This document shows positions 1 through 64,000 of a DNA stretch of 64,000 nucleotides, piece after piece. Within the stretch, counting starts at the first letter, position 1, and every line of letters starts with the position of its first letter. The position numbers and the translations under genes are program-made. The notes under the pieces were generated by a model. The model was not told the origin of the DNA. It was given only the letters and a program-made list of their open reading frames with translations, and ran no database searches. Source of the DNA: a plasmid; sequence record NZ_CP069398.1; one strand, 5' to 3'.

Positions 1-152
1 CATATACTTCAATTTTTTCTTCCAAAACTAACTTCTGAAATTCATCATCGTTCCATTCATCTGCGTAAGATATACTGCTAAACGAAAATAGACCTAAAAT
101 CATTAATAAAAAGGCTTTAACTAAAATTCGATTCTTTACCACTTGATTTTCT
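1..152 (-). CDS. Partial CDS (5' end present, 3' end outside window). GTG start at 152 with RBS AAGGAGAG, N-terminal signal peptide (VVKNRILVKAFLLMILGLFSFSSISYA), secreted hypothetical protein.
   Basis: Own translation of the minus strand. It is not in the ORF track because it is truncated by the window edge. Confidence 0.3.
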
Positions 153-336
153 CTCCTTTTTCATATTTTGTCAACAATGAGAAATTATACTATATAAAAA
201 CAGAAAATGTAACAAAAATATACATAAAAATAATAATTTGTTATTTTTTTAGTTATATAGACCTGTCTGTAAGTTGACTAAAAAAGATATGTCATATTGT
301 AGTAACAATAATCGGGAAAAGATTCCATTGAATAAA

Positions 337-372
337 GAACGTTTGTTCGTATATAATAAAGAACAAACGTTC
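337..372 (+). promoter_or_regulatory. Two LexA (DinR) Cheo boxes, GAACGTTTGTTC (337-348) and GAACAAACGTTC (361-372), bracketing a TATATAAT -10-like element. SOS operator for the downstream Y-family polymerase.
   Basis: The GAAC-N4-GTTC Cheo consensus is seen twice, 30-55 bp upstream of the ATG at 393. The identical arrangement is at 20587-20624. Confidence 0.6.
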
Positions 373-392
373 TTTATTGAGGAGTACTTTCA

Positions 393-1658
393 ATGAACTA
401 TGAGCAGCTACCTAACAGAGTCATTATTTGCATCGACATGAAGTCGTTTTTTGCTTCGGTTTCTTCTGTCATACGGGGGTTAGATCCGTTAAAAACTAAG
501 CTTGCTGTTGTAGGAGATATCAAACGGTCGGGATCTGTTGTGTTAGCTGCCACACCTTTATTAAAGAAAGAAGGGATCAAAACCGGCAGCCGTCTTTTTG
601 AAATTCCTAAAAGGAAAGATATCCATGTAGTAAATCCATCAATGGAGAGATATATCAAAGCATCTAACTATATTTCAAGTTTGGTGTTACAGTATGTGGC
701 TCCTGAAGACTTTCATGCCTATAGCATTGATGAGTTGTTTATTGATGCGACTGCTTCTTTGCATTTATTTGCTCGAACACCAGAGGAACTAGCTCATCGT
801 ATACTTAATGAGATCTATCGCAAAACACGGCTGACAGCTACCGCAGGAATCGGTCCGAATCTCTTACTGTCTAAAGTTAGCTTAGATCATGAAGCGAAGC
901 ACAGTCCAACAGGGGTTGCGTATTGGAGATATGAGGATATTCCCTTTAAGTTATGGTCGATTCATCCAATGAAGGATTTCTGGGGGATCTCATCAGCTAC
1001 AGAAAGACGCTTAAACCGTTTAGGCATCTATACCATAAAAGAACTTGCTCTTTCCTCTAAAGAGATGTTACAAAAAGAATTTGGCATCATGGGACAGGAA
1101 CTTCACCAACATGCAAATGGTATTGATTTTAGTCGTATTTCGGATGTGTACATTCCTAGTTCCCGTTCCTTTGGGAAAAGTCAGATACTCTTTCGAGATT
1201 ATACAAGCCGAAAAGAAGTGGAATTATTACTATTGGAGCTATTGGACGATGTTTGCTTTCGTTTACGCATGCATCAAGTCGTGGCTCAAACGATCCATTT
1301 ATCGATTGGTTACAGCAAACAAACAGGTGGAGGCTTCTCCAGACAAAAGAAAATGGGGAGAGCTTCGAACTTAAGCCAAGATATTTTCCCGTACTGTTTA
1401 ACTATTTTACATACGCATGATAGTGGCATGCCGATTCGCTCCATTGGCATTTCCTTATCCAACACCAGCATTCAAGAAGAGGAGCAAATGAGCTTATTTG
1501 ATGACATCGATCAGCGTGAAAGAGCCTATGCTCTTGCCAAAACAATTGATGACATTCGGCTGCGTTATGGCAAGAATAGTGTACTACGTGCGTCTAGTCA
1601 CCTTCCTCATTCAACAGCTCGTTATCGAAATGGTCTTATGGGTGGCCATAAAGCTTAA
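393..1658 (+). CDS. Y-family translesion DNA polymerase (UmuC/DinB family, UvrX/YqjW-like).
   Basis: 421 aa. N-terminal IICIDMKSFFASV and DATASL motifs typical of the ImpB/MucB/SamB family. RBS GAGG 7 nt upstream. Preceded by LexA boxes. Confidence 0.85.
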   Translation: MNYEQLPNRVIICIDMKSFFASVSSVIRGLDPLKTKLAVVGDIKRSGSVVLAATPLLKKEGIKTGSRLFEIPKRKDIHVVNPSMERYIKASNYISSLVLQYVAPEDFHAYSIDELFIDATASLHLFARTPEELAHRILNEIYRKTRLTATAGIGPNLLLSKVSLDHEAKHSPTGVAYWRYEDIPFKLWSIHPMKDFWGISSATERRLNRLGIYTIKELALSSKEMLQKEFGIMGQELHQHANGIDFSRISDVYIPSSRSFGKSQILFRDYTSRKEVELLLLELLDDVCFRLRMHQVVAQTIHLSIGYSKQTGGGFSRQKKMGRASNLSQDIFPYCLTILHTHDSGMPIRSIGISLSNTSIQEEEQMSLFDDIDQRERAYALAKTIDDIRLRYGKNSVLRASSHLPHSTARYRNGLMGGHKA

Positions 1659-1671
1659 GGAGGAAAAAGAA

Positions 1672-2004
1672 ATGGAACCTAGAGGAATGAAAAAATGGCG
1701 TCCGTTCGCCACTATCCCAGAGCAATACATAGGATTAAAGGAAATGATAAATAAGCAAGCAGAAGTAGCTCAACCTGTTTTAACAGAAGAGCAAATGGAA
1801 CAAATCAATTTCACCCTTATTGAAGCCTTACATACAAATAAACAAGTTTATCTTACATACTACAAAAAGGGACAATGTATTACAGAAAAGGGATTCATCC
1901 AATTTGTTGATTCCCTGGGGAATTTGTTTGTTTTTATCGATGAAGTATTCGAATTAAAAAATAAAATGAGGTTAAGTGAGCTAATTGATGCTCGATTCGT
2001 GTAA
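1672..2004 (+). CDS. YolD-like protein (UmuD functional analogue), co-operonic with the Y-family polymerase.
   Basis: 110 aa from the ATG at 1672 with RBS AAGGAGG at 1657-1663. The ORF-track entry 1498..2004 is the same frame read from an upstream in-frame Met inside polY. The pairing mirrors B. subtilis uvrX-yolD and yqjW-yqjX. Confidence 0.7.
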   Translation: MEPRGMKKWRPFATIPEQYIGLKEMINKQAEVAQPVLTEEQMEQINFTLIEALHTNKQVYLTYYKKGQCITEKGFIQFVDSLGNLFVFIDEVFELKNKMRLSELIDARFV

Positions 2005-2201
2005 AGTTAAGATTAGTTGAATTATTTATACATTTGTTTACGCAAAACTTTTTCATATGAAGATACTTCGCTTTTCTTTCTTCGACTAGCTAGGTTGTTA
2101 GTTAAATGAGATCGGTAGCTTTACATTGAGAAGCATATGGCGTGAAATATTAACAGTTGTAAAAATTATTACAAGAGAAATGATTAAAGGGAGGAATTTT
2201 T

Positions 2202-2771
2202 ATGTCCATTAACACAGGGTCTAGAAGAGTGATTTTAGATTTAGCAGTTACTTTAGATGGATTTATTGAAGGGCCAAACGGAGAAATTGACTGGTGTATC
2301 ATGGATCCTGATATGGAGTTTACTCATTTCTTGAATCAAATTGATACTATTTTATATGGAAGAAAAAGCTACGAATTATGGGGAGAATACACTCCAAAAA
2401 CTGGAGATTCTGATACCGAAAAAGAAATGTGGGGATTAGTTCACAGCAAAGAAAAGTATGTTTTTTCTAGGACACAAAAAAGGGCTGATCATAAAGCAAT
2501 ATATATAAATGATAATATTTTGGAAGAAGTAAATAAATTAAAGAAAAAGCCTGGAAAAGATATCTAGCTATATGGTGGAGCAAGTCTTATTACAAATTTT
2601 ATAAATTTAGGGCTTGTAGATGAATTTAGATTATCGGTTCATCCTGTTGTTTTGGGAAGTGGAAAACCTTTATTTATTGACATAAAACAAAGGTTAAACC
2701 TTAAATTGGTTAATACAAAAACGTTTTCTTCTGGCGTTATCCAGCTGTGCTATCGCCTTAATGATAATTAA
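2202..2771 (+). pseudogene. Dihydrofolate-reductase-family (RibD C-terminal domain) gene interrupted by an in-frame amber codon at 2565-2567. TAG sits where the family's conserved Trp (TGG) of the K-D-I-W-L-Y-G-G motif is expected.
   Basis: ORF 2202..2567 (VTLDGFIEGPNGEIDW) continues in the same frame after the TAG as LYGGASLITNFINLGLVDEFRLSVHPVVLGSGKPLF to the TAA at 2769-2771. Confidence 0.55.
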
Positions 2772-2816
2772 TGAAATTCAAGAAAGCTTTTCTAATAAGA
2801 GTAAACAGAAAAGAGT

Positions 2817-2912
2817 GATTAACCTGGAAGAAATAAAGGAGCAAGAAATCGAGCTTAACGAAGTGTATGACTATACTGAATTTCCGGATAAGGTCTTAAA
2901 TGGACTAAACTA
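2817..2912 (+). pseudogene. 5' fragment of the small Zn-ribbon ORF (intact copy at 22518..22703). Its 3' remnant is at 4141..4260, carrying a 1-nt deletion. It is split by a 1.3-kb insertion carrying the methionine aminopeptidase gene.
   Basis: 2817-2900 aligns to 22518-22600, and 4141-4260 aligns to 22600-22703. Confidence 0.5.
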
Positions 2913-3189
2913 ATAAGAGGATATATGTTCAATATACGAGCATATATCCTCTTTTCTTATAAGTATTAGATTCGTTATTTAGATACTATACATATAGTTT
3001 AATATGTATATATTATAAAGGAGCTTATGTTTGTTACAAATGCAGGATGTAGCCTATAGTAGGAGACTCAATGAGGTCTTCAATCCGATCATTAATATGA
3101 CTTAGGAGGTGAGTGTTATGAGTTTTGTAACTTTGTAATAATAGGTATTAAGCAATCGGGCCAGTTTATGGAGGACCGGAAACATTACT

Positions 3190-3978
3190 TTGGATAAAAT
3201 GAAAGCATCAAAAAAATTGGAGGGTTCATACGTGACTGTTGAAGGTAAGCATGATATTGAAGGGCTTAAGGAAATCGGAAAAATCGTCGCTTTAACAATA
3301 AGTGAAATGAAAAATCAGACACGTGCCGGAATGACGACCAAAGAATTGGATGAAATCGGGGGACGCTTTTTAAAAAGATATGGTGCGGTCTCCGCACCAA
3401 AGATAACCTACAATTTTCCCGGTAACACATGCATTAGCATTAACCATGAAGTTGCTCACGGAATACCGGGGAATCGGAAGATTCAAGAAGGTGACCTAAT
3501 AAATATTGATGTCTCTGCTGAGTTAAATGGTTACTTTGCCGATGCAGGTCATTCCTTTCAGATTCCTTTATATAACCCTTCTGTAACACGTCTCTGTCAA
3601 TACACACACAATACCATGATGAAAGTTATTTCTTCACTTAAACATGGGGTGAGATTGAATGAAATCGGAAGAATTATTCAAAATGAAGCCCAAAAAGGTG
3701 GTTACAAGGTACTTACGGATCTTTGCAGTCACGGCATTGGAAGGTCTTTACATGAGGCACCTGAAGATATTTTACCTATCTATGACAAGTATGATAAACG
3801 GGTATTGAAAGAAGGTATGGTTATTACAATTGAGCCTTTTTTATCAACTGGAGCAGAGTATACAGTTGAAAGTTCGGATGGATGGACTTTATGTGTGCCC
3901 GATAATAGTCTTTGTGCACAATATGAGCACACAATAATTATTACAAGAGATCAACCGATAATTACAACGATAGCTTAG
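3190..3978 (+). CDS. map: Type I methionine aminopeptidase.
   Basis: 262 aa. Pita-bread fold motifs (HGIG, ITIEPF metal ligands). Hairpin terminators flank the gene at about 2906-2950 and 4053-4100. Confidence 0.85.
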   Translation: MDKMKASKKLEGSYVTVEGKHDIEGLKEIGKIVALTISEMKNQTRAGMTTKELDEIGGRFLKRYGAVSAPKITYNFPGNTCISINHEVAHGIPGNRKIQEGDLINIDVSAELNGYFADAGHSFQIPLYNPSVTRLCQYTHNTMMKVISSLKHGVRLNEIGRIIQNEAQKGGYKVLTDLCSHGIGRSLHEAPEDILPIYDKYDKRVLKEGMVITIEPFLSTGAEYTVESSDGWTLCVPDNSLCAQYEHTIIITRDQPIITTIA

Positions 3979-4370
3979 ATATTGTTTTCAGATGTTAGGT
4001 CCATAGATGTTTAAGGAAGTTCATCAAACGGGCGTATTTGTTGAGCAAAGATTAAAAGGTTAATACATATTAGTTATTTACAATATGTATTAACCTTTAT
4101 TTTCTATGTTTTTTTGATTTGAATCTTGATAATAAGGTCAGTGGCAGATGAGATAAATGCAATTCATCTTACTTCAAAAGTTCAGTAAAAGGTGGTATTT
4201 TCTTACGCGAATGTCGGGAATGCGGCATGAAGAAGAGTACCTAAATATAGATGTAGTTGTGTTTACTCATTTTTAGAATCTGAAATATATACCTTACTAC
4301 ACTGCCGATGCCTTTTATTACAATCTACTTTAGAAGTTAAGGCAGCCGTTGATTGCTCTTCCATTACCCT

Positions 4371-4772
4371 CTAATGATCACCTACTACTGCCTGTCCTGT
4401 CATCGTGAAAGTACGAAGTTTCCGAGGAATAAAAGCTCTTATCTCTTCTTCTTTATATCCGATTTGCAGTATTTTACGATCTTGTATAATAATAGGGCGT
4501 TTAAGTATAAAAGGATGACTCTTTATCAAATCATACAGACCCTGTAACGACAGTGTATCAATCTCTATATTTAACTTTTGAGGAATCTTTGACCTTGTAG
4601 AAATAATTTCATCTGTACCCTTTTCTGTCATACTAAGAATATTTTTAATTTCATCTTCTGTAATAGGTTCATACGATAGATTTCTTTCAATATAATCAAT
4701 TTGATGTTCCTCAAGCCAAGCCTTTGCTTTTCGGCAAGAAACGCAGCTGGTTGTCGTATATAGATTAATCAT
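4371..4772 (-). CDS. Spx/ArsC-family redox-sensing transcriptional regulator (Spx/MgsR-like). It is paralog 1; the second copy is at 22878..23285.
   Basis: N-terminal CxxC ([17 protein letters not shown]). The profile across the protein matches B. subtilis Spx. Confidence 0.8.
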
Positions 4773-5337
4773 TCTTTACACCTCGTCTATATGGATTTTT
4801 TTCTATCTTTAATTAATCAATGTAAATAAAAGTATATAGATTTCTAATAAGTAAAAGCCACTTGTATACTACAAGTGGCTTTTTGCTACGTTGAATACAC
4901 TAGATAATTCACGTATTATTTCCACCACTATTATAACATAGTTTATGTATCTGTTTAATGCATTTGGATCTTAATATAACTAAAATATGAAACATATGAT
5001 TCAGAACGCGAGACTAACCTTCTATGTTTTATAAACTTATTTCTTCAAATAGACATCCTCTTTGTTATTTAAGTGGGTATGTTCCTTATTCTTATTTAAA
5101 AACAGGACTTTGAATAAGAAAAGGGATAACTACTAAAGCTGTCATCCCTTTTCTTATTCATGGCAAGTGTATAGGTTTTATAACAAGGAAACGAAACATC
5201 TAATCCTACTTTTTACAGTGTCATTTGTTTCTAAGAGTTAGTATGGCGAGCACATAAGGTAAAATACATCCACTATTTACCATACATATACCTCTTCTAC
5301 AATAGGAAACTTAAAAGAAACAAGGAGGTGACACAAC

Positions 5338-5547
5338 ATGGCAAACAACAAAAGCAGCAACAACAATGAATTATTAGTATACGGTGCAGAGCAAGCAATC
5401 GATCAAATGAAATATGAAATCGCGAGCGAATTTGGTGTAAACCTTGGTGCTGACACAACTGCACGTGCAAACGGATCAGTAGGTGGCGAAATCACAAAAC
5501 GTCTTGTACAAATGGCTGAGCAACAACTTGGCGGTGGACGTTTCTAA
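5338..5547 (+). CDS. Alpha/beta-type small acid-soluble spore protein (SASP).
   Basis: 69 aa. EIASEFGV and GGEITKRLV signature. RBS AAGGAGGTG. Confidence 0.9.
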
Positions 5548-5569
5548 TAAAATTTTATAATGATGGCCG

Positions 5570-5602
5570 AAGGAAGAATGGTTTCCCGTTCTTCCTTTTT
5601 TC
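5570..5602 (+). terminator. Rho-independent terminator of the SASP gene (GGAAGAA..TTCTTCC stem followed by a T-run).
   Basis: Hairpin plus TTTTTT seen in sequence. Confidence 0.7.
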
Positions 5603-5682
5603 GTTAGTGAAAAAGGAGGATAATAGCATGAGGGTGCAAGAGATTCTTGTATCGCACCCAATAGCTGGGAAAAATTCAGATT

Positions 5683-6342
5683 TTACGATGAAATTACTTT
5701 TTGAATCTGCTCATCAATATTCCCATTACTTAAGCCTCCGTGATAACAAACCACAGATTCAATATCCAGGTCTAGGTATTTCTTCAAAGAGAGTCGAGCC
5801 TCTTTTATATCCAGTACAGTTGGAACATGAATCCCCTCAATTATTCCGTTTACACTGTACATTGAGTCCCCAGCAATCAGTGTTTTACTCTTTTCCAAAT
5901 AGAGACTGATATGCCCTGGAGTATGTCCTGGAGTATGAATGACACGAATCCCGCCGCAATACGTAAGTTCTTGACCGTCTTTCAAGGTATCATCCACTTT
6001 GCTCTTTGGAGGATTCTCTACGTTCCCGTCTTTCAAAAGAGGTAAATCCCCTTGTATATAAGGCTTATCCAAAACGTGAGCATATACTTTAATATGATTA
6101 TACTCTTGTACTATCTCAGGAAGACTACCTATATGATCTATATCCTGATGTGTCAAAATTATAACTTTTAGTTTGTCGAACGATACTCCTACTTTATCCA
6201 TTGCCACGCGTAAATCTTCCATTTGTCCCGGGAATCCAGTGTCTATTAAAACGGCCATTTCTTGATCCCATAAAAGAGTTGGATGAATAATATATCCATG
6301 AAATTCAAGCTGGAGCATTTCTACCCCTTTAGAAATTTCCAT
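5683..6342 (-). CDS. MBL-fold metallo-hydrolase (metallo-beta-lactamase superfamily).
   Basis: THQDIDH (HxHxDH) motif and downstream His ligands. Confidence 0.8.
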   Translation of the reverse strand: MEISKGVEMLQLEFHGYIIHPTLLWDQEMAVLIDTGFPGQMEDLRVAMDKVGVSFDKLKVIILTHQDIDHIGSLPEIVQEYNHIKVYAHVLDKPYIQGDLPLLKDGNVENPPKSKVDDTLKDGQELTYCGGIRVIHTPGHTPGHISLYLEKSKTLIAGDSMYSVNGIIEGIHVPTVLDIKEARLSLKKYLDLDIESVVCYHGGLSNGNIDEQIQKVISS

Positions 6343-7016
6343 AACTTTAGTCTCCTTTATAATTAGATTTTATTGATGTAGGATAATAGGTTTGACTACA
6401 CCAGAAGGTTGAAAGAATACAGCCAATTTTGCACGTAAAATACTACCATTACGTAGTACCAAAAAATATTCATTATCACACTAACCATCTTCAAATTAAA
6501 TAACATAAACATCATATTAAATTCAGTTTCCTTCTCAAAAGTTCCTGCTATTTTTTATTGTTGAATGAGACATAAGGAAGTAAAAAAGAGAACACCATCT
6601 GAAGAAGGGTTCTCTTTTTTGGGGGCTTCCAATCAGCTTACATGTTTATTGCAAGTTTTTTTTAGATATTTAATTGAGTTGTTTAGATATTTTCCAACCT
6701 TTCATCCATTTCATGAAAAAATGGGCCGTTAGGACAACCCCTAGTATCTATAAGCCAATTACCTCTTACACAATTACCTACCGATCTCTTACTGAAGTAA
6801 GGGGTCTTTATTATTTTTTTGAGTGGGCAGGCAAGCCTACTGCAGTAGATACATAGTATCTAAAGAATTCCGACTCCCTTACCTAATTGGTATCTATTTC
6901 GGTAGCGTAATACATTAACCTTTGCGTAATTGAAGCTACTCTAAAAGAGAGGCTTTTTTAGAAGAATTTTAGGGTTTTAAATCCAAATAACAGGATAATA
7001 TTTACTTACAAAGCAA

Positions 7017-7343
7017 TTGAAGGTTGTAGAAATGGAGGGGAGTAAGTTGCCTAACAAAGAATATCCATACTATTTTATAAAGTTAGGTAAGTTATATTAT
7101 GTAAATGAATCATGTAGAAACGTAAAAAGGAAAGAGATCTCTAGTTACGAATTTACAAATAATGAATTGGTCGCATTTCCCTTTGACACACAATCCATTG
7201 CGAAACAGACTGCAGATGAATGTGGTGGTTATATTGTAGTTAGAAATGCTACATTTGATGATTATATTAGTCAAGGAGAACGTTGGAGTAAGTATATAGA
7301 TTATAATGGGAAAGACATATGGAAACTTTATAATGTTAAGTAA
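7017..7343 (+). CDS. Hypothetical protein with an uncertain start. It lies immediately upstream of the IS21 left end.
   Basis: ORF only. Confidence 0.35.
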   Translation: MKVVEMEGSKLPNKEYPYYFIKLGKLYYVNESCRNVKRKEISSYEFTNNELVAFPFDTQSIAKQTADECGGYIVVRNATFDDYISQGERWSKYIDYNGKDIWKLYNVK

Positions 7344-7531
7344 ATAATAAAATACTTTTACTACTGGTAATCAAACTTATGTAAATAAGTTTCCTATATA
7401 ATATATGTAATCAGCGACTGTAAAATACTCAATAACAGCGATTCCAAATTCCCCAATAATAACAGATAATCGTTTCAAGACAACATCATGGATGGAGTGG
7501 AGAAACGGTGCTGAAGATTGGGGAGTTTTTT

Positions 7532-8770
7532 ATGATTAGAGAATTGTTTCAAAAAGGTTGGACGAAAACAGCTATTGCAGAAGCAACGGGTTTCGATCGC
7601 AAAACAGTCAGTAAATACCTAAAAGATAACCAGTTACCTAAGCGTAAAGGAAGTAAACAGAAAAAAGAAAGCAAATTAACCCCTTACAAACCGTATATAC
7701 TTGGACGGCTTAAAGAGGGTACCACTAATTGCGTAGTCTTATTAGAAGAAATACAAGCAATGGGTTATGAAGGTCAGCTCACAATCTTAAGAGATTTTGT
7801 TCGTCCTCTTCGCCAACAACCAAAGAAACAGGCAACCTTACGGTTTGAAACGCCACCTGGAAAGCAAGCTCAAATGGACTGGGCGTATGTCGGGAAGTAC
7901 TTAGTAAATGATGTGCTGCAAGATGTATATGGATTTATCATGATTTTGGGTTATTCCCGGATGAAATATGTAGAATTCACAACGAATATGAACCTAGAAA
8001 CTTTAATGAAATGCCATATGAATGCTTTCTCTTATTTTAATGGGATACCAGACCAAATCCTTTACGATAACATGAAAACAGTGGTGATCAAGCACAGCCC
8101 AGTGGAAGTTCGTTTTAATCGGAAATTCGAAGATTTCTTGGCTTACTATGGAATTGTGCCAAAGGCCTGCCGTCCAAGGAGGCCTCAAACAAAAGGGAAA
8201 GTAGAAAGAACGGTAAAGTATTTAAAAGATAACTTTTTTCAAAGAAAACATGAACCAACACTGAATGCGTTAAACGAGGATATAAAAGAATGGTTAAATC
8301 AGGTGGCTAATAAAAAGGAAAATCAGACAACAAATGAAGCACCCTTTAAGAGGTTTGAGCAGGAACAGAAGTTCCTGAAGGCCTGGGGGGAAAAACCTTT
8401 ATTTCCTACTTCCCATTGGGAGCATAGAGAGGTTAGTCGAGATTGTTTTATATCATACGGGGGAAAACAATACTCCGTTCCTTATCGTTATGTTGGACAG
8501 ACCGTTAAAGTAAAGGAAACATTAAATCATCATATAGAAATATACGATGAACATGAATGTATAGCAAAACATCCTATTCTTACTGGAAACGCAACGACAC
8601 ATATCCGGATGGAACATTATCAAGGTTTACAGAAGACAGAGATGGGTCAGAAAGAGAAACACATTGAAGGTTTGGCGACCGATGTTTCTCAATCACAAGA
8701 CCCATCCCCTAAAGTAGAGAAACGTCCTCTCGCTGCTTACGCAGCATTAGAAGAAGGTGAACATGTATGA
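7532..8770 (+). CDS. istA: IS21-family transposase IstA.
   Basis: N-terminal HTH and DDE integrase core (KTVVIKHSPVEVRFNRKF). ATG at 7532 with RBS GGGGAG. Confidence 0.9.
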   Translation: MIRELFQKGWTKTAIAEATGFDRKTVSKYLKDNQLPKRKGSKQKKESKLTPYKPYILGRLKEGTTNCVVLLEEIQAMGYEGQLTILRDFVRPLRQQPKKQATLRFETPPGKQAQMDWAYVGKYLVNDVLQDVYGFIMILGYSRMKYVEFTTNMNLETLMKCHMNAFSYFNGIPDQILYDNMKTVVIKHSPVEVRFNRKFEDFLAYYGIVPKACRPRRPQTKGKVERTVKYLKDNFFQRKHEPTLNALNEDIKEWLNQVANKKENQTTNEAPFKRFEQEQKFLKAWGEKPLFPTSHWEHREVSRDCFISYGGKQYSVPYRYVGQTVKVKETLNHHIEIYDEHECIAKHPILTGNATTHIRMEHYQGLQKTEMGQKEKHIEGLATDVSQSQDPSPKVEKRPLAAYAALEEGEHV

Positions 8771-9531
8771 TGAACGAGCTCTTAATTGACCGGCTAAGGA
8801 AGCTTGGTTGGCACCATACAGCTAACCAACTAGATAGTGTATTAGAAGACGTATCTAAAGATAATGTATCATATTCTGAATTTCTTCACACCATCGTTTT
8901 ACAGGAAATAGAGAAGCAAGAGTCGGGACAATTGGAAAAACGAATGAAACAGGCAAAACTCCCTTATAACAAAACGATTCACGACTTTGATTTTACATTT
9001 CAACCAAGTCTTAGTGAGAAACAAGTAAAAGAGACACTTACGTGCCGATTTATCTCGAATGGAGAAAACCGAATTTTACTTGGTCCACCTGGTGTAGGGA
9101 AAACGCATTTAGCTATTTCTTTCGCGGTGGAGGCCATTACCAAAGGATATACAGCTCTCTTCTTAACCTCAGATGACTTAGTAGAACAATGCCGAAAGGC
9201 AAATGAGAAAGGTACCCTCCATCGGCTTGTCAATCGATGGAGCCGGCCAGATATTTTAATTATAGATGAAGTAGGATATTTTCCATTTGACGAACTCACA
9301 GCAAATGTTTTCTTTCAAGTTGTATCTAAACGGTATGAGAAAGGAGCAATGGTTTTAACATCAAATAAATCCTATCTTGATTGGGGAAACGTCTTTGGAG
9401 ATGAAGTGTTGGCAACAGCTGTATTAGATCGGCTTCTTCATCATGCGATTACATTTAATATAAAGGGAGATTCATATCGTCTACGCGAAAAGAAAAAGGC
9501 AGGAATTTATCCTGCCAAGTTGACTACTTAA
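8767..9531 (+). CDS. istB: IS21-family helper ATPase IstB.
   Basis: Walker A GPPGVGKTH and Walker B ILIIDEVG. The start overlaps the istA stop (ATGA). Confidence 0.9.
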   Translation: MMNELLIDRLRKLGWHHTANQLDSVLEDVSKDNVSYSEFLHTIVLQEIEKQESGQLEKRMKQAKLPYNKTIHDFDFTFQPSLSEKQVKETLTCRFISNGENRILLGPPGVGKTHLAISFAVEAITKGYTALFLTSDDLVEQCRKANEKGTLHRLVNRWSRPDILIIDEVGYFPFDELTANVFFQVVSKRYEKGAMVLTSNKSYLDWGNVFGDEVLATAVLDRLLHHAITFNIKGDSYRLREKKKAGIYPAKLTT

Positions 9532-9594
9532 CCGTTTATAACGGGGAATTTGTTTTCGCTGATATTGGGTAAATTTAAAACGTTGTTGACATTA

Positions 9595-11715
9595 TCAGAT
9601 ACTATCTAGTATTTCATTACGCCAACCCATATTAAAATTAGTTGATAACTGATTAAACGATCCTTTTATCTTTTTAAGAAATTTAGTTTCATCAGTCCCA
9701 TTTTGTAACATTTTTAGAAGTTCTTCATTTTTCAAAGGCATAATCGTAACTGTCTCAGCAAACGTATCATTTTTTTTCGAAGATTGTAATGGAACAGTTG
9801 CAACAGCTCGCCAAATATTAATAGTATTTTCATCAAGTTCATCTGCAATGAATAATGTAGTTACTTCTTTAGGTGCAGATTCAATTGTTAAGTTAGTTGC
9901 ATGTCGCAAAACAGGTTCCCATTCTCCACGTTTTTGAGCGTGCTTATTCATTAATGTGACTTCAAGCATTAAAATATAATCACCATAATCAATTACTATA
10001 TCTCCTGCTCCCCCGCCAGCATGAGTCTCAGGTTCAAAATCAGCACTCATTGATAAATTTAAACTAGAAAACAAATCAAATTTTTGCGCACTAATATGAT
10101 ACCAAGCAATTCCAACAATATACTCAAAGATAGTTGGGACGTCGGTGTTTTCAGCAACAATTTTTTGTATTCTTGAATCGTTACTTCGATCTGAAAAAAG
10201 AGGCAAAATTTCGATTATCTTTTCTTTTGGATAGTGATCTTCAATATGCTTAATAAAGGCTTTACTTGTTTGATTAAATAATGTTCGGCGAATTTCTTCC
10301 TCGCTAGATAAATCTAAGTCGTCCTGAATCTCAAGAATCGCTTTATCAACTTTTTCATCTTCATACTCAAAAATCTCTTCAAGTGAAAGGTGATTTAAGA
10401 AAGGAGAAATGCTTTTCTTTTCATAGCTTTCATATTCTTCGGCTGTCGAATTTCCAAATATTAATTTCTCTAGATCAATTTCGGCAAAAAATTTCTTCCA
10501 TAAATCACGTTGTACTAGTTCAACTACACCGTTTTTAAAACTAATAATACTTGTAACTTTCATTACACGACGCGTAACATCACCATACTCTTGAATACCA
10601 TCATGACGTTTTGAAGCCTGAAATTGTAAAAATAGTTTCCGGTTTATATCTTGGTTTGTGAGAATGTCTAACTCTTCATTAAGCTCCATAAACTTAATAA
10701 CGTTTGTTTTATCACTTTTATCAAAGGCGAAAACATTACGGCCGAAACCAAATGCTTTATTAAGCATTGCTTTTTTCTGAGCATCAGAAAATAATTCTAC
10801 AATTCTTTTAAGGCTCTCCTCTGTTCGCTCAGAATTGAATACAATTAAACATTCATAAAACTCTCGATAAACCCTTATAGCTTTCTCACTTTTCCCACTT
10901 TTAAAGTTTTCAGAGAATATTTCCTCTGACATTGGTAGAGATTCATTTGCTACTGTGTCCAATGCTTCGCTCTCGAAAAATGGAATATATTCTCTTTCTA
11001 ATTTCTGAGCATGGCCATTTAAAAACTCTTTAACAAAAATAGAGGGTGTTATTGGTAGATAAGGATTCAACATTTGAATCATCGTAACAAACAAATCTTG
11101 GTCTACTCGTGGATAATTTAATAGAATATACATTGCCATCAACATAGGAGAATAATATTTTTCTCCCTCTTTTGAGTAGACTCTTAGCTTTAATAATTGT
11201 CGGAAAAATAATAAGTTTGTTTCATCAATTGGCAATAGATTCTCAAATCTACTTCTTCGTAATTTCTTTCCGTGTATCCATGATTTCCCTACTGGTGAAA
11301 TCTGACGTTGTTCATCTGCTAAACCAATTTTGACTAAGTTACTAGAGTAGTGACGTGCCCTTCCTTCAATAGAGCTATCTAAATCAGCATACAATTGCTT
11401 TAAATATGTCTTTTTCTTTAGATAACTAATATCTCTTTTAGCAAACTCAGCCTTTATAAATGGGTCTTCCATAGCTTCAACAAACTTATCGTACTTTGGA
11501 TGCTGTTTGAATACTTCTGGAGAGTTTTCTATTGCCAGCTCATAGAATCTAAACTGAGTAGATTCATTTGGATAACGTCCCCATACGCCTGATTCACTTT
11601 CAGCATAAACTTGTTCTAATATATTCGTATAAATTTTGTATGCATTAATTACATCGCTTCTACGCCCGTTCGTATCAAATAAATTAAATACCTTTTCTAA
11701 ATTATTAACTTTCAT
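9595..11715 (-). CDS. Type IIS restriction endonuclease-like protein, AlwI/PleI/MlyI/Nt.BstNBI-family-like (paralog 1, 706 aa).
   Basis: C-terminal block PTIFEYIVGIAWYHIS...HAGGGAGDIVIDY...LEVTLMNK...EWEPVLRH is shared with the 652-aa protein at 15743..17701. It lies beside a tandem Dam-like methyltransferase. The family assignment is from memory of the AlwI family (PF09491) and is not verified here. Confidence 0.55.
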   Translation of the reverse strand: MKVNNLEKVFNLFDTNGRRSDVINAYKIYTNILEQVYAESESGVWGRYPNESTQFRFYELAIENSPEVFKQHPKYDKFVEAMEDPFIKAEFAKRDISYLKKKTYLKQLYADLDSSIEGRARHYSSNLVKIGLADEQRQISPVGKSWIHGKKLRRSRFENLLPIDETNLLFFRQLLKLRVYSKEGEKYYSPMLMAMYILLNYPRVDQDLFVTMIQMLNPYLPITPSIFVKEFLNGHAQKLEREYIPFFESEALDTVANESLPMSEEIFSENFKSGKSEKAIRVYREFYECLIVFNSERTEESLKRIVELFSDAQKKAMLNKAFGFGRNVFAFDKSDKTNVIKFMELNEELDILTNQDINRKLFLQFQASKRHDGIQEYGDVTRRVMKVTSIISFKNGVVELVQRDLWKKFFAEIDLEKLIFGNSTAEEYESYEKKSISPFLNHLSLEEIFEYEDEKVDKAILEIQDDLDLSSEEEIRRTLFNQTSKAFIKHIEDHYPKEKIIEILPLFSDRSNDSRIQKIVAENTDVPTIFEYIVGIAWYHISAQKFDLFSSLNLSMSADFEPETHAGGGAGDIVIDYGDYILMLEVTLMNKHAQKRGEWEPVLRHATNLTIESAPKEVTTLFIADELDENTINIWRAVATVPLQSSKKNDTFAETVTIMPLKNEELLKMLQNGTDETKFLKKIKGSFNQLSTNFNMGWRNEILDSI

Positions 11716-11761
11716 TTCTTTCCCTCTTATCGTTGTATAATAACATTTTATAACTTAATAC

Positions 11762-12745
11762 CTATTTGTAATCCTTGCCTATATGACTTCTTTTTGGTAT
11801 TGGATACTTCTCCTGATTAGAATAATACTTAAGCCAAAATTCGATATTTCGGATTTCTTTAGGAAATGTTGTTAAGTATTGCTTCGCAGCTACAGGGTCA
11901 GTATTCATCTTTTCTAGCCATGAAACCATGTCTTTGTAAGTAACTTTATATGAAATATCACCCATTATACCTTTATCTTCATCCAAATCAACTACTTCAA
12001 TGATCGATAAATCTTCCGTCTTGTCATTTTTATTATAATTAACGAGGTATAATTCCCCTTCTAGTTTTTGCTTGGCTCTCCATAATGAGATATATTTTTG
12101 TCGATTATCAATTTTGCGAGGATTTTTCCAGGAAGGCTTTTCTTTCTTCATCTTTTTTGCAAATTCCTCTTGCTCCCTATCAGAAATCCATGCATACCGC
12201 ATAGGATGAGCCTGGGTATTTTCTATTGGATTCTTTCCTTTTTGTTTTGTTTCATTATTTAAAAATTCAACGAGAGTTTTGTTTATATCATCAAATATGT
12301 CGAAGTCGAAACCATAGGTAGACTCTTTACCCAATGCTTCCTTTGTAATACTTAAACCATTGTCATCTAAACAGAAACTAATTTCATGTACTTCCTTCAA
12401 TATTTCATTTATGTAAGGATCACCTTCATTATCAGTAGCTGAGCCAAGAGGCTTAGACTTTAAAACGGAGTTATTCAAGGCCTCTCCATTTTTCGATAAA
12501 AACCATTGTTTGTACTCATTCCATTTATATGTTTTATTTTTACCGTTACTCCAAACTCTAACACCATTTTCATTCCTATAATTATCATTATATTTAACAA
12601 AAAATAGAGATTCTTTTGAAATTTTAGAAAGAGATTCAAATTTTCTTCTTACAAACTGTTCATTATCGTTAGAATCATTATAAAACTCAAAAAAAACCAG
12701 TTGTCCACTAGCTTCAAACTGCACTCTATCTACCGTATAAATCAT
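11762..12745 (-). CDS. Hypothetical 327-aa protein, co-directional with and 46 nt upstream of the 706-aa endonuclease-like gene. No recognisable domain.
   Basis: Clean ORF with Lys/Asn-rich composition. No motif recognised. Confidence 0.6.
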   Translation of the reverse strand: MIYTVDRVQFEASGQLVFFEFYNDSNDNEQFVRRKFESLSKISKESLFFVKYNDNYRNENGVRVWSNGKNKTYKWNEYKQWFLSKNGEALNNSVLKSKPLGSATDNEGDPYINEILKEVHEISFCLDDNGLSITKEALGKESTYGFDFDIFDDINKTLVEFLNNETKQKGKNPIENTQAHPMRYAWISDREQEEFAKKMKKEKPSWKNPRKIDNRQKYISLWRAKQKLEGELYLVNYNKNDKTEDLSIIEVVDLDEDKGIMGDISYKVTYKDMVSWLEKMNTDPVAAKQYLTTFPKEIRNIEFWLKYYSNQEKYPIPKRSHIGKDYK

Positions 12746-13247
12746 TTTTTCTCCTTTTCTATGTATCTTATTTAATAATTCAAGTATAGCAAAACGGATA
12801 AGGTTACAGTTAGCTATATTAAAATTTATTTATCTTTATAATTTGTTATAAAAGCCCTTGTTATCTCGTTTTGCTTAGTTTATAATTCACAATTTTGATT
12901 ATACAAAAGAAAGAAGATTTCTCTATCTTAAAGCTATTAAAGAATAAAAACTACCTGTAGGTACTTAAACAAAGTAAATCTAATATTTCAATTAAGTAAT
13001 TGCACAAGATAGAAGGGTTGTCCTTAATAATATTATTATGGTATATTGAACATTATTAAGATGCGCGTTTTGGAAATAATTCAACCATTTAATGTATAAC
13101 TTGCTATTAACTCGAGAAATTTTAAGCGTAATCAGCTCTACATTAATATAGGGAAAGGACATATATATTTCCTTAGTAAAAGCATGCTCATTGGTGAAAC
13201 CAACTAATTTATATCTAACAGGTAAATGATTTATAAATACCTTTTAT

Positions 13248-15344
13248 TTGGGAGGAATTCAATTGCTAAAAATACAACAACGTAGATACTTGGGGAGCAA
13301 AGCAAAATTGCTTAATTTCATATCAGATATACTCAAAAAGGAAAAAATAGAATATAATCGATTTGTTGATTTATTTGGTGGTACAGGCGTGGTAGGCCAT
13401 TATTTTAATAAATCAAGCGAAATTATAATGAATGATTTACTTTATTCTAATTATTTAATCCATGTTGCTTTTATGGGTGACGAAAAAGTAAATGATGAAT
13501 TAGTCAAATCAATACTAAATGAATATAATAGTCTTAAATTTGATGAATTACCTGAAAATTACTTTTCAGATAATTTTTCCAATACGTACTTTAGTCATAA
13601 AAATTGCAAATTAATTGGTTACATACGAGAAGATATTGAAAGACGAAAGAAATCAGGAACAATTAACCATAGAGAGTTTGCCTATCTTGTTACCTCTCTT
13701 ATGTATGCTATGGATAGGATAGCTAATACTGTAGGGCATTACGACGCTTATAGAAAAAAGCAAGATGACTTAAATAGAGAGATGCGCTTAGATACTCTTG
13801 ATATTGAAGCTGCTGAATTAAATAAAGGTAATGAAATATATAATATGGACGCAAATTCACTTGTTGCCTCTCTTAAATCTGATGTTGTATATTTAGATCC
13901 TCCCTACAATTCAAGACAGTATTCAGACTGTTATCATTTACTCGAGAACGTAGCAGAATGGAAAAAACCTGACGTAAAAGGAGTAGCAAGGAAGATGGAT
14001 CGTTCTCATCGTAAAAGTAAGTATTGTATGAAAACTGCTGCTGAGACTTTCTCTGACCTTCTTGATAAATTGGATACAAAATATATTTTAGTCAGTTATA
14101 ATGATATGGGTGAGAATGGATGTAGTCGTTCTCAGGCACGTATGTCAGATCATGAGATTATTTCTGCATTAGAACGTAAAGGAAGAGTAACAGTTTACAG
14201 CACAGAATTCAAACAGTTTACTACAGGGACTTCCACTAAAGAAGATTTACAGGAACGTATATTTGTATGCGAAGTAGGGGTGTATTCCAATCCTTCTACA
14301 GAGGATTCGCAGTTGCTTAATAATGAAGGTATAGAAAGTATTTCTACCAGAAAGGGTAGTGTTAAGAGAAAAACTTCTAATAAGAAGAAATATGTAAAAT
14401 CTCCATTGAACTATACTGGTGGTAAGTATCGATTACTTGATCAAATCATTCCTTACTTCCCCAAAGATATTGAGAATTTTTATGATGTGTTTTCAGGTGG
14501 CGCTAATATAGGAATTAATTCTATAGCTCAAAATACCGTATGTATAGATTATAATGAGAAAGTTATTCGAATACAGCAACTTATTCAGAGGAAAAACTTT
14601 GATGAACTTCATAATATTCTTATTGATAAAATTGAGGAATTTGGCCTCAGTCGATCATATGAAAATGGATATGAAAAGTATGGTTGTGAGTCTACAAAAG
14701 GTTTGGGATCATACAACAAGGAGAAGTACAAACTTCTTAAACAAATGTATAATACCTTACCGATAAGCGAAGAGAAGGATATTTTACTTTTACTTCTAAT
14801 TATCTATGGCTTTAATAATCAAATTCGCTTTAACAGTAAAGGCGATTTTAATTTACCTGTTGGAAAACGTGATTACAATGGAAGTGTTCGAAATAATTTG
14901 TTACGTTTCAGTGAGGCTTCGAAAGAAAAAAGCATTACCTTTAAAGTAGATGATTTCCGTAGCTTAAAAGATATAAAATTATCTAAGAATGATTTCGTTT
15001 ATCTAGATCCCCCCTATTTGCTTGGGACTGCTAGTTATAATGAATCAGGTGGGTGGGCTATTAAGGATGAGACAGAACTTTTAGAGGTACTTGATAAATT
15101 AGATGAAAATGGGATTAAGTTTGCGCTTTCGAATGTATCTGAGCATAAAGGGCAAGAAAACATTTATTTAAAAAATTGGGTTGCCGAAAGAAGTCACTAT
15201 ATGCATAAGTTGAACTTCAATTATAATAATTCTAATTACCAATCGAAGGCTAAAGAAAAACAGACCATTGAAGTACTTGTGACAAATTACAAACCATCTA
15301 TTCTTATAGAAAACGAAGAGCAATTGAAATTAGAGTTAGTCTAA
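13248..15344 (+). CDS. Fused tandem Dam-like (alpha-class N6-adenine) DNA methyltransferase, with two complete methyltransferase units. This is typical for asymmetric type IIS sites.
   Basis: Unit 1 has FGGTGVVG (motif I) and DPPYNSRQY (motif IV). Unit 2 has FSGGANIG and DPPYLLGTASY. 698 aa. Confidence 0.85.
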   Translation: MGGIQLLKIQQRRYLGSKAKLLNFISDILKKEKIEYNRFVDLFGGTGVVGHYFNKSSEIIMNDLLYSNYLIHVAFMGDEKVNDELVKSILNEYNSLKFDELPENYFSDNFSNTYFSHKNCKLIGYIREDIERRKKSGTINHREFAYLVTSLMYAMDRIANTVGHYDAYRKKQDDLNREMRLDTLDIEAAELNKGNEIYNMDANSLVASLKSDVVYLDPPYNSRQYSDCYHLLENVAEWKKPDVKGVARKMDRSHRKSKYCMKTAAETFSDLLDKLDTKYILVSYNDMGENGCSRSQARMSDHEIISALERKGRVTVYSTEFKQFTTGTSTKEDLQERIFVCEVGVYSNPSTEDSQLLNNEGIESISTRKGSVKRKTSNKKKYVKSPLNYTGGKYRLLDQIIPYFPKDIENFYDVFSGGANIGINSIAQNTVCIDYNEKVIRIQQLIQRKNFDELHNILIDKIEEFGLSRSYENGYEKYGCESTKGLGSYNKEKYKLLKQMYNTLPISEEKDILLLLLIIYGFNNQIRFNSKGDFNLPVGKRDYNGSVRNNLLRFSEASKEKSITFKVDDFRSLKDIKLSKNDFVYLDPPYLLGTASYNESGGWAIKDETELLEVLDKLDENGIKFALSNVSEHKGQENIYLKNWVAERSHYMHKLNFNYNNSNYQSKAKEKQTIEVLVTNYKPSILIENEEQLKLELV

Positions 15345-15346
15345 AT

Positions 15347-15400
15347 AACCATTAGCACAAGAATCTTTTCATGACCTTGTGCTAATGGTTATTGATTTTT
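15347..15400 (+). terminator. Rho-independent terminator after the methyltransferase gene.
   Basis: AACCATTAGCACAAG..CTTGTGCTAATGGTT stem plus T-run. Confidence 0.7.
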
Positions 15401-15742
15401 ATTTGAGGCTTTATAGTTATTATTTAGATTATCCTAAAATTTTTTTTATATATTAAGGTTTCATGCTTCCAATGAAACTTCTATTTTGATTTGCATACAT
15501 AGTGAGTTTTATTAACCATTTACACTTTAACTTTTTTATAAAAATCAAATAATGAGTTATAAAATCCAGTTCGTTTATAGTGCTTGAAAATTATTATTTC
15601 AATTTCTTGACCCTTAAATAAAAGATTTATTTTATATCCAATTGCAATAAAAAGATAAGTAGTTATTTATTCGCCTTCTTTTTGTTTCTGAGAAAAGATA
15701 TACTAGAATATATAGACAATAAGTCGCAGGAGGAAAACAACC

Positions 15743-17701
15743 ATGTTTGAGTTCAAATCCTATTCATGGGTGATAGGAACCACTAGTTTTCGTGTTAAAG
15801 AAATTAATTATAAAATTGAACAGCAACTTTTTACACTCAAAGAATTATTCGGAGAATATCCAAATGAAAAATGGCAAAATCTCCAAGAAGTATATTATGA
15901 TATGCTTTTTGAAAAGAACCTTATTATAGGTAATGCCCAAAGGAAAGATAAAGATGCAAGAGAAAAAACTTCTGGCTTAAAAGAATTAGGTTTAATTACT
16001 GAAGATAGACACCTTACTGACGTAGGAGAAGAAATATTAAGGCTGGTAAAAGATGATGAAATAGATCAATCAAATGATTTTATGATTGACTTAGATGCTT
16101 TTGTTTATTTAAAACAATTATTAAAGCTTTATGTACGTGACCCTGAATTCAAGATTCGTCCCTTCGTTGCGCTATTATATTTGCTAGATAAGTTAGGTTA
16201 TCTTACAGAAGATGAATTCACCTACCTTTTACCTCTTTGTAAAAACAAAGAAGATGTTAAAAGAATGGCTAGTTTAATAGAACAGACCAGAAAGGGTAAT
16301 TTAAGTTTTAACAGTATAATTATTAAGTTTATGCGCAAAATGCCCAATTATCGAAAAGCATTAGACTATTTTTTAAAACAAGAAACAGTGACATGTGACT
16401 TGGTTTGTGAAATTGGTATGAATCGAAAATCTCGTAAATACGACGCTCCATACTATGATTTATTTATTGCACTTAAAAAGGCAGCTGTAACTGAAACTAT
16501 TACAGAAATTGAAATGAATAGCGTCTTAAATATTTTGAAAAAATTGAAAAAACCAAGTGCTGAGTGGAAACTTCTTTTATTTGGAAAAACCAAAAGGTCT
16601 TCCGAGAGATTAGAAAATTTTAAAAAAAGAATGTTTAAATTATTTTCTTCTAAAGATGAATCAGCTTTTCGTAATACTTTTTTTAATATTTTACACTTAT
16701 TTAAATGGAAAGCTAACTTAGTTGAGTATGCAGATTTAAACAAGCGATATTTTTCATTAGCAGATATTCTTTTATTCCAGGATGGTAAAGTTGAACTTAC
16801 TCTTTTCTCAAAATATTTCTTTCACTTGTGTATAGATGAATTATTAGAAGAAAAAATAGTCCCATCCCTTCTCCCTCGTAACCTAGCTTTACAAGAAATA
16901 TCGCCAGCACTTAATATTAAAACTGAAGAGGTAGTTGAACTAGTTAGTAAAGAGACTGGTAAATTATTGGATATACCTACGATGCGTACTTATTTTCAAA
17001 AAGAGAAAGAAGAGCAGTTACTTGATCTTATCAATCAGAAGTTTAACCCGAACAAACTTATTCAATTATTTACATGGATTGAAGGCAGAGAAGACAAACA
17101 AGTACAAGAATACGTTACCGACAATGCAGATATTCCGACAATTTTTGAATATCTACTAGGCATTAGCTGGTATCACATTAGTGGAGAGTCTATTAATCTC
17201 ATGGATTCATGGAATTTAAGTTTAGATGCAAATTTATTGCCTAAAAGACATGCTGGGGGAGGAGAGTCAGATATTGTTATTGATTATCCAGCCACAGATT
17301 TTTATCCACAACATAAGTTAATGATTGAAGCAACTCTTACTAATAAAACTAATCAAAGACGGGCAGAAATGGAACCTGTAAGCCGTCATTTAGGAACGCT
17401 AAAAGCCAAGCATGCAAACCAGGAAGTATATGCTGTGTTCGTTTCAAACCATTTAGATAGAAACGTTATTGTTGATCTAAGAAGTAGAAAAGCTGTGCCT
17501 TTTCACGATAGAATAACGGATACTTGGATTGAAAACAATAAAATTATTCCATTGAATACTAAAAATATAAAAATGATACTGGAAAAGAAAATACAATACT
17601 GGAGAATGTACAAATTCTTTTCAGTAGCATATGAAAATGAAATACCCTATCAAGATTGGTACGAGAAAACAATCAATTTACCTTTACAAGAGTACGTTTA
17701 A
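15743..17701 (+). CDS. Type IIS restriction endonuclease-like protein, AlwI-family-like (paralog 2, 652 aa).
   Basis: C-terminal HAGGGESDIVIDY...IEATLTNK...EMEPVSRH block and mid-region G(L)KELGL motif are homologous to the 706-aa protein. It has its own promoter region at 15400-15740 and a terminator at 17807-17846. Confidence 0.55.
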   Translation: MFEFKSYSWVIGTTSFRVKEINYKIEQQLFTLKELFGEYPNEKWQNLQEVYYDMLFEKNLIIGNAQRKDKDAREKTSGLKELGLITEDRHLTDVGEEILRLVKDDEIDQSNDFMIDLDAFVYLKQLLKLYVRDPEFKIRPFVALLYLLDKLGYLTEDEFTYLLPLCKNKEDVKRMASLIEQTRKGNLSFNSIIIKFMRKMPNYRKALDYFLKQETVTCDLVCEIGMNRKSRKYDAPYYDLFIALKKAAVTETITEIEMNSVLNILKKLKKPSAEWKLLLFGKTKRSSERLENFKKRMFKLFSSKDESAFRNTFFNILHLFKWKANLVEYADLNKRYFSLADILLFQDGKVELTLFSKYFFHLCIDELLEEKIVPSLLPRNLALQEISPALNIKTEEVVELVSKETGKLLDIPTMRTYFQKEKEEQLLDLINQKFNPNKLIQLFTWIEGREDKQVQEYVTDNADIPTIFEYLLGISWYHISGESINLMDSWNLSLDANLLPKRHAGGGESDIVIDYPATDFYPQHKLMIEATLTNKTNQRRAEMEPVSRHLGTLKAKHANQEVYAVFVSNHLDRNVIVDLRSRKAVPFHDRITDTWIENNKIIPLNTKNIKMILEKKIQYWRMYKFFSVAYENEIPYQDWYEKTINLPLQEYV

Positions 17702-17806
17702 ATATTGTAAAGAAGAGCAAAAGCTTGATACTATTGTTTAAATTTTGCATTGAATAAGAAAATATGGTATATTAATTTAAACTTTAAAATTATAGTATTA
17801 ATTCTC

Positions 17807-17846
17807 CAAAAAAGATTAGGTTTAGCTCATGACCTAATCTTTTTTC
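17807..17846 (+). terminator. Rho-independent terminator after the 652-aa endonuclease-like gene.
   Basis: AAAAGATTAGGT..ACCTAATCTTTTTT. Confidence 0.7.
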
Positions 17847-18085
17847 ATGTCTCGTTGATTGACATTTTCTATTAGTTTGAAAAAACTCTTTTAGTAGAGA
17901 TTCGCTGCCACACGTAACTTTCACTTAGGATATAAACACAAAAGCGCTTCCCTGACAAAAGGAAGCGCTAAAAGAAATACATACTTTAAGTTTATAATAC
18001 CATGTATTAGCACAATTTAAAACAACAAAATAAATATTTGCTCTTATTATAGATAACATAGTTAAAATTGTGTTTACGAATATAG

Positions 18086-18433
18086 TTAATACGGGCCTTT
18101 AATTCTTTTCAAAATTTGTTCAGTGATAGTTAAACATTGTTTTTTCGTAAGTTCAATTTTGAATGTTCCATTAAATATAGCTTGGATCTCTCCCACTAAA
18201 TCGTTTGGAGTTGGATTCTTATACGCTGCAGATAAGACTCTTAATGCTTCATAATAATATTCATCATAACTATTAGTTGAAGAAATTTCATTATATAATT
18301 CTAAGGGATCCCATGTATTAATAAGATGTAAAATTATTTCTTGATCTTCATCAAAAATTTTTTTCAATGTTTCTTTTTTCAAGTTTTTCAACCCTCCTAA
18401 ATTAAATTTATATATGCCAATACCTAAAAACAA
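18086..18433 (-). CDS. Hypothetical protein in an AT-rich, ORF-poor spacer.
   Basis: ORF only. A hairpin at 17935-17975 lies downstream on the minus strand. Confidence 0.4.
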   Translation of the reverse strand: MFLGIGIYKFNLGGLKNLKKETLKKIFDEDQEIILHLINTWDPLELYNEISSTNSYDEYYYEALRVLSAAYKNPTPNDLVGEIQAIFNGTFKIELTKKQCLTITEQILKRIKGPY

Positions 18434-19100
18434 TGTTGTAACAAACGATTAAGTTTTCTTTAATATTACTAAAAATACTATCTTTATTCTCCGGAAGGTT
18501 TTTCTCTAGAAGATTATTATTAATAGTGGTTACTCAATAATTGCATACCTTGAAAATATTTTCTTCTTTAGATTATGAGTTATCTGTATTTCTGAAAATA
18601 ATTTAACTGTATCCAAAACTTAGGTTTCACTGTGAATAATAAACTATACATTGTAAAGGTGGACTCTATTCATTGAAAAGACTTGTGTATATCTTTTTTT
18701 AAAAATGGAAAGATTGATAATTGACTCTATCTTTGTTAAATAAGCATGTACACAAATACTCTTGTGCATGCTTATTTAAACTATGTTTTCTAATCTTTGC
18801 TTATAATTAGTGATTAACTATTTGTTATCTATCAATATAGCTAGTCAATTGGAATATACTCAAGTCAACATTCATAAACTTATTACTTAATCAATATTGT
18901 ATAATAAAAAGGTAAGGGTTTAATACCTTACCTTTTTCTATAGGAGAATATTATGAGCAAAACAAGTAAAGCGTAAAGAGTTTCTGGTACATTGATAGCA
19001 ATTGGAGTAATAATAACGGTAATATTACTGTTTATATTGGAGTTAGTATAGTTTCATGGACACCATTTAATTAAGTCCTTACAATGACTTTTGAGAGGAT

Positions 19101-19385
19101 GTGTCCGAAATGGAACGTAAACGTGCAGGCAAAACATACAATGATGAGTTTAAGAAAACGATTGTGGATTTATATCATGCAGGAAACTCTGTTAAAAATT
19201 TAAGCAGCGAATATGGCGTATCAGAAGTAACAATCTATAAGTGGGCGAAGGCATTTACACCTATCAGCTCAGAAGAAGGATCTCTAACGCCCAAAGAATT
19301 AGCTGAGATCCAGAAGGAAAACCTTCGGTTAAAACAAGAGTTAGACATTCTAAAAAAGGCTATGGCCATATTCGCGAAAAAGTAA
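19101..19385 (+). CDS. IS3-family transposase OrfA (HTH).
   Basis: InsE-like HTH. It ends ...GCG AAA AAG TAA, an A6G-like slippery run. Confidence 0.85.
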   Translation: MSEMERKRAGKTYNDEFKKTIVDLYHAGNSVKNLSSEYGVSEVTIYKWAKAFTPISSEEGSLTPKELAEIQKENLRLKQELDILKKAMAIFAKK

Positions 19386-19444
19386 CGGAAGCAGAGCTCA
19401 ACCATTTTATCGAGAAATATAAAGAACAATACAGTGTTCAGAAA

Positions 19445-20260
19445 ATGTGCGAAGTGTTAACGATTCCAAGAAGTAGCTACTACCATTCGTTCAAAAAGAC
19501 AGTATCAAACCGCGAACAGGAAAATCGGAAGCTAACGAAAGAAATCGAACGAATTCATGTGAAAAGTAAAGCACGTTATGGCGCTCCAAAAATTCATAAG
19601 ATGTTAGTAAACAACGGGTGTGACCTAAGCCTAAAGCGTGTTCAGCGCTTAATGAAACAAGCAGGAATTCGTTCGATTACAAAGAAAAAATACCGTCCCT
19701 ATCCGTCAAAAGAAAAGGTGGTACAACTGACGAATCTGTTAAAACGAGATTTTTCTACACAGACCATTAATGAAAAATGGGTGGCAGATATTACGTACAT
19801 TCCTACAGTAAAAGATGGTTGGTGTTATTTAGCATCCGTATTGGATTTACATTCTAAAAAAATCGTGGGCTATTCTTTTTCTCGTTCCATGACGTCTGAA
19901 CTAGTCATTGAAGCACTTCAAAACGCTTACACTAATCAAAAGCCCCGAAAGGGCTTACTTCTTCATACGGATCTTGGCTCACAATACACGAGCAGTGAGT
20001 TTACTCAGCATGTCCACAAGTATCAAATGGAACAGTCTTTCAGCCAGAAAGGCTGCCCTTATGATAATGCCTGTATCGAGTCGTTTCATGCCATATTAAA
20101 AAAAGAGGAAGTCTATCATACGCAATACCTAGATTATTCAGCTGCCAAAGTAGCCATGTTTCAGTTTATAGAAGGATGGTATAACCGAAACAGAATCCAT
20201 AGTAGCCTCGGCTATCAAACCCCTCAAGCGATTGAGGATCAAATAAGAAAAACAGCTTAA
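19445..20260 (+). CDS. IS3-family transposase OrfB (DDE integrase core), in the -1 frame relative to orfA. OrfAB is probably produced by a programmed -1 frameshift near 19377-19383.
   Basis: DDE motifs (WVADITY, HTDLGSQY, ESFHAILKKE). The frame begins upstream of the first Met. Confidence 0.85.
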   Translation: MCEVLTIPRSSYYHSFKKTVSNREQENRKLTKEIERIHVKSKARYGAPKIHKMLVNNGCDLSLKRVQRLMKQAGIRSITKKKYRPYPSKEKVVQLTNLLKRDFSTQTINEKWVADITYIPTVKDGWCYLASVLDLHSKKIVGYSFSRSMTSELVIEALQNAYTNQKPRKGLLLHTDLGSQYTSSEFTQHVHKYQMEQSFSQKGCPYDNACIESFHAILKKEEVYHTQYLDYSAAKVAMFQFIEGWYNRNRIHSSLGYQTPQAIEDQIRKTA

Positions 20261-20586
20261 GACTTAACTTTTTTGTGTCCAAATTATTGACTCAAGTCCA
20301 AAATAAGGTTTATTTTTTATGTTCAGTTGTTATAAATATTATTAAACGGCTTTGTTTTAGAAACCAATTATTACGATTATGAACTTTATAGTTACGTAAT
20401 TTTTGTAATTTCTAATCTATTAATCTTCTATATTGAAAGTAGAAAATTAAACTTTAAAAGATAAATTTTGAAATCTAGAAGAAGTTTACGAAAACTTATA
20501 ACTTATGTATCGTTCTTGAGTCAATATGAATTATAAGCAATAGCAATAATCGGGAAAACTTTAGAGTTTTTGTTGAATAAAGAACG

Positions 20587-20624
20587 TTTGTTCGTATATA
20601 ATATAGAGAACAAACGTTCTTTAT
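20587..20624 (+). promoter_or_regulatory. Tandem LexA Cheo boxes (GAACGTTTGTTC at 20587-20598 and GAACAAACGTTC at 20613-20624) for polY copy 2.
   Basis: Same arrangement as 337-372. Confidence 0.6.
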
Positions 20625-20640
20625 TTAAGGAGTTCTTTTA

Positions 20641-21906
20641 ATGGATGATGGGCAGCTATCAAACAGAATCATTATTTGTATAGACATGAAATCGTTTTTC
20701 GCCTCGGTTTCCTCTGTTATACGGGGGTTAGATCCGTTGAAAACAAGGCTTGCGGTGGTAGGAGATATCAAAAGGTCAGGATCGGTTGTGTTAGCTGCCA
20801 CACCTTTATTAAAGAAAGAAGGGATCAAAACAGGAAGTCGTCTTTTTGACATTCCTAAAAGGAAAGATATCCATGTGGTAAATCCATCTATGGAGAGATA
20901 TATCAAGGCTTCGAACTATATTTCGAGTTTGGTGTTACAGTATGTGGCTCCTGAAGACTTTCATGCGTATAGCATTGATGAGTTATTTATTGATGCGACA
21001 GCTTCTTTGCATTTATTCGCTAAAACACCAGAAGAACTGGCCCATAAAATTATCAACGAGATTTATCGTAAGACACGGCTGACAGCTACCGCAGGTATCG
21101 GTCCGAATCTCTTACTGGCGAAGGTGAGCTTAGATCATGAAGCCAAGAATAGCCCAACAGGAGTTGCCTATTGGCGATATGAGGATATTCCCTTTAAGTT
21201 GTGGCCCATTCATCCGATGAAGGATTTCTGGGGGATCTCGTCTGCTACAGAAAGACGCTTAAATCGTTTGGGCATTCACTCTATCAAAGAACTCGCTCTT
21301 TCTTCAAAAGAGATGTTACAAAAGGAATTTGGCATACTAGGCGAAGAGTTGCACCAACATGCGAATGGCATTGATTACAGTCGCATTTCTGATGTGTACA
21401 TTCCTAGCTCTCGTTCCTTTGGAAAGAGTCAGATTCTATTCCGTGATTATACAAACCGAAAAGAAGTGGAGTTATTGCTGTTAGAGCTATTGGACGATGT
21501 ATGTTTTCGTTTACGCATGCATCAAGTGGTGGCTCAGACTGTTCATTTATCCATTGGCTACAGCAAACAAACAGGTGGCGGCTTCTCCAGACAAAAGAAA
21601 ATGGGGAGAGCTTCGAACTTAAGCCAAGATATCTTTCCATACTGTTTAACGATTTTACATACGCATGATAGTGGCATGCCTATTCGCTCCATTGGCATTT
21701 CATTGTCCAACACTAGTATTCAAGAAGAGGAGCAAATGAGCTTATTTGAGGACATCGATCAGCGTGAAAGAGACTATGCTCTTGCCAAAACGATTGATGA
21801 CATTCGGCTGCGTTATGGCAAGAATAGTGTACTACGTGCGTCTAGTCACCTTCCTTATTCAACAGCTCGCTATCGAAACGGCCTTATGGGTGGCCATAAG
21901 GCTTAA
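20641..21906 (+). CDS. Y-family translesion DNA polymerase, copy 2.
   Basis: 421 aa, about 92% identical to the protein at 393..1658. Confidence 0.85.
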   Translation: MDDGQLSNRIIICIDMKSFFASVSSVIRGLDPLKTRLAVVGDIKRSGSVVLAATPLLKKEGIKTGSRLFDIPKRKDIHVVNPSMERYIKASNYISSLVLQYVAPEDFHAYSIDELFIDATASLHLFAKTPEELAHKIINEIYRKTRLTATAGIGPNLLLAKVSLDHEAKNSPTGVAYWRYEDIPFKLWPIHPMKDFWGISSATERRLNRLGIHSIKELALSSKEMLQKEFGILGEELHQHANGIDYSRISDVYIPSSRSFGKSQILFRDYTNRKEVELLLLELLDDVCFRLRMHQVVAQTVHLSIGYSKQTGGGFSRQKKMGRASNLSQDIFPYCLTILHTHDSGMPIRSIGISLSNTSIQEEEQMSLFEDIDQRERDYALAKTIDDIRLRYGKNSVLRASSHLPYSTARYRNGLMGGHKA

Positions 21907-21919
21907 GGAGGAAAAAGAG

Positions 21920-22252
21920 ATGGAACCTAGAGGAATGAAAAAATGGCGTCCATTCGCTACTATGCCAGAGCAATACATAGAATTAAAGGAAATGATAAAT
22001 AAGCAAGCAGAAATAGCTCAACCTGTTTTAACAGAAGAGCAAATGGAACAGATGAATTTCACCTTAATTGAAGCCTTACATACAAATAAACAAGTGTACC
22101 TTACTTATTATAAGAGAGGCCAATGCATAACAGAGACAGGATTCATTCAGTTTTTTGATTCTCTTGGGGATTTATTTATTTTCATTGATGACGTATTTGA
22201 GTTAAAGAATAGAATGAGATTAAGCGAGCTAATCGATGTTCGCTTGGCTTAG
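21920..22252 (+). CDS. YolD-like protein, copy 2.
   Basis: ATG at 21920 after RBS AAGGAGG. Near-identical to 1672..2004. Confidence 0.7.
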   Translation: MEPRGMKKWRPFATMPEQYIELKEMINKQAEIAQPVLTEEQMEQMNFTLIEALHTNKQVYLTYYKRGQCITETGFIQFFDSLGDLFIFIDDVFELKNRMRLSELIDVRLA

Positions 22253-22303
22253 TTCCTGAAGAGATCGTATATAGGAAGCATTTATGTTGGTGGAGGTACA
22301 TTC

Positions 22304-22453
22304 ATGTACAATTTTAGAGTATACACGTTACGGGATGGTTCAAAGAGAATCATTAAACTAAAAGAAGGAGAATCATTTAAAGAGGAACTCCAAAGAGCAG
22401 GTATTCAAGAAACGCAAATTTTTCAGATGAAACTAGTGGCAAAACCAGAGTAA
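22304..22453 (+). CDS. Small hypothetical protein (49 aa, MYNFRVYTLRDGSKRIIKLKEGESF...). It is present only in copy 2 of the duplicated cassette.
   Basis: Strong RBS GGTGGAGG 6 nt before the ATG. Not in the ORF track because it is shorter than 60 aa. Confidence 0.3.
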   Translation: MYNFRVYTLRDGSKRIIKLKEGESFKEELQRAGIQETQIFQMKLVAKPE

Positions 22454-22517
22454 TTTTAACATGCCCCTTTTATATGGCTGTAATTGTGTTAGTCTAATAA
22501 AAGCCAAATAGAAAAGA

Positions 22518-22703
22518 GTGATCAACCTGGAAGAAATAAAAGAGCAAGAAATCGATTTTGATAAAGTGTACGACTATGCTGAATTTTCGGATAAGGTGAG
22601 TGGACGATGCGATAACTGCAATTCATCTTACTTCAAAAGTTCAGTAAAAAGTGGCGTTTTCTTGCGCGAATGTCGGGAATGCAGCATGAAGAAGAGTATC
22701 TAA
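22518..22703 (+). CDS. Small Zn-ribbon protein (CxxC..CxxC), intact copy.
   Basis: CDNCNSSY...CRECSMKK. A disrupted copy is at 2817..2912 and 4141..4260. Confidence 0.45.
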   Translation: MINLEEIKEQEIDFDKVYDYAEFSDKVSGRCDNCNSSYFKSSVKSGVFLRECRECSMKKSI

Positions 22704-22877
22704 GTATAGAGGATTATATAGTAAAAGGAGAAGGGTTTTTACCCTTCTCCTTTTTATGTAAATGTAGTTGTGTTTACTCATTTTTAGAATCTGAAATAAT
22801 CTATGCCTTCTGCTGATGCCTTTTATAACAAACTGCTTTAGAAGTTAAGGCATCCGTTGATCGCTCTTCTATTCCAC

Positions 22878-23285
22878 CTAAGAATTACCTACTTCTGACT
22901 GTTCCATAATAGTGAAGGTACGAAGTCTTCGGGGAATAAAAACTCGTATCTCCTCCTCTTTATATCCAATTTGTAACATTTTCTCATTTTGTATAATGGG
23001 TCGTTTAAGTATAGTAGGATGGGTTCTTAACAATTTATATAGCTCCGGTAACGACAGTTTATCTATCTCTATATTTAATTTTTGAAGTATCTTTGACCTT
23101 GTAGAAATGATTTCATCTGTACCCTCTTCTGTCATGCTAAGAATGCTTTTGATTTCATCTTCCTTAAGAGGATCATGTGATATATTTCTCTCAATATAAT
23201 CAATTTGATTTTCCTCAAGCCAAGCCTTTGCTTTTCGGCAAGAAGTACAGCTTGTTGTCGTATATAGATTAATCATTTTTCGCAC
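22878..23285 (-). CDS. Spx/ArsC-family regulator, paralog 2.
   Basis: [17 protein letters not shown]. About 75% identical to 4371..4772. Start probably at the internal MINLY (23276). Confidence 0.8.
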
Positions 23286-23500
23286 CTCATCAATATTTCT
23301 TTTCTCTTTAAAATCTTTGATTAATGAAATCGTATTTAAACCAAAAACTTATACCATGTATGTGTTACAGAAATTGAATTTAATTGCTATTCCACTAGAT
23401 GCAACAAGGTTATCCAGTTCATCACTTTTGCGCATTTTCCATAGCCTCGCTGCAGCTACAGATTTAGCAACGAGTGATTGATATATATGTTTTACATTAA

Positions 23501-23556
23501 CTAATCATAAATATTTATAACGTTGACGTCAACGTTATAAATATTTATGATTAGTT
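23501..23556. repeat. Perfect 56-bp palindrome CTAATCATAAATATTTATAACGTTGACGTCAACGTTATAAATATTTATGATTAG.
   Basis: Seen directly. The arms are 28 bp with zero mismatches. Confidence 0.8.
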
Positions 23557-23962
23557 TTAGGGAAAATAAAGGCCTTAGGCTAACTTTCAGCATGAGTTTT
23601 TGAACAAAACAAATAAGTATCCTGAATGACAAGACTTCTAGGCTGCAGAACAATTTATTTTAGATCTTTCATTTTTAGTTTTGCGCCACTGTTTTTCTAA
23701 ATGGAAAGCGCCGTAAAACCGAGGAACGTAATAAAAGCCTGAATGAAGGAAGTATCATACAGGCTAATTATTACTTAATAAATTCACTTTTTGATCTAAG
23801 AATTAGGTTGTCAAAAATAAATAACAACTATGGCATGAGAATCTTCCTTACCAAGAATGGAGGCCGTTTCGCTTTTTAAAATCAGTTCAAGCTACGAATT
23901 TGGCTGGGTCTTAAATTTTTGAGAGCCCCATCACAAATCGATTTTCAAGTATGAAATTTGAG

Positions 23963-24466
23963 TTATTTAAAAATCAATTGAGCAATTTCCGTTCCACTTT
24001 CAACTTCATCTGACTTTAACGGAATCATTTCAGAGATTTTTTCTTCAAAATTCGGGAAAACAAGGACTGAAATAATTTCTTTTCCCTTCTCCTCAATATA
24101 GGAAAGATCAAAAGTACCAATGTGGTCATTAACACTAACTATATCTCCAGCATTAATTTTGATATTAAATCCTTCACCTTTTAATTCAACTGTTTCAAGT
24201 CCTAAATGTAATAGCATTTCAAGGCCATCTTCCGTTACCATTCCAATTGCATGTTTAGTAGGAAACACTTGTGTAACCTTCCCATTTACAGGAGAAAAAA
24301 CTTCGCCGTTAGTTGGAATAAAGGCTAGCCCTTCGCCCATCATTTTCTGGGAAAAAACGGGATCTGGAACACTTCCTAATGGAATAACCTCGCCCTTTAA
24401 AGGGCTATGGATGAATATATTTTTTTCTTTTTTACTCTTCTTAAAAAACATCATTTCACACCTCAA
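23963..24466 (-). CDS. PTS EIIA component, glucose family (Crr-like).
   Basis: Typical EIIA-Glc sequence (GEGLAFIP, HAIGMVTEDGLEMLLH active-site His region). Confidence 0.8.
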   Translation of the reverse strand: MRCEMMFFKKSKKEKNIFIHSPLKGEVIPLGSVPDPVFSQKMMGEGLAFIPTNGEVFSPVNGKVTQVFPTKHAIGMVTEDGLEMLLHLGLETVELKGEGFNIKINAGDIVSVNDHIGTFDLSYIEEKGKEIISVLVFPNFEEKISEMIPLKSDEVESGTEIAQLIFK

Positions 24467-24469
24467 TGT

Positions 24470-24897
24470 CTATCTTTTACTATTTATATAATCTAAATAT
24501 CCAAATGCCAATGCTTCTACCACAATAAAAAAGGAAGAGGCAGATCGTACCCACCAATTTTTCGGAATAGGATTCATCGTACTGGAAGCATATAAATTAA
24601 AATCAGCATGTCCTGACAACCAATTACTTTTAAAATTGGTAAGGGAAATCATTTTTGCACCCTTAACTGCAGGAATATCAGGTAACCCTTGTAAGTTTGG
24701 ATTTTCACCGGATAGCGAAAACAAAATAATTAAATCTTTAGAAGTTAACTTTTCAATTATAAGCCTATATTCATTTGCGTGGGCCATTGCAGGAATAATT
24801 TGAACGGGTTTGCCAATAAGTAGGAATAGTCGTTGCAGTTCTGCAGCTTGATTTTTCTGGGCTATTCCTGTTGAAATGACATAAATATTTTCGCTAG
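24470..24897 (-). pseudogene. 3' fragment of a SIS-domain (RpiR/MurR-type) regulator gene. The N-terminal HTH part is missing and the gene is truncated at the IS4 left end.
   Basis: The SIS-like segment IYVISTGIAQ..ILFSLSGE reads stop-to-stop and runs straight into the IS terminal repeat. Confidence 0.5.
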
Positions 24898-26565
24898 TAG
24901 GGGTAGCGTCACATACCCATCAAGCTAACGCAATGGATTTTCCCCAAAACGAAAAAAACGTTATTCTTTTTAGTAAACTACTCGAAAAGGATGGCGTTTT
25001 TTTATGGATGTTCAGTTTTCCGAAGAATTACACCTATTTGCACAAGAATTACAACGCTCTTTGTCTCCCATTGCCTTACAAGAAATCGCTAAGAAAGTGG
25101 GATTTGTGAAACGATCGAGTAAGTATCAAGCAAATGAACTGATGGCTCTTTGCGTGTGGCTTAGCCAGGAAGTCGCTCGCACATCGCTTGCACAACTGTG
25201 TAGTCGACTAGAAGCTTCAACAGGTGTCCTGATGAGTCAGGAAGGATTGAATCAACGGTTTAATCCAGCAGCCGTCCAGTTTCTTCGTGAGGTGTTTGCT
25301 TTACTTCTCACACAGAAACTTTGTGCAACACAATCGCTATCGTCAACGCTCTTCTTGATTTTTAACCGTATTCGGATTTTAGATGCCACAGTGTTTCAGC
25401 TACCCGATGCCTTCGTAAGTGATTATCAAGGGTCTGGAGGAAGCAGTAATACGGCAGGTGTAAAGATTCAGCTTGAATATGACTTATTGAGTGGGCAATT
25501 TTTACACGTACAGCTAGGACCGGGAAAAGATAATGATAAAACGTATGGCACAACTTGTCTTGAAAGTGTGAAAGCAGGCGATTTCTGTTTACGTGATTTA
25601 GGTTATTTTGATTTACGAGATTTACAAACGATTCATGAATTAGGCGCCTTTTATCTCTCTCGATTAAAGCTAAATACCCGTATTTATGTAAAAAACCCTG
25701 AACCAGAATACTTCAAAAACGGCACACTGAAAAAGCAGAGCGAATATATTCAACTTAATATGGCACACATCTTGAACGAACTGGAACCGGGTGAGACCAT
25801 TGAACTTTCAGAAGCTTATGTTGGTCAAATTCAAAAATTACCGACACGTGTCATCATTCACCGACTAACGAACGAACAAACTAAAACCCGTTTAAACAAC
25901 CAAGCTGTACGTGAGAAAAAGAAAGGCATTGTCATGAAGGATAAAAGTAAACAGCTGATGGGAATGAACGTTTATATTACGAACACACCACCAAAAGAAG
26001 TACCGACAAACGATGTGCATTCATTGTATTCGTTACGTTGGCAGATTGAAATTTTATTTAAAACATGGAAGTCCTTCTTCGAAATAGATGAATGTAAAAC
26101 CATCAAAAAGGAACGGCTAGAGTGCCATTTATATGGGCAACTCATCGGGATTCTTCTCTGTTCTTCCACCATGTTTCAAATGCGGCAGCTCCTGTTGAAA
26201 AAGAGAAAACAAGAGCTGAGTGAATACAAATCAATTTATATGATTAAGGACTATTTTCCGTTACTATTTCCAGCAATGGCAGGTGATCTGACTGAACTCG
26301 TAACGATTCTCCAACGACTGTATCACCTGTTGAAAAAGAATGGGCGTAAGTGTCATCGGTATCAGAAAAAAACCGTTTTTGACATTCTTGGTATTGTGTA
26401 TGAGACAGCAGTAAAACAACAACAAGTTGCCTAACGAAAAAATGATAGTTTCATAGGCTTCTTTGTCATGCCGATTTTTCTGATACTCACCGATGTTAGG
26501 ACAAGGATCATTACATTTTTAATCGTTTCTGTCGTTAGCTTGATGGGTATGTGGTAGGACCCCTA
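24898..26565 (+). mobile_element. IS4-family insertion sequence. Terminal inverted repeats are TAGGGGTagcgtcACATACCCATCAAGCTAACG, with a 20-bp perfect core at both ends.
   Basis: Left 24898-24930 and the reverse complement of 26533-26565 share ACATACCCATCAAGCTAACG. Confidence 0.75.
25004..26434 (+). CDS. IS4-family DDE transposase.
   Basis: 476 aa with typical IS4/IS231-like architecture (DDE, YREK-like region). Confidence 0.85.
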   Translation: MDVQFSEELHLFAQELQRSLSPIALQEIAKKVGFVKRSSKYQANELMALCVWLSQEVARTSLAQLCSRLEASTGVLMSQEGLNQRFNPAAVQFLREVFALLLTQKLCATQSLSSTLFLIFNRIRILDATVFQLPDAFVSDYQGSGGSSNTAGVKIQLEYDLLSGQFLHVQLGPGKDNDKTYGTTCLESVKAGDFCLRDLGYFDLRDLQTIHELGAFYLSRLKLNTRIYVKNPEPEYFKNGTLKKQSEYIQLNMAHILNELEPGETIELSEAYVGQIQKLPTRVIIHRLTNEQTKTRLNNQAVREKKKGIVMKDKSKQLMGMNVYITNTPPKEVPTNDVHSLYSLRWQIEILFKTWKSFFEIDECKTIKKERLECHLYGQLIGILLCSSTMFQMRQLLLKKRKQELSEYKSIYMIKDYFPLLFPAMAGDLTELVTILQRLYHLLKKNGRKCHRYQKKTVFDILGIVYETAVKQQQVA

Positions 26566-26669
26566 TAAGCATTATCATTAACCTAGAACTGAATATGAAT
26601 ACACATTTTTAAAATATAATCTAGGAAATTGGAACCCTACAAAAATGCCTGTCGGAATTAATGCGTTTA

Positions 26670-26906
26670 TTAAATATCCCAAAAATCTTCACTCTTAATA
26701 TTAGGGTCTAGTCGTCTTAATTCTTTAATAATCTTACTTGCAGTTTTTAAATTTGGTACACGATCCTTATTTGTACTTAGGTGGCTAATGGTTGAGGTAC
26801 TTAGTTTTGTTCTGTCAGCGAGAACAGATTGTGATACTCCATGTCTATCAAGCCATTTTCCAAACTTACTACGCTTTTTTCCTAATCCGAACCATTGTTC
26901 AACCAA
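26670..26906 (-). CDS. Small HTH (XRE-like) DNA-binding protein.
   Basis: GVSQSVLADRTKLSTSTISHL helix-turn-helix. Confidence 0.5.
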   Translation of the reverse strand: MVEQWFGLGKKRSKFGKWLDRHGVSQSVLADRTKLSTSTISHLSTNKDRVPNLKTASKIIKELRRLDPNIKSEDFWDI

Positions 26907-27862
26907 AACTATCCCTCCTTTAACCCTTTTAATTTAATCTTGTACAAAAATCCCTTTTTATAAACTAATAGATAAAAATAAATTTTTTTAAGAAAAGGGA
27001 ATTTTGTACAAGCTCCATATCATATCATTTATTAAGGTATCAGTATAAGCTGTAATAAAAACTCCTAAGATAACTTAGAATAATGTCGATATTTTTGTCA
27101 TAAACATATAGCATGAATACAGTTAAGACCGCCTTATACACTAATACATAATGGGCGGTCTTTGTTATAGATATGCTATGAAAGTAGGAATTTATTAAAT
27201 TAAAAGGCTCGCATTATAAAATGCGAGCCCTTCAGCAAATAAGCCAAAACTAGAAACAGGGGATTAACGTAGTTAATCCTTAGGGTTATTGACTTGAAAA
27301 GTCTCTTTCATTGTATCAATATAGCAATTATTTTAAAATATGTAAAAGTTATCATTTTATTGGTTCTAAATGTAACCAAACAAGGAATTTAGTTGCAAAT
27401 ATTATTATTCATATAATAGTAATATAAAACGTTTTATTGTTTCTTAGACGTTAATTTTTCTAAATATCCCCTAAAATTATCAGCAGTCCTTAAAGTAACT
27501 AGATTACGTTCATATGATTCTTCGTAAGCCAGAAAATTAAGAATAAGATTGTTTTTATTGTAATGAAAGTTTAATTATAAATAATTCCCCCATAGCAGCT
27601 TTGCAATAGAATTGCTCTAGATATAACATGTTCCCACTATGAAAATTACATCCCTGTTCCTCCAGAGATGCTTCGCAGCAACTTATACCATATTCGAATA
27701 AGGGTGTTCACTAACATCTTTACTACTACGCAAAAACCATTCAATTGGGTACCTCTTACTGATGGCGCTTAATAGACTCGATTGATTCCCAAGCTGCACA
27801 ACTATGATGTGTTTTTTGAAAAGCTTAATAAGGCTCAAGAAATTGAACGCGGAAATAGCTAT

Positions 27863-28651
27863 TTACTTTTGATATTCATAGACGACTGGAACTTTGTCCA
27901 TTTTCACGGTTTTCGCCACGACATAACGGCGATATCCATCCTTTAAGACTTTTGAGTCTTTTTCAATCGTTAATGGTTCATCTAAGCGTCCTGTACGCTT
28001 CACAAAATCAATGACCTTTTGTGTTTTCTCAGGGTTCGGACGTGTGTTTAAGAAGGCTTCAGGTACAATAATATCATCAAAGCTCACGAGATCCTGTGTC
28101 CCTTTTGGTTGATTCGGTAGGGTTTTCGGTTTTCGCTCAGCCTTTTTCTCTTGTACAGGTGCTTCTTTCGCTTCTAGCTGTACCGCTTCTGCTTCTTTCT
28201 TCTGTTCATTTGCTACAGGTTGAGAAACAGGTGCTTGTGCTTCTTCCTGTTTAGTAGGTTCCGTATTCTTTTGGGCTTCAGAAGGCGTAGGTGCTTCTTG
28301 TTTAGGTTCTTTTTTCGCATCTGACTCATTCTTCTCTTTATCATTTTTATTCGGGAGAACGGTAATTTGAAAACAAATCACCCCTACTTCACCAGGGCAT
28401 TCATCAATGGGAATATCCAACGTTGGTTCCCCTTGAATTAAAATCTTTTCATGCATGATACTTTTCTTCGTGAGGCCTGTTTTATTAAAGGCTTTCTTCG
28501 CAACAAACACGGTATACGAAATAAAGGTACTCTTCTTTAATCCTTTAGGCGCAGATGGTGACCCTTTTTCACGCATATCAAAAGCAACGTAGCGATCGTA
28601 TTCTCGTAAGGGTCCTGTAGCTGATCCGGTTAACGTAATTTTATGTGGCAT
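27863..28651 (-). CDS. Hypothetical protein with an N-terminal globular domain, a Glu/Lys/Pro-rich linker and a C-terminal ParB/Srx-like segment (KDGYRRYVVAKTVKMDKVPVV).
   Basis: The C-terminal motif resembles the ParB DGHHR..A..LG...IPV box. Confidence 0.45.
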   Translation of the reverse strand: MPHKITLTGSATGPLREYDRYVAFDMREKGSPSAPKGLKKSTFISYTVFVAKKAFNKTGLTKKSIMHEKILIQGEPTLDIPIDECPGEVGVICFQITVLPNKNDKEKNESDAKKEPKQEAPTPSEAQKNTEPTKQEEAQAPVSQPVANEQKKEAEAVQLEAKEAPVQEKKAERKPKTLPNQPKGTQDLVSFDDIIVPEAFLNTRPNPEKTQKVIDFVKRTGRLDEPLTIEKDSKVLKDGYRRYVVAKTVKMDKVPVVYEYQK

Positions 28652-28811
28652 AATAGTCTCCTCCTGCGTAGATTATTAGTTATTGTTTATTTAGAACACA
28701 GTTCTAAATAAACAAATCTCAATGAATTTTTAGCTATTAAGGGATTTCTTTACTTATTACATGTTCTCTTGTTTTGCATATAAACAGCAACTGTGCACAT
28801 ACTTTAAGTAT

Positions 28812-28895
28812 GGACTTGTAGCTCAATGGCAGAGCAGCCAGTCGTATTACACTATACAACTTTGGCGTCTTGCAGGTTCAAATCCTGCCAAGTCC
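28812..28895 (+). tRNA. tRNA-like element. The acceptor stem (GGACTTG/CAAGTCC), D-arm (TAGCTCAATGGCAGAGCA) and T-arm (GCAGGTTCAAATCCTGC) are canonical. The anticodon arm carries about 13 extra nt (GCCAG-[20-nt loop]-TTGGC). It is probably a disrupted tRNA gene or a tRNA-derived attachment-site remnant.
   Basis: Manual cloverleaf folding gives 84 nt with no encoded CCA. Confidence 0.4.
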
Positions 28896-28962
28896 TCTCT
28901 TAAAACAATGAATACGTTAAAAATAATAAAAGTTCTTATGATGCTTTAACTATTTTTAAAAA

Positions 28963-30267
28963 TTAAGAAACTGGTTCCTTTAATTTAGCAGCATGTTGAT
29001 GCAATAAATCCTGTTCCTCAGTTGTTAATGGTTGTCCTAAATCTTGTTTCAGTTCCGCTATTTCTAACGAACTGTACGTTGAGCAGTGTTCTTGCAGCAA
29101 GTTCTCTTCTTCTGGCGTGAGTTCTTGTCCTAAATCTTGCTTTAACTGGATCATTTCAAGCTGTTGGCCCACTGTAACTTCTGCTTCTTGCGTAGGTTGG
29201 TCTTGCTGCTGTTCAGTTTTTAACCAATCAGGAACCAGTTCCTTACGGATAATATGTTTTGGTTTGGCCAATGTTGTTGTTTGACTTTCGTTATGTATAA
29301 CTTCTTGTTGTTTTGCGTATACTGATGAATAATCCTGCTCTTTAGGCTTTGTTAATTCATAGAATTGATTTTTCGCAATCTGATAGATTAATCGACACAT
29401 ATCCCGTAGGGATAACGGGTTGCCTTGTTGATTGGCTTCATGGACATATTTATCTAATCCTACAATGGATGTATACGCAATATCATGTACTTGCTCTTTT
29501 CTAATCTCAATCTCCGTATCTCGTTGTACGGCTTTTGCAGCATTTTGAATACGAGCATAAAAGTCTTGTAGTTGATGGCCATATTTACCTGCATAGACTT
29601 GATTGACTTTCTTAGGCACACCTTTGATGTAGGTGAATGCCTGTGAAACAGACATTAAATGATTATTTATATGATTTACAGGTAAATCAAGGTTAATAAA
29701 GGCATTCGGTGATTTATCGACCTCTAAGCTTGCTGTATCAACGTTTTCAGCACTTTCTGGATGCGTCACAGGACGTGTCACAGGAGTGGTCATTTCTTCT
29801 TGTTGAAGCGTTTGTATCCCTGTTGTATCATGGGCAAAAAAGATTTCGTCGCAAATGTGATGAAAGTTTTTATGGCTTTTAAGGATAAATACATAACTGT
29901 CCGGATGAGTACCTGTTGTATCTTCTTTAATGTAACGAGCGACAATGATAAACGGTGTCGCTTTTAAGGAGCGTACAAAACGAGAAACGGTACTTTTGGA
30001 CACATTAAATTTCTTCATAAGCGTTTCAGAACGGATCGCTTGAATGCCCGTAGCCACTAGGTTATAGATGACATGATCGAGCATTTCCATTCTCTTTTTA
30101 GGAAATTCTTTATGTATAGCAGATTGTTGTTGTTTAAAGTGGGTACGAAGATTTTCTAAAAAATCTTCTTTCTTTTTCCGAAGTGTGGACTTGTGGGTCC
30201 ATAACCATTTGAACCGTCCATTGAAGGTGTCTACATCTTTTAAATAGCAGGTTAATATCTTTGTCAT
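28963..30267 (-). CDS. Putative replication-initiator-like or HTH DNA-binding protein. The C-terminus has two 30-aa tandem repeats (LKQDLGQxLTxEE..LL).
   Basis: HTH KKFNVSKSTVSRFVRSLK. Start chosen at ATG 30267 because the RBS AAAGGAG lies inside the longer ORF. The Rep assignment is tentative. Confidence 0.4.
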   Translation of the reverse strand: MTKILTCYLKDVDTFNGRFKWLWTHKSTLRKKKEDFLENLRTHFKQQQSAIHKEFPKKRMEMLDHVIYNLVATGIQAIRSETLMKKFNVSKSTVSRFVRSLKATPFIIVARYIKEDTTGTHPDSYVFILKSHKNFHHICDEIFFAHDTTGIQTLQQEEMTTPVTRPVTHPESAENVDTASLEVDKSPNAFINLDLPVNHINNHLMSVSQAFTYIKGVPKKVNQVYAGKYGHQLQDFYARIQNAAKAVQRDTEIEIRKEQVHDIAYTSIVGLDKYVHEANQQGNPLSLRDMCRLIYQIAKNQFYELTKPKEQDYSSVYAKQQEVIHNESQTTTLAKPKHIIRKELVPDWLKTEQQQDQPTQEAEVTVGQQLEMIQLKQDLGQELTPEEENLLQEHCSTYSSLEIAELKQDLGQPLTTEEQDLLHQHAAKLKEPVS

Positions 30268-30734
30268 TTGTTCATCGTCTCCTTTTAGGAACAAAAAAAG
30301 ACACTGTTTCCCTTAGAAAGGAAAACAATGCCTTGATTTTGATGAACTAAGCCCTTGAAATAGATGTCAATTTCGTATAAAATAAAACCATAAGTTTTAT
30401 CTTATCGATAATGAAACTATTAACAAGAGACTTCGACAGGTGTTTTCCCTAGGCTCTTTAGGGGGAACGGTTTAAGGGTGCGGGTAACACTTCTTAAACG
30501 GTTGAAGTCTTTTTTCTATTCCGTACCTTTTTGTTAGTTTTATTATAGCGTTAACTCATCTCAAAATTCAATAAAAAATAGCAAAATATATCAAAACAAG
30601 TATATTTAGCTACAGTCGATCCTTCACTATTTATTGGAGGAATCAACTTCAGCATATATGAATTTAATAGATTTGGGGAGGGGTAAAAAAATACCCCTCC
30701 CCGATTTCCGTTTTATGTGGTATAATGTGAAACT

Positions 30735-31280
30735 TTACTTCTTAAAAAGCTTTGTAAACCAAGACTCCTTTTTTTCTTCAGTATTGGCACCTTCTTTACT
30801 AATAGATGCTAATAATTTTGTTTCTTGCATTTCTCTCATTGATAACATCAGTTGCTCGTCACGTTGCTTCAACTTTTCATCAATGTACTTTTGCTGAGAA
30901 ACTAATAGTTCTTCTTGTTCTTTAAATTTTTCTAAAAGTTGCTTGTTAAACTCTTTTTGCTCATCTAAGGCTTTTTTTATATCCATCACAACTTCGCTCA
31001 GCTCTGCACTCTCTTGCTCACCAGTCTCACTCACAACCTCTACAGTTACTGGAACCCCTTGTGATGTAAGGATTTTGTCTACCTCTTCCGCATTTTTACC
31101 ATTCCCATATAACTCACGTATTCTCGCTAGTACATCTAAACACTCTTTATGAAGTTGATAAGCTTTATGTTCCTTTTTTATGCGTAATAAATGTGCATGA
31201 GAAGCTATGTATCTTCGTAATGTCTGTTGCGGAATACCTGTTTTTTCGCTTATTTGAGGTACGGTAAACCATTCGCTCAC
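30735..31280 (-). CDS. MerR-like N-terminal HTH protein with a long coiled-coil C-terminus.
   Basis: MSEWFTVPQISEKTGIPQQTLRRY HTH, followed by heptad-rich EQKEFNKQLLEKFKEQEELL. Confidence 0.5.
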   Translation of the reverse strand: MSEWFTVPQISEKTGIPQQTLRRYIASHAHLLRIKKEHKAYQLHKECLDVLARIRELYGNGKNAEEVDKILTSQGVPVTVEVVSETGEQESAELSEVVMDIKKALDEQKEFNKQLLEKFKEQEELLVSQQKYIDEKLKQRDEQLMLSMREMQETKLLASISKEGANTEEKKESWFTKLFKK

Positions 31281-31295
31281 ACAATCACCTCCTCT

Positions 31296-31500
31296 TGCTT
31301 ACCACTCACTTATTCTAACAGATTCAACAAAAACAAGCATTATCCTTCTTTTGTGAGTGAGTGAGCTTTAGTTAAACTCATTCGCTCGTTAGTTTAACTC
31401 CACGATGAGTGAGTGGTATGTTTTGTGTGAGTTTTTTGCGGTAAGTTCACCTTTAGTTAAACTAAAGGTGAACTTAAGGTGAACTCGAATTCTTTTTTAT
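31296..31500. repeat. Iteron-like repeat cluster. GTGAGTGAG occurs 4 times in either orientation, AGTTAAACT three times within palindromes, and AAGGTGAACT twice.
   Basis: Seen directly. It lies in the promoter region of the MerR-like gene. It is a candidate operator or origin. Confidence 0.5.
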
Positions 31501-31664
31501 GAAAATGAGGGTAATCACTCTCTGGAAAGTATAAAGAATATAATATATGTAGCATTTAGTATAAATTTAAGCTGTATTTTCTATTATTATTGATGCGAAA
31601 ATGGCCCTATTGGGAAATTAAGGTTATGTAGTTGAACTTAAAATGAAGCAGCTAATTTTAATTT

Positions 31665-31961
31665 ATGAAAAGGATAATTACAGAAATGGAGTGGGGAGGA
31701 GTTTATATGAAGCTGTTAAAGCATAATGCAATTCCAATCTTTATATCTTTCCTTATAGTAGGTTTAATTCTTATGGTTTTATTTATGCTTAAAGGATTAT
31801 TATTACAGCTTATAGGAGCAGCATTAATTATTGTGGCAGCAGTCTTTTGTATTTTTTGTGGCTTGTATCTGTTCGGCTATATAGTATTGGGAGTAATAGG
31901 AATAGTAGCTCCTATTATTGGTTTGTTATTAATAATTGGAATATTCATGTGGATTTTTTAG
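31665..31961 (+). CDS. Small, extremely hydrophobic membrane protein (3 predicted TM segments, GxxxG-rich). The start may be the internal MKLLKH at 31707.
   Basis: Composition only. Confidence 0.4.
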   Translation: MKRIITEMEWGGVYMKLLKHNAIPIFISFLIVGLILMVLFMLKGLLLQLIGAALIIVAAVFCIFCGLYLFGYIVLGVIGIVAPIIGLLLIIGIFMWIF

Positions 31962-32200
31962 GAGAATATAGGGCTTTTATAGGGTTTTTGGATCTTACGT
32001 AATGGTAAATATATGATATATATGTACTTTATTACTTATAATTCAAATAATATCCAATAATTTAGGTCTTAAATATTGGATATAAAAGGAATGTGGGTTC
32101 ATGTAAATCGGAACACAAGTTTGATATCATGAAAAAGAATACAAAAATTCAACAAAAAACTAAAATATATCTAATTTTTAGGTCGTAGGGAGAAATTGAT

Positions 32201-33181
32201 TTGTTATTTTCAAAACTTATAGATCATTACGCTTTAAATGATTTGCATAAAGACCGAAGCGAGGAGTATCAATACTATATTGATTCTGCTCATATACCAA
32301 TAAATATAGATAGAGAAACTTTTTTTGAAGTACCAGCATCACTTTCAGATATTGGATTGAACATAACTTCTAAAGACAAAGGATATAGCATAGGTGAGTT
32401 TGGATTTGAAAGTTTGATACCTTCTGGGGATGATCTGAATGACTACGTAAGAGGAGAGGCTTACTTAAATGAATCTGAAAGTAAGCCTAATGTTATTTTT
32501 GTACATGGTTGGCGAATGAAAGGATTTGATCGGGTAAAGAAGATTTTTCATAGTTCGATTATGAATAACTTAGGATGGAATATGTACTACTATACGCTTC
32601 CTTACCACTTGGAACGTCAGCCAGAGACATCACTTTATAGTGGCGAATTTATGGTTAGTGCCAACATTAATAGGACCGTTGAATCTACTAGACAAGCGAT
32701 TGTTGATCTCAGGGCGTTGATCCAATGGATAAAAAATAACAAACAAGGTCCTGTAATTATAATAGGTGTTAGTCTTGGTGGCTTTATCTCAAATTTAGTT
32801 GCTACACTTGAGTCAGAAATCGATGCATTAGTTTCTATATTCTATTCTAATCGCCTCAGTTATTCGATATGGAATACGATTCCCGGTAAGTATATAAGAC
32901 AGGACTTAGAGGCTCATGGTGTGAATTATAACGATCTAGTTAAATATTGGGAATTAACCGAACCAAATCAAGCTACTCCAAAAATGAATAAAGATAATAT
33001 ACTACTGATTTCTGCTAAACACGATCAATACGTTCACATTCAAGATGCAGATCTGTTATGGGAATCGTGGAGGAAGCCTACACGGTATGTCTACAATTGT
33101 GGGCATGCAGGCATAGTTCTTAAACGAAAAAAAATTGCAAAGGATACCATTTCGTTTCTACAAAATAAGCTAAAGAGGTAA
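32201..33181 (+). CDS. Alpha/beta-hydrolase-fold protein (GVSLGG nucleophile elbow). Cytoplasmic.
   Basis: The GxSxG motif and HGW upstream are typical of alpha/beta hydrolases. Confidence 0.7.
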   Translation: MLFSKLIDHYALNDLHKDRSEEYQYYIDSAHIPINIDRETFFEVPASLSDIGLNITSKDKGYSIGEFGFESLIPSGDDLNDYVRGEAYLNESESKPNVIFVHGWRMKGFDRVKKIFHSSIMNNLGWNMYYYTLPYHLERQPETSLYSGEFMVSANINRTVESTRQAIVDLRALIQWIKNNKQGPVIIIGVSLGGFISNLVATLESEIDALVSIFYSNRLSYSIWNTIPGKYIRQDLEAHGVNYNDLVKYWELTEPNQATPKMNKDNILLISAKHDQYVHIQDADLLWESWRKPTRYVYNCGHAGIVLKRKKIAKDTISFLQNKLKR

Positions 33182-33188
33182 TTAACAT

Positions 33189-34583
33189 ATGTTTATGTTT
33201 ATAATGGTGGCTTTACTGTGGTTAATGAGTTCAATTCTTTTTTTTAGAAATCCTCAAAATGAGAAAATTAGATGGGCAAGTGTTATAGGGTTTTGTGGGG
33301 GCTTTGGAGGAATAGGGGCCTTACTAGGAAAAGGGATAGATAGACCAGAGTGGATATTACACTTGGATGGAATATTTACATCAATAGGACACTATTTTAC
33401 TCCATATGGTATGTTGATTTTTGGAATAGTTTATTCAGATCTCATTGGTAATGTCCGAAAGAGAAATATATTAAAGCTACTTTTACTAATTCCGATTTTC
33501 ATTATGTATTCTATGTTTCAAGTATATCCAGAGTTTAGAGTTGATTTTCGTATTTTAGCGATTTGGGTAGCACCATATGTGATAGCAGCTAATATTTTAT
33601 TGATATACTCCGCATGGCGAGAAGATCGTCCAATTATTAAGAGAAGAAAAATACTGACTTGTGTATTTGTAGTTCCGATGTTTACATTTGCACTAACTAC
33701 AAATATTATCTTAGAAGCATTGGGGATTGTGGGCGTATGGCGTTATAATCCTTGGATTATTGTAATCCAATTTCTTGTATTTGTTTACTTTGGAGTTAAG
33801 TATGGAATTCTTGGAGTGCGGATTAGATTTGAAAAAGAAATGCGTGATTCTACAATGAAAGCAGCGCGTTCTGGTACAGCATTGTTCAACCATACAATAA
33901 AAAATGAAATAGCTAAAATTGATTTGTTAGTGAATCAGATCAAAGAACAGATTCCACCTGAAGAAAAGTCAGCTGAAAATCTAGGGTTAGTTTTAAATTC
34001 AACGAATCACGTTTTAGAGCTTTCAAGGCGTATTCAAAGTAAGTTGGATGTTATAGATCTTAAAGAATCTGAATTTTCTCTAACTGAAAGTATCGATTCA
34101 GCAATTAACTTGCTTAAACCTTACTTGAATATGAATCCTGATATTACAATCATTAAGCAGTATGAAGTTGATGCTATAGTCTTTGGTGATACCGAACAAT
34201 TACAAGAAACTTATTTAAATATAATCAAAAATGCCAGTGAGGCAATGAATGGTCAAGGTGTAATTTTAATAAAAGTCTACAAAACTCGAAAGAAGATTCA
34301 TATTGACTTTATAGATGAGGGTAAAGGAATTGGAAAAGATGAGCTTACTCGCGTGTTAGATCCATTTTATTCAACAAAACATAATCAAACAAATTTTGGG
34401 CTTGGCTTAACCTATTGTTACAATGTCCTCAAAAACCATGGTGGCGATATTTTAGTGAAAAGTAAAGTCGAAAAAGGAACAACTTTTACATTAACTTTGC
34501 CTTCCAAGAGAATTATTGAATTTAGGGTAAATGAACAATCTAACTCTAAACTAGTAGGAGAGAATAGCCTATGGACAAAATAA
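33189..34583 (+). CDS. Sensor histidine kinase with a 6-TM N-terminal domain plus HisKA-like H-box (FNHTIKNEI) and HATPase_c (DEGKGIG, GLGLTY).
   Basis: Motifs seen. Overlaps the downstream response-regulator gene by 13 nt. Confidence 0.85.
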   Translation: MFMFIMVALLWLMSSILFFRNPQNEKIRWASVIGFCGGFGGIGALLGKGIDRPEWILHLDGIFTSIGHYFTPYGMLIFGIVYSDLIGNVRKRNILKLLLLIPIFIMYSMFQVYPEFRVDFRILAIWVAPYVIAANILLIYSAWREDRPIIKRRKILTCVFVVPMFTFALTTNIILEALGIVGVWRYNPWIIVIQFLVFVYFGVKYGILGVRIRFEKEMRDSTMKAARSGTALFNHTIKNEIAKIDLLVNQIKEQIPPEEKSAENLGLVLNSTNHVLELSRRIQSKLDVIDLKESEFSLTESIDSAINLLKPYLNMNPDITIIKQYEVDAIVFGDTEQLQETYLNIIKNASEAMNGQGVILIKVYKTRKKIHIDFIDEGKGIGKDELTRVLDPFYSTKHNQTNFGLGLTYCYNVLKNHGGDILVKSKVEKGTTFTLTLPSKRIIEFRVNEQSNSKLVGENSLWTK

Positions 34584-35158
34584 AATTAATGATTGTAGAA
34601 GATGATCCTGTTTGGATGCAGTGTATAAGTGATTATATAGAAAAAGAGAATGATATTATTGTTGTTAAACAAGCTTACAACAAAGAAGAAGCCTTACAAG
34701 TTGATTATAATAATATTGATGTAGTTTTATTGGATTTAACGTTATTAAAAGATGAGGGTGACGAAGAAAACCTAAGTGGTCTTGAAGTCGCTAGGCATTT
34801 ATACAAAAAAGGTTTAAAGAAAACTATTATGCTAACATCTTGGGATGAAAAGGATATTATACTTGAATGCTTTGATACAGGGGTTGTTAATTACTTAACA
34901 AAAACATCTTATAGAGATATCCCTGACGCTATTAGAGAGGCGTTTAGAGGAAAAGTTAGCCTCCATGCCGATGTCACAAATGTATTAGTTGGAGAGTTAA
35001 GGAAAGAAAGAAAAGTAAAGATATTAACACCAACAGAACGTGAAGTTTATACCTTAAGGGAACAAGGATTAAATAAATCACAAATTGCTGACAAATTATA
35101 TAAATCTGTCGAGACAATAAAAAGACAATTAAGAATTATAAAAAGCAAAATGGAGTGA
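34571..35158 (+). CDS. LuxR/NarL-family response regulator (receiver domain plus LuxR HTH).
   Basis: LLDLTL phospho-Asp region. C-terminal LTPTEREVYTLREQGLNKSQIADKL HTH. Confidence 0.85.
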   Translation: MDKIKLMIVEDDPVWMQCISDYIEKENDIIVVKQAYNKEEALQVDYNNIDVVLLDLTLLKDEGDEENLSGLEVARHLYKKGLKKTIMLTSWDEKDIILECFDTGVVNYLTKTSYRDIPDAIREAFRGKVSLHADVTNVLVGELRKERKVKILTPTEREVYTLREQGLNKSQIADKLYKSVETIKRQLRIIKSKME

Positions 35159-35331
35159 GAAGTTAGTTTGTAGCTAATTTTTCATTGCATTTTGCTTTTT
35201 TTATGTTTTTGAGAACCACAATCTATAAAAAGAAGGTTGTATATTATACCACACCTATGATTATTTGAGGAGGGGTATTTTTTTGACCCTCCCTTAAAAG
35301 TATTAAGTCCTGTAACATTTAAATTACATAA

Positions 35332-35742
35332 TCAATCATTATTTATTATCGAATTTAGGTGATTGGATAAATGTCTTTTTTGATTAGGGGTTAATTTATT
35401 CAGTGTTCTTAAGAGCGACATATCGTTTATAACAAGAGTTTCTGTTACTTCAATATCTTCAGAAGATAACCTATCTAATATAAGTGCGATGCGTTCATTA
35501 TGAACCTGAGGAACATTTAAATTTTCACTCTGCTCAGAAGGTAATATGTCGTAAAGGGTAATGCCTAATACATCACAGATATTTAGCATTGATTCAAATG
35601 TGCCAAATCTTGTTCCTCGTTCAATAGCACTAATAGTAGTCTGAGAAGTGTTAGATAACTTGCCTAATTCAATGGTGGTCATACCTAGGCTTTTACGATA
35701 CTCTTTAATTTTTGTACCAATATATTTTTTTAGCTCATCCAT
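35332..35742 (-). CDS. XRE-family repressor (cI/Rco/ImmR-like), divergent from the conjugation operon.
   Basis: N-terminal HTH IKEYRKSLGMTTIELGKLSNTSQTTISAIERG plus a C-terminal extension. Confidence 0.75.
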   Translation of the reverse strand: MDELKKYIGTKIKEYRKSLGMTTIELGKLSNTSQTTISAIERGTRFGTFESMLNICDVLGITLYDILPSEQSENLNVPQVHNERIALILDRLSSEDIEVTETLVINDMSLLRTLNKLTPNQKRHLSNHLNSIINND

Positions 35743-35886
35743 AATTATCTATCTACTTTCCTTAGATTTATTTATTAATTTTATCAAAATAAATAGTTAT
35801 TGTGAAATTAACCGTAAAAATTTAAAATTTTTTGGGTAAAAAATGTTTACAACTTATTCGATAAAGAATATAATGTAATCAAGGAG

Positions 35887-36102
35887 GTGCTGGAAATAAA
35901 GACCATAAAAGAAAAGAGGTTGGAGAAAAAGTGGAGTCAAACCTATCTAGCTCAATTGTCGGGAGTCCCGCAACCTACTATTTCTCAAATCGAAAATGGG
36001 ACTCGTCAATATCCAACGTTTGAAAATATGAAGAAGATCGCAGAGGCATTGGATCTTAAGTTAGAAGATATTTTCTTACCAAGTCACAAGGATATGAACT
36101 AA
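35887..36102 (+). CDS. Small XRE-family HTH protein (Cro-like), divergent partner of the repressor. The start codon is uncertain: GTG at 35887 directly abuts the SD AAGGAGG.
   Basis: HTH LEKKWSQTYLAQLSGVPQPTISQIENG. Confidence 0.6.
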   Translation: MLEIKTIKEKRLEKKWSQTYLAQLSGVPQPTISQIENGTRQYPTFENMKKIAEALDLKLEDIFLPSHKDMN

Positions 36103-36127
36103 GTTTTAGAATACTTAACGAGGGGCG

Positions 36128-36382
36128 ATGAACATGGAAGCACAAAAGCGACTAGCATTCTATGATATATCAGACGCACGGGCGAAAAGTGCCAAAACCT
36201 TTGATGGAAAGTTGTATACGTTAAAAGGAGGGGTAGCTGTAGAAAAAGGAACGGGCGATATCAAACGTGTAGCTGATATTTATTATGAAGTACGTTCAGT
36301 AATGGATCAGGCCCATACCATCGTCGCCAAGCGAAGAAAGAAAGATGAGGAATTGAAGGAAGTTTTACAAAAGACCTGCTAG
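36128..36382 (+). CDS. Hypothetical 84-aa protein downstream of the cro-like gene.
   Basis: ORF with an RBS. Confidence 0.45.
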   Translation: MNMEAQKRLAFYDISDARAKSAKTFDGKLYTLKGGVAVEKGTGDIKRVADIYYEVRSVMDQAHTIVAKRRKKDEELKEVLQKTC

Positions 36383-36858
36383 TTCTTAGATGCAGCATAC
36401 AAGCGATTTTGAAACGTGCCGAGAGCACGAGAAGTGGTACCTTGATAATCTTATATTGCGTGCCTCCCCTAAACGGATCACAAGGGGGTTAAGGTATACG
36501 ATAACGAAAAGGTTCGATGAGTGCGTCCTAAAACTCATCGGTGATCTAGCACCAAAACAGTGACGGTGTATCCATGATCTGTGAAGAGTGATGGCGTGAG
36601 GGTAACTCCGAAGAAGCGACAACACTCTAATCGGTAGATACACGAGGTTCTTCGTACATGCCGAAAACGTTGTGCATTATTGGGCTTAGTGAAAACTATG
36701 CATGCCAATATAGGGTTTTCCCTTCCAGCCAGAAACGGGTATATATTTCCTTTCATAGCCTTGAAAAGACAGAGATGATCGTTAAACATATGGTAAAATA
36801 TTACTTTCGGTAGGTTTCAGAATCGCTTGTTATGTCTGAATATTAAGAACAAAGGAGA
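36383..36858 (+). promoter_or_regulatory. About 470-nt ORF-free, comparatively GC-rich, hairpin-dense leader preceding the T4SS operon. It is a candidate cis-regulatory or antitermination RNA, or a degenerate group II intron 5' fragment (contains GTGCGTCC at 36524).
   Basis: Hairpins such as GATGAGT..ACTCATC and CCCCT..AGGGGG. The only ORFs here are overlapping minus-strand ones judged spurious. Confidence 0.3.
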
Positions 36859-37329
36859 ATGGTTATGAAAAACAAAAAATGGTTAATTTCTGCGGTTGCA
36901 GGAATCGTTGTGGCTCTAGGAATAGGCGCAGCGTTTGTCTCTTCCTACAATTCAAGTGAAGTGAAAGGAAATGGTGAACTAGAAGAATTAAGTCCTCTTC
37001 AAATGAAGAAATTTATGAAAGAAGATGGCACAGGATTTGTTCTCTATTCTTTCAATGCAAACAAACGAGAAGTAAATATGAATGAGGTAAAAAAAGCTTT
37101 AAAGGAAAATGAAGTTGATGGTAAAGAGTTAGATAGTAATCATCCTCAATACGATCACACAAAAAATCAAATGGACTATGGTTTAAGTCAGGATGGGGAA
37201 ACACTTGCTGTTTATAAGGAAGGAAAGTTAAAACAACAGATTGATTTAGATGAGTATGACTCATCCCAGTTAGAAACAGAACTTTCTCATTTTATTGAAA
37301 CATCCAAAGAACTGTATTTCGAAGAATAA
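36859..37329 (+). CDS. Signal-peptide or membrane-anchored hypothetical protein, first gene of the transfer operon.
   Basis: N-terminal KKWLISAVAGIVVALGIGAAF. Confidence 0.5.
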   Translation: MVMKNKKWLISAVAGIVVALGIGAAFVSSYNSSEVKGNGELEELSPLQMKKFMKEDGTGFVLYSFNANKREVNMNEVKKALKENEVDGKELDSNHPQYDHTKNQMDYGLSQDGETLAVYKEGKLKQQIDLDEYDSSQLETELSHFIETSKELYFEE

Positions 37330-37358
37330 GAGATTTGCTTTGAAAGGTGGTGGTATCT

Positions 37359-37606
37359 TGACGATCTCCCAAAAGGAATTAAAGAAATCAAAAGATCTTG
37401 TGGAAAAGTTGTTGAAAGTGAATGGAAACAAATACAACGACTGGTTACATCAACAACACCAACAGTTTATTGAAGAAAATCAGGATTTAATTCTTCAAGC
37501 ATTAAGCGCCTTTACAGGTGAAGAAGAGGAGGAGGAGAAAAGCGAACCAAAAGTAGCTGAACCAGTTCCTGTAAGACCACAAAGCATTCCAGTAACGCAA
37601 AACTAA
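37359..37606 (+). CDS. Hypothetical protein with a TTG start after RBS AAAGGTGGTGG. The ORF-track version starting at 37295 overlaps the previous gene.
   Basis: ORF with an RBS. Confidence 0.35.
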
Positions 37607-37618
37607 TGAAAAAGAGGA

Positions 37619-37933
37619 GTGAAATACATGTTAGATTTATTAAATAGCGTGGATGTGACGCAGTTAACTTCGCATTTAACCCTTGGGGCGGCTGATGGCA
37701 TGAATGGCCTCATCGAAAGTGGAAAGTCTATTATCAAGTGGATGCAGCGTATTGCAATGGTTGCCGCAGCTCTTGCCTTTTGTGTAGGAGGCTATCACTT
37801 AATTTTAGGTGGAGAACGAGGTCGTCATAAATGTATCGCATGGTTTGTTGGTGGCGCAGTTGGGTTAGTAGTTGTAATGGGTGCTTATGCATTAGCCGAA
37901 GGTGTAAATACAAATATCCGATTCGGAAGCTAA
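37619..37933 (+). CDS. Small two-TM membrane protein with VirB2/TrbC-like topology. Candidate T4SS component.
   Basis: Two hydrophobic helices (AMVAAALAFCVGGYHLILGG and IAWFVGGAVGLVVVMGAYALA). Confidence 0.4.
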   Translation: MKYMLDLLNSVDVTQLTSHLTLGAADGMNGLIESGKSIIKWMQRIAMVAAALAFCVGGYHLILGGERGRHKCIAWFVGGAVGLVVVMGAYALAEGVNTNIRFGS

Positions 37934-37967
37934 GAAAGCTATACAGTTGATTGTATAGCTTTTTTCT

Positions 37968-39125
37968 ATGCTCATTTTTAGACGAAAGGAATGGAGAAAC
38001 ATGCTATCTGTCATGTTTATAAAAAGTGAGGCAAAAGAGTTAAAGCCATTTCAAAAGTTATCGATTCCAGAAGCATGCGAGATAACAGAAACAGTAGAAA
38101 CACAGTATCAACGTACTAGAAAAAAGACTCATGCGGATTTTTTCATCCTTGATGAAGAGGATCATGAGGTATATGCAGGGACGTTATCCATTGGATCAGG
38201 TCTTGCTCGTCATGTAGTCGATCATATCAAGAAAAAGTTAGACAGTTTAAAAATGGACGATATACAGGAAGCTCGAAAGAGAAGTTTTCTTGAACAATTG
38301 GAAAAGGAAGTACCGGACCATCTGAAAATAACAGATGGTTCGTTTTCTTTAGAGGAAGAAACAGAGGATCATGTGCAAACGAGTCAAACACCTGTCCTTT
38401 TTACTCGTAATCGAAGGTTGATTTATGGAGGGGGGATTTTATCCCTTCTTATCCTTTCAGCAACATGTTTTTCAACAGTGGCTACTTCCCAAGATCGAGC
38501 TGAAACCATTCAAGATTTACAAAAGCAAGTCAAACTAGAACAAAAAATAACAGGAACTTATGAAAGAGCGCTCTTAGGGGATTCAAAAGGAGCTTTAAAA
38601 CGACTTTCTTCTATTGATGAACAAAGCCTTACGAAAGAACAAAAAAACGTTTATATGAGCCTTCTCGTCGATCAAAAAAAGTATAAAGAAGCTGTTCAGC
38701 TTCAGGGAAACCATCCAGAAGTAGTGGAAAGCATGATTTCAAAGAAGGGAGATGTCAATGCGTTAAAAGAGTTTCAACAAACGTTTCCTTCTCCAAATGG
38801 AGCATTTGATCTTGCCTATCACGAACAACGATGGGAAGATATGATGCGTCAATCAGGAGTGGAAATGACTGATAAACGTTATGAAATGAAGGCTTATGGA
38901 TACTTGAAGCTTGATAAAGTAAAGGAGGCCAAAGAGGAGGCAGCTCATATCCATAACCAAGACTTGAATCAAAAAATAGAAGCCTATGAGAAAACAAAGA
39001 AGGAGGTAGAAGAGACGAAAAAACAAGTGGAGGAGGAAAAGAAGAAAGATCCAAAAGATGAAAAGAAACTACAATCTTTAACGGATCAGCAGAAGAAACA
39101 AGAAGAACTCCTAAAAAATCTATAA
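37968..39125 (+). CDS. Bitopic membrane protein with a coiled-coil, Lys/Glu-rich C-terminus. Conjugation-associated.
   Basis: One TM (LIYGGGILSLLILSATCFSTVA). The real start may be the internal MLSVMF at 38001. Confidence 0.45.
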   Translation: MLIFRRKEWRNMLSVMFIKSEAKELKPFQKLSIPEACEITETVETQYQRTRKKTHADFFILDEEDHEVYAGTLSIGSGLARHVVDHIKKKLDSLKMDDIQEARKRSFLEQLEKEVPDHLKITDGSFSLEEETEDHVQTSQTPVLFTRNRRLIYGGGILSLLILSATCFSTVATSQDRAETIQDLQKQVKLEQKITGTYERALLGDSKGALKRLSSIDEQSLTKEQKNVYMSLLVDQKKYKEAVQLQGNHPEVVESMISKKGDVNALKEFQQTFPSPNGAFDLAYHEQRWEDMMRQSGVEMTDKRYEMKAYGYLKLDKVKEAKEEAAHIHNQDLNQKIEAYEKTKKEVEETKKQVEEEKKKDPKDEKKLQSLTDQQKKQEELLKNL

Positions 39126-39131
39126 GAAAGG

Positions 39132-39650
39132 ATGAACAGAATGTATACACAAACGAAAGTGAAAAACCAGAAGCAAGCCTTTGTCGTAGGGGTTGAGTAC
39201 TATGAAGAAGACTTATTTTTGGAAATCGAATTAGGCAGCTTTTACACAACACAACTCCATGCCCAACGTATTGCGAACAGTGTTCATAATGTCATTCTTT
39301 TAGAAAATCAGATTGTTATTATCTTTAAAAATGCCGATTCAATCAGTCTTACAGATGATTTTCTGAAATATGCGTTCAAGTTTCGATTATGCACGAAACC
39401 AACGATGCCACCTCTTGATATCTCCAAGCTCACTCAACAAGAAAAAGACGACTTAGTTTGTAATGAAGCCTATATGGTGACAGAAGAGGATATGAAAGAG
39501 GTACAATGGAATATTAACACGGCTTTTCGTTACCTTCAGTATAAGTATGAGGCAAGAGATCGAACCTTCTTTTCCCTTTCATCAAGTGCCTATTATGTCA
39601 TTCCTACTTCTGAAGAGATTGACCAGGAGGGAATGAGAAATGCAACCTAA
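39132..39650 (+). CDS. Hypothetical protein immediately preceding the coupling protein.
   Basis: ORF only. Confidence 0.45.
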   Translation: MNRMYTQTKVKNQKQAFVVGVEYYEEDLFLEIELGSFYTTQLHAQRIANSVHNVILLENQIVIIFKNADSISLTDDFLKYAFKFRLCTKPTMPPLDISKLTQQEKDDLVCNEAYMVTEEDMKEVQWNINTAFRYLQYKYEARDRTFFSLSSSAYYVIPTSEEIDQEGMRNAT

Positions 39651-42222
39651 TAAATCCATCAAATATGTGTTCGCTGAAAAACAAGTACTTATTCCTTTAA
39701 GTGCTTGTTTTTTTGTGTCTATTCTACTCATCTTGAACTTTCTTTTTAACATGATGCTAAACCTTGTTCAAACAACGTTTAGCGATGTATTTGAACCGCA
39801 GCCTTTTCATTTGGACACATCTTTTTTGACAGAGATTCATCTCCAACAGTACTCGCCTTTATATGGAGCGATGTGTTTAGTAGCTGCCTTATTAACAGCA
39901 AAATTCGCTTACAACATTCGATCCAACTTCAAAGATTTAAACCACAATCAAAAAGGGTCGGGGCGCTTTACAACAAGACGTGAACTAAAAAAGCAATATC
40001 GAAAAGTACCTGAAAAAACGACAACGTATCAAGGTGGAGGTGGTGTTCCTGTTTCTCGTATTCAAACCTATGACCTGATTCAAACGTGGAAAGAGTACAA
40101 AGCTTTAAAGGGAATACAGAAGCTTCTCCACACACATCGATTCTTTACGAAGAAAAGCTACATGCTGATTGATGACACACCCGTTAATAATTTGATCATT
40201 GGGATTACACGATCAGGGAAAGGGGAAACGTTTGTTTTTCCAACGATTGATATCTACTCACGAGCTGAAAAACAACCTTCCCTAGTCTGCAATGATCCTA
40301 AGGGGGAGCTGCTCGCAGCTTCTAAAAATACACTAGAGGAAAGAGGGTATCATGTTGAAGTTCTAAACTTACTCAACCCATTAGAATCAATGAGTTATAA
40401 CCTGTTGGAAATGATAAAAGAAACGTATAAAGATGGTGATTACTCAACAGCTCAAGCGTTATGTAATACGTTATCCTATACGCTTTACTACAATCCAAAT
40501 GCGAAAGATCCGTTTTGGCAACAATGTGCCATGAGTTTATGTAACGCTATGATTCTCGCTGTCACAGATAAGTGTATTAAGGAAAAGGAAGAGAATAAAA
40601 TCACGATGTACACGGTGGCGAATATGTTGTCGGAGTTAGGATCGAAAGAGGTTGTCATTAATAAAAAAGGAGATACGCAAAATGCGTTAGATTTGTACTT
40701 TGATGGGCTGCCAACAGAAAGTGTCGCCAAAATGCAGTATGCGACTTCAAATTTCTCAAAAGGCACGACAAGAGGAGGGATCTTCACTCAAACGATGAAT
40801 GGACTATCCATTTTTACATTTGATGAAATCGCAAAAATGACTTCTAAAAACAGTGTCGATTTAAAGCGTGTGGGCTTTGGAAAAACGATAAAAGGAAAAG
40901 CAGCACCTCTTACTCGTTTAGAAATCATCTTTCCAGATGGGCAAACAGAAACGATTAAAACGGATGCCAAAGGGTTATTTGAAGTCAACTTTACAAGTGA
41001 AGTAAAGCAGAATGATGAAATTATATTAACGGAAAAGTTCAATGATAAAATTGTTACTTCATCGAGGCTTGAAACCGTTATATCGATTAATAGGATCACG
41101 AAGGAAACAGGAGCTACGACGTTTACAGTGAAAAGGCAACATCCAAGTATTCATGTAAAGGAAGTGACGTGTTTTACAAAACCTATCTCTATTTTCATGG
41201 TCACACCGGATTATGATTCTAGTAATCACGTTATTGCGTCCATTTTTGTTCGTCAGTTGTATTATATACTTGCCAAAAATGCTTCCTTGGCACGAGGAAA
41301 CAAGTGTCATCGAGAAGTCATTTTTTTACTTGATGAGTTCGGAAATATGCCTGCGATTGAAGGAATGTCCAATATTATCACGGTTTGTTTAGGACGAAAT
41401 ATACGTTTCAACTTAGTGATTCAAGCCTATGCACAATTAAAAAATAAATATGGGGATGATGCTGAAACGATTGAAGGGAACTGTGGGAATACGATTTACA
41501 TCTTAAGCAATAACTATGAAACAGCAAAGACCATTTCGCAAAAATTAGGGGACGGTACCATCAATTCTACCTCTCGAAGTGGGAAAGGGCTATCAACGGA
41601 TAAAAGTAAAACAGAAGGAGTAGATGGAAAGCCTTTATTAACACCCGATGAATTAATGGAACTTAAAGAAGGAGAAAGTGTGGTTGTGCGTGTTGTAAAA
41701 CGTCAAGATAAAGCACGTCAGAGAATTAAAGCACATCCAATTTATAACACTGGAAAAACAGCGTTGAAATACCGTTGGGAATACCTCGGAGAGGACTTTA
41801 ATACGGATCGTTCGATTCTAGATATTGATATTTCGTCTTTACATGAACAAGTCAATCCAAGATCCTTGGTCATTCATAATTTCTTTCCTTTTCAATCACA
41901 AGCTTCATCAGTGGAAATTGAAGAGGAACTAACCGACGATCCGTTTACTTCTCTAACGTATGAGAACTACAAAACTAAGACAGTCAAAGAGTTCTTCGGT
42001 GGAGATAAGAACGTTTCTACTGCTCTAAAAGAACACTTACCAAAAGCGATGAATAAAACGGTGGAAGAGATTGAACAGCAGTCCATGAGTGATTTTGAAG
42101 AGGAATTAACGATGTTAGGAGCTAGCGATCAACTGAATAAAAATGTTCACAAACTTCTTGAAGTGAAAATAACTACCATCATCAAGAAGTTACAACATGA
42201 GATGGAAAAACAAGAAGCTTAA
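39640..42222 (+). CDS. Type IV secretion coupling protein (VirD4/TraG family).
   Basis: N-terminal TM helices. TraG-type Walker A IGITRSGKGETFVFP. Walker B LLDEFGNMP. 860 aa. Confidence 0.8.
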   Translation: MQPNKSIKYVFAEKQVLIPLSACFFVSILLILNFLFNMMLNLVQTTFSDVFEPQPFHLDTSFLTEIHLQQYSPLYGAMCLVAALLTAKFAYNIRSNFKDLNHNQKGSGRFTTRRELKKQYRKVPEKTTTYQGGGGVPVSRIQTYDLIQTWKEYKALKGIQKLLHTHRFFTKKSYMLIDDTPVNNLIIGITRSGKGETFVFPTIDIYSRAEKQPSLVCNDPKGELLAASKNTLEERGYHVEVLNLLNPLESMSYNLLEMIKETYKDGDYSTAQALCNTLSYTLYYNPNAKDPFWQQCAMSLCNAMILAVTDKCIKEKEENKITMYTVANMLSELGSKEVVINKKGDTQNALDLYFDGLPTESVAKMQYATSNFSKGTTRGGIFTQTMNGLSIFTFDEIAKMTSKNSVDLKRVGFGKTIKGKAAPLTRLEIIFPDGQTETIKTDAKGLFEVNFTSEVKQNDEIILTEKFNDKIVTSSRLETVISINRITKETGATTFTVKRQHPSIHVKEVTCFTKPISIFMVTPDYDSSNHVIASIFVRQLYYILAKNASLARGNKCHREVIFLLDEFGNMPAIEGMSNIITVCLGRNIRFNLVIQAYAQLKNKYGDDAETIEGNCGNTIYILSNNYETAKTISQKLGDGTINSTSRSGKGLSTDKSKTEGVDGKPLLTPDELMELKEGESVVVRVVKRQDKARQRIKAHPIYNTGKTALKYRWEYLGEDFNTDRSILDIDISSLHEQVNPRSLVIHNFFPFQSQASSVEIEEELTDDPFTSLTYENYKTKTVKEFFGGDKNVSTALKEHLPKAMNKTVEEIEQQSMSDFEEELTMLGASDQLNKNVHKLLEVKITTIIKKLQHEMEKQEA

Positions 42223-42242
42223 TATCAAAAGGGGGAGAAAGA

Positions 42243-42449
42243 ATGACAAGTATTTCAAAGGAATTAGAGCGTATTTTAGAGGAATATGCACCGATTGTGA
42301 AGGAAGGACATCAGGTGTTAATTGGCTTACTAGATGGCACTATCCACTTGGAAAAAGGGCAGGAAGGAGAAGCACCCGTACAAATACGTGTTTCTCCTCT
42401 GGATGAACGGTTAGAAATAACGGTTGATGCGCTATTTCAAGGCATGTAA
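42243..42449 (+). CDS. Small hypothetical protein (68 aa).
   Basis: ORF with RBS GGGGGAG. Confidence 0.4.
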   Translation: MTSISKELERILEEYAPIVKEGHQVLIGLLDGTIHLEKGQEGEAPVQIRVSPLDERLEITVDALFQGM

Positions 42450-42472
42450 TGCGTGTATAAGGAGATGAGCAG

Positions 42473-45283
42473 ATGAAGGATGAGGAAATTCTTAAAAAGC
42501 TACGTGAGTTTTCAGAGTACTTAGATGTTGGAAATATCGTCACCTATATGTTACGGAAAGTTGGATGGGCGTGTATTCAACTTCTTTCGTTTCTAGTGGA
42601 TGGATTGGAAGGAATTACAGATAGTATTTTAGGAATTAAGACATTTTTTAATTCACCTGAAATCCAAGATTTTATTACCAAGATTCAACCTTTTTTATAT
42701 GTATTACTGGCTTTTTCCTTTTTGTATATTGGCTACATGTTGATTATTCAGAAGAAAGTCAATCGTGAACAAATTATGATTAACATTTTTATTTCGATGG
42801 CAGTCTTACTTTTATTAAACACAAGTATGTTAAAGGCAGATAAATTCACTGACCAAGCCATTGAAGCTGTTGATTTAAATGAAAAAGGTACCGTAAGTGA
42901 AAAGATAATTAAAAGTAACATAACAGATGTAGCGCAATTCGATCTTACGAAATGGAAAAGTCCCAAATTAAAAGAACCAAATAAAGTGCCACAAAAAAAT
43001 ATTATGATGATTGATATTACGGAAAAAATTGATGATAAGTTTAAAGTAAATAAAAAAGATACTCTATCAGATGAAGGCCAAAAAATACTCACAAATAAAG
43101 CAGATATTACACCTGATGGAAAAGAAGGATTAGTTGAATTGAATAATGGATGGTTTGATTTCTTTCCAGAACTCTATTACCGATGGTCATGGAACTTCTG
43201 GACAATTGCGGTTTCCCTTTTTGTTATAGGGATGACGTTGTTATTTACCTCTATTAAATTAGCAAAGTTGTGCTTTGAGCTAGGATTTAACTCCATTTTA
43301 GCCCAAATTGTTGCGCCTGCCGATGTAGCAGATGGGCAGAAGTTAAAAGCCGTTTTAAAAAATATCCTGAATACATTCCTTGTAACGATTATGATCTTTA
43401 TATCTATGAAGGTCTATTTGATGGGAACCGTCTTTATTAGCGATAAGCTAGAAGGTATTCCATACCTGATCGCATTGATCGCCTTTAGTATTGCTGTTGT
43501 AGATGGGCCTGTAATGTGTGAACGTCTCTTTGGCATCGATGCCGGACTCAAAAGTGGTTGGGGCGCTCTGGCAGGAGGTTTTGCGATGGCAAAAGGACTT
43601 GAAAGTAGTATTGGCATGATGGGCAGAACCTTAAAAGGAGGAGCCAATCTTGCAAAGGGTGTTGGTAATGTAGGAAAAGGTCTTGGTAGTGGTGCTCTTC
43701 AGACAGCAGCAGGAGTTGGAGGGCTTGGAAAAGGATTAGCTACACAAGGAAATAAGGAAAAACAACCAGCATTGCATGAAGAAATGAAAAAGGCAGGAAT
43801 GGCAGGTGAGAAAGGAAACGTTGCTTCTAAAGGTCAAAACGCAGGAAATGAGCAGAAAGCTCAACAACAGGGATTATCCTCTACTGAAAAACAAGAGGGG
43901 GGCAAAAATGCTGAAGGAAATTCTTCAGAAGGAAAAGGATCAGGACAAGGTACATCTCTACAAGATGAAATGCAAGCAGCAGGTGTTTCTACTGATAGTC
44001 AGGGATCAACTTCCTCTGTAGAAGGTGGAAATACATCTCTACATGATGAAATGCAGGCTTCTGGTTATGGTGAAAGTGCAACTGAAGGTACTGGATCTTC
44101 CGTAGAGGGTGGAAGTGCTTCTCTACATGATGAAATGCAGGCTTCTGGCTATAGTGAAGGTGCAACTGAAGGTACTGGATCTTCTGTAGAAGGTGGAAGT
44201 GCTTCTCTACATGATGAAATGCAGGCTTCTGGTCAGAGTGGAAGCACAAATGGAGGCAGCTCTTCTGTAGGAAAGGCAAGTGCTTCTCTACATGACGAAA
44301 TGCAGACTTCTGGTCAGAGTGGAAGCACAAATGAAGGCAGCTCTTCTGTAGGAAAGGCAAGTGCTCCTCTTCATGGTGAAATGCAAGCCTCTGGTCAGAG
44401 TGGAAGCACAAATGGAGGCAGCTCTTCTGTAGGAAAGGCAAGTGCTCCTCTTCATGGTGAAATGCAAGCCTCTGGTCAAAGTGGAAGCACAAATGGAGGT
44501 AGCTCTTCTGTAGGAAAGGCAAGTGCTCCTCTTCATGGTGAAATGCAAGCCTCTGGTCAAAGTGGAAGCACAAATGGAGGTAGCTCTTCTGTAGGGAGTG
44601 CAAGTACGCCTGTTCATGAAGAAATTCAAACTTCCGGTTACGGCGGAAGTACAAGTGAAGGCAGCTCTTCTGTAGGAAGTGTGAGCACGCCCGTTTATGA
44701 AGAAATCCAAACTTCCGGTTACGGTGGAAGTACAAGTGAAGGCAGCTCTTCTGTAGGAAGTGTGAGCACGCCTGTTCATGAAGAAATCCAAACTTCCGGT
44801 TACGGTGGAAGTACAAGTGAAGGTAGCTCTTCTGTAGGAAGTGTGAGTACGCCTGTTCGTGAAGAAATTCAAACTTCCGGTTACGGTGGAAGTACAAGCG
44901 AAGGCGGATCTTCTGTAGAAAGTGTAAGCTACCCTACACCAACAAGAGAACCTTCTGTTTCTATGCCGACAGGGATGGATCAAGCACAAGCACAAGTGGC
45001 AGCTACACAGGAACCTCGACAAGGAAAACAACGGATTGAAAAAGACACAGTTCCTACTTCAACAGACGATATTCCAATGCCAGAACAGAACCGGATAGAA
45101 ACACGCAATATTGCACAAGTGGTAAAAGATAACTTTAAGGGAGGGGTAGGAAAGGTAAAAGAACGTATTGATAATTCGCAAACAATCCATAAAACAAAAC
45201 GTTCTTATCAAATTGGACGAAATACAGGGCGAGATTTACGAAACCTTGGATCAAAGAAACGAAATAAACCAGAAGAGAAGTAA
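42473..45283 (+). CDS. Polytopic membrane protein, VirB6/ConG/TcpH-like candidate, with a long repetitive Ser/Gly/Glu-rich C-terminal tail.
   Basis: Multiple TM segments over residues 20-330, then about 11 copies of a 28-aa repeat (SLHDEMQASG..GSSSVGKASAP). Confidence 0.55.
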   Translation: MKDEEILKKLREFSEYLDVGNIVTYMLRKVGWACIQLLSFLVDGLEGITDSILGIKTFFNSPEIQDFITKIQPFLYVLLAFSFLYIGYMLIIQKKVNREQIMINIFISMAVLLLLNTSMLKADKFTDQAIEAVDLNEKGTVSEKIIKSNITDVAQFDLTKWKSPKLKEPNKVPQKNIMMIDITEKIDDKFKVNKKDTLSDEGQKILTNKADITPDGKEGLVELNNGWFDFFPELYYRWSWNFWTIAVSLFVIGMTLLFTSIKLAKLCFELGFNSILAQIVAPADVADGQKLKAVLKNILNTFLVTIMIFISMKVYLMGTVFISDKLEGIPYLIALIAFSIAVVDGPVMCERLFGIDAGLKSGWGALAGGFAMAKGLESSIGMMGRTLKGGANLAKGVGNVGKGLGSGALQTAAGVGGLGKGLATQGNKEKQPALHEEMKKAGMAGEKGNVASKGQNAGNEQKAQQQGLSSTEKQEGGKNAEGNSSEGKGSGQGTSLQDEMQAAGVSTDSQGSTSSVEGGNTSLHDEMQASGYGESATEGTGSSVEGGSASLHDEMQASGYSEGATEGTGSSVEGGSASLHDEMQASGQSGSTNGGSSSVGKASASLHDEMQTSGQSGSTNEGSSSVGKASAPLHGEMQASGQSGSTNGGSSSVGKASAPLHGEMQASGQSGSTNGGSSSVGKASAPLHGEMQASGQSGSTNGGSSSVGSASTPVHEEIQTSGYGGSTSEGSSSVGSVSTPVYEEIQTSGYGGSTSEGSSSVGSVSTPVHEEIQTSGYGGSTSEGSSSVGSVSTPVREEIQTSGYGGSTSEGGSSVESVSYPTPTREPSVSMPTGMDQAQAQVAATQEPRQGKQRIEKDTVPTSTDDIPMPEQNRIETRNIAQVVKDNFKGGVGKVKERIDNSQTIHKTKRSYQIGRNTGRDLRNLGSKKRNKPEEK
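43957..44915 (+). repeat. Tandem minisatellite with an 84-bp period and about 11 copies, encoding the 28-aa repeat of the VirB6-like tail. There are three sub-variants (GYGESATEGTG, GQSGSTNGGSS and GYGGSTSEGSS types).
   Basis: Seen directly. Examples at 44037-44120 and 44121-44204 are near-identical. Confidence 0.85.
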
Positions 45284-45304
45284 CAAGCGTTACTTCTCTT
45301 TTTT

Positions 45305-45613
45305 ATGGGAAGGAGAAGAGTCATGGCAAACTATAACATTCCGAAAGAAATCTCTACGGAATTAAAGATTAATAAATCTCTGTATCTCTTTGATTTGTTG
45401 TTCATTATTGGCTTACTTATGGTCACGATGATGTTACGTTTTTTAATTCATCCTACACTTCAAATTCCCTTTTATATCTTCATGGGCATATTTGGAGTAT
45501 TGATGATCGTTAGACCAAGTACGAACCCTAAAAAACGGATGTATGAGGCGTTATTGCTTACATTGGTACGAAAGAAGAGCACGTATTGTGCCATAGATCG
45601 AGATCAAGAATAA
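45305..45613 (+). CDS. Small two-TM membrane protein, VirB3/ConD-like candidate. The start is probably the internal MANYN at 45323.
   Basis: Topology only. Confidence 0.4.
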   Translation: MGRRRVMANYNIPKEISTELKINKSLYLFDLLFIIGLLMVTMMLRFLIHPTLQIPFYIFMGIFGVLMIVRPSTNPKKRMYEALLLTLVRKKSTYCAIDRDQE

Positions 45614-45628
45614 AGGAGGGTATGATAG

Positions 45629-46342
45629 ATGGCATTATTTGATGAAAGAATCCTAGAAAAAGAGAAACCTATTTCAAAAGAAAAAAAGACAAGTAAATCC
45701 CTTCTCTTTGATGAAAAGGAAATGGATAAACGGATCGCTCAAACAAAGAAAAAGAATCCTTTTTCTCTGTTACAAACTCCAAAGGCTGAAAAGGAAAAAA
45801 AGAAAGAGAAACTACCGGAGGTAAAGAAAAGTGTAGCTGACATTATTCCCATCATCGATCAAACAGATAGTGGGTTATTTCAACTAAAAGATGATGGTGG
45901 CTTTTTTGGGATCTGGCAGCTTCAAAGTACAGATATCAATGCCATGCATGACCAAGAGGCAGGACGCAATATTTATACGCTGGCCAAAACGTACCAGGGT
46001 GATAAAGATCCGTTTAAAATTATCTCATTAAACTTGCCTGTTTCGACACAAAAGCAACAACAGTATCTTGAAAAGAAGATTCGAGAGGCAAACAATGCGT
46101 TATCCCTTCGGTTCTTACGAAAGAAATTAAAAGAACTTCAATATTTAGAATGGGGGCGAACCAATCGAGAATACTTTCTTTTTCTATATGGACCGACTGA
46201 ACTTGCTGTAAAAGAGCGAAAAGATCAATTTATGCGAGATGTTCAACTGGCTGTCCCTCTGTTACCTGTTTCGGATGAAAAACAAATTAATCTTCTTTAT
46301 AAACTCTACAATCAAAACGCCAAGCTTGGCAATAAACAATAA
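45629..46342 (+). CDS. Hypothetical conjugation-associated protein (237 aa, Lys-rich N-terminus).
   Basis: ORF with an RBS. Confidence 0.45.
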   Translation: MALFDERILEKEKPISKEKKTSKSLLFDEKEMDKRIAQTKKKNPFSLLQTPKAEKEKKKEKLPEVKKSVADIIPIIDQTDSGLFQLKDDGGFFGIWQLQSTDINAMHDQEAGRNIYTLAKTYQGDKDPFKIISLNLPVSTQKQQQYLEKKIREANNALSLRFLRKKLKELQYLEWGRTNREYFLFLYGPTELAVKERKDQFMRDVQLAVPLLPVSDEKQINLLYKLYNQNAKLGNKQ

Positions 46343-46359
46343 GAAAGGATGATAAAACC

Positions 46360-48294
46360 ATGATAACTTTACCTTTTCGTAAAAAAGAGAAAACACCTCA
46401 AGAGATCAAGCAGAAAAAAGGATATAATCCCTATTTTGTGGCACAGATTCAACCACAAGGGGGCGTGAGCTTTAAAGAAAACCTTGTTCGAAATGGCGAT
46501 GGGTATTCGACGTGTATTCATATTTATGAGTACCCAACGAACGTGAATGATTTTTGGTTGGAACCGATTATGAACATGCCAAATGCCATTACTACCTTAG
46601 ATGTGGTAAGTGATGAGCGTAAACAAGTCGTCGAAGCGATCAATAAAAATATGTCGGAACAAAACGCACGGCATGTGAATGCCAAAGAAAACATTGATCG
46701 TATGGATGCACAAGAACAGTATTTAGATATGAAAGAGTTATACCGTCAAGTCACAAATGGAGAAGTGATCAAAAGGATACACCTTCGCATTTATATTGCA
46801 GAAAAAACGATTCCTGACTTAGAAAAGCGATTAAAAGAAGTCATTCATCACCTTGAAACGCATAACTTCAGAGGATCCATTTTCTTAAATGAACAAGAGT
46901 ATGAGTGGGAATCGTTAGTGACGCACTTTGACATACAAAAGAAGTATCCCAATAAGCGAAAAGGAAAGGAAATCCCCGCATTAGCACTAGCCGGAGGGTT
47001 TCCTTTTCATTTTACTCACTTAGATGATCCATACGGTACGTATCAAGGGACAACTCGTACAGGTGGCAGCGTCATCTTTGATTTGTTTCACAAAGACCAA
47101 CAACGTAAAAGTTATAATGCGGTGTTGATGGGCTTAATGGGCGCAGGTAAATCCACATTTTTAAAGAAAGTCACCACAGATAATGCGATTAAAGGCTATA
47201 AGATTCGAGGATTCGATATTGTAGGAGAGTTTGAAAGTCTCGTCAGAGAATTAGGAGGGAAACAGATTGCCTTAGATGGATCGGAAGGGCAAATTAATCC
47301 TTTACAGGTATTTAAAACACATGAGCACGAAATAAACAGTTTTACGCAGCACCTATCCAAACTAACCGTTTTTTATCGCTTTATTGCACCAGAAGCAAAA
47401 GATGATGAATTAAAAGAGTATGAAAAGCTACTTCGTAAACTCTATATTCAAAAGCAGTTATGGAACGATGAAAAAGGCGCAAGCAGTCACATCACAGGGT
47501 TTTCACCAGAAGCCTATCCAACGTTTAGTGAGTTTCTACACCTCATTCGAAAAGAGTTATATACCGATGAGGAAACAAGAGAACACCATCCGAACTTAGG
47601 AGAGTACCGGAAGCGTAGACTTGAGCTAATCGAGCTGAACATTGAAAACTTGGTTGAAACATACGCTCATTTGTTTGATGGAATTTCTACCATTGAAGAT
47701 TTCAACGATGAACAAGTCGTATTTTTCTCTATCCGTCATTTATCAAAATTAAAAGATGAAATTGCACAAGCACAGCTTTTCAACGTCATGAGTTTATTAT
47801 GGGATGGCATGCTGCAGAATGGAGAACCACAATTGGCAGCCTATACGAAAGGGACATTATCCTTTGAAGATGCCATTCGTTATTTGATTGTCATCGACGA
47901 GGCGCACCACATTGTGAACACGAAAAAGGGCAATGAACATGCCTTAGATTTCTTAACAGAGTTTAGTCGAGAAGCTCGAAAATACTTTGCAGGCTTAATC
48001 TACGCAAGTCATTTAATCAGTGACTTTGTGCCAGATGGTTCTGAACAAACGGCGATTGAAAAAATTAAAAAGCTTTTTGACTTAACACAATATAAATTCA
48101 TCATGCAGCAGGATGATAACAACTTAGACACGATTCAACGAGTGTTTAAAACAGGGATTACGGACAGCGAATTGGCTGAAATTCCGAAGCTGCCAATTGG
48201 GGATGTGCTGCTTTGTATTAAGTCCGTAAAAAACATTTTGTTTCATATTGAAATCGATGAGGAAGAAAAAGTGCTGTACGGTGGAGGTGCATAA
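46360..48294 (+). CDS. VirB4-family T4SS ATPase (ConE/TcpF-like).
   Basis: Walker A GLMGAGKST and Walker B LIVIDEAHH. 644 aa. Confidence 0.85.
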   Translation: MITLPFRKKEKTPQEIKQKKGYNPYFVAQIQPQGGVSFKENLVRNGDGYSTCIHIYEYPTNVNDFWLEPIMNMPNAITTLDVVSDERKQVVEAINKNMSEQNARHVNAKENIDRMDAQEQYLDMKELYRQVTNGEVIKRIHLRIYIAEKTIPDLEKRLKEVIHHLETHNFRGSIFLNEQEYEWESLVTHFDIQKKYPNKRKGKEIPALALAGGFPFHFTHLDDPYGTYQGTTRTGGSVIFDLFHKDQQRKSYNAVLMGLMGAGKSTFLKKVTTDNAIKGYKIRGFDIVGEFESLVRELGGKQIALDGSEGQINPLQVFKTHEHEINSFTQHLSKLTVFYRFIAPEAKDDELKEYEKLLRKLYIQKQLWNDEKGASSHITGFSPEAYPTFSEFLHLIRKELYTDEETREHHPNLGEYRKRRLELIELNIENLVETYAHLFDGISTIEDFNDEQVVFFSIRHLSKLKDEIAQAQLFNVMSLLWDGMLQNGEPQLAAYTKGTLSFEDAIRYLIVIDEAHHIVNTKKGNEHALDFLTEFSREARKYFAGLIYASHLISDFVPDGSEQTAIEKIKKLFDLTQYKFIMQQDDNNLDTIQRVFKTGITDSELAEIPKLPIGDVLLCIKSVKNILFHIEIDEEEKVLYGGGA

Positions 48295-48297
48295 GCT

Positions 48298-49410
48298 TTG
48301 CATATCGTTTTACAGCTCATTCCAAAGAAATATTTGATTGGAGGCACGTTGATCCTGTTAGGATTATCGGGCCTCTTAATCATGAGTACAATTGTAGCCA
48401 TTACAGGTGAATTTGAAAAAGATAGTCAACAAAATGAGGTAACAGAGATTGAAGGCGGAGGCATTGGTGTAGGAACGGCTAATGTGTCACCAGAGGTCAT
48501 GAAGTATCAACCCTTGCTTGAAAAGTACGCACAAAAACATGGGTTAGATGCTTCGTATGTGCCAATTATGATGGCACTTATGATGCAAGAAAGTGGAGGA
48601 AGAGGCAACGATCCAATGCAAAGCAGTGAGTCTTATTGTGGATCAGTTGGGTGTATTTCTATCCCTGAATTATCGGTCGATAAAGGAGTTTTACATTTTA
48701 AAAGTGTCCTAGAAAAGGCTCATTATGATTTGAAACTTTGCCTTCAGTCGTACAATTTTGGCGGTGGATTTATCAATTATGTCATGAAAAATGGAGGCAA
48801 ATATACACCAGAGCTAGCAATCTCTTTTTCACAATTGCAATATCAAAAGGTAAAGCATACAGGAAATTATCACTGTGTGCGTCCTGAAATGGTTCCTTAT
48901 TCCGCCTGTTATGGCGACGCGAAGTATGTCGATGCGGTACTGAAATATTATACAGGAACGATCACAGCTGACGGAAAACCGGCTGCTCCTGCGAGTGGTG
49001 GAAGTGGCGGTAAATCAGGTGTGAAAGTAATTGACGCAGGCAAAACGTTGATTGGTAAAACACGTTATGTCTTTGGTGGAGGACGATCTCAATCTGATAT
49101 TAACGCAGGACGTTTTGATTGTTCAAGTTTCGTCAGATGGGCATTCGAACAGGTAGGAATGAATGTTGGTCCAATGTCAGGCGTAACAACCGACACACTC
49201 AAAACACAAGGGCAAGCAATCAATCCAAAAGACATGAAGCCTGGGGATGTGGTGTTTTTTGATACCTATAAAATAGACGGTCACGTTGGGATATACGTCG
49301 GCAATAATCAGTTTTTAGGCTGCCAAGGAAAAACAGGTGTAGCCATCGCAAGTATGGCAAAAGGAACGTATTTTGGTGAACGATTCAATGGAAGAGTAAA
49401 ACGATTTTAA
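48298..49410 (+). CDS. Bifunctional cell-wall hydrolase (CwlT-like): N-terminal TM, lysozyme/transglycosylase-like domain, and C-terminal NlpC/P60 endopeptidase (Cys in RFDCSSFV, His in DGHVGIYVG).
   Basis: Motifs seen. TTG start 3 nt after the VirB4 stop. Confidence 0.75.
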   Translation: MHIVLQLIPKKYLIGGTLILLGLSGLLIMSTIVAITGEFEKDSQQNEVTEIEGGGIGVGTANVSPEVMKYQPLLEKYAQKHGLDASYVPIMMALMMQESGGRGNDPMQSSESYCGSVGCISIPELSVDKGVLHFKSVLEKAHYDLKLCLQSYNFGGGFINYVMKNGGKYTPELAISFSQLQYQKVKHTGNYHCVRPEMVPYSACYGDAKYVDAVLKYYTGTITADGKPAAPASGGSGGKSGVKVIDAGKTLIGKTRYVFGGGRSQSDINAGRFDCSSFVRWAFEQVGMNVGPMSGVTTDTLKTQGQAINPKDMKPGDVVFFDTYKIDGHVGIYVGNNQFLGCQGKTGVAIASMAKGTYFGERFNGRVKRF

Positions 49411-49429
49411 AAGACCTGCGGTAGTATGT

Positions 49430-51010
49430 CAACTGAAAAATGAAAGAATGTAAAGTTATCAAAGGGCAATTTACTAAAAAAAAGCATCACGAAACTAGAC
49501 CAGTAACGAATGTTATTTACTGGAAATTAATTGAAAGGTAGCGATGACAAGTTTTATGTCATATTTTCACGCCCCTTTCTGGCGTAAAGAGTTGGTGACT
49601 GCGTAGTAGCGCATCCACCAATCGCACGAGTTTTCTTGCGGTTAGAACGAGTGCACGTTTGTGTTGATGTTTTGGTACTTCACTGTACTTTTTCACGTAG
49701 TAATCCCGGTAATCCGGAACTTGCCTTCGTACGGAGTTGGCGGCTTCAACTAAGTAATATCGCAAGTAGTGGTTACCGTTACGTGATAGGGACGTGTCTT
49801 CGGCAGTAAAGCGCCCAGACTGATGCTTTCGCCAGTATAGACCTGCGTATTTCGCTACTTTAGTTTCATCATCAAACCGGTCTATTTGGCCAATTTCAGC
49901 TATGATACCTGCAGCGAATACGGGACCAATTCCAGGGATGGATTCAAGCGTGTGTGTCAATCCAGCCATCAGTTTTTTGATCGCTTTATCAATTTCTTTT
50001 ATCTGCTTTTGGAAGGTGCGAATGACCTCGATCGAGGTCCCTAGTATTACATCCATAGAATCTTCCACTACTTTGTCCAAGCGATAAGAAGATCGCACGG
50101 CTTTCTGAATGGAGGTTGCCACACATTTCGGGTCACCAAATCGGTTTTTCCCTTTCTCTTGAAGGAACGCTGCCAGTTCCTCCAGTGGTAGGTGGGCTAG
50201 TTCTTCCAAGCTGTATTTCTCTAAGAAAAGCTCCATCATTGCGTTACCGAAGACTGAGGAGTCTACTTCTTGAGAGAAAGTATTACACTTATAGCTTAGG
50301 TGTTGAAGAAAATGCTGCTTTTCTTTCGTCATCATACGGATGAGCTGGTAACGGGACCGAGTCAGTTGTTGTAAGGCCACGTATTGGCTTTCTTTGACCA
50401 CTGACATTTGGTTACGTCCAAAACGTAAGTAATCCGCAATGACAAAGGCATCGATTTCATCTGTTTTGTTCATATCCGAATAGCTTTTCTTAAAATTAGC
50501 TATTTGTTTAGGGTTCATGACAAACACCTTGGCACCGAAGACTTTTAAGTCTTCATCATGATGGAGAAACATCGACGGGTGAAAGCTATAGACCGATGTA
50601 GATTCTAAGCCAATCTTTAAGACGTCAATCTCTTGATCGTCTATGCAGTGTAATAAACGTTCTTTAAGCAACGTCGCGCCTGGTAAGTCATTGGTGACGG
50701 TAAAGGCGTTCAGCTTTTCTCCTTCACCATTTAAAATGCATACTTTCATATCAAACGAACTTACATCTAAACCAACAAATAATCTCACGGGAGAGACCTC
50801 CTTTCGATTTAGAATCACTTGGCATTTCCTTGGACGTCTCGAGATATCTCTAGTGTGTACGCCGACCAACAACCTCGTGTATCAGAGCTTCCCTGCATTC
50901 GAAAGCCGCCATAGAGCTACTACCCTCTAGGTTCAAATGACAGGCTGCTCAGCCTGCGAGTAGGGAGTCCCGCGCGTTCACTGAGAAACAGTCTTATATT
51001 GTGGTTAATC
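49430..51010 (-). mobile_element. IS110-family insertion sequence with approximate boundaries (the family lacks terminal IRs). It interrupts the T4SS gene block between the hydrolase gene and the downstream transfer genes.
   Basis: Transposase inside. It is the only minus-strand gene in an otherwise plus-strand operon. Confidence 0.45.
49559..50788 (-). CDS. IS110-family (DEDD) transposase. Start taken at the GTG giving VRLFVGLDVSSFDMKV.
   Basis: N-terminal LFVGLDVS (IS110 DEDD_Tnp motif) and C-terminal IPGIGPVFAAGIIAEIG (HhH). Confidence 0.85.
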   Translation of the reverse strand: MRLFVGLDVSSFDMKVCILNGEGEKLNAFTVTNDLPGATLLKERLLHCIDDQEIDVLKIGLESTSVYSFHPSMFLHHDEDLKVFGAKVFVMNPKQIANFKKSYSDMNKTDEIDAFVIADYLRFGRNQMSVVKESQYVALQQLTRSRYQLIRMMTKEKQHFLQHLSYKCNTFSQEVDSSVFGNAMMELFLEKYSLEELAHLPLEELAAFLQEKGKNRFGDPKCVATSIQKAVRSSYRLDKVVEDSMDVILGTSIEVIRTFQKQIKEIDKAIKKLMAGLTHTLESIPGIGPVFAAGIIAEIGQIDRFDDETKVAKYAGLYWRKHQSGRFTAEDTSLSRNGNHYLRYYLVEAANSVRRQVPDYRDYYVKKYSEVPKHQHKRALVLTARKLVRLVDALLRSHQLFTPERGVKI

Positions 51011-51168
51011 CACAGGAGAAAGAAGAATTGTCCCAAATGATCCTATGATCATTATCTAGAAATATCTTGAGACGTCCAAGTAATATGTTGTTTAATTTAT
51101 TCATTAATATGGAAACAGGTCTTAGCTCTTAAATAAGGCTTAAATATAATATACGAGGAGAAAAGGCG

Positions 51169-51750
51169 ATGAAAAATAAAGCAGCACTACTATTTGGAGC
51201 GCTTGCCGTTGTGGTGGCAGGCGTGACCATTTTCAATATCTACCTTAACCACAATATCTCCAACACAACAGCTTCGAAACAAATTCAAGTCACAAATGAC
51301 AGCTTACAAGAAGAAAATAAAGAGTTAAAAAAACAACTAAGTGAAGTTCGCCCTTCTGCCCAAGAACAACAAAAACGAGATTACTTGAATACGGTTCATC
51401 AATTTATCGATGTGTCTTATCATCGTGAAAAAGAAGGGTTTGAGGAACGAAAGAAGGTTGCAAAATCCATCATGGACAAAGAGCTTTATGAGCAATTTTA
51501 TCCTTCTGAAAAGTTCGTATATGGAGATAGTTACACTTCAGTTCCAAACGATGTACAGCTTTATGTACAACAATACGATGGAGGGCAAGAAGAGGTCGAA
51601 GTCATTGCTGAATTTACGAATCATCTTGTCATAAAAGATGAGAATGTCGACGATCAAACGCATGACATTATTAAAGTTTCTCTACGAAAAGAAGAGAATA
51701 AATGGGTGGTTTATAGTATTGAAGAATTGAAAACAGAAATCATGAAATGA
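51169..51750 (+). CDS. N-terminally membrane-anchored protein, possibly VirB8-like (NTF2-like periplasmic domain).
   Basis: One TM, then a 150-aa globular domain. The assignment rests on position and topology only. Confidence 0.35.
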   Translation: MKNKAALLFGALAVVVAGVTIFNIYLNHNISNTTASKQIQVTNDSLQEENKELKKQLSEVRPSAQEQQKRDYLNTVHQFIDVSYHREKEGFEERKKVAKSIMDKELYEQFYPSEKFVYGDSYTSVPNDVQLYVQQYDGGQEEVEVIAEFTNHLVIKDENVDDQTHDIIKVSLRKEENKWVVYSIEELKTEIMK

Positions 51751-51751
51751 G

Positions 51752-52648
51752 GTGGAGCAGATGGCATTTAAGAAGCAATTTGAAGATTATCGATTTAATT
51801 TAAATCGCAATCGGTCATGGAAGTATACAGCAATGTTGATCTTTTTCTTTATCGGTTTTTTATCCTTACTGACATCAAAAATCTATTTAAAAACGGAAGA
51901 TCCTTTGTATCATACCAAAACCTATGAGGCAGTTTCTTCTAACATAACAGGAACCGTAACCATTGAGAATCGTGTGTATCATCCGGCTAATGGCTCACTG
52001 GATATGGTCATCAAAATGGATCAAACAGATGAAGAAGAAGTAAGCTTTGTTGCACAAGAAAAAGCGAATCCAAACATCAAATTACCTGTTCATTTATTGT
52101 ATGAAGATGATGGCTATTATGTGGTAAGAATCAGCGATCTATCTCCAAATTGGGAAGCACTTGCCTTTGATCTCTATCAAGAAAATGAAGAAAAAGAAAC
52201 CGTAAACGTAGATGATGTAACGAGTGATTCAGAAACAGATTCAACAGAGGAAATAGATGCTCATGCGTTAATTACAACGCTCTATTCTGACCAACGAAAA
52301 ACGAAAAGTGAAGAAGGAAAAGGAACAAAAACCAAACAAGAATATGCGCTTTTAGTTAATGAGTTAGAAAAAGATTTTGTCAAAAAGAAAATGAAAAACT
52401 ATGAAAAAGCAATCACAGTAGAGGCCAAACATAAGCACCAAACGCAACAAGAAATGAACGAATTACAACGTGATATGAAGTACCAAGTGAATGAGGAAAA
52501 AGCCGATACGGAATCAAAAATTGCAATGAAAAAGGATGCCATTCAGTCGAGTGATGAAAGCATTCAGCTCTATGAAGATGAACAAAAAAGTTTACAAGAA
52601 AAGCTCCAAAAGTTGAATGAAAAGCAACAGGATTTAGCCATGAAGTGA
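51752..52648 (+). CDS. Membrane-anchored coiled-coil protein, conjugation-associated.
   Basis: One TM (YTAMLIFFFIGFLSLLTS). Confidence 0.45.
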   Translation: MEQMAFKKQFEDYRFNLNRNRSWKYTAMLIFFFIGFLSLLTSKIYLKTEDPLYHTKTYEAVSSNITGTVTIENRVYHPANGSLDMVIKMDQTDEEEVSFVAQEKANPNIKLPVHLLYEDDGYYVVRISDLSPNWEALAFDLYQENEEKETVNVDDVTSDSETDSTEEIDAHALITTLYSDQRKTKSEEGKGTKTKQEYALLVNELEKDFVKKKMKNYEKAITVEAKHKHQTQQEMNELQRDMKYQVNEEKADTESKIAMKKDAIQSSDESIQLYEDEQKSLQEKLQKLNEKQQDLAMK

Positions 52649-52654
52649 AAAAAC

Positions 52655-52773
52655 ACAGGGGGACGCAAAGGGGACATGGCTCAAAAACAGGGGGACATAA
52701 AGGGGACATCGGGATTTTAAAAGGGGACGTAAAAGGGACGTACACCCAAAAAAAGGGGACGTAAAGGGGACAT
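52655..52773 (+). repeat. oriT iterons: eight 11-bp direct repeats (C/A)A(G/A)GGGGAC(G/A)(C/T), arranged as four adjacent pairs spaced 32-33 bp apart.
   Basis: Copies at 52655, 52666, 52688, 52699, 52720, 52731, 52752 and 52763. Confidence 0.7.
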
Positions 52774-52794
52774 TAAGCGACTTTCTTTGATATC

Positions 52795-52845
52795 ACGGTT
52801 TTGCTAGGCTCTGCCTAGCCTATCACACCCTGTGATAGCAAAAAC
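52795..52845 (+). promoter_or_regulatory. Nested inverted repeats (GCTAGGC-TCT-GCCTAGC and TATCACA-CCC-TGTGATA). Candidate nic-site or relaxase-binding region of oriT.
   Basis: Seen directly. Located 60 bp upstream of the mobC-like gene. Confidence 0.5.
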
Positions 52846-52907
52846 CCCTTATGCTCTTCTCTCTTTTATAGTGGGGAACCACAATTTACAGGAAAGGAAC
52901 GAATGTT

Positions 52908-53165
52908 ATGGATATTCTTTTACGAGATATTGATCCAACTGCCGTAAAAAAAATAGATGAGATTGCAAAAGAAAAAAAGATTTCTCGTCAAGAATTCTTA
53001 AAAGGTCAGGTTGAAACGCTGGCTGTTTTTCAAGAACAAAAAGTTCGTGAAGCAGAACTCGAAAATATCATCTATAAAAATATAAAGATGATGGAAAAAT
53101 GTGCAGTGGCAATTGAAACAATCAATGGATTTATTCGAGATATGACGGGGGAAGATGAGGAATGA
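52908..53165 (+). CDS. Ribbon-helix-helix relaxosome accessory protein (MobC-like).
   Basis: 85 aa. KISRQEFLKGQVE RHH signature. Stop overlaps the relaxase start. Confidence 0.55.
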   Translation: MDILLRDIDPTAVKKIDEIAKEKKISRQEFLKGQVETLAVFQEQKVREAELENIIYKNIKMMEKCAVAIETINGFIRDMTGEDEE

Positions 53166-54358
53166 GTACGCCTTCTGTTATTCCAGGCGTGGTGTTGAAA
53201 ACAAAATTTGTTACATCCGATAAAAAGGCTTTTCAAGATTATGTTGATTATGTAGATCGTGATGATGCGAAAAAAGAACAGGAAGCCCACGAGAAACTAT
53301 TTACTCTTTATCAAGATTATATGGATAACCCTGATAAGGCATCTTCTTTGTTCACCCACCAATCGAATCAATTGAATGACGAGGAGAAAAAGCAATTAAA
53401 AAAGTTGTTTGAAAAAGCGCAGAAAAATAACAGTATTATGTGGCAAGATGTTATCACATTTCATAATCCTTGGCTCCAAGAAAATGGTTTATACGATGCT
53501 GATACTCATACAGTGGATGAGAAAAAATTAATGGATATTACCCGTCAGTCTATGAAGGAAATGCTTAAAAGGGAAAGGTTAAATGAGTCGGCTGTTTGGT
53601 CAGCTGCCATTCACTACAATACGGGAAACATTCATATTCATATTGCGACAGTAGAACCACAACCTACTCGTGAACGAGGCAAAAGAAAGCCTAAAACGTT
53701 GGATGCGATGAAGTCAACAGTCGTGAATCAAATTTTAAATCGAGGTGAGCAGCACCAGAAAATAAATGAGTTAATTCGAAAGGATATGGTCGGAAAAAAG
53801 AAGCAGGATTCTTCATTAAGGTGGAAGAATCGTGACATTCAACCATTGTTTCTACAAATCTATAATCATCTTCCAGAAGATAAAAGGCAGTGGCAATATA
53901 GTTACCGAACATTAAAACCAATGAAGCCATTTATTGATGTGTTGAGTCAAAAATATATTGAAAAGTATCATCGTAATGAGTACCAACAATTACTTGGAAA
54001 ATTAGATAAGGAAGTAGAGGAATTAAAGAAAGCCTATGGAGAAGGAAAGGTTGATGAGAAACGATATAAGGACTATAAGCAAACGAAAATTGATGATCTT
54101 TATAAGCGAATGGGCAATGCTTTCTTAAAAGAAATGAAAGATTATGATAAGCAGCAGCAACAGATTAAAAGAATGATAGAAAGTAAGAAACAATCAAAAC
54201 GTCCTGCAAGTTTTAACCAAAAGGTCTCTATGCATTTTGCATTAAAAAAGATGGAGCGAGCGTTTAAATCAGAATATGAAAGTTGGAAAAACCAACAACA
54301 TTATGAACGATTACAAAAAGAAATTGAACATAATCGTCAGGAAGAGAGGAGTTATTAA
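53162..54358 (+). CDS. Conjugative relaxase (Relaxase/Mobilisation nuclease family, MobP-like).
   Basis: His-triad motif HYNTGNIHIHIATV. N-terminal catalytic domain followed by a Lys-rich tail. Confidence 0.7.
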   Translation: MSTPSVIPGVVLKTKFVTSDKKAFQDYVDYVDRDDAKKEQEAHEKLFTLYQDYMDNPDKASSLFTHQSNQLNDEEKKQLKKLFEKAQKNNSIMWQDVITFHNPWLQENGLYDADTHTVDEKKLMDITRQSMKEMLKRERLNESAVWSAAIHYNTGNIHIHIATVEPQPTRERGKRKPKTLDAMKSTVVNQILNRGEQHQKINELIRKDMVGKKKQDSSLRWKNRDIQPLFLQIYNHLPEDKRQWQYSYRTLKPMKPFIDVLSQKYIEKYHRNEYQQLLGKLDKEVEELKKAYGEGKVDEKRYKDYKQTKIDDLYKRMGNAFLKEMKDYDKQQQQIKRMIESKKQSKRPASFNQKVSMHFALKKMERAFKSEYESWKNQQHYERLQKEIEHNRQEERSY

Positions 54359-54793
54359 ATGAATAAACAACGTATGAAATTATCACTGGATGAGGAAACA
54401 AAACAATATATTCAAGCGTATATGGAAGAAAATAATATCGGATTTACGGGTGAAGCTATTGCTCAAATTTGTAAGGAACATAAAGTTGCTAAAAGTAATG
54501 AATGGTCGTTGCAATATATTTCGGAAGTGGTCAGCAATAACTTACATCAGGTTTTAAAAGATGAATTAACAAGGATTCGTCTTGGGGCAAATAGTGCTGA
54601 TAAAAACACACAAATTTTAATTGAATACATGAACGGTCTTTTCTTCCATCACGGTTTTGATGGATTAATGACAACCGATTTACAAGAGTTAGATAGCACA
54701 AAGGTTGCGAAGGAAGCTGTTGAGAAGCGTATTGCGAATCAACGTCAAAAACGGATTGATTGGGAAGAGTCCAAAGGGAAACAACCATCTTAA
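54359..54793 (+). CDS. Hypothetical protein (144 aa).
   Basis: ORF. Confidence 0.45.
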   Translation: MNKQRMKLSLDEETKQYIQAYMEENNIGFTGEAIAQICKEHKVAKSNEWSLQYISEVVSNNLHQVLKDELTRIRLGANSADKNTQILIEYMNGLFFHHGFDGLMTTDLQELDSTKVAKEAVEKRIANQRQKRIDWEESKGKQPS

Positions 54794-54843
54794 TGATGGT
54801 TTTATATAAATATAGATTTTAAAAATTAAAGGAGGAAGCATTC

Positions 54844-55119
54844 ATGTTTTTTAACAAAGATTTAGTGTTAGCTTCGATTAAAGCTGTAGGAGAGGATCAT
54901 GCCATTGTACAGTATCAAGACAAAGAAATAGAGGTGAATTTAAGTCCAGAAGAAGCGAAGGAGTTTCATCAATATGTGGTGCATCAAGAAAATATGTTGG
55001 TGCCAATGAATATTAAAACACAGAAGCTTTTTGTGGATTTAGAGGAACCTTGGTATGAACAAGAATTAGAAGAGCTTAAGGGGATCTCCTATCAAGAAGA
55101 GGGGGATGAAAATGAGTAA
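54844..55119 (+). CDS. Hypothetical protein (91 aa).
   Basis: ORF with RBS AAAGGAGG. Confidence 0.45.
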   Translation: MFFNKDLVLASIKAVGEDHAIVQYQDKEIEVNLSPEEAKEFHQYVVHQENMLVPMNIKTQKLFVDLEEPWYEQELEELKGISYQEEGDENE

Positions 55120-55798
55120 AACGTATGCGAAAAAATCTGTGGAAGATAAGCGTAAAGAGGTTGAAGAGTTAACGAAAGGGATGGAACAAAAAGTAGAGCA
55201 GCATTTTCATTCTGCCGATGAATTAAAAGACTATTTATCTTTTATGGGTAAGTTTTATCAATACTCCATGTCGAACACAGCTCTTATTCAAGAACAATTC
55301 TTTGGTGCTCAAGCTGTTGGCTCATTTAAGTTTTGGAAAGATAAAGGTTTTTCTGTTAATAAAGGGGAGAAAGGCATTAAGATTCTTGTGCCAAATAAAA
55401 CGGTTCCTAAATTTAAAGATGAAAATGGGAAATTAAAGTCCATTAATAAAGCCACTCCTCAAGAAAAGAAGCTAATTAAAGAGGGGAAAAAAGAAGTCAC
55501 TCAAGGCCGACTGTATTTTTCAGTCGGCCATACGTTTGATATTAGCCAGACGAATGCGAAAGCAAGTGATTTACCTAAGATATTCCCAAATCGTTGGTTA
55601 GAAGGCAACGTGGAGGACTACAAGGCGCTTCATAAAGGAATGGAAGCCATTGCCGAAAAGAATGGTATTTCCATCATTGCTCCTAAAGAAGAACTAGGCA
55701 GCGCAAAAGGCGTGTGTTATCCATTAACGAAGGAGGTTGCGTTAAATCCTCGTAACTCTGAACGTCAAAATGTAAAGACGCTTCTTCACGAAATGACT
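55106..55798 (+). CDS. ArdC-like antirestriction/ssDNA-binding protein, exon 1 (ArdC N-terminal DUF1738-like domain). The gene is split by a group II intron. Join 55106..55798 with 58389..59054 for a 452-aa protein.
   Basis: NTALIQEQFFGAQAVGSFKFWKDKGFSVNKGEKGIKILVP matches the ArdC N-domain. The ORF-track frame reads ...LLHEMT, then GTGCG begins at 55799. Confidence 0.6.
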
Positions 55799-58388
55799 GT
55801 GCGTCCATAAGGATGTGTTTGGGATTGCTGTCGTAGCAAACAGCTGATGTGGTCATAACATCATAAGGTCAAAGACTTATTGATATTCTTAAATATCAAG
55901 ACACTCGTGGTGGGAAACCATCAGGGGGACAATAGCATGTCTATAAAGCCACAAGTTACTGGCGTGTTACAGTACGACTGGATGGCAAGACCAAAGTAAT
56001 AGACAAGGATGAAAGCTATACTGCTTAAATGATAGCCAGAGGGGTTATATCGTGGACCATAGTAAACAACACGTGAAATGCTATGCAAGTGGGGATTTCA
56101 ACGGATGCGTCATACGTTGAAATATGACCTCCCACTGACCAACATCGATAAGATGATAAATGGCGAAAGTCACATCCGATACTATTACAAGCTTCCCTGC
56201 ATAATCTAAATGGAGATTGTCTAAGTCAATAAGCCCTTACGGGCTATGTTCATTGGGAACTGAAAAATTGATATGACAACGGAGTCTTCGTACTAGTTTG
56301 AGATAGGGAAAGCCTATCACGCTAACATCAGATAACGCATGTTAGATCATAGCTGTGAAGCTAGGATGGCGAAGGAAGACAGTTAACTGAATCCAATATT
56401 ATAAGAAGAAGGAGCGAGAGGCTCTATGAGAAATCCTCAAGTGGTATTGGACAATCTAACGAGTAAGTCCAAGGATGAAAACTACAAGTATCAAAGAGTT
56501 TACAGAAACTTATACAATCCTGAGTTTTATCTTATGGCATATGATGAAATCTACCCTAACCCTGGTAACATGACTAAAGGGTCAGATAATAAAACAATCT
56601 ATGGCATGAGTATGAAGAGAATTACTAATATTATTGATTCTCTCAAGGACGAAAAGTATCAACCGACTCCAGTAAGAAGAACCTATATCCGCAAAAAACG
56701 TGGTAATGGCAAAAGGCCACTTGGTATTCCATCATTTGATGACAAACTGTTACAAACTGTAGTCAAATATATTCTGGAAAGTATTTATGAAAGTTCGTTC
56801 AGTAACAAATCCCATGGGTATCGGCCAAACAAAAGCTGTCATACGGCTATTAAGCAAATTGCTGACACATTTAATGGAGTAAAGTGGTTTATAGAAGGAG
56901 ACATAAAGGGCTTCTTTGATAACATAGACCATTCTATTTTAATTGATTTACTTCGCAAAAGAATAAAAGATGAAAAGTTCCTAAGGCTTATTTGGAAATT
57001 TCTTAAAGCAGGATATGTAGAGGACTGGAAATATAATAATTCATACAGTGGTGTGCCTCAAGGAGGGATTATTAGTCCTATCTTATCTAATATTTACCTT
57101 AACGAATTAGATAAATTCATCGAAGAATTCCAACATAAATTCAATAAAGGTAAAAATAAGGCACAAAACCTTGACTACAAAAAACTGCACGCAAAAAGTA
57201 TGCGTCTTAAAAAGAAATTAAAGGACAAAGTCGCTAAAGGAACTCTCAAAGAAGGCGAACGTGAAGAAATTATTGGTTATATCAAAGAAGCGAATAGTAG
57301 AAAAATGAAATTACCTTCAAAAGATCCTATGGATCAAAACTACAGAAGACTGAAATACGTCCGGTATGCGGACGATTGGCTAATTGGCATTATTGGCAGT
57401 AAGGAAGATGCGGTCAGAATCAAAAAAGAACTAACTGAGTTTATCAGGAACAAATTGAAACTTGAACTTTCACAAGAAAAGACACTTATTACAAACGGTA
57501 GGAAGTTTGCTAGATTTCTAGGCTATGACATTGCCATCAGCAGAAATCAACAACCAAAACCGACTTCAAGAACTGCAGGGGAACAAATGAAGGTTCTTTC
57601 ACGTTCTAACTCTGGAACAGTCTCCATTTACATGCCAAAAGAGGCTTGGGTTAGTAAACTTATAGAATATAGGGCTATAAAAATGGAGGGAGCTAACTGG
57701 AAACCAATGCATCGTAGGGTACTGGTCAATAACGATGATTTGGAGATTCTCACTCGTTATAACGCTGAAATTAGGGGCATGTACAACTATTATAGGCTAG
57801 CACTAAATGTAAGTGGACTCAACAAGTTTAAATATTTTATGGAATACAGTTTATACAAAACCTTTGCCAATAAATATAAAACATCTATAAGCAAAATAAA
57901 AAATAAATACTGCATTAACGGAGTCTTTGCGGTTAGATACAAAACGAAGAAGGATCATAGAACTCAATACTTGTATAATGATGGATTTAAACGAAATAAT
58001 TCTATAAAGACAGACCACATTAACACAGACCTGCCTATCAGTAAATTTGACTTTGGTAGAACTAGTCTCATTTCAAGGCTAAAGGCGGAACGATGTGAAT
58101 GGTGCCATAAAGAAAATGTTGAATTAGAAATTCATCATGTAAGAAAATTGAAGGACTTGAAAGGTAAAAAGCTATGGGAAAAAGCAATGATAGCCAGAAA
58201 CCGCAAGACAATAGCACTTTGTGCTTTAGGAAAAGGGAATGACTGTCATCGCAAACTCCATGCTGGACTGTTAGATTGAAGTAAGTTAATGGCGAGCCGT
58301 ATACATGGAGACGTGTACGTACGGTTCTGGGGGGGATGCTTGGGAACCTACCATAGTAATATGGCAAGGCACTGGGTATCTACCCTAC
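55799..58388 (+). mobile_element. Group II intron (2590 nt). 5' GTGCG, domain V GAGCCGTATACATGGAGACGTGTACGTACGGTTC at 58293-58326, domain VI ending ..CCCTAC. Encodes an RT/maturase/HNH protein.
   Basis: Canonical 5' end and a textbook domain V seen. Removal fuses two ORFs in frame. Confidence 0.8.
56426..58279 (+). CDS. Group II intron-encoded protein: reverse transcriptase (YADD in RYADDWLIG), maturase X domain and C-terminal HNH endonuclease (CEWCH..HHV..C..C).
   Basis: 617 aa. RT motifs 0-7 recognisable (RPLGIPSFDDKLLQ; SGVPQGGIISPILSNIYL). Confidence 0.9.
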   Translation: MRNPQVVLDNLTSKSKDENYKYQRVYRNLYNPEFYLMAYDEIYPNPGNMTKGSDNKTIYGMSMKRITNIIDSLKDEKYQPTPVRRTYIRKKRGNGKRPLGIPSFDDKLLQTVVKYILESIYESSFSNKSHGYRPNKSCHTAIKQIADTFNGVKWFIEGDIKGFFDNIDHSILIDLLRKRIKDEKFLRLIWKFLKAGYVEDWKYNNSYSGVPQGGIISPILSNIYLNELDKFIEEFQHKFNKGKNKAQNLDYKKLHAKSMRLKKKLKDKVAKGTLKEGEREEIIGYIKEANSRKMKLPSKDPMDQNYRRLKYVRYADDWLIGIIGSKEDAVRIKKELTEFIRNKLKLELSQEKTLITNGRKFARFLGYDIAISRNQQPKPTSRTAGEQMKVLSRSNSGTVSIYMPKEAWVSKLIEYRAIKMEGANWKPMHRRVLVNNDDLEILTRYNAEIRGMYNYYRLALNVSGLNKFKYFMEYSLYKTFANKYKTSISKIKNKYCINGVFAVRYKTKKDHRTQYLYNDGFKRNNSIKTDHINTDLPISKFDFGRTSLISRLKAERCEWCHKENVELEIHHVRKLKDLKGKKLWEKAMIARNRKTIALCALGKGNDCHRKLHAGLLD

Positions 58389-59054
58389 CATGCCAAGTTG
58401 CATACGACTGAATCACGAGCAAACTATACGGATGCGGAAAGAGAATTTCAGGCGGAGATGACAGCCTATACGGTTTCGTCTTATTTTGGCATTGATACGA
58501 GTGAATATTCTCTAGGGTACTTGTCACACTGGACGAAAGGAAAGAGCTTTGAAGATAAAACCAAGCTTTTAAAAGAAGTACATGAAACGTCCGTTGGCTT
58601 TATTGAAACAATAGAAGAAACGTTGGTAAAAGAACGAGAAAAAAACCAGTCACCAGAAAAAAACGATGAAAAACAGCAGCAAGCAGATCCTCTTTCTTCT
58701 CAAAACGTGCATGAGAAAATGAAAGAAGGTTATGAGAACTATAAGCAAAAGCAGCAACAGGAATCGTCACAAAATGTAGATAGTATTTTAGATCGTGTCA
58801 CGGCTGAAGAGAAATATTATTCAACCAAAACACAAGCGATCAAAAATGGATGGATGACAAAAGAAGAAGTCGTGAAACTTGAACATCAGATCGATTCGAA
58901 CGTCACTAAAAACGAGAAGGGAGTCATCAATGGTCAAGTTCAGGAACAATCTCTTACTTTTCAAGAACGTGTTGAAGTGGGTAATCACATGCAATTCCAA
59001 AAACGTACAGGCACCGTCAAAAAGAAAAAAGAAGAACAGGAACTCGAAAGGTAA
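58389..59054 (+). CDS. ArdC-like protein, exon 2 (metalloprotease-like domain followed by a Gln/Lys-rich tail). The spliced junction reads LLHEMT|HAKLH, that is HEMTH.
   Basis: In-frame continuation from 58389. The 5' part of ORF-track entry 58305..59054 is intron domain VI. Confidence 0.6.
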   Translation, partial: HAKLHTTESRANYTDAEREFQAEMTAYTVSSYFGIDTSEYSLGYLSHWTKGKSFEDKTKLLKEVHETSVGFIETIEETLVKEREKNQSPEKNDEKQQQADPLSSQNVHEKMKEGYENYKQKQQQESSQNVDSILDRVTAEEKYYSTKTQAIKNGWMTKEEVVKLEHQIDSNVTKNEKGVINGQVQEQSLTFQERVEVGNHMQFQKRTGTVKKKKEEQELER

Positions 59055-59145
59055 AGTATAGCAAGAGTATTTGACGGCACATCAGATAAATATTGTGCAA
59101 ACAAAGAATAGCAAAAAGACGATGCCAATCACCGTCTCAATAGAA

Positions 59146-59322
59146 CTAGTTTTTGTTTCCAGTGAACTTATTTTTAAAATAAAGGTAATCAACCTTGTGT
59201 TTAGTGGCCATCAACTGTGATGCAAGTATTGCTGTATAAACTGTTGTTAATAGTATTGAAAGAATTCCAATACCAACTAACGGGTTATTTTTATTACCCA
59301 AGTTTTCCCCCTCCTTGTTCAT
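59146..59322 (-). CDS. Candidate small hydrophobic peptide (51-58 aa, one TM then a basic tail KHKVDYLYFKNKFTGNKN), convergent with ardC. Type I toxin-like topology.
   Basis: Own translation. An internal TTG at 59301 lies 7 nt after AAGGAGG. Not in the ORF track because it is shorter than 60 aa. Confidence 0.25.
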   Translation of the reverse strand: MNKEGENLGNKNNPLVGIGILSILLTTVYTAILASQLMATKHKVDYLYFKNKFTGNKN

Positions 59323-59483
59323 AATTCGTAGATAAGGATATTTTCTGTAAAGAGATCAATTTTATACTGGAAAAATGAAGTGATTTGAACCTAACAAAAT
59401 TAAATTTAAAAAGCAGAGCTGGTTAATTCCTCTGCTTTTTCTTTTATAAATAATCCTTTCTTTCACATTTAAAACCAAATTAA

Positions 59484-60530
59484 TTGGAGGAATATATGAT
59501 GAAAAAAATTACGTCTCTTTCAAATGGCCAATTTAAAACGTTTATTTCCGATAAACGAGAACTCAAGAAGTTTATGAAACACCCACAAAATGAAAAGATC
59601 GAGGCAGGTTGGGCAAATATCAGTGGTGAACAGCTGCAAGACATTCCTTCTGGTGCTGTTTACTTAACACAATCAGCTATAGGGGAAGAAAAACCGCAGG
59701 TTTTGTTTGTTTCCACCGATGAAAGAGGGCAAAAACAAGCCTATGAAAGTGAAGCAACACTTGATTTTTTAAAGAGTCATGATGTGAACCCTGTTTTAGA
59801 GAAAGGTCGAGAAACGCAGCTCAAAACGAGCTATATTACGTTTTTACAGGCTCATGATAAAGAGAAACCTCAAGATATTGATAGCATGTTAGCCCGTGTG
59901 AATGCAGAAAACGATTATGTCATGTTGAAATCAAGTGCCTTAAAGGAAAAGCAGTTCACCTCTGACCAATTGAAAGGTATGGAGAATGAGCTTTCTCATC
60001 AGTTTCAAGCACGTAAACAGACACAAGAAAAGGACCGATATCAAGAAGATTACAAACAAGAAGTACTAGAAGTTATGCAGCAGCCTAGCGAAGAAACACA
60101 GTATAAGCAGCTATTTAAACAAAGCTTGTTAGCCCAATTAGGCATATCAGATGAAAAAGATTCTTCTAAAGGAGTGAAAAAGGAAGCTGAATCAGAAAAG
60201 ACTCCTGTCGAAAAGCAGCTCAAGCAAGAAACACCTCAAGAGAAAGAGCAGCGTTTGGCCAAAATGAAGGAGTTTGAACAAAAGCATTCCTTTGATAAGG
60301 TGTACAAATTGAAAAAAGAAGTGCTGCAGGAATTAAAAGAGCTCAATTTGACTGATTCTCAACGTGAGAAATTAACCAAGCTTGAAAAGGCTTTAGACAC
60401 GGAGAAAAAGGATCATGACAAGCAGAAAAAAGAAGAGAAATCACAGAATGGATTTACGAAGTTTTTTGCACGGAATAGTGGAGCAAATTCTTCGAGAAAA
60501 CAGAAAGAGACACAAGAAATGGAACGTTAA
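59484..60530 (+). CDS. Hypothetical protein (348 aa, coiled-coil-rich C-terminus).
   Basis: ORF with RBS TGGAGG. Confidence 0.5.
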   Translation: MEEYMMKKITSLSNGQFKTFISDKRELKKFMKHPQNEKIEAGWANISGEQLQDIPSGAVYLTQSAIGEEKPQVLFVSTDERGQKQAYESEATLDFLKSHDVNPVLEKGRETQLKTSYITFLQAHDKEKPQDIDSMLARVNAENDYVMLKSSALKEKQFTSDQLKGMENELSHQFQARKQTQEKDRYQEDYKQEVLEVMQQPSEETQYKQLFKQSLLAQLGISDEKDSSKGVKKEAESEKTPVEKQLKQETPQEKEQRLAKMKEFEQKHSFDKVYKLKKEVLQELKELNLTDSQREKLTKLEKALDTEKKDHDKQKKEEKSQNGFTKFFARNSGANSSRKQKETQEMER

Positions 60531-60644
60531 AAAAAGCAAAAGTTTAGACGGAATGGGAGGGCTGAAAAGCTCTCCTTTTTCATATCGTGGAGTGAAGGAG
60601 GGATTTAGGTGGGAGAACGAAAATACGTCAAGGAGGAGGAGGTT

Positions 60645-61598
60645 ATGAAAGCCAGAGATATTGATTTGTTGTCGTATCTGGAAGCCAAAGGCGAAATCTT
60701 TGTAAAAGAAGGAAAGTACTATCGTCATACGGAACATGATAGCTTACTCATCAAAGGAAATATGTACGCTTGGAACAGCCGGAATGAAACAGGATATGGA
60801 GCGATCAGTTTCGCTCGAATGTATTATGGAATGTCATTTCCACAAGCCGTATTAGATATTAATAAAGGTGATTATAAAGAGCTTTCTCAGTCACATGAAC
60901 AACCGTCGGTTTCACTATCAAAAGAGCCTTTTCGCTATCCAAAAGAGTTAGAAGTAAAGGATCAAAGCAAAATAAAGGACTATCTCATAAAAGAACGTAA
61001 AATAGATTCTCGGTTAGTTGACTGGCTCCTTCAAAAAGATTTAATCGCCCAGGACAAACGGAACAATGTGGTGTTTAAATGGCGTGAACATGGAGGTAAA
61101 GGAAAGGTAATTGGGGCAGATCGGCAAGGTACAGCTTCGATAAAAAATAAACGAGGTTCTTTTAAACAAGTCTTACCGAACGATAACCCACATACAGGCT
61201 TTTCAGTTGATGTTGGTCGTCCAAATAATATTTATTTCTTTGAAAGCCCCATTGATCTTCTTTCTTATTGGAGTATACAGGAAAATAAATTGCAGAATAC
61301 GCGCCTTATTAGTATGAATGGCTTAAAACCTAAAACTGTTGCCCAATCTTATATCGAAGCTCGAAGAGAAGGCTTAGGCATTAAAGAAATGGTGCTAGCT
61401 GTCGATAATGACCAAGGAGGAAAAGAATTTATTGACAAAATGAACCAAATCGTTAATGCTGATTTAATAAGAGCAGATATTCCAAAGGGAGCGAAAGACT
61501 GGAACGATCAATTAAAGAAGAATGGAAAAAGCATTCAACCTGTGGCATCACGTCTCCGAAATAAACAAACAGAACAGGAGCTTTCAATGAATGGATAA
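60645..61598 (+). CDS. Toprim-domain protein (DUF3991/Toprim-type, conjugative primase-like).
   Basis: Toprim acidic motifs VLAVDNDQGGKEF and KGAKDWND. Start at ATG 60645 after GGAGGAGGAGG. Confidence 0.55.
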   Translation: MKARDIDLLSYLEAKGEIFVKEGKYYRHTEHDSLLIKGNMYAWNSRNETGYGAISFARMYYGMSFPQAVLDINKGDYKELSQSHEQPSVSLSKEPFRYPKELEVKDQSKIKDYLIKERKIDSRLVDWLLQKDLIAQDKRNNVVFKWREHGGKGKVIGADRQGTASIKNKRGSFKQVLPNDNPHTGFSVDVGRPNNIYFFESPIDLLSYWSIQENKLQNTRLISMNGLKPKTVAQSYIEARREGLGIKEMVLAVDNDQGGKEFIDKMNQIVNADLIRADIPKGAKDWNDQLKKNGKSIQPVASRLRNKQTEQELSMNG

Positions 61599-62256
61599 AG
61601 TGTTTCAAAGTGTATTTTATCTTTTTCTTATCATCATTCTATTTAAGCTTTCTCAATTTGCTTACCGTGTCATTCGTGAACGGAAGTATATGAAAGAGCT
61701 AGCCCAATCAGGTATGCCCTATATTGATAAAATGGATGGTTATCAGTTCGAAATTTATCTAAAAGCACTTTTTCAGCAATTAGGTTACAAAACTCAAGTG
61801 ACGCAAAAGTCTGGTGATTTTGGGGCTGACTTGGTGATGGAAGGCAAGGATAAGATTGTGATTCAGGCCAAACGATATGGAGTTAAAAACCGGGTGAGTC
61901 TTTCTGCTGTACAAGAAGTTTATGGAGCAAAAGCGTATTATAAAGCGAATCAAGCTTGGGTCGTGACCAATAGTTATTTTACGAAACAGGCTAAAGAGTT
62001 AGCAGCTGCATGTGATGTAACGTTAGTGGATCGTGCGGATCTTCAAAAGTTTATTAATGAAGTCAAACCTGTCTTTAAGGCACGGGAAATCTTTGAAAAT
62101 ATCACACCAGAACCTCGTAAGTGTCCGAAATGTGGGCAAGATCTAGTCGTACGAGATGGGAATGGCACTCGCTTTTTTGGTTGTTCCTCTTTCCCTTCTT
62201 GTCGTCATACAGAGAAAATTAATAAGGAAGTAAGTAAAAGCAGACCTTCAGTATAG
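61591..62256 (+). CDS. Membrane-anchored Mrr-like restriction endonuclease domain protein with a C-terminal topoisomerase-type Zn-ribbon.
   Basis: N-terminal TM. GDFGADLV..IVIQAKRY (Mrr_cat D..ExK). CPKCGQDLVVRDG..FFGCSSFPSCRH. Confidence 0.6.
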   Translation: MDKVFQSVFYLFLIIILFKLSQFAYRVIRERKYMKELAQSGMPYIDKMDGYQFEIYLKALFQQLGYKTQVTQKSGDFGADLVMEGKDKIVIQAKRYGVKNRVSLSAVQEVYGAKAYYKANQAWVVTNSYFTKQAKELAAACDVTLVDRADLQKFINEVKPVFKAREIFENITPEPRKCPKCGQDLVVRDGNGTRFFGCSSFPSCRHTEKINKEVSKSRPSV

Positions 62257-62677
62257 TAAGGTCTGTTTTTTCTTGCTCTAAAAAGGAGCCGATGTTATAA
62301 GTTCATATACTGGTCTTAATTGATCGGTGAAGGGATATTTTTTATGTATAACTCATTAGATTCATCACATAATATCAGTGTAATGGTATTGTTCTCTCTG
62401 CAAAGGGATTCAATCACACTTACCCTACTTAAATCTTCCTTCTAACTAACTGATTGAGTGGGGTTCTTTTTTAGGTGTATTTTTAAGACACTGATACTTG
62501 CATCAAATGTACTTACGCAAAACAAACGTTAATTGCGATAGAGAATGTTTCTTTACATGTCAAAATCATCAATGAAATAGGCTTTTGTTCATAAATTATT
62601 GTTACGAAAAACACCTTCAAATAAAGAAGGTGTTTTTTCTGTTTTATATACAAATGATAAAAAGAGGAGTGTTTGAG

Positions 62678-63238
62678 ATGAAGAATCTATTCATTAAATT
62701 AGTCACTGTTTTTATATTATTGATGGCTACACTATATGGAATGCCGGTAGGGGAAACGGAAGCTGCCAATAAAGCATCTAATCAAGACTTCATTATTATT
62801 AACAAAAAATATAACAAGCTTGCATATTTTCATAACGGTTATATTGAAATCGTTGATCCAGTAGCAACGGGTAAAACATGGGAGAAAACACCTGTTGGAT
62901 TTTTTAAAGTGGTGAACAAGATTAAAAATCGCCCTTATTATACAGGACATATTCCCGGGGGAGATCCTCGTAATCCATTAGGAAAGCGTTGGTTAGGATT
63001 AAATGCAGGCGGTACGAATGGTGATACATACGGCATTCACGGAAATAATAATGAAAGCAGCATTGGAAAATACGTGAGTCACGGATGTGTCAGAATGCAT
63101 AATACAGATGTGGAGAAGCTTTATGAGAAAGTTGAAGTTGACACACCGGTTGTGATTACGTATTCCTATAAGAGCTTTATTGATCTCACTAAGATTTATG
63201 GATATACGTTTAAAGGCTACAAGTTAAAAAATAACTAA
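62678..63238 (+). CDS. Secreted L,D-transpeptidase (YkuD domain).
   Basis: Signal peptide. Catalytic HGCVRM. ATG at 62678 after AAAGAGGAG. Confidence 0.8.
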   Translation: MKNLFIKLVTVFILLMATLYGMPVGETEAANKASNQDFIIINKKYNKLAYFHNGYIEIVDPVATGKTWEKTPVGFFKVVNKIKNRPYYTGHIPGGDPRNPLGKRWLGLNAGGTNGDTYGIHGNNNESSIGKYVSHGCVRMHNTDVEKLYEKVEVDTPVVITYSYKSFIDLTKIYGYTFKGYKLKNN

Positions 63239-63341
63239 TGATTAGGCAGCATTCCGTTATTACGGGATGCTGTTTTTTCTTTGTCTTCTTTCCATATAGC
63301 CCTTATCATAGAAATAGATGAAAAATATGGTGGAGGGGGAT

Positions 63342-63566
63342 ATGGTTATGCGAGCAAAAATAGAAAAGGCTAAACATGTGGTAATGTTTAGAGCTACAGG
63401 AGAGTTTTATGCGCATGAGGTCAATCAAGATAAAATAAGAATGGGTTTCTTTGTCTGTCCTTCATGTGAAGTCACAGTACATTATAAACACGATCATTTC
63501 TTTTCCCGTGAACATACACGAAATTGTATCTATGTGAAAGAACAATTTAAGAAAAAAGCCTACTAG
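63342..63566 (+). CDS. Hypothetical small protein (Cys-containing, C..C..H..H).
   Basis: ORF. Start chosen after GGTGGAGGGGG. Confidence 0.3.
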   Translation: MVMRAKIEKAKHVVMFRATGEFYAHEVNQDKIRMGFFVCPSCEVTVHYKHDHFFSREHTRNCIYVKEQFKKKAY

Positions 63567-63622
63567 GTAAATGAAGATTCAATGGTTTTATATGGAACTA
63601 CGGAGAAAAGGGGGAAAACGAT

Positions 63623-63934
63623 ATGAAAAATCATGTTTATCAAAATGGACGCTTAATTCAAACGAATAAAAAGTTTTCAGCATTGAGGCAAAAGCAGAAA
63701 GAATGGATAACAAACGAATTAAGACAACGCTATATTCGTGCGATTAACTACCCTCACGTCAAATTACACCCTAGGAAACGAGATCAAATTTTAGACGAAG
63801 TTTATGATCTTATTGAGGGAAAAGAAATTTGGATACCTTATGGTGAAGTGAAGAGACACTATTTTAGCAAAATCCCTTCGTTTATTCGTAAGAATAAGAA
63901 AATGATGCAAGAAGAAATAAAAGGTGAATCATAA
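63623..63934 (+). CDS. Hypothetical protein (103 aa).
   Basis: ORF with RBS AAAGGGGGAAAA. Confidence 0.4.
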   Translation: MKNHVYQNGRLIQTNKKFSALRQKQKEWITNELRQRYIRAINYPHVKLHPRKRDQILDEVYDLIEGKEIWIPYGEVKRHYFSKIPSFIRKNKKMMQEEIKGES

Positions 63935-64000
63935 GATGGCTAGAGTAGTTATAGAATGGGACTATTTTAAACATTCGACAGCGTTGAGACTACATAAACA

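Follow-up and report, generated by a model that had tools for sequence, protein, structure and literature searches.

Two intact RE_AlwI genes flank a single fused D12-class m6A methyltransferase gene on a Priestia megaterium plasmid (NZ_CP069398.1; the whole 64,000-nucleotide stretch that we analysed is called the window). The reading that we favour, and that the sequences make fairly probable, is a composite AlwI-family restriction-modification (R-M) system in which one methylase (M) would protect the DNA and two self-sufficient endonucleases of the same specificity (R1 and R2) are kept beneath it. It has the appearance of two interchangeable defence modules that have merged, not of a new two-part enzyme.

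Organization of the locus

From the ORF list and translations, the gene order is ORF327-R1 on the minus strand, divergent from M and R2 on the plus strand. The original prediction, made from the sequence alone, described two large homologous proteins on opposite strands around one methyltransferase, and these ORFs were indeed found: R1 (9595..11715, minus strand, 706 aa) and R2 (15743..17701, plus strand, 652 aa) lie on either side of M (13263..15344, plus strand). Its inventory of three large ORFs was correct, but it overlooked a 327-aa ORF (ORF327; 11762..12745, minus strand) between R1 and M, which encodes a restriction-enzyme-like companion. One flank of the locus is occupied by an IS21-family istA/istB pair (7508..9531, plus strand; ORFs of 420 and 254 aa), with the end of istB 63 bp from the R1 stop codon, and the other by an IS3-family orfA/orfB (19101..20260, plus strand; ORFs of 94 and 271 aa, transposase-like sequence). 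Two independent read sets (SRR12978823 and SRR25463610) contain the identical ORF327-R1-M-R2 arrangement, while a third (SRR12978821) has ORF327-R1 only, on a 2.6-kb contig. The Logan contigs with the same locus break at the IS21 istA/istB side, and contigs L003 and L004 stop short of the IS3 orfA/orfB. In addition, Priestia megaterium plasmid proteins at NCBI match both R1 and ORF327 with 100% identity.

M is a fused two-domain (Dam-family) N6-adenine methyltransferase. As predicted, it has two complete alpha-class m6A units, FxGxG and DPPY each occurring twice (FGGTG/DPPY and FSGGA/DPPY), in two PF02086 D12 stretches (E 1e-61) that correspond to an N-half (about aa 8-343) and a C-half (about aa 375-683). 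The ORF of 698 aa does exist (13248..15344, plus strand), but M probably starts at TTG 13263, giving 693 aa: this codon has a GGGAGG ribosome-binding site 7 nt upstream, and the alignments of all homologues start there. M exceeds the cut-off of the TIGR00571 dam model (144.7 bits; cut-off 114.85) and matches the PADLOC fused-methyltransferase models PDLC03292 (E 3.6e-178) and PDLC03287 (E 7.8e-139). The two halves differ, only the C-half being clearly T4-Dam-like: it matches T4 Dam (1yfj, E 4.6e-34) and keeps the equivalents of F111, R116, P126 and R130, hairpin residues that we take to contact GATC. No remnant of a second methyltransferase gene was detected by tblastn in the divergent intergenic region or in the whole 64-kb window.

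ORF327 and R1 are separated by a hairpin-free gap of 46 nt, each is preceded by a good ribosome-binding site, their promoter region is plausible, and they are probably co-transcribed. The divergent intergenic region between them and M (12746..13262) contains promoter-like pairs with a 10/12 hexamer match on both strands (+12858-12886 and -12925-12898). It also contains a single 56-aa ORF, which is unsupported. Directly 3' of the M stop lies a terminator-like hairpin (15344..15393, plus strand), a perfect inverted repeat of 18 bp around a 14-nt loop, and after it comes GATTTTTATTT, a T-run. Since the R2 start codon is 398 bp from the M stop, 350 bp of these beyond this hairpin and T-run, R2 very likely has its own promoter. 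A palindromic GC-rich hairpin (17943..17969, called on the minus strand; 11-bp stem, 6 of its pairs GC), lying 240 bp past the stop codon of R2, is a possible bidirectional terminator for R2 and a convergent DUF1871 gene. The separate promoters and terminators that had been proposed are supported in part, by the signals after M and the very likely R2 promoter, but promoter-like hexamers as such are not in excess (40 found vs. 48.5 expected from shuffles).

Two diverged, apparently intact endonucleases

Both endonucleases are full length, far diverged and, from their sequences, apparently catalytically intact. Scored as whole proteins against the Pfam RE_AlwI HMM (PF09491; gathering cut-off 23.1 bits), R1 reaches 120.1 bits (E 1.6e-34, profile positions 2-438 of 441) and R2 185.5 bits (E 2.3e-54, positions 2-439 of 441). 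With the two-domain methyltransferase, this supports the original view of an AlwI-family, Type IIS-like R-M locus. The strong divergence that had been noted corresponds to 26% identity across about 610 residues (E 1e-45); the catalytic domains are the most similar parts, and the N-terminal (DNA-binding) parts are very diverged. The C-terminal block quoted as common to both proteins (PTIFEY..WYHIS..HAGGG..DIVIDY..E(V/A)TL.NK..E.EPV.RH) is present in R1 and R2, and is visible at the DNA level as a 61-nt, 70% complementary inverted repeat (9985-10045 / 17227-17287). The mid-region G(L)KELGL motif, also said to be common, is literal in R2 but replaced by NLVKIGL in R1.

Both proteins carry a PD-(D/E)XK catalytic block (HAxG..D...E.T...E.EPV.RH) as in N.BspD6I, whose acidic residues and RH are conserved in R1 and R2 and invariant within each subfamily. 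R1 retains all invariants of its subfamily (H565, A566, G569, G571, D572, E585, T587, E598, P601, R604, H605), and R2 those of its own (H503, A504, G506, D510, E529, T531, E542, E544, P545, R548, H549). The R1 catalytic block aligns to residues 379-527 of N.BspD6I (5liz/2ewf; E 1.7e-9) and the R2-subfamily profile to residues 343-555 (2ewf; E 1.1e-16), including the D...E...E.EP..RH catalytic block. The PADLOC REase_II model PDLC03557 matches R1 (E 1.8e-123) and R2 (E 2.5e-41); the PADLOC nicking-enzyme models (GAGTC enzymes) match R1 weakly, in the catalytic part only. R1 is 74-80% identical to the R1 of loci L006, L008, L010, L170 and L171, and the closest relatives of R2 (70% and 64% identical) are found in the plain M-R loci L002 and L001.

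Distribution of the two endonuclease subfamilies

We then surveyed about 165 related loci, with R1-type genes in 79 genome loci and R2-type genes in 80 metagenome loci. As a rule, a member of either subfamily is found on its own, accompanied by the same pair of methyltransferase domains. The R1-type gene is the sole RE_AlwI gene in 78 of the 79 genome loci, the exception being Halalkalibacter alkaliphilus (L006 = L007); both methyltransferase domains, fused or split, adjoin it in about 66 of the 79, and an adjacent methylase is absent from eight solitary loci and L174. R2-type genes occur with both methyltransferase domains in 76 of the 80 metagenome loci, the other four ending at contig edges, and as the single RE_AlwI gene in 78; the two exceptions are L100, where a further C-terminal ORF of 312 aa is present, and L165, whose single gene is frameshifted. 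None of these 80 loci has an R1-type gene beside the R2-type gene, and among the surveyed loci the R1-R2 combination was seen only in this plasmid.

The methyltransferases are not partitioned in this way. Ordered N-type and C-type halves adjoin single endonucleases of either subfamily, and median identity between the R1-type and R2-type groups (61% for the N-half, 52% for the C-half) does not differ from that within groups. Among cross pairs, the best have methyltransferase halves that are 93%/94% (L020 vs. L156/L164) and 93%/93% (L069 vs. L108) identical, whereas the endonucleases are just 26-28% identical. At the DNA level, L020 and L156 share 94.2% identity along 2057 bp, exactly the M gene, and homology stops at the edge of the endonuclease gene. 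For L069 and L108, identity across both M genes is 87%, and homology returns about 0.9 kb (L069) or 0.4 kb (L108) beyond the endonuclease gene. Methyltransferases 93-94% identical thus stand beside either subfamily, which suggests that R1-type and R2-type genes encode interchangeable enzymes that most likely recognise the same site.

Two full-length RE_AlwI copies were found in only three loci (the plasmid, L006 and L170), with differing second subfamilies and gene orders. Because the three second enzymes (652, 731/737 and 671 aa) have a mutual identity of only 24-30%, we infer that the composites are independent events, the same kind having arisen in at least two other loci. Among the native methyltransferases of the R1 clade, mutual identity is 72-79%. 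As M is 59% identical to the methyltransferases linked to R2-type genes in L001 and L002 vs. 48-49% to the R1-clade native ones, M and R2 can be assigned by sequence as the native pair and ORF327 and R1 as a guest module without a methylase of its own. The L006 methyltransferase is also foreign to R1 (55-57% identity), and that of L170 is native to R1 (79%), its extra 671-aa enzyme being the guest. Remnants of displaced endonucleases persist as a 270-aa N-terminal fragment in L175 and the C-terminal ORF of L100; besides the frameshifted gene of L165, fragmented ones occur in L076. Extra RE_AlwI genes are present in 4 of 9 ORF327-bearing loci vs. 1 of 158 others (Fisher p 2e-5), an enrichment beyond what simple turnover explains.

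Recognition site

By analogy with AlwI, EacI and GmeI, the site of M, R1 and R2 is probably GGATC/GATCC. M.AlwI, M.EacI and M.GmeI have the same fused two-domain m6A architecture, with one domain per strand (PMC4081073, PMC3526280). GGATC is also favoured by the T4-Dam-like C-half of M, with its conserved GATC-contacting hairpin and dam-subfamily match, and by the match of R1 to PDLC03557, strong in comparison with that to the GAGTC nicking-enzyme models. Speaking against this site, GGATC/GATCC shows no under-representation, neither in the window (91 observed vs. 79.5 expected) nor across 2.5 Mb of related loci taken together (O/E 0.98). In these pooled loci, GAGTC/GACTC is the second most avoided 5-mer (O/E 0.76); avoidance of GANTC may be generic.

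The ORF327 companion

In PADLOC, ORF327 is recognised by PDLC03429, a REBASE-derived model named 'Type II restriction enzyme' (E 4.3e-36, aa 73-314), and the relative P0263 matches it over the full length (E 4e-81). ORF327 has a conserved D...E core and weak PD-(D/E)XK fold matches; in 9 of 10 loci it lies next to an RE_AlwI gene, and its divergence runs parallel to that of R1. When its profile was compared with those of the two endonuclease subfamilies, there was no significant match (probability 0.1-0.2%), the best alignment placing D149/E160 of ORF327 over the catalytic D510/E529. The Geobacter GmeI system (GGATC) has an unexplained 333-aa ORF between M and R (PMC3526280), just as ORF327 separates them in native R1-clade loci.

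ORF327 is a better candidate than the R1/R2 pair for an unusual subunit arrangement. By analogy with BspD6I/BstNBI, ORF327 and R1 could form a two-subunit endonuclease, with a large site-recognising subunit and a separate nuclease for the second strand, R2 being a conventional self-dimerising enzyme. The Type II model match, the D...E core, the genomic association, the non-significant catalytic alignment and the Geobacter ORF all point this way, and the idea, which we hold only tentatively, fits the same-site composite as well. It is likewise conceivable, at a similarly low level of confidence, that ORF327 and an AlwI-family endonuclease form a methylase-less mobile module that settles next to resident methylases of the same specificity and exploits them, ORF327 being a hitherto unrecognised nuclease subunit or helper of Type IIS enzymes and the Geobacter GmeI ORF another case of it. 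If so, several same-site endonucleases under one methylase would be a selected anti-anti-restriction strategy against phages and not an accident.

Origin and function of the composite locus

In the favoured same-site composite, the two Dam-family domains of M, one per strand, would protect one asymmetric site, M and R2 being the native M-R unit. The module of ORF327, a nuclease-like companion, and R1 would have arrived, or been retained, without its own methyltransferase, and R1 would be tolerated because resident M already covers its site. For this coverage we rely on the family-wide pattern and the stable coexistence of intact genes, M being 48-49% identical to the usual methyltransferases of R1. 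If they act like AlwI and MlyI, R1 and R2 would each use the N-terminal domain to bind the site as a monomer, and cleavage a few bases from it would presumably follow once C-terminal PD-(D/E)XK domains have transiently dimerised; cross-dimerisation of the R1 and R2 catalytic domains is physically conceivable. The two-enzyme state would be one phase of an endonuclease-cassette turnover that recurs at same-site loci, and redundancy against phage counter-measures may be an advantage.

The original prediction saw in R1 and R2 a heterodimer or a top-strand/bottom-strand nickase pair, as in BbvCI/Bpu10I. Two full-length paralogs with intact catalytic blocks around one methylase invite this idea, as does the similarity of their catalytic domains. 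An obligate pair is nevertheless highly improbable: the members of either subfamily stand alone beside the same two methyltransferase domains in almost all of some 160 loci, the other double loci join R1 to unrelated subfamilies in different orders and orientations, and the R1 and R2 genes are in separate, divergent transcription units. The dual-specificity arrangement, also proposed, would have R1 and R2 cutting different sites, each guarded by one half of M (e.g. two near-palindromic sites). It could draw on the diverged N-terminal parts of R1 and R2 and the unlike halves of M, but we judge it very unlikely, as the same ordered halves, up to 93-94% identical, serve single endonucleases of either subfamily, and known GGATC systems modify both strands of a single site with just such a two-domain enzyme.

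One of the endonuclease genes may also be silent. The second gene could then be an irrelevant leftover, decaying or caught during cassette replacement or an IS-driven rearrangement, and the IS21 and IS3 elements bracketing the locus, istB ending 63 bp from the R1 stop codon, together with the remnants and broken genes of L175, L100, L165 and L076, would fit such a process. We regard this as rather unlikely given that R1 and R2 keep all invariant residues, that the arrangement recurs in SRR12978823 and SRR25463610 with R1 and ORF327 unchanged in NCBI plasmid proteins, and that ORF327 and R1 retain their expression signals.

Comparison with known systems

The locus resembles AlwI, EacI and GmeI in its Pfam RE_AlwI endonucleases, its single-chain methyltransferase with two m6A domains (PMC4081073, PMC3526280) and the match of R1 to the REBASE-derived PDLC03557; for R1 and R2, the likeness to AlwI and EacI is one of family, profile and architecture. 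It differs in having two endonuclease genes, of different subfamilies, around one methylase. BspD6I/BstNBI, a heterodimeric Type IIS enzyme for GAGTC with a 604-aa nicking large subunit and a 186-aa catalytic small subunit (PMC3017599), belongs to the same Pfam family, aligns in the catalytic block and offers a precedent for a further nuclease gene alongside. However, its similarity to R1 and R2 is essentially confined to the catalytic domain (E 1e-9 to 1e-16), and here the second large gene encodes a full-length protein that has a DNA-binding part of its own. Furthermore, ss.BspD6I is homologous to the catalytic domain found in the large subunit, whereas ORF327 is not detectably so.

BbvCI/Bpu10I and LlaJI also combine two related endonuclease genes and two methyltransferase activities in one R-M locus. 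In these systems the two genes always occur together and neither works alone; here, such obligate co-occurrence was not found (R1-type alone in 78/79 loci, R2-type in 78/80), the subfamilies standing alone in about 150 loci. Finally, solitary or separated endonucleases persist where another methylase of the cell covers their site (Ershova et al. 2012, PMC3488263). The R1 type, solitary in at least eight loci, resembles them, but the plasmid R1 lies immediately beside the methylase that would cover its site and next to that methylase's own endonuclease.

Organization of the locus

Between 9.5 and 17.7 kb, the window carries four genes, not three. As originally predicted, two full-length AlwI-family paralogs flank a double methyltransferase, and both match Pfam RE_AlwI by a wide margin: R1 (706 aa; 9595-11715, minus strand; E = 1.6e-34) and R2 (652 aa; 15743-17701, plus strand; E = 2.3e-54) stand on either side of M, which contains two D12-class m6A methyltransferase stretches (13248/13263-15344, plus strand). 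The prediction left out ORF327, a 327-aa gene adjacent to R1 (11762-12745, minus strand), and otherwise needs minor corrections. The open reading frame of M begins with TTG at 13248, and a GGGAGG ribosome-binding site lies at 13250-13255; this site and the position where all homologue alignments begin suggest that translation starts at TTG 13263, which gives a protein of 693 aa.

R1 and R2 share 26% identity across about 610 residues (E = 1e-45). The conserved C-terminal block ascribed to both is indeed present in each, and it aligns with the catalytic domain of N.BspD6I, a nickase of solved structure. R1 and R2 each keep all the residues that are invariant in their own subfamily, and both appear catalytically intact. 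The phmmer searches of PDB sequences with R2 and with the N-half of M gave no match.

Proteins 100% identical to R1 and to ORF327 are annotated on a Priestia megaterium plasmid. The four-gene order was seen again in two independent sequencing runs, while a third run contributed only a 2.6-kb contig carrying the end of ORF327 and R1. The locus is bracketed by IS21-family and IS3-family elements; no IS21 terminal repeats were located beside R1, and the 8.1-kb locus had no megablast match among PLSDB plasmids. Downstream of the locus, the 18086-18433/20641-22252 region contains a DUF1871 gene on the minus strand, beyond which a 421-aa Y-family (DinB/UmuC-like) polymerase ORF overlaps a 168-aa ORF, both labels being read from the translations alone.

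ORF327 and R1 are probably co-transcribed as one operon, since the gap between them is only 46 nt long and free of hairpins, and each gene has a ribosome-binding site. This pair and M diverge from a 500-bp spacer, both strands of which carry promoter-like hexamers. Separate promoters and terminators had been proposed for the endonuclease genes. A perfect 18-bp hairpin followed by a T-run lies directly 3' of M, and R2 starts 350 bp past this hairpin, which makes its independent transcription plausible. The promoter-like matches are overall no commoner than expected by chance.

Exchange of endonuclease genes

Two full-length paralogs around one methyltransferase had been taken to suggest a heterodimer or a top-strand/bottom-strand nickase pair, or a system of dual specificity. 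We collected the neighbourhoods of R1 relatives from genomes (79 loci) and of R2 relatives from metagenomes (80 loci), and searched every ORF in them with the window proteins. The usual locus of the R1 subfamily consists of N-type and C-type D12 methyltransferase domains, either fused (~650-720 aa) or split (~350 + 310 aa), beside one R1-type endonuclease. R2-subfamily loci are laid out likewise, with a single RE_AlwI gene in 78 out of 80, and none of these 80 loci contains an R1-type gene. The closest relatives of R2 (70% and 64% identical) were found in simple loci with one methyltransferase and one endonuclease. Each subfamily therefore normally stands in plain single-endonuclease systems and appears to be self-sufficient; this speaks against the two acting as an obligate heterodimer or as a pair of nickases.

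The methyltransferases do not group by endonuclease subfamily: median identity is as high between groups as within them (N-half, 61%; C-half, 52%). Near-identical methyltransferases pair with either subfamily. Between locus L020 (R1-type) and loci L156/L164 (R2-type), the methyltransferase halves are 93% and 94% identical, whereas the endonucleases share 27.7% identity; between L069 and L108, these values are 93% for both halves and 26% for the endonucleases. The DNA of L020 matches that of L156 with 94.2% identity across 2057 bp, exactly the methyltransferase gene, and the similarity ends at the endonuclease boundary. L069 and L108 share 87% identity over both methyltransferase genes; this homology is lost across the endonuclease gene and returns some 0.9 kb past it in L069 and 0.4 kb past it in L108. 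Endonuclease genes are thus swapped as cassettes on a conserved methylase scaffold. Such replacement would imply that the R1 and R2 subfamilies share one recognition site, which makes dual specificity unlikely.

In the window, M and R2 would form the native unit, and ORF327-R1 would be a guest that came without its own methylase. Indeed, within the R1 clade (R1 proteins 71-80% identical), the native methyltransferases of four loci (L008, L010, L170, L171) are mutually 72-79% identical, while M shares just 48-49% identity with them and 59% with the R2-linked methyltransferases of L001 and L002. A tblastn search of the 64-kb window detected no second methyltransferase gene, not even a decayed one. 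In a separate observation, the R2-type system of L001 (Fredinandcohnia humi) lies in a prophage-like region (1-17000) with genes encoding a ribonucleotide reductase, the thymidylate synthase ThyX, a dUTPase, a thymidine kinase and an integrase.

Besides the window, two loci carry two full-length RE_AlwI genes. In Halalkalibacter alkaliphilus (L006), the order is M-M-R(731/737)-ORF327-R1, with methyltransferases foreign to R1 (55-57%). In a metagenome contig (L170), it is M-ORF327-R1-R(671); here R1 has its native methyltransferase, and the guest is the 671-aa enzyme. The three loci arose as independent events, since their 'second' enzymes share 24-30% identity with one another and with R1 and their gene orders differ.

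Incomplete endonuclease genes also occur. L175 contains a remnant consisting of a 270-aa N-terminal fragment. L100 has a complete M-M-R2-type system and, 3 kb further downstream, a 312-aa ORF (9939-10877) that comprises only the C-terminal linker and catalytic domain of an AlwI-family endonuclease, with an intact catalytic motif and 34% identity to R2; it would be what is left of a truncated gene or else, like ss.BspD6I, a catalytic subunit that stands by itself. Two further loci are decaying: L076 (7992-11944) has both methyltransferase genes in fragments beside a shortened R1-type gene, and L165 (2494-4443) has an R2-type gene frameshifted into 154 and 455 aa.

Solitary R1-type genes, with no such methyltransferase within 5-10 kb, were found in at least eight loci in addition to L174. 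These eight (L025, L027, L028, L033, L038, L071, L082, L083) come from Lachnospiraceae/Enterocloster MAGs, where their neighbourhoods contain two-component and transporter genes but lack a D12 methyltransferase. L174 contains an intact R1-type gene (10001-12121), 78% identical to R1 of the window, and no methyltransferase gene lies within 10 kb of it. Between this gene and a truncated ORF327 (209 aa; 1288-1917; same locus as L173) there are 8 kb of housekeeping-like genes. No solitary R2-type gene was confirmed among the surveyed loci. Solitary R1-type genes would be understandable if any GATC methylase protects GGATC (PMC4081073). Taken together, these loci point to an ongoing turnover of endonuclease genes, the window representing a state in which both genes are intact.

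Recognition site

We consider GGATC to be the probable recognition site. The C-half of M matches T4 Dam (E = 4.6e-34) and possesses equivalents of the hairpin residues F111, R116, P126 and R130, which contact GATC in the T4 Dam structures; this resemblance favours GGATC. So does the fit of R1, which is strong to the REBASE-derived PADLOC model PDLC03557 (E = 1.8e-123) but weak, and confined to the catalytic part, to models of nicking enzymes recognizing GAGTC. Finally, M has the same fused two-domain architecture as the methylases of AlwI, EacI and GmeI, in which one domain modifies GGATC and the other GATCC (PMC4081073; PMC3526280).

K-mer avoidance was also used as a read-out of specificity, in the window and in the pooled loci L001-L174 (2.49 Mb), where it gave ambiguous signals at best. 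Two results count against GGATC: GGATC/GATCC is avoided neither in the window nor in the pooled loci (O/E 0.98), and GAGTC/GACTC is the second most avoided 5-mer in the pool (O/E 0.76). The latter may reflect a generic avoidance of GANTC, because GAATC/GATTC is likewise avoided there. GGACC/GGTCC, CTCAG/CTGAG, GATGC/GCATC and CCWGG are also under-represented in the pool. In the window (1-64000), the rarest 5-mer relative to Markov-3 expectation is CCGCT/AGCGG (2 observed vs. 19.9 expected), followed by CTCGG/CCGAG (9 vs. 26.8); this depletion suggests that further restriction systems act on the plasmid or its host.

The ORF327 family

ORF327 has no match in Pfam, NCBIfam or PHROGs, nor among PDB sequences by phmmer; a Foldseek search with its model returned no PDB or BFVD structure below E = 1e-3, and no relatives were found in the viral contigs scanned. 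It matches the PADLOC model PDLC03429, labelled as a Type II restriction enzyme (E = 4.3e-36), and its relative P0263 matches this model end to end (E = 4e-81). Among 1.84 billion representatives, scanned in full with HMMER, there are 116 relatives. Some are only about 145 aa long and correspond to a core domain; such versions lie near AlwI-type systems in L001 (1955-2392), L002 (6707-7141), L045 (6248-6889) and L154 (6672-7343). The C-terminal part of this domain (~80 residues, about aa 205-290 of ORF327) recurs in fusions (P0334, P0305, P0320) with an EcoRI-type adenine methyltransferase (C-terminal fusion), an S24 LexA-like peptidase (N-terminal) or HATPase_c_3. Searched against PDB sequences, the family profile matched a single entry, S. 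pombe Set7 (5h6z), in its SET domain (E = 0.02). The motif aligned is HPNxYW..N..KFISLW..LYLVNY (window ~12000-12210), and this match has no support from the fold search.

An RE_AlwI gene adjoins the ORF327 homologue in 9 out of 10 full-length members with readable context, and one distant full-length member is solitary. The homologue mostly lies between the methyltransferase and endonuclease genes, on the same strand. As ORF327 identity rises and falls with R1 identity, the family appears to travel with AlwI-type endonucleases. An extra RE_AlwI gene is present in 4 of 9 ORF327 loci vs. 1 of 158 others (Fisher P = 2e-5), a comparison in which the sampling depends on the way the loci were collected. 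In the Geobacter GGATC system, an unexplained 333-aa ORF lies between M.GmeI and GmeIP (Murray et al. 2012, PMC3526280).

ORF327 could possibly be a second nuclease subunit, as in BspD6I. However, close R1 orthologues lack it, in two loci it and the endonuclease are encoded convergently, and hhalign of the family against both endonuclease subfamilies gave no significant similarity to the AlwI catalytic domain. We regard ORF327 as a small uncharacterised nuclease-like family accompanying AlwI-type enzymes, which could be subunits of a new type or yield new reagents for nicking or cleavage.

Comparison with known systems

The components belong to known families: the endonucleases to RE_AlwI, and the methylase to the fused Dam-family type seen in AlwI, EacI and GmeI. 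The basic view of AlwI-type systems is unchanged. The leads of more interest are cassette turnover and ORF327. In this Type IIS family, endonuclease genes behave as exchangeable cassettes, near-identical methylases being found with endonucleases just 26-28% identical, and two intact endonucleases under one methylase occur as intermediate states. This bears on the diversification of restriction systems and on the spread of endonuclease genes without their own methylase, and may explain the persistence of solitary endonucleases.

Two full-length endonucleases of different subfamilies with a nuclease-like companion under one methylase fall outside the classes of asymmetric-site enzymes described in reviews (PMC3017599, PMC4081073), although REBASE may list the genes as putative. 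The locus differs from BbvCI/Bpu10I and LlaJI, in which both genes always occur together, and from BspD6I, which combines a large subunit with a small homologue of the catalytic domain. The nearest concept is that of solitary endonucleases protected by another methylase (PMC3488263).

Follow-up and report, generated by a model that had tools for sequence, protein, structure and literature searches.

A probable LtrA-like group II intron interrupting the HExxH motif of an ArdC-like gene from a Priestia plasmid

Results

The 64,000-nucleotide stretch of plasmid NZ_CP069398.1 that we analysed (the window) carries an ArdC-like gene that is co-directional with a MobL relaxase gene and lies just downstream of it. 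A candidate oriT inverted repeat is found upstream of the ArdC-like gene, at 52786-52842. The gene is split by a group II intron, and it is very probable, as part of the overall explanation developed below, that this intron resides in an operon next to the relaxase gene, on a conjugation plasmid of the Priestia megaterium type. P. megaterium strains hold several related plasmids together, with at least three in NCT-2. The features of the locus are listed in Table 1. A first-pass annotation had read the locus as an intron with a reverse transcriptase (RT)/maturase/HNH reading frame lying in phase inside the HExxH codons, running from GTGCG to CCCTAC between an exon ending LLHEMT and one resuming at HAKLH. 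Rfam, Pfam, the match to LtrA and alignment to empty-site alleles bear out each of these points.

Table 1. Positions of the intron, its parts and the host exons in the window.
Feature	Position	Strand	Description
Exon 1, ArdC-like gene	55106..55798	+	ArdcN domain, N-terminal half of the zincin domain and the H-E-M-T codons
IBS2	55785..55790	+	UUCACG, exon positions -14 to -9, overlapping the (L)-H-E codons
IBS1	55793..55798	+	AUGACU, positions -6 to -1, the variable 'xx' codons Met-Thr of HExxH
Group II intron	55799..58388	+	GUGCG to CCCUAC, 2,590 nt; placed by empty sites L001/L002, Rfam, fold and covariation
EBS2	56072..56077	+	CGUGAA, within the loop 56065..56078 that caps a 7-bp hairpin
δ and EBS1	56107..56113	+	δ G 56107; EBS1 CGUCAU 56108..56113; loop GAUG-NNNNNN-A of hairpin 56096..56122
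Intron-encoded protein (IEP)	56426..58279	+	617 aa; RT, maturase (X) and HNH; PF00078, PF01348, PF21368
Domain V	58294..58327	+	GAGCCGTATACATGGAGACGTGTACGTACGGTTC; 34-nt hairpin with AGC triad, from the Rfam alignment
Domain VI	58330..58386	+	58382 is the bulged branch-point A, 7 nt upstream of the 3' splice site, from the Rfam structure line
Exon 2	58389..59054	+	second HExxH His, remainder of the zincin domain and variable C-terminal tail; stop 59052-59054

The intron boundaries are exact and unambiguous. We aligned the window to an intron-less allele on the sister plasmid NZ_CP127876.1 (L001), in which positions 3801 and 3802 correspond to window positions 55798 and 58389. A second allele (L002) has the same exact empty site, and in both alleles the 36-nt target is identical to the ligated exons of the window. 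The ligated junction is predicted to read ...CACGAAATGACT/CATGCC... (here and below, a slash marks the insertion point). The intron begins with GUGCG (55799-55803) and ends with ...UAC at 58388, in agreement with 5' GUGYG and 3' AY. Rfam RF00029 matched 58292..58388 over the full model (positions 1-77) with 63 bits (gathering cut-off 40; E = 5e-10). Domain V is indeed the hairpin recognized earlier, although it lies one base to the right of the 58293-58326 first assigned to it. The 5' 627 nt of the intron gave a minimum free energy fold with z = -10.1, and 71 of the 155 pairs in a consensus structure of six relatives carried double compensatory changes; together, these values place the sequence features far beyond chance.

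The IEP is intact and full length and carries YADD; its own Shine-Dalgarno sequence and start codon lie in a conserved stem-loop similar to domain IVa. It can be aligned with LtrA over its entire length (5g2x_C; E = 2e-154, 518 bits), whereas its matches to IIB/IIC reverse transcriptases are far weaker (E = 1e-30 to 1e-42 only). TIGR04416 matched with 279.7 bits, under its 300-bit cut-off. A dN/dS of 0.07-0.17 indicates purifying selection on the IEP. Judged by the relatedness of the IEP and the position of δ, and with none of the class-specific Rfam D1-D4 models matching the intron, it appears to belong to the LtrA-like (mitochondrial-like, IIA-type) lineage.

Pairing between the intron and its 5' exon could be followed across alleles. 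The stem of the EBS2 hairpin is maintained by compensatory changes, and EBS2 forms six of six Watson-Crick pairs with IBS2 in the window; L005 retains this pairing through G-U. EBS1-IBS1 pairing is five of six in the window, L005 and L007, six of six in L033 and L038 (G-U pairs included) and six of six Watson-Crick in the retargeted L034. The EBS1 of L024 fits its own site poorly, with four of six positions paired, one of them G-U. The -1 exon nucleotide is mismatched to EBS1 in the window (U opposite C, at a synonymous site) and in L005, and the pair at position -4 is G-C, C-G or A-U depending on the allele. EBS1 covaries with IBS1 across nine alleles, and a register control showed that pairing is maximal at the proposed register. 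Among introns that are otherwise 95-98% identical, EBS1 is hypervariable and follows the two variable 'xx' codons. The δ G faces the +1 C (δ', 58389) in every allele examined, both ectopic sites included; because this pair never varies, δ-δ' is not provable by covariation.

Exon 1 contributes 231 in-phase codons. Its start is probably ATG 55112 (MSK...) rather than 55106, since the product would then be 450 aa long, as in most homologues, and a GAGGGGG ribosome-binding site lies 6 nt upstream. Exon 2 opens with CAT GCC AAG TTG CAT, and the intron sits in phase 0 at the boundary between codons 4 and 5 of HEMT/H. The ligated exons read CAC GAA ATG ACT/CAT, and, as the first-pass annotation had noted, HEMTH is encoded only after exon ligation. 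The spliced product is 95% identical to its best uninterrupted homologues, 450-aa ArdcN + M78 proteins named 'ArdC-like ssDNA-binding domain-containing protein' in databases. More than 1,000 uninterrupted single-chain homologues span the exon junction. Across 21 homologues, the most distant with 57% identity, H228, E229 and H232 never vary.

The ArdcN domain (PF08401) proposed for exon 1 was found at residues 19-115 with 40-43 bits (40.3 bits against a cut-off of 22.6). For the C-terminal part, the best model was Peptidase_M78 (PF06114, ImmA/IrrE-like; 34.2 bits), which was matched by the spliced product only; exon 2 alone had no Pfam match. In the spliced product the PolyVal-type metallopeptidase PF18818 reached 16.5 bits, under its 27.5 cut-off, and the solved ArdC structure had no match to the window protein by sequence or profile search. 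A structure model of the host protein was poor (pLDDT 57) and gave weak IrrE/PprI matches. Because the C-terminal domain is M78/ImmA-IrrE-like instead of a PolyVal peptidase, the protein is, by its domain matches, ArdC-like and not a canonical ArdC. The earlier name therefore stands as 'ArdC-like' and falls as 'ArdC'.

An unspliced message would encode 234 aa (232 from ATG 55112), with the entire ArdcN domain, ending ...HEMTVRP. It had been proposed that antirestriction depends on splicing, which we do not uphold: the ArdcN + M78 family is not known to have antirestriction activity, the protease activity of R388 ArdC is dispensable, and the unspliced product would keep ArdcN. Placement of the gene in an early-transferred leading region is likewise unsupported. 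Both host exons are intact and, on a dN/dS of 0.10-0.15 for exon 2 between intron-bearing alleles, are under purifying selection. Intron-split genes of this kind get annotated as two fragments or as pseudogenes.

Related introns occupy the same site repeatedly. The HExxH position is occupied in five of the seven distinct insertion alleles of the clade with at least 85% IEP identity (window, L005, L024, L029-32 and L033) and in three of the four alleles at 60-65% (L007, L036/37 and L038/39). The latter tier includes a canonical PolyVal-type ArdC in Bacillus salipaludis, and the L036 host is a complete canonical ArdcN + PolyVal ArdC. The lineage thus occupies two non-orthologous ArdC families that share merely ~17 nt at the site. 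Other copies lie elsewhere: L006 in a PNPOx-like chromosomal gene, and L034/35 in a DUF8208 gene, with EBS1 rewritten to fit the new site. The host gene of L007 is a truncated remnant beside a transposase. Together with the invariance of H228, E229 and H232, this recurrence fully supports the earlier suggestion of an intron aimed at conserved catalytic codons. What is new here, as read from these alleles, is an intron lineage site-specialised for the HExxH of ArdC-type genes; the element itself is of a familiar kind, and the locus adds one more clear case of an intron strategy already described. Occupancy is low, as none of 78 related PLSDB plasmids carried this intron at the HExxH site. Some copies are evidently decaying, as L024 combines its poorly fitting EBS1 with a frameshifted IEP.

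Discussion

We consider it very likely that the locus holds a functional, mobile LtrA-like group II intron that interrupts an ArdC-like gene in its HExxH motif on a conjugation plasmid from Priestia; that it splices and retrohomes in vivo is what we infer from sequence, as is the host protein's biochemical role. In the proposed mechanism, the operon would be transcribed and the IEP made from a start codon of its own within domain IV, after which it would bind the intron RNA. EBS2/IBS2, EBS1/IBS1 and δ/δ' would align the splice sites, the branch-point A would attack the 5' splice site, and exon ligation would restore HEMTH and the 450-aa protein. The freed lariat-protein particle could then reverse-splice into intron-less alleles carrying the identical 36-nt site, with the HNH domain nicking the other strand and the RT copying the intron in. 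The homing site would be set by a protein motif: IBS2 and positions +1 to +3 coincide with the codons for the invariant (L/F)-His-Glu and His, and EBS1 would read the two variable codons and diversify along with them. Targeting invariant codons with a diversifying EBS1 may thereby allow the lineage to persist in, and hop between, ArdC-type genes of two metallopeptidase families.

A dead insertion that splices poorly, leaving the ArdC-like gene a pseudogene that yields at most the 232-234-aa ArdcN-only fragment, would account for the -1/EBS1 mismatch in the window, the defects of L024, the truncated L007 host gene with its adjoining transposase, and the rarity of the occupied allele among sequenced plasmids. 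We regard this as unlikely. The IEP of the window is full length, with YADD and HNH, and under purifying selection; the ribozyme structure has been retained through compensatory changes; and both exons are intact and in frame, with exon 2 constrained between alleles whose introns have diverged by dS 0.07-0.23. Natural introns often carry one such mismatch at -1 where the position is synonymous. Nor are the flanking reading frames plausibly independent genes with a retroelement merely between them. ORF callers do give 55106..55810 (234 aa) and 58305..59054 (249 aa) separately, and exon 2 has no Pfam match by itself, but intron-less plasmids fuse both halves into one reading frame, which already refutes this reading, and the single-chain homologues that cross the junction with an invariant HExxH, like the M78 match confined to the spliced product, leave it practically no probability. 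It is also improbable that the intron, through its splicing, gates an establishment protein and so produces two isoforms of differing activity in a fixed temporal order. If so, first transcripts in a naive recipient would yield the ArdcN-only protein, the full-length zincin-containing protein would appear after maturase had built up, and the constancy with which the lineage keeps to the HExxH boundary in both ArdC families would partly reflect selection on a domain-separating position.

How the intron spreads is a separate matter. The intron is less diverged than the exons (dS for window-L024, 0.07 against 0.35; for window-L005, 0.23 against 0.49), which fits spread between already-diverged alleles. 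It is possible, though we think it the less probable course, that most of this spread among plasmid alleles is due to homologous recombination or gene conversion involving the intron with flanking exon, and not to RNA-mediated retrohoming. The window and L024 form a mosaic, with 0-4 differences per 100 nt across ~55490-58690 (0-9 in the intron) and 8-24 over most of exon 1 (55090-55489) and over distal exon 2 from 58690 on; dS is 0.04 in the first 90 codons of exon 2 and ~0.34 elsewhere. This low-divergence tract reaches ~300 bp into both exons and is explained by homologous recombination or co-conversion no less well than by clean retrohoming, and P. megaterium strains do harbour several related plasmids together. 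Against recombination as the main route, L006 and L034/35 lie at unrelated sites without flanking homology, and two non-orthologous families have been invaded at a site with so little in common. These ectopic copies and the two-family occupancy require RNA-guided targeting; the two routes are not mutually exclusive.

The closest precedents for a mobile intron of this kind are Ll.LtrB of Lactococcus lactis (pRS01/sex factor) and Ef.PcfG of Enterococcus faecalis, IIA introns in conjugative relaxase genes that are inserted within the relaxase motif HLHN/H or HIHN/H (PMC5072309). The window intron resembles them in its full-length LtrA-like IEP with RT-X-HNH order encoded in domain IV, its size (~2.5-2.6 kb), its location in a conjugation-module gene of a Firmicute plasmid, its in-phase insertion directly before the His codon (CAT) of a catalytic metal-binding histidine motif, and the invasion of the same conserved position in related alleles. 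It differs in its host, an ArdC-like ssDNA-binding/zincin protein with the motif HExx/H instead of a relaxase, in spanning M78-type and PolyVal-type families, and in the EBS1 diversity across near-identical copies; splicing and mobility have been demonstrated for Ll.LtrB, whereas the window intron is known from its sequence. Group II introns on plasmids of the Bacillus cereus group also interrupt conserved domains of conjugation genes, such as B.th.I1 and B.th.I2 of pAW63, whose hosts are a Tn916 ORF14-like gene and a VirD4 homologue (PMC1196294). On B. cereus pBFR_2, a coupling-protein-like gene is split by a relative with 56% identity to the window IEP. Both the host genes and the insertion sites are different from those in the window, and an ArdC-type host is not reported there. 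Like ArdC of R388/pSa, the host protein has ArdcN, which passes the Pfam cut-off, and after it an HExxH zincin domain, and relatives of the intron split a bona fide ArdcN + PolyVal ArdC at the same codon boundary (L036); unlike it, the window protein has an M78/ImmA-IrrE C-terminal domain and an additional long tail at its C-terminus. Inteins and group I introns in conserved active-site motifs are likewise selfish elements aimed at codons that cannot drift, so that the target stays available across diverged hosts. They are a different class of element with a different mechanism; recognition here would be largely by RNA base-pairing, which leaves a readable signature in EBS1.

The locus offers a compact natural example of a group II intron surviving by homing to codons that its host cannot change: RNA base-pairing and protein recognition would fall on the invariant His-Glu...His, while EBS1 would evolve with the two free codons. 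It also carries a practical warning for the annotation of intron-split genes. The many near-identical copies whose differences are almost confined to EBS1 could serve for measuring the rate of retargeting and how mismatches trade splicing against homing. ArdC-type establishment genes would join relaxase, coupling-protein and Tn916 ORF14-like genes as hosts of LtrA-like introns.

Intron boundaries and ribozyme

The window is Priestia megaterium-type plasmid DNA, and the region has matches in 78 PLSDB records. The intron-less sister plasmid pELP1.24a_2 (L001) has an empty site at which window positions 55798 and 58389 correspond to its positions 3801 and 3802, with 2,590 nt precisely absent. In this plasmid and in L002 (a P. 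megaterium NCT-2 plasmid), the 36-nt stretch spanning the empty junction matches the ligated exons of the window exactly. The flanking nucleotides differ at each boundary, which leaves no ambiguity in the splice sites. The empty-site alleles also rule out the reading of the flanking ORFs as two separate genes. As the first-pass annotation had proposed, exon 1 ends in LLHEMT and is followed by GTGCG, the intron ends in CCCTAC, and exon 2 resumes in frame with HAKLH. Exon 1 comprises 231 codons ending CTT CTT CAC GAA ATG ACT, the intron holds a 617-aa ORF, and exon 2 runs from CAT GCC AAG TTG CAT to its stop codon. The ligated junction is expected to read CACGAAATGACT joined to CATGCC.

Domain V is present, one base to the right of where it had been placed. 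The Rfam group II model RF00029 gave a full-length match (63 bits) and was the sole match, with no subclass-specific D1–D4 model matching at E ≤ 1 over 55700–58500, so the models do not assign the intron to a subclass. The intron-encoded protein (IEP) contains RT, maturase and HNH domains and a YADD motif. Its alignment to LtrA of Ll.LtrB spans the whole protein (E = 2e-154), a far better match than to IIB/IIC reverse transcriptases (1e-30 to 1e-42), and assigns it to the LtrA-like (ML/IIA) lineage. Folding of the 5' 627 nt is much stronger than that of shuffled sequences (z = -10.1), and 71 of 155 consensus pairs are kept through double changes across six relatives. The EBS–IBS pairings, which the annotation had suggested defining, could be assigned: EBS2 (CGUGAA) pairs with UUCACG at -14 to -9, and EBS1 (CGUCAU) pairs with AUGAC at -6 to -2, leaving mismatched the -1 U, a synonymous third position. 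The G directly 5' of EBS1 lies opposite the +1 C, a putative IIA-style δ–δ' arrangement.

Features of the window (slash, insertion point)
Feature	Position	Detail
tRNA-like call	28812-28896 (+)	Rfam, 48 bits
ORF adjoining coupling protein	42473..45283	identical 27-nt motif at 44375, 44456 and 44537
IS110-family transposase gene	49559-50872 (-)	between cell-wall hydrolase and relaxase modules
Nested inverted repeat	52786-52842	TTTGATATCAC GGTTTTGCTAGGCT ... AGCCTATCACACCC. GTGATAGCAAA
MobL relaxase gene	53162..54358	directly upstream of ArdC-like gene
Intron site in L005	53630/53631	N-I/HIHIA; empty in window
Exon 1	55106..55798	
Favoured start codon	55112	ATG (MSK...)
Intron site in L002, L003	55120/55121	after third codon (MSK/TYA)
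Group II intron	55799..58388	
EBS2	56072-56077	
Putative δ nucleotide	56107	G
EBS1	56108-56113	
RF00029 match	58292..58388	
Domain V	58294..58327	
Bulged branch A	58382	
Exon 2	58389..59054	
Intron site in L004	~59500	start of ORF 59484..60530, downstream of ardC

The interrupted gene

The HEMTH motif is indeed split by the intron, and a metallopeptidase match (Peptidase_M78) appears only once the exons are ligated. In Pfam searches, the ligated product matched ArdcN (residues 19–115, 40 bits) and Peptidase_M78 (residues 183–268, 34 bits); PF18818, the canonical ArdC peptidase, fell below threshold. The more likely initiation codon is the ATG that opens MSK: it yields 450 aa, the usual length among homologues, and lies at the right distance from a GAGGGGG ribosome-binding site. 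Uninterrupted homologues of the spliced protein number more than 1,000, the top one 95% identical end to end; they are named as ArdC-like ssDNA-binding proteins or ImmA/IrrE metallo-endopeptidases. They share the motif LLHE[L/I/M][A/T]HAKLH, with H228, E229 and H232 invariant down to 57% identity. NCBIfam gave the protein no family match, PDB sequence and profile searches returned nothing at E ≤ 1, and tblastn found no paralogue in the window. An AlphaFold model from a 21-sequence alignment had a mean pLDDT of 57 and its only Foldseek matches in the PDB, to IrrE/PprI and an M. tuberculosis regulator, were non-significant (E ≥ 0.04), so the model cannot decide membership of the ArdC fold.

The first-pass annotation had also held that antirestriction depends on splicing. 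This is not supported: the ArdcN+M78 family is not known to have antirestriction activity, and antirestriction by R388 ArdC did not need protease activity (PMC7213743). The unspliced message is predicted to still yield an ArdcN-only product ending HEMTVRP.

A site-specialised lineage

We gathered relatives of the intron by IEP search and by junction pattern. Megablast against PLSDB gave no close copy, the only matches being RT segments on B. cereus plasmids at 70%. A junction-pattern scan of metagenomes returned eight stretches, among which L024 is the only true same-site copy; the others are chance CAYGAR matches at sites of other introns. Junction-pattern scanning also matched two viral contigs (L027 and L028). 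Judged by sequence comparison, the intron belongs to a site-specialised lineage: the HExxH position is occupied in five of seven distinct alleles of the ≥85% IEP clade and in three of four at 60–65%. More distant relatives (IEP ≤58%) lie in other conjugation-type genes (coupling-protein-like, VirB4-like ATPase, SNF2-like helicase and small Bacteroidales transfer protein), as read from spliced translations without Pfam. One close relative, L005 (JARUXA010000043.1), is a 16-kb contig filed as Sphingomonas sp. PsM26 that is 93% identical to the Priestia plasmid region; contamination or mis-binning in that assembly most likely explains its presence there.

Intron relatives, insertion sites (slash) and EBS1
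Locus	IEP tier	Source	Site	EBS1	Perfect target	Fit to own site
Window	≥85%		HEMT/H	CGUCAU	ATGACG (MT)	5/6, mismatch at -1
L005	≥85%	contig labelled Sphingomonas	HEIT/H	GGUGAU	ATCACC (IT)	5/6, mismatch at -1
L024	≥85%	metagenome	HEMT/H	AGUUAG	CTAACT (LT)	poor: 4/6, one G-U
L029-32	≥85%	P. megaterium	HELG/H	UGCUGA	TCAGCA (SA); TTAGCA (LA) with one G-U	5/6 (1 G-U)
L033	≥85%	B. pseudomycoides	HELA/H	UGCUAG	CTAGCA (LA)	6/6 (2 G-U)
L006	≥85%	P. endophytica chromosome	PNPOx-like gene, ectopic			
L034/35	≥85%	P. megaterium	DUF8208 gene beside coupling protein, retargeted	CAUUUC (L034)	GAAATG (new site)	6/6
L007	60-65%	Paenibacillus	PolyVal-type ArdC remnant, FHELI/H			
L036/37	60-65%	B. salipaludis	complete canonical ArdcN+PolyVal ArdC, FHEMI/HSTGH			
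L038/39	60-65%	metagenome	ArdcN-M78-LPD25 protein, LLHELA/H	UGCUAA (L038)	TTAGCA (LA)	6/6 (1 G-U)
L040	60-65%	metagenome	elsewhere; 3' boundary and host gene tentative			

Even copies with 95–98% overall identity differ sharply in the 6-nt EBS1; the four differences that separate the window from L024 in 56090–56189 all fall in EBS1. The dipeptides encoded by EBS1 targets (LA, LT, IT and MT) are variants found in the host protein family, and the EBS1 assignment is supported by a cross-matrix and a register control. As read from these pairings, EBS1 tracks the variable "xx" codons of HExxH. In the ectopic L006 copy, EBS1 fits an HEITH site at 5/6, in keeping with an ardC-resident intron as its ancestor. 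No convincing EBS2 could be assigned in L007.

Spread and decay

The IEP has a dN/dS of 0.07–0.17 and the host exons 0.05–0.15, including exon 2 between intron-bearing alleles. Such values are to be expected if splicing takes place and exon 2 is thereby translated. Some copies are decaying, as a frameshifted IEP indicates: the L024 intron (Ga0268255_10005262, oriented 2937 onward), 98% identical to the window's, has a 7-nt insertion that shortens its IEP to 495 aa. Its EBS1 is of HELTH type, a misfit to its own HEMTH site; the intron looks to have been caught while decaying or soon after a mismatched transfer.

Synonymous divergence is lower in the intron than in the host exons (0.07 versus 0.35; 0.23 versus 0.49), which indicates that the intron spread among already diverged alleles. 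Comparison of the window with L024 shows low divergence reaching approximately 300 bp into each exon, so homologous recombination or co-conversion contributes alongside RNA-guided insertion. The ectopic and cross-family insertions require the RNA-guided route.

The transfer region

The ArdC-like gene lies in a Gram-positive transfer module that includes the MobL relaxase, a TraG/VirD4-type coupling protein and a lysozyme/NlpC-P60 hydrolase, with a DUF3991-Toprim protein and an Mrr-like nuclease downstream of the gene. Its location in a leading region, as first annotated, is a plausible but unsupported idea, since ardC is an establishment gene under dedicated regulation in pLS20-family Bacillus plasmids (PMC8708921). 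An 85-aa ORF without a Pfam match precedes the relaxase, and the inverted repeat approximately 70 nt upstream of that ORF is a candidate oriT. The IS110-family gene is on the opposite strand.

The 27-nt motifs are spaced exactly 81 nt apart, a pattern that suggests tandem repeats of 27 aa in the 936-aa protein; the retargeted L034/L035 intron sits in a low-complexity part of the DUF8208 gene, whose placement with respect to the coupling-protein gene is the same. The Rfam tRNA call has normal acceptor, D and T arms, with a 22-nt insertion replacing the anticodon loop. It was unconfirmed by ARAGORN, which found no tRNA anywhere in the window, and the call may reflect a disrupted tRNA or some tRNA-like element on the plasmid.

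Sister plasmids carry other introns too, and the count across them is four different sites within approximately 6 kb of the relaxase–ardC operon. In L005, a second, unrelated group II intron (at L005 1–204) ends exactly inside the relaxase histidine motif, with a 3' end similar to the L004 intron's. A different group II intron, 2.68 kb long (IEP only 30% identical to the window's), occupies the ArdC-like gene in L002 (3124–5806) and L003, both NCT-2 plasmids whose HExxH site is empty. The intron in L004 (~4985–7787), a third NCT-2 plasmid, matches Rfam group-II-D1D4-5 and encodes a 640-aa IEP (27% identical).

Relation to known introns

The closest known system is Ll.LtrB/Ef.PcfG, LtrA-encoding IIA introns whose conserved insertion point splits relaxase catalytic histidine motifs (HLHN/H and HIHN/H) and which spread by conjugation (PMC5072309). 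Bacillus plasmid introns are known in Tn916 ORF14-like and VirD4 genes (PMC1196294). Literature searches turned up no earlier account of group II introns in connection with ArdC, antirestriction or HExxH motifs. Given the Ll.LtrB/Ef.PcfG precedent, the mechanism is not new; the novelty is limited to the host gene family that the intron occupies and to its particularly legible EBS1 record.
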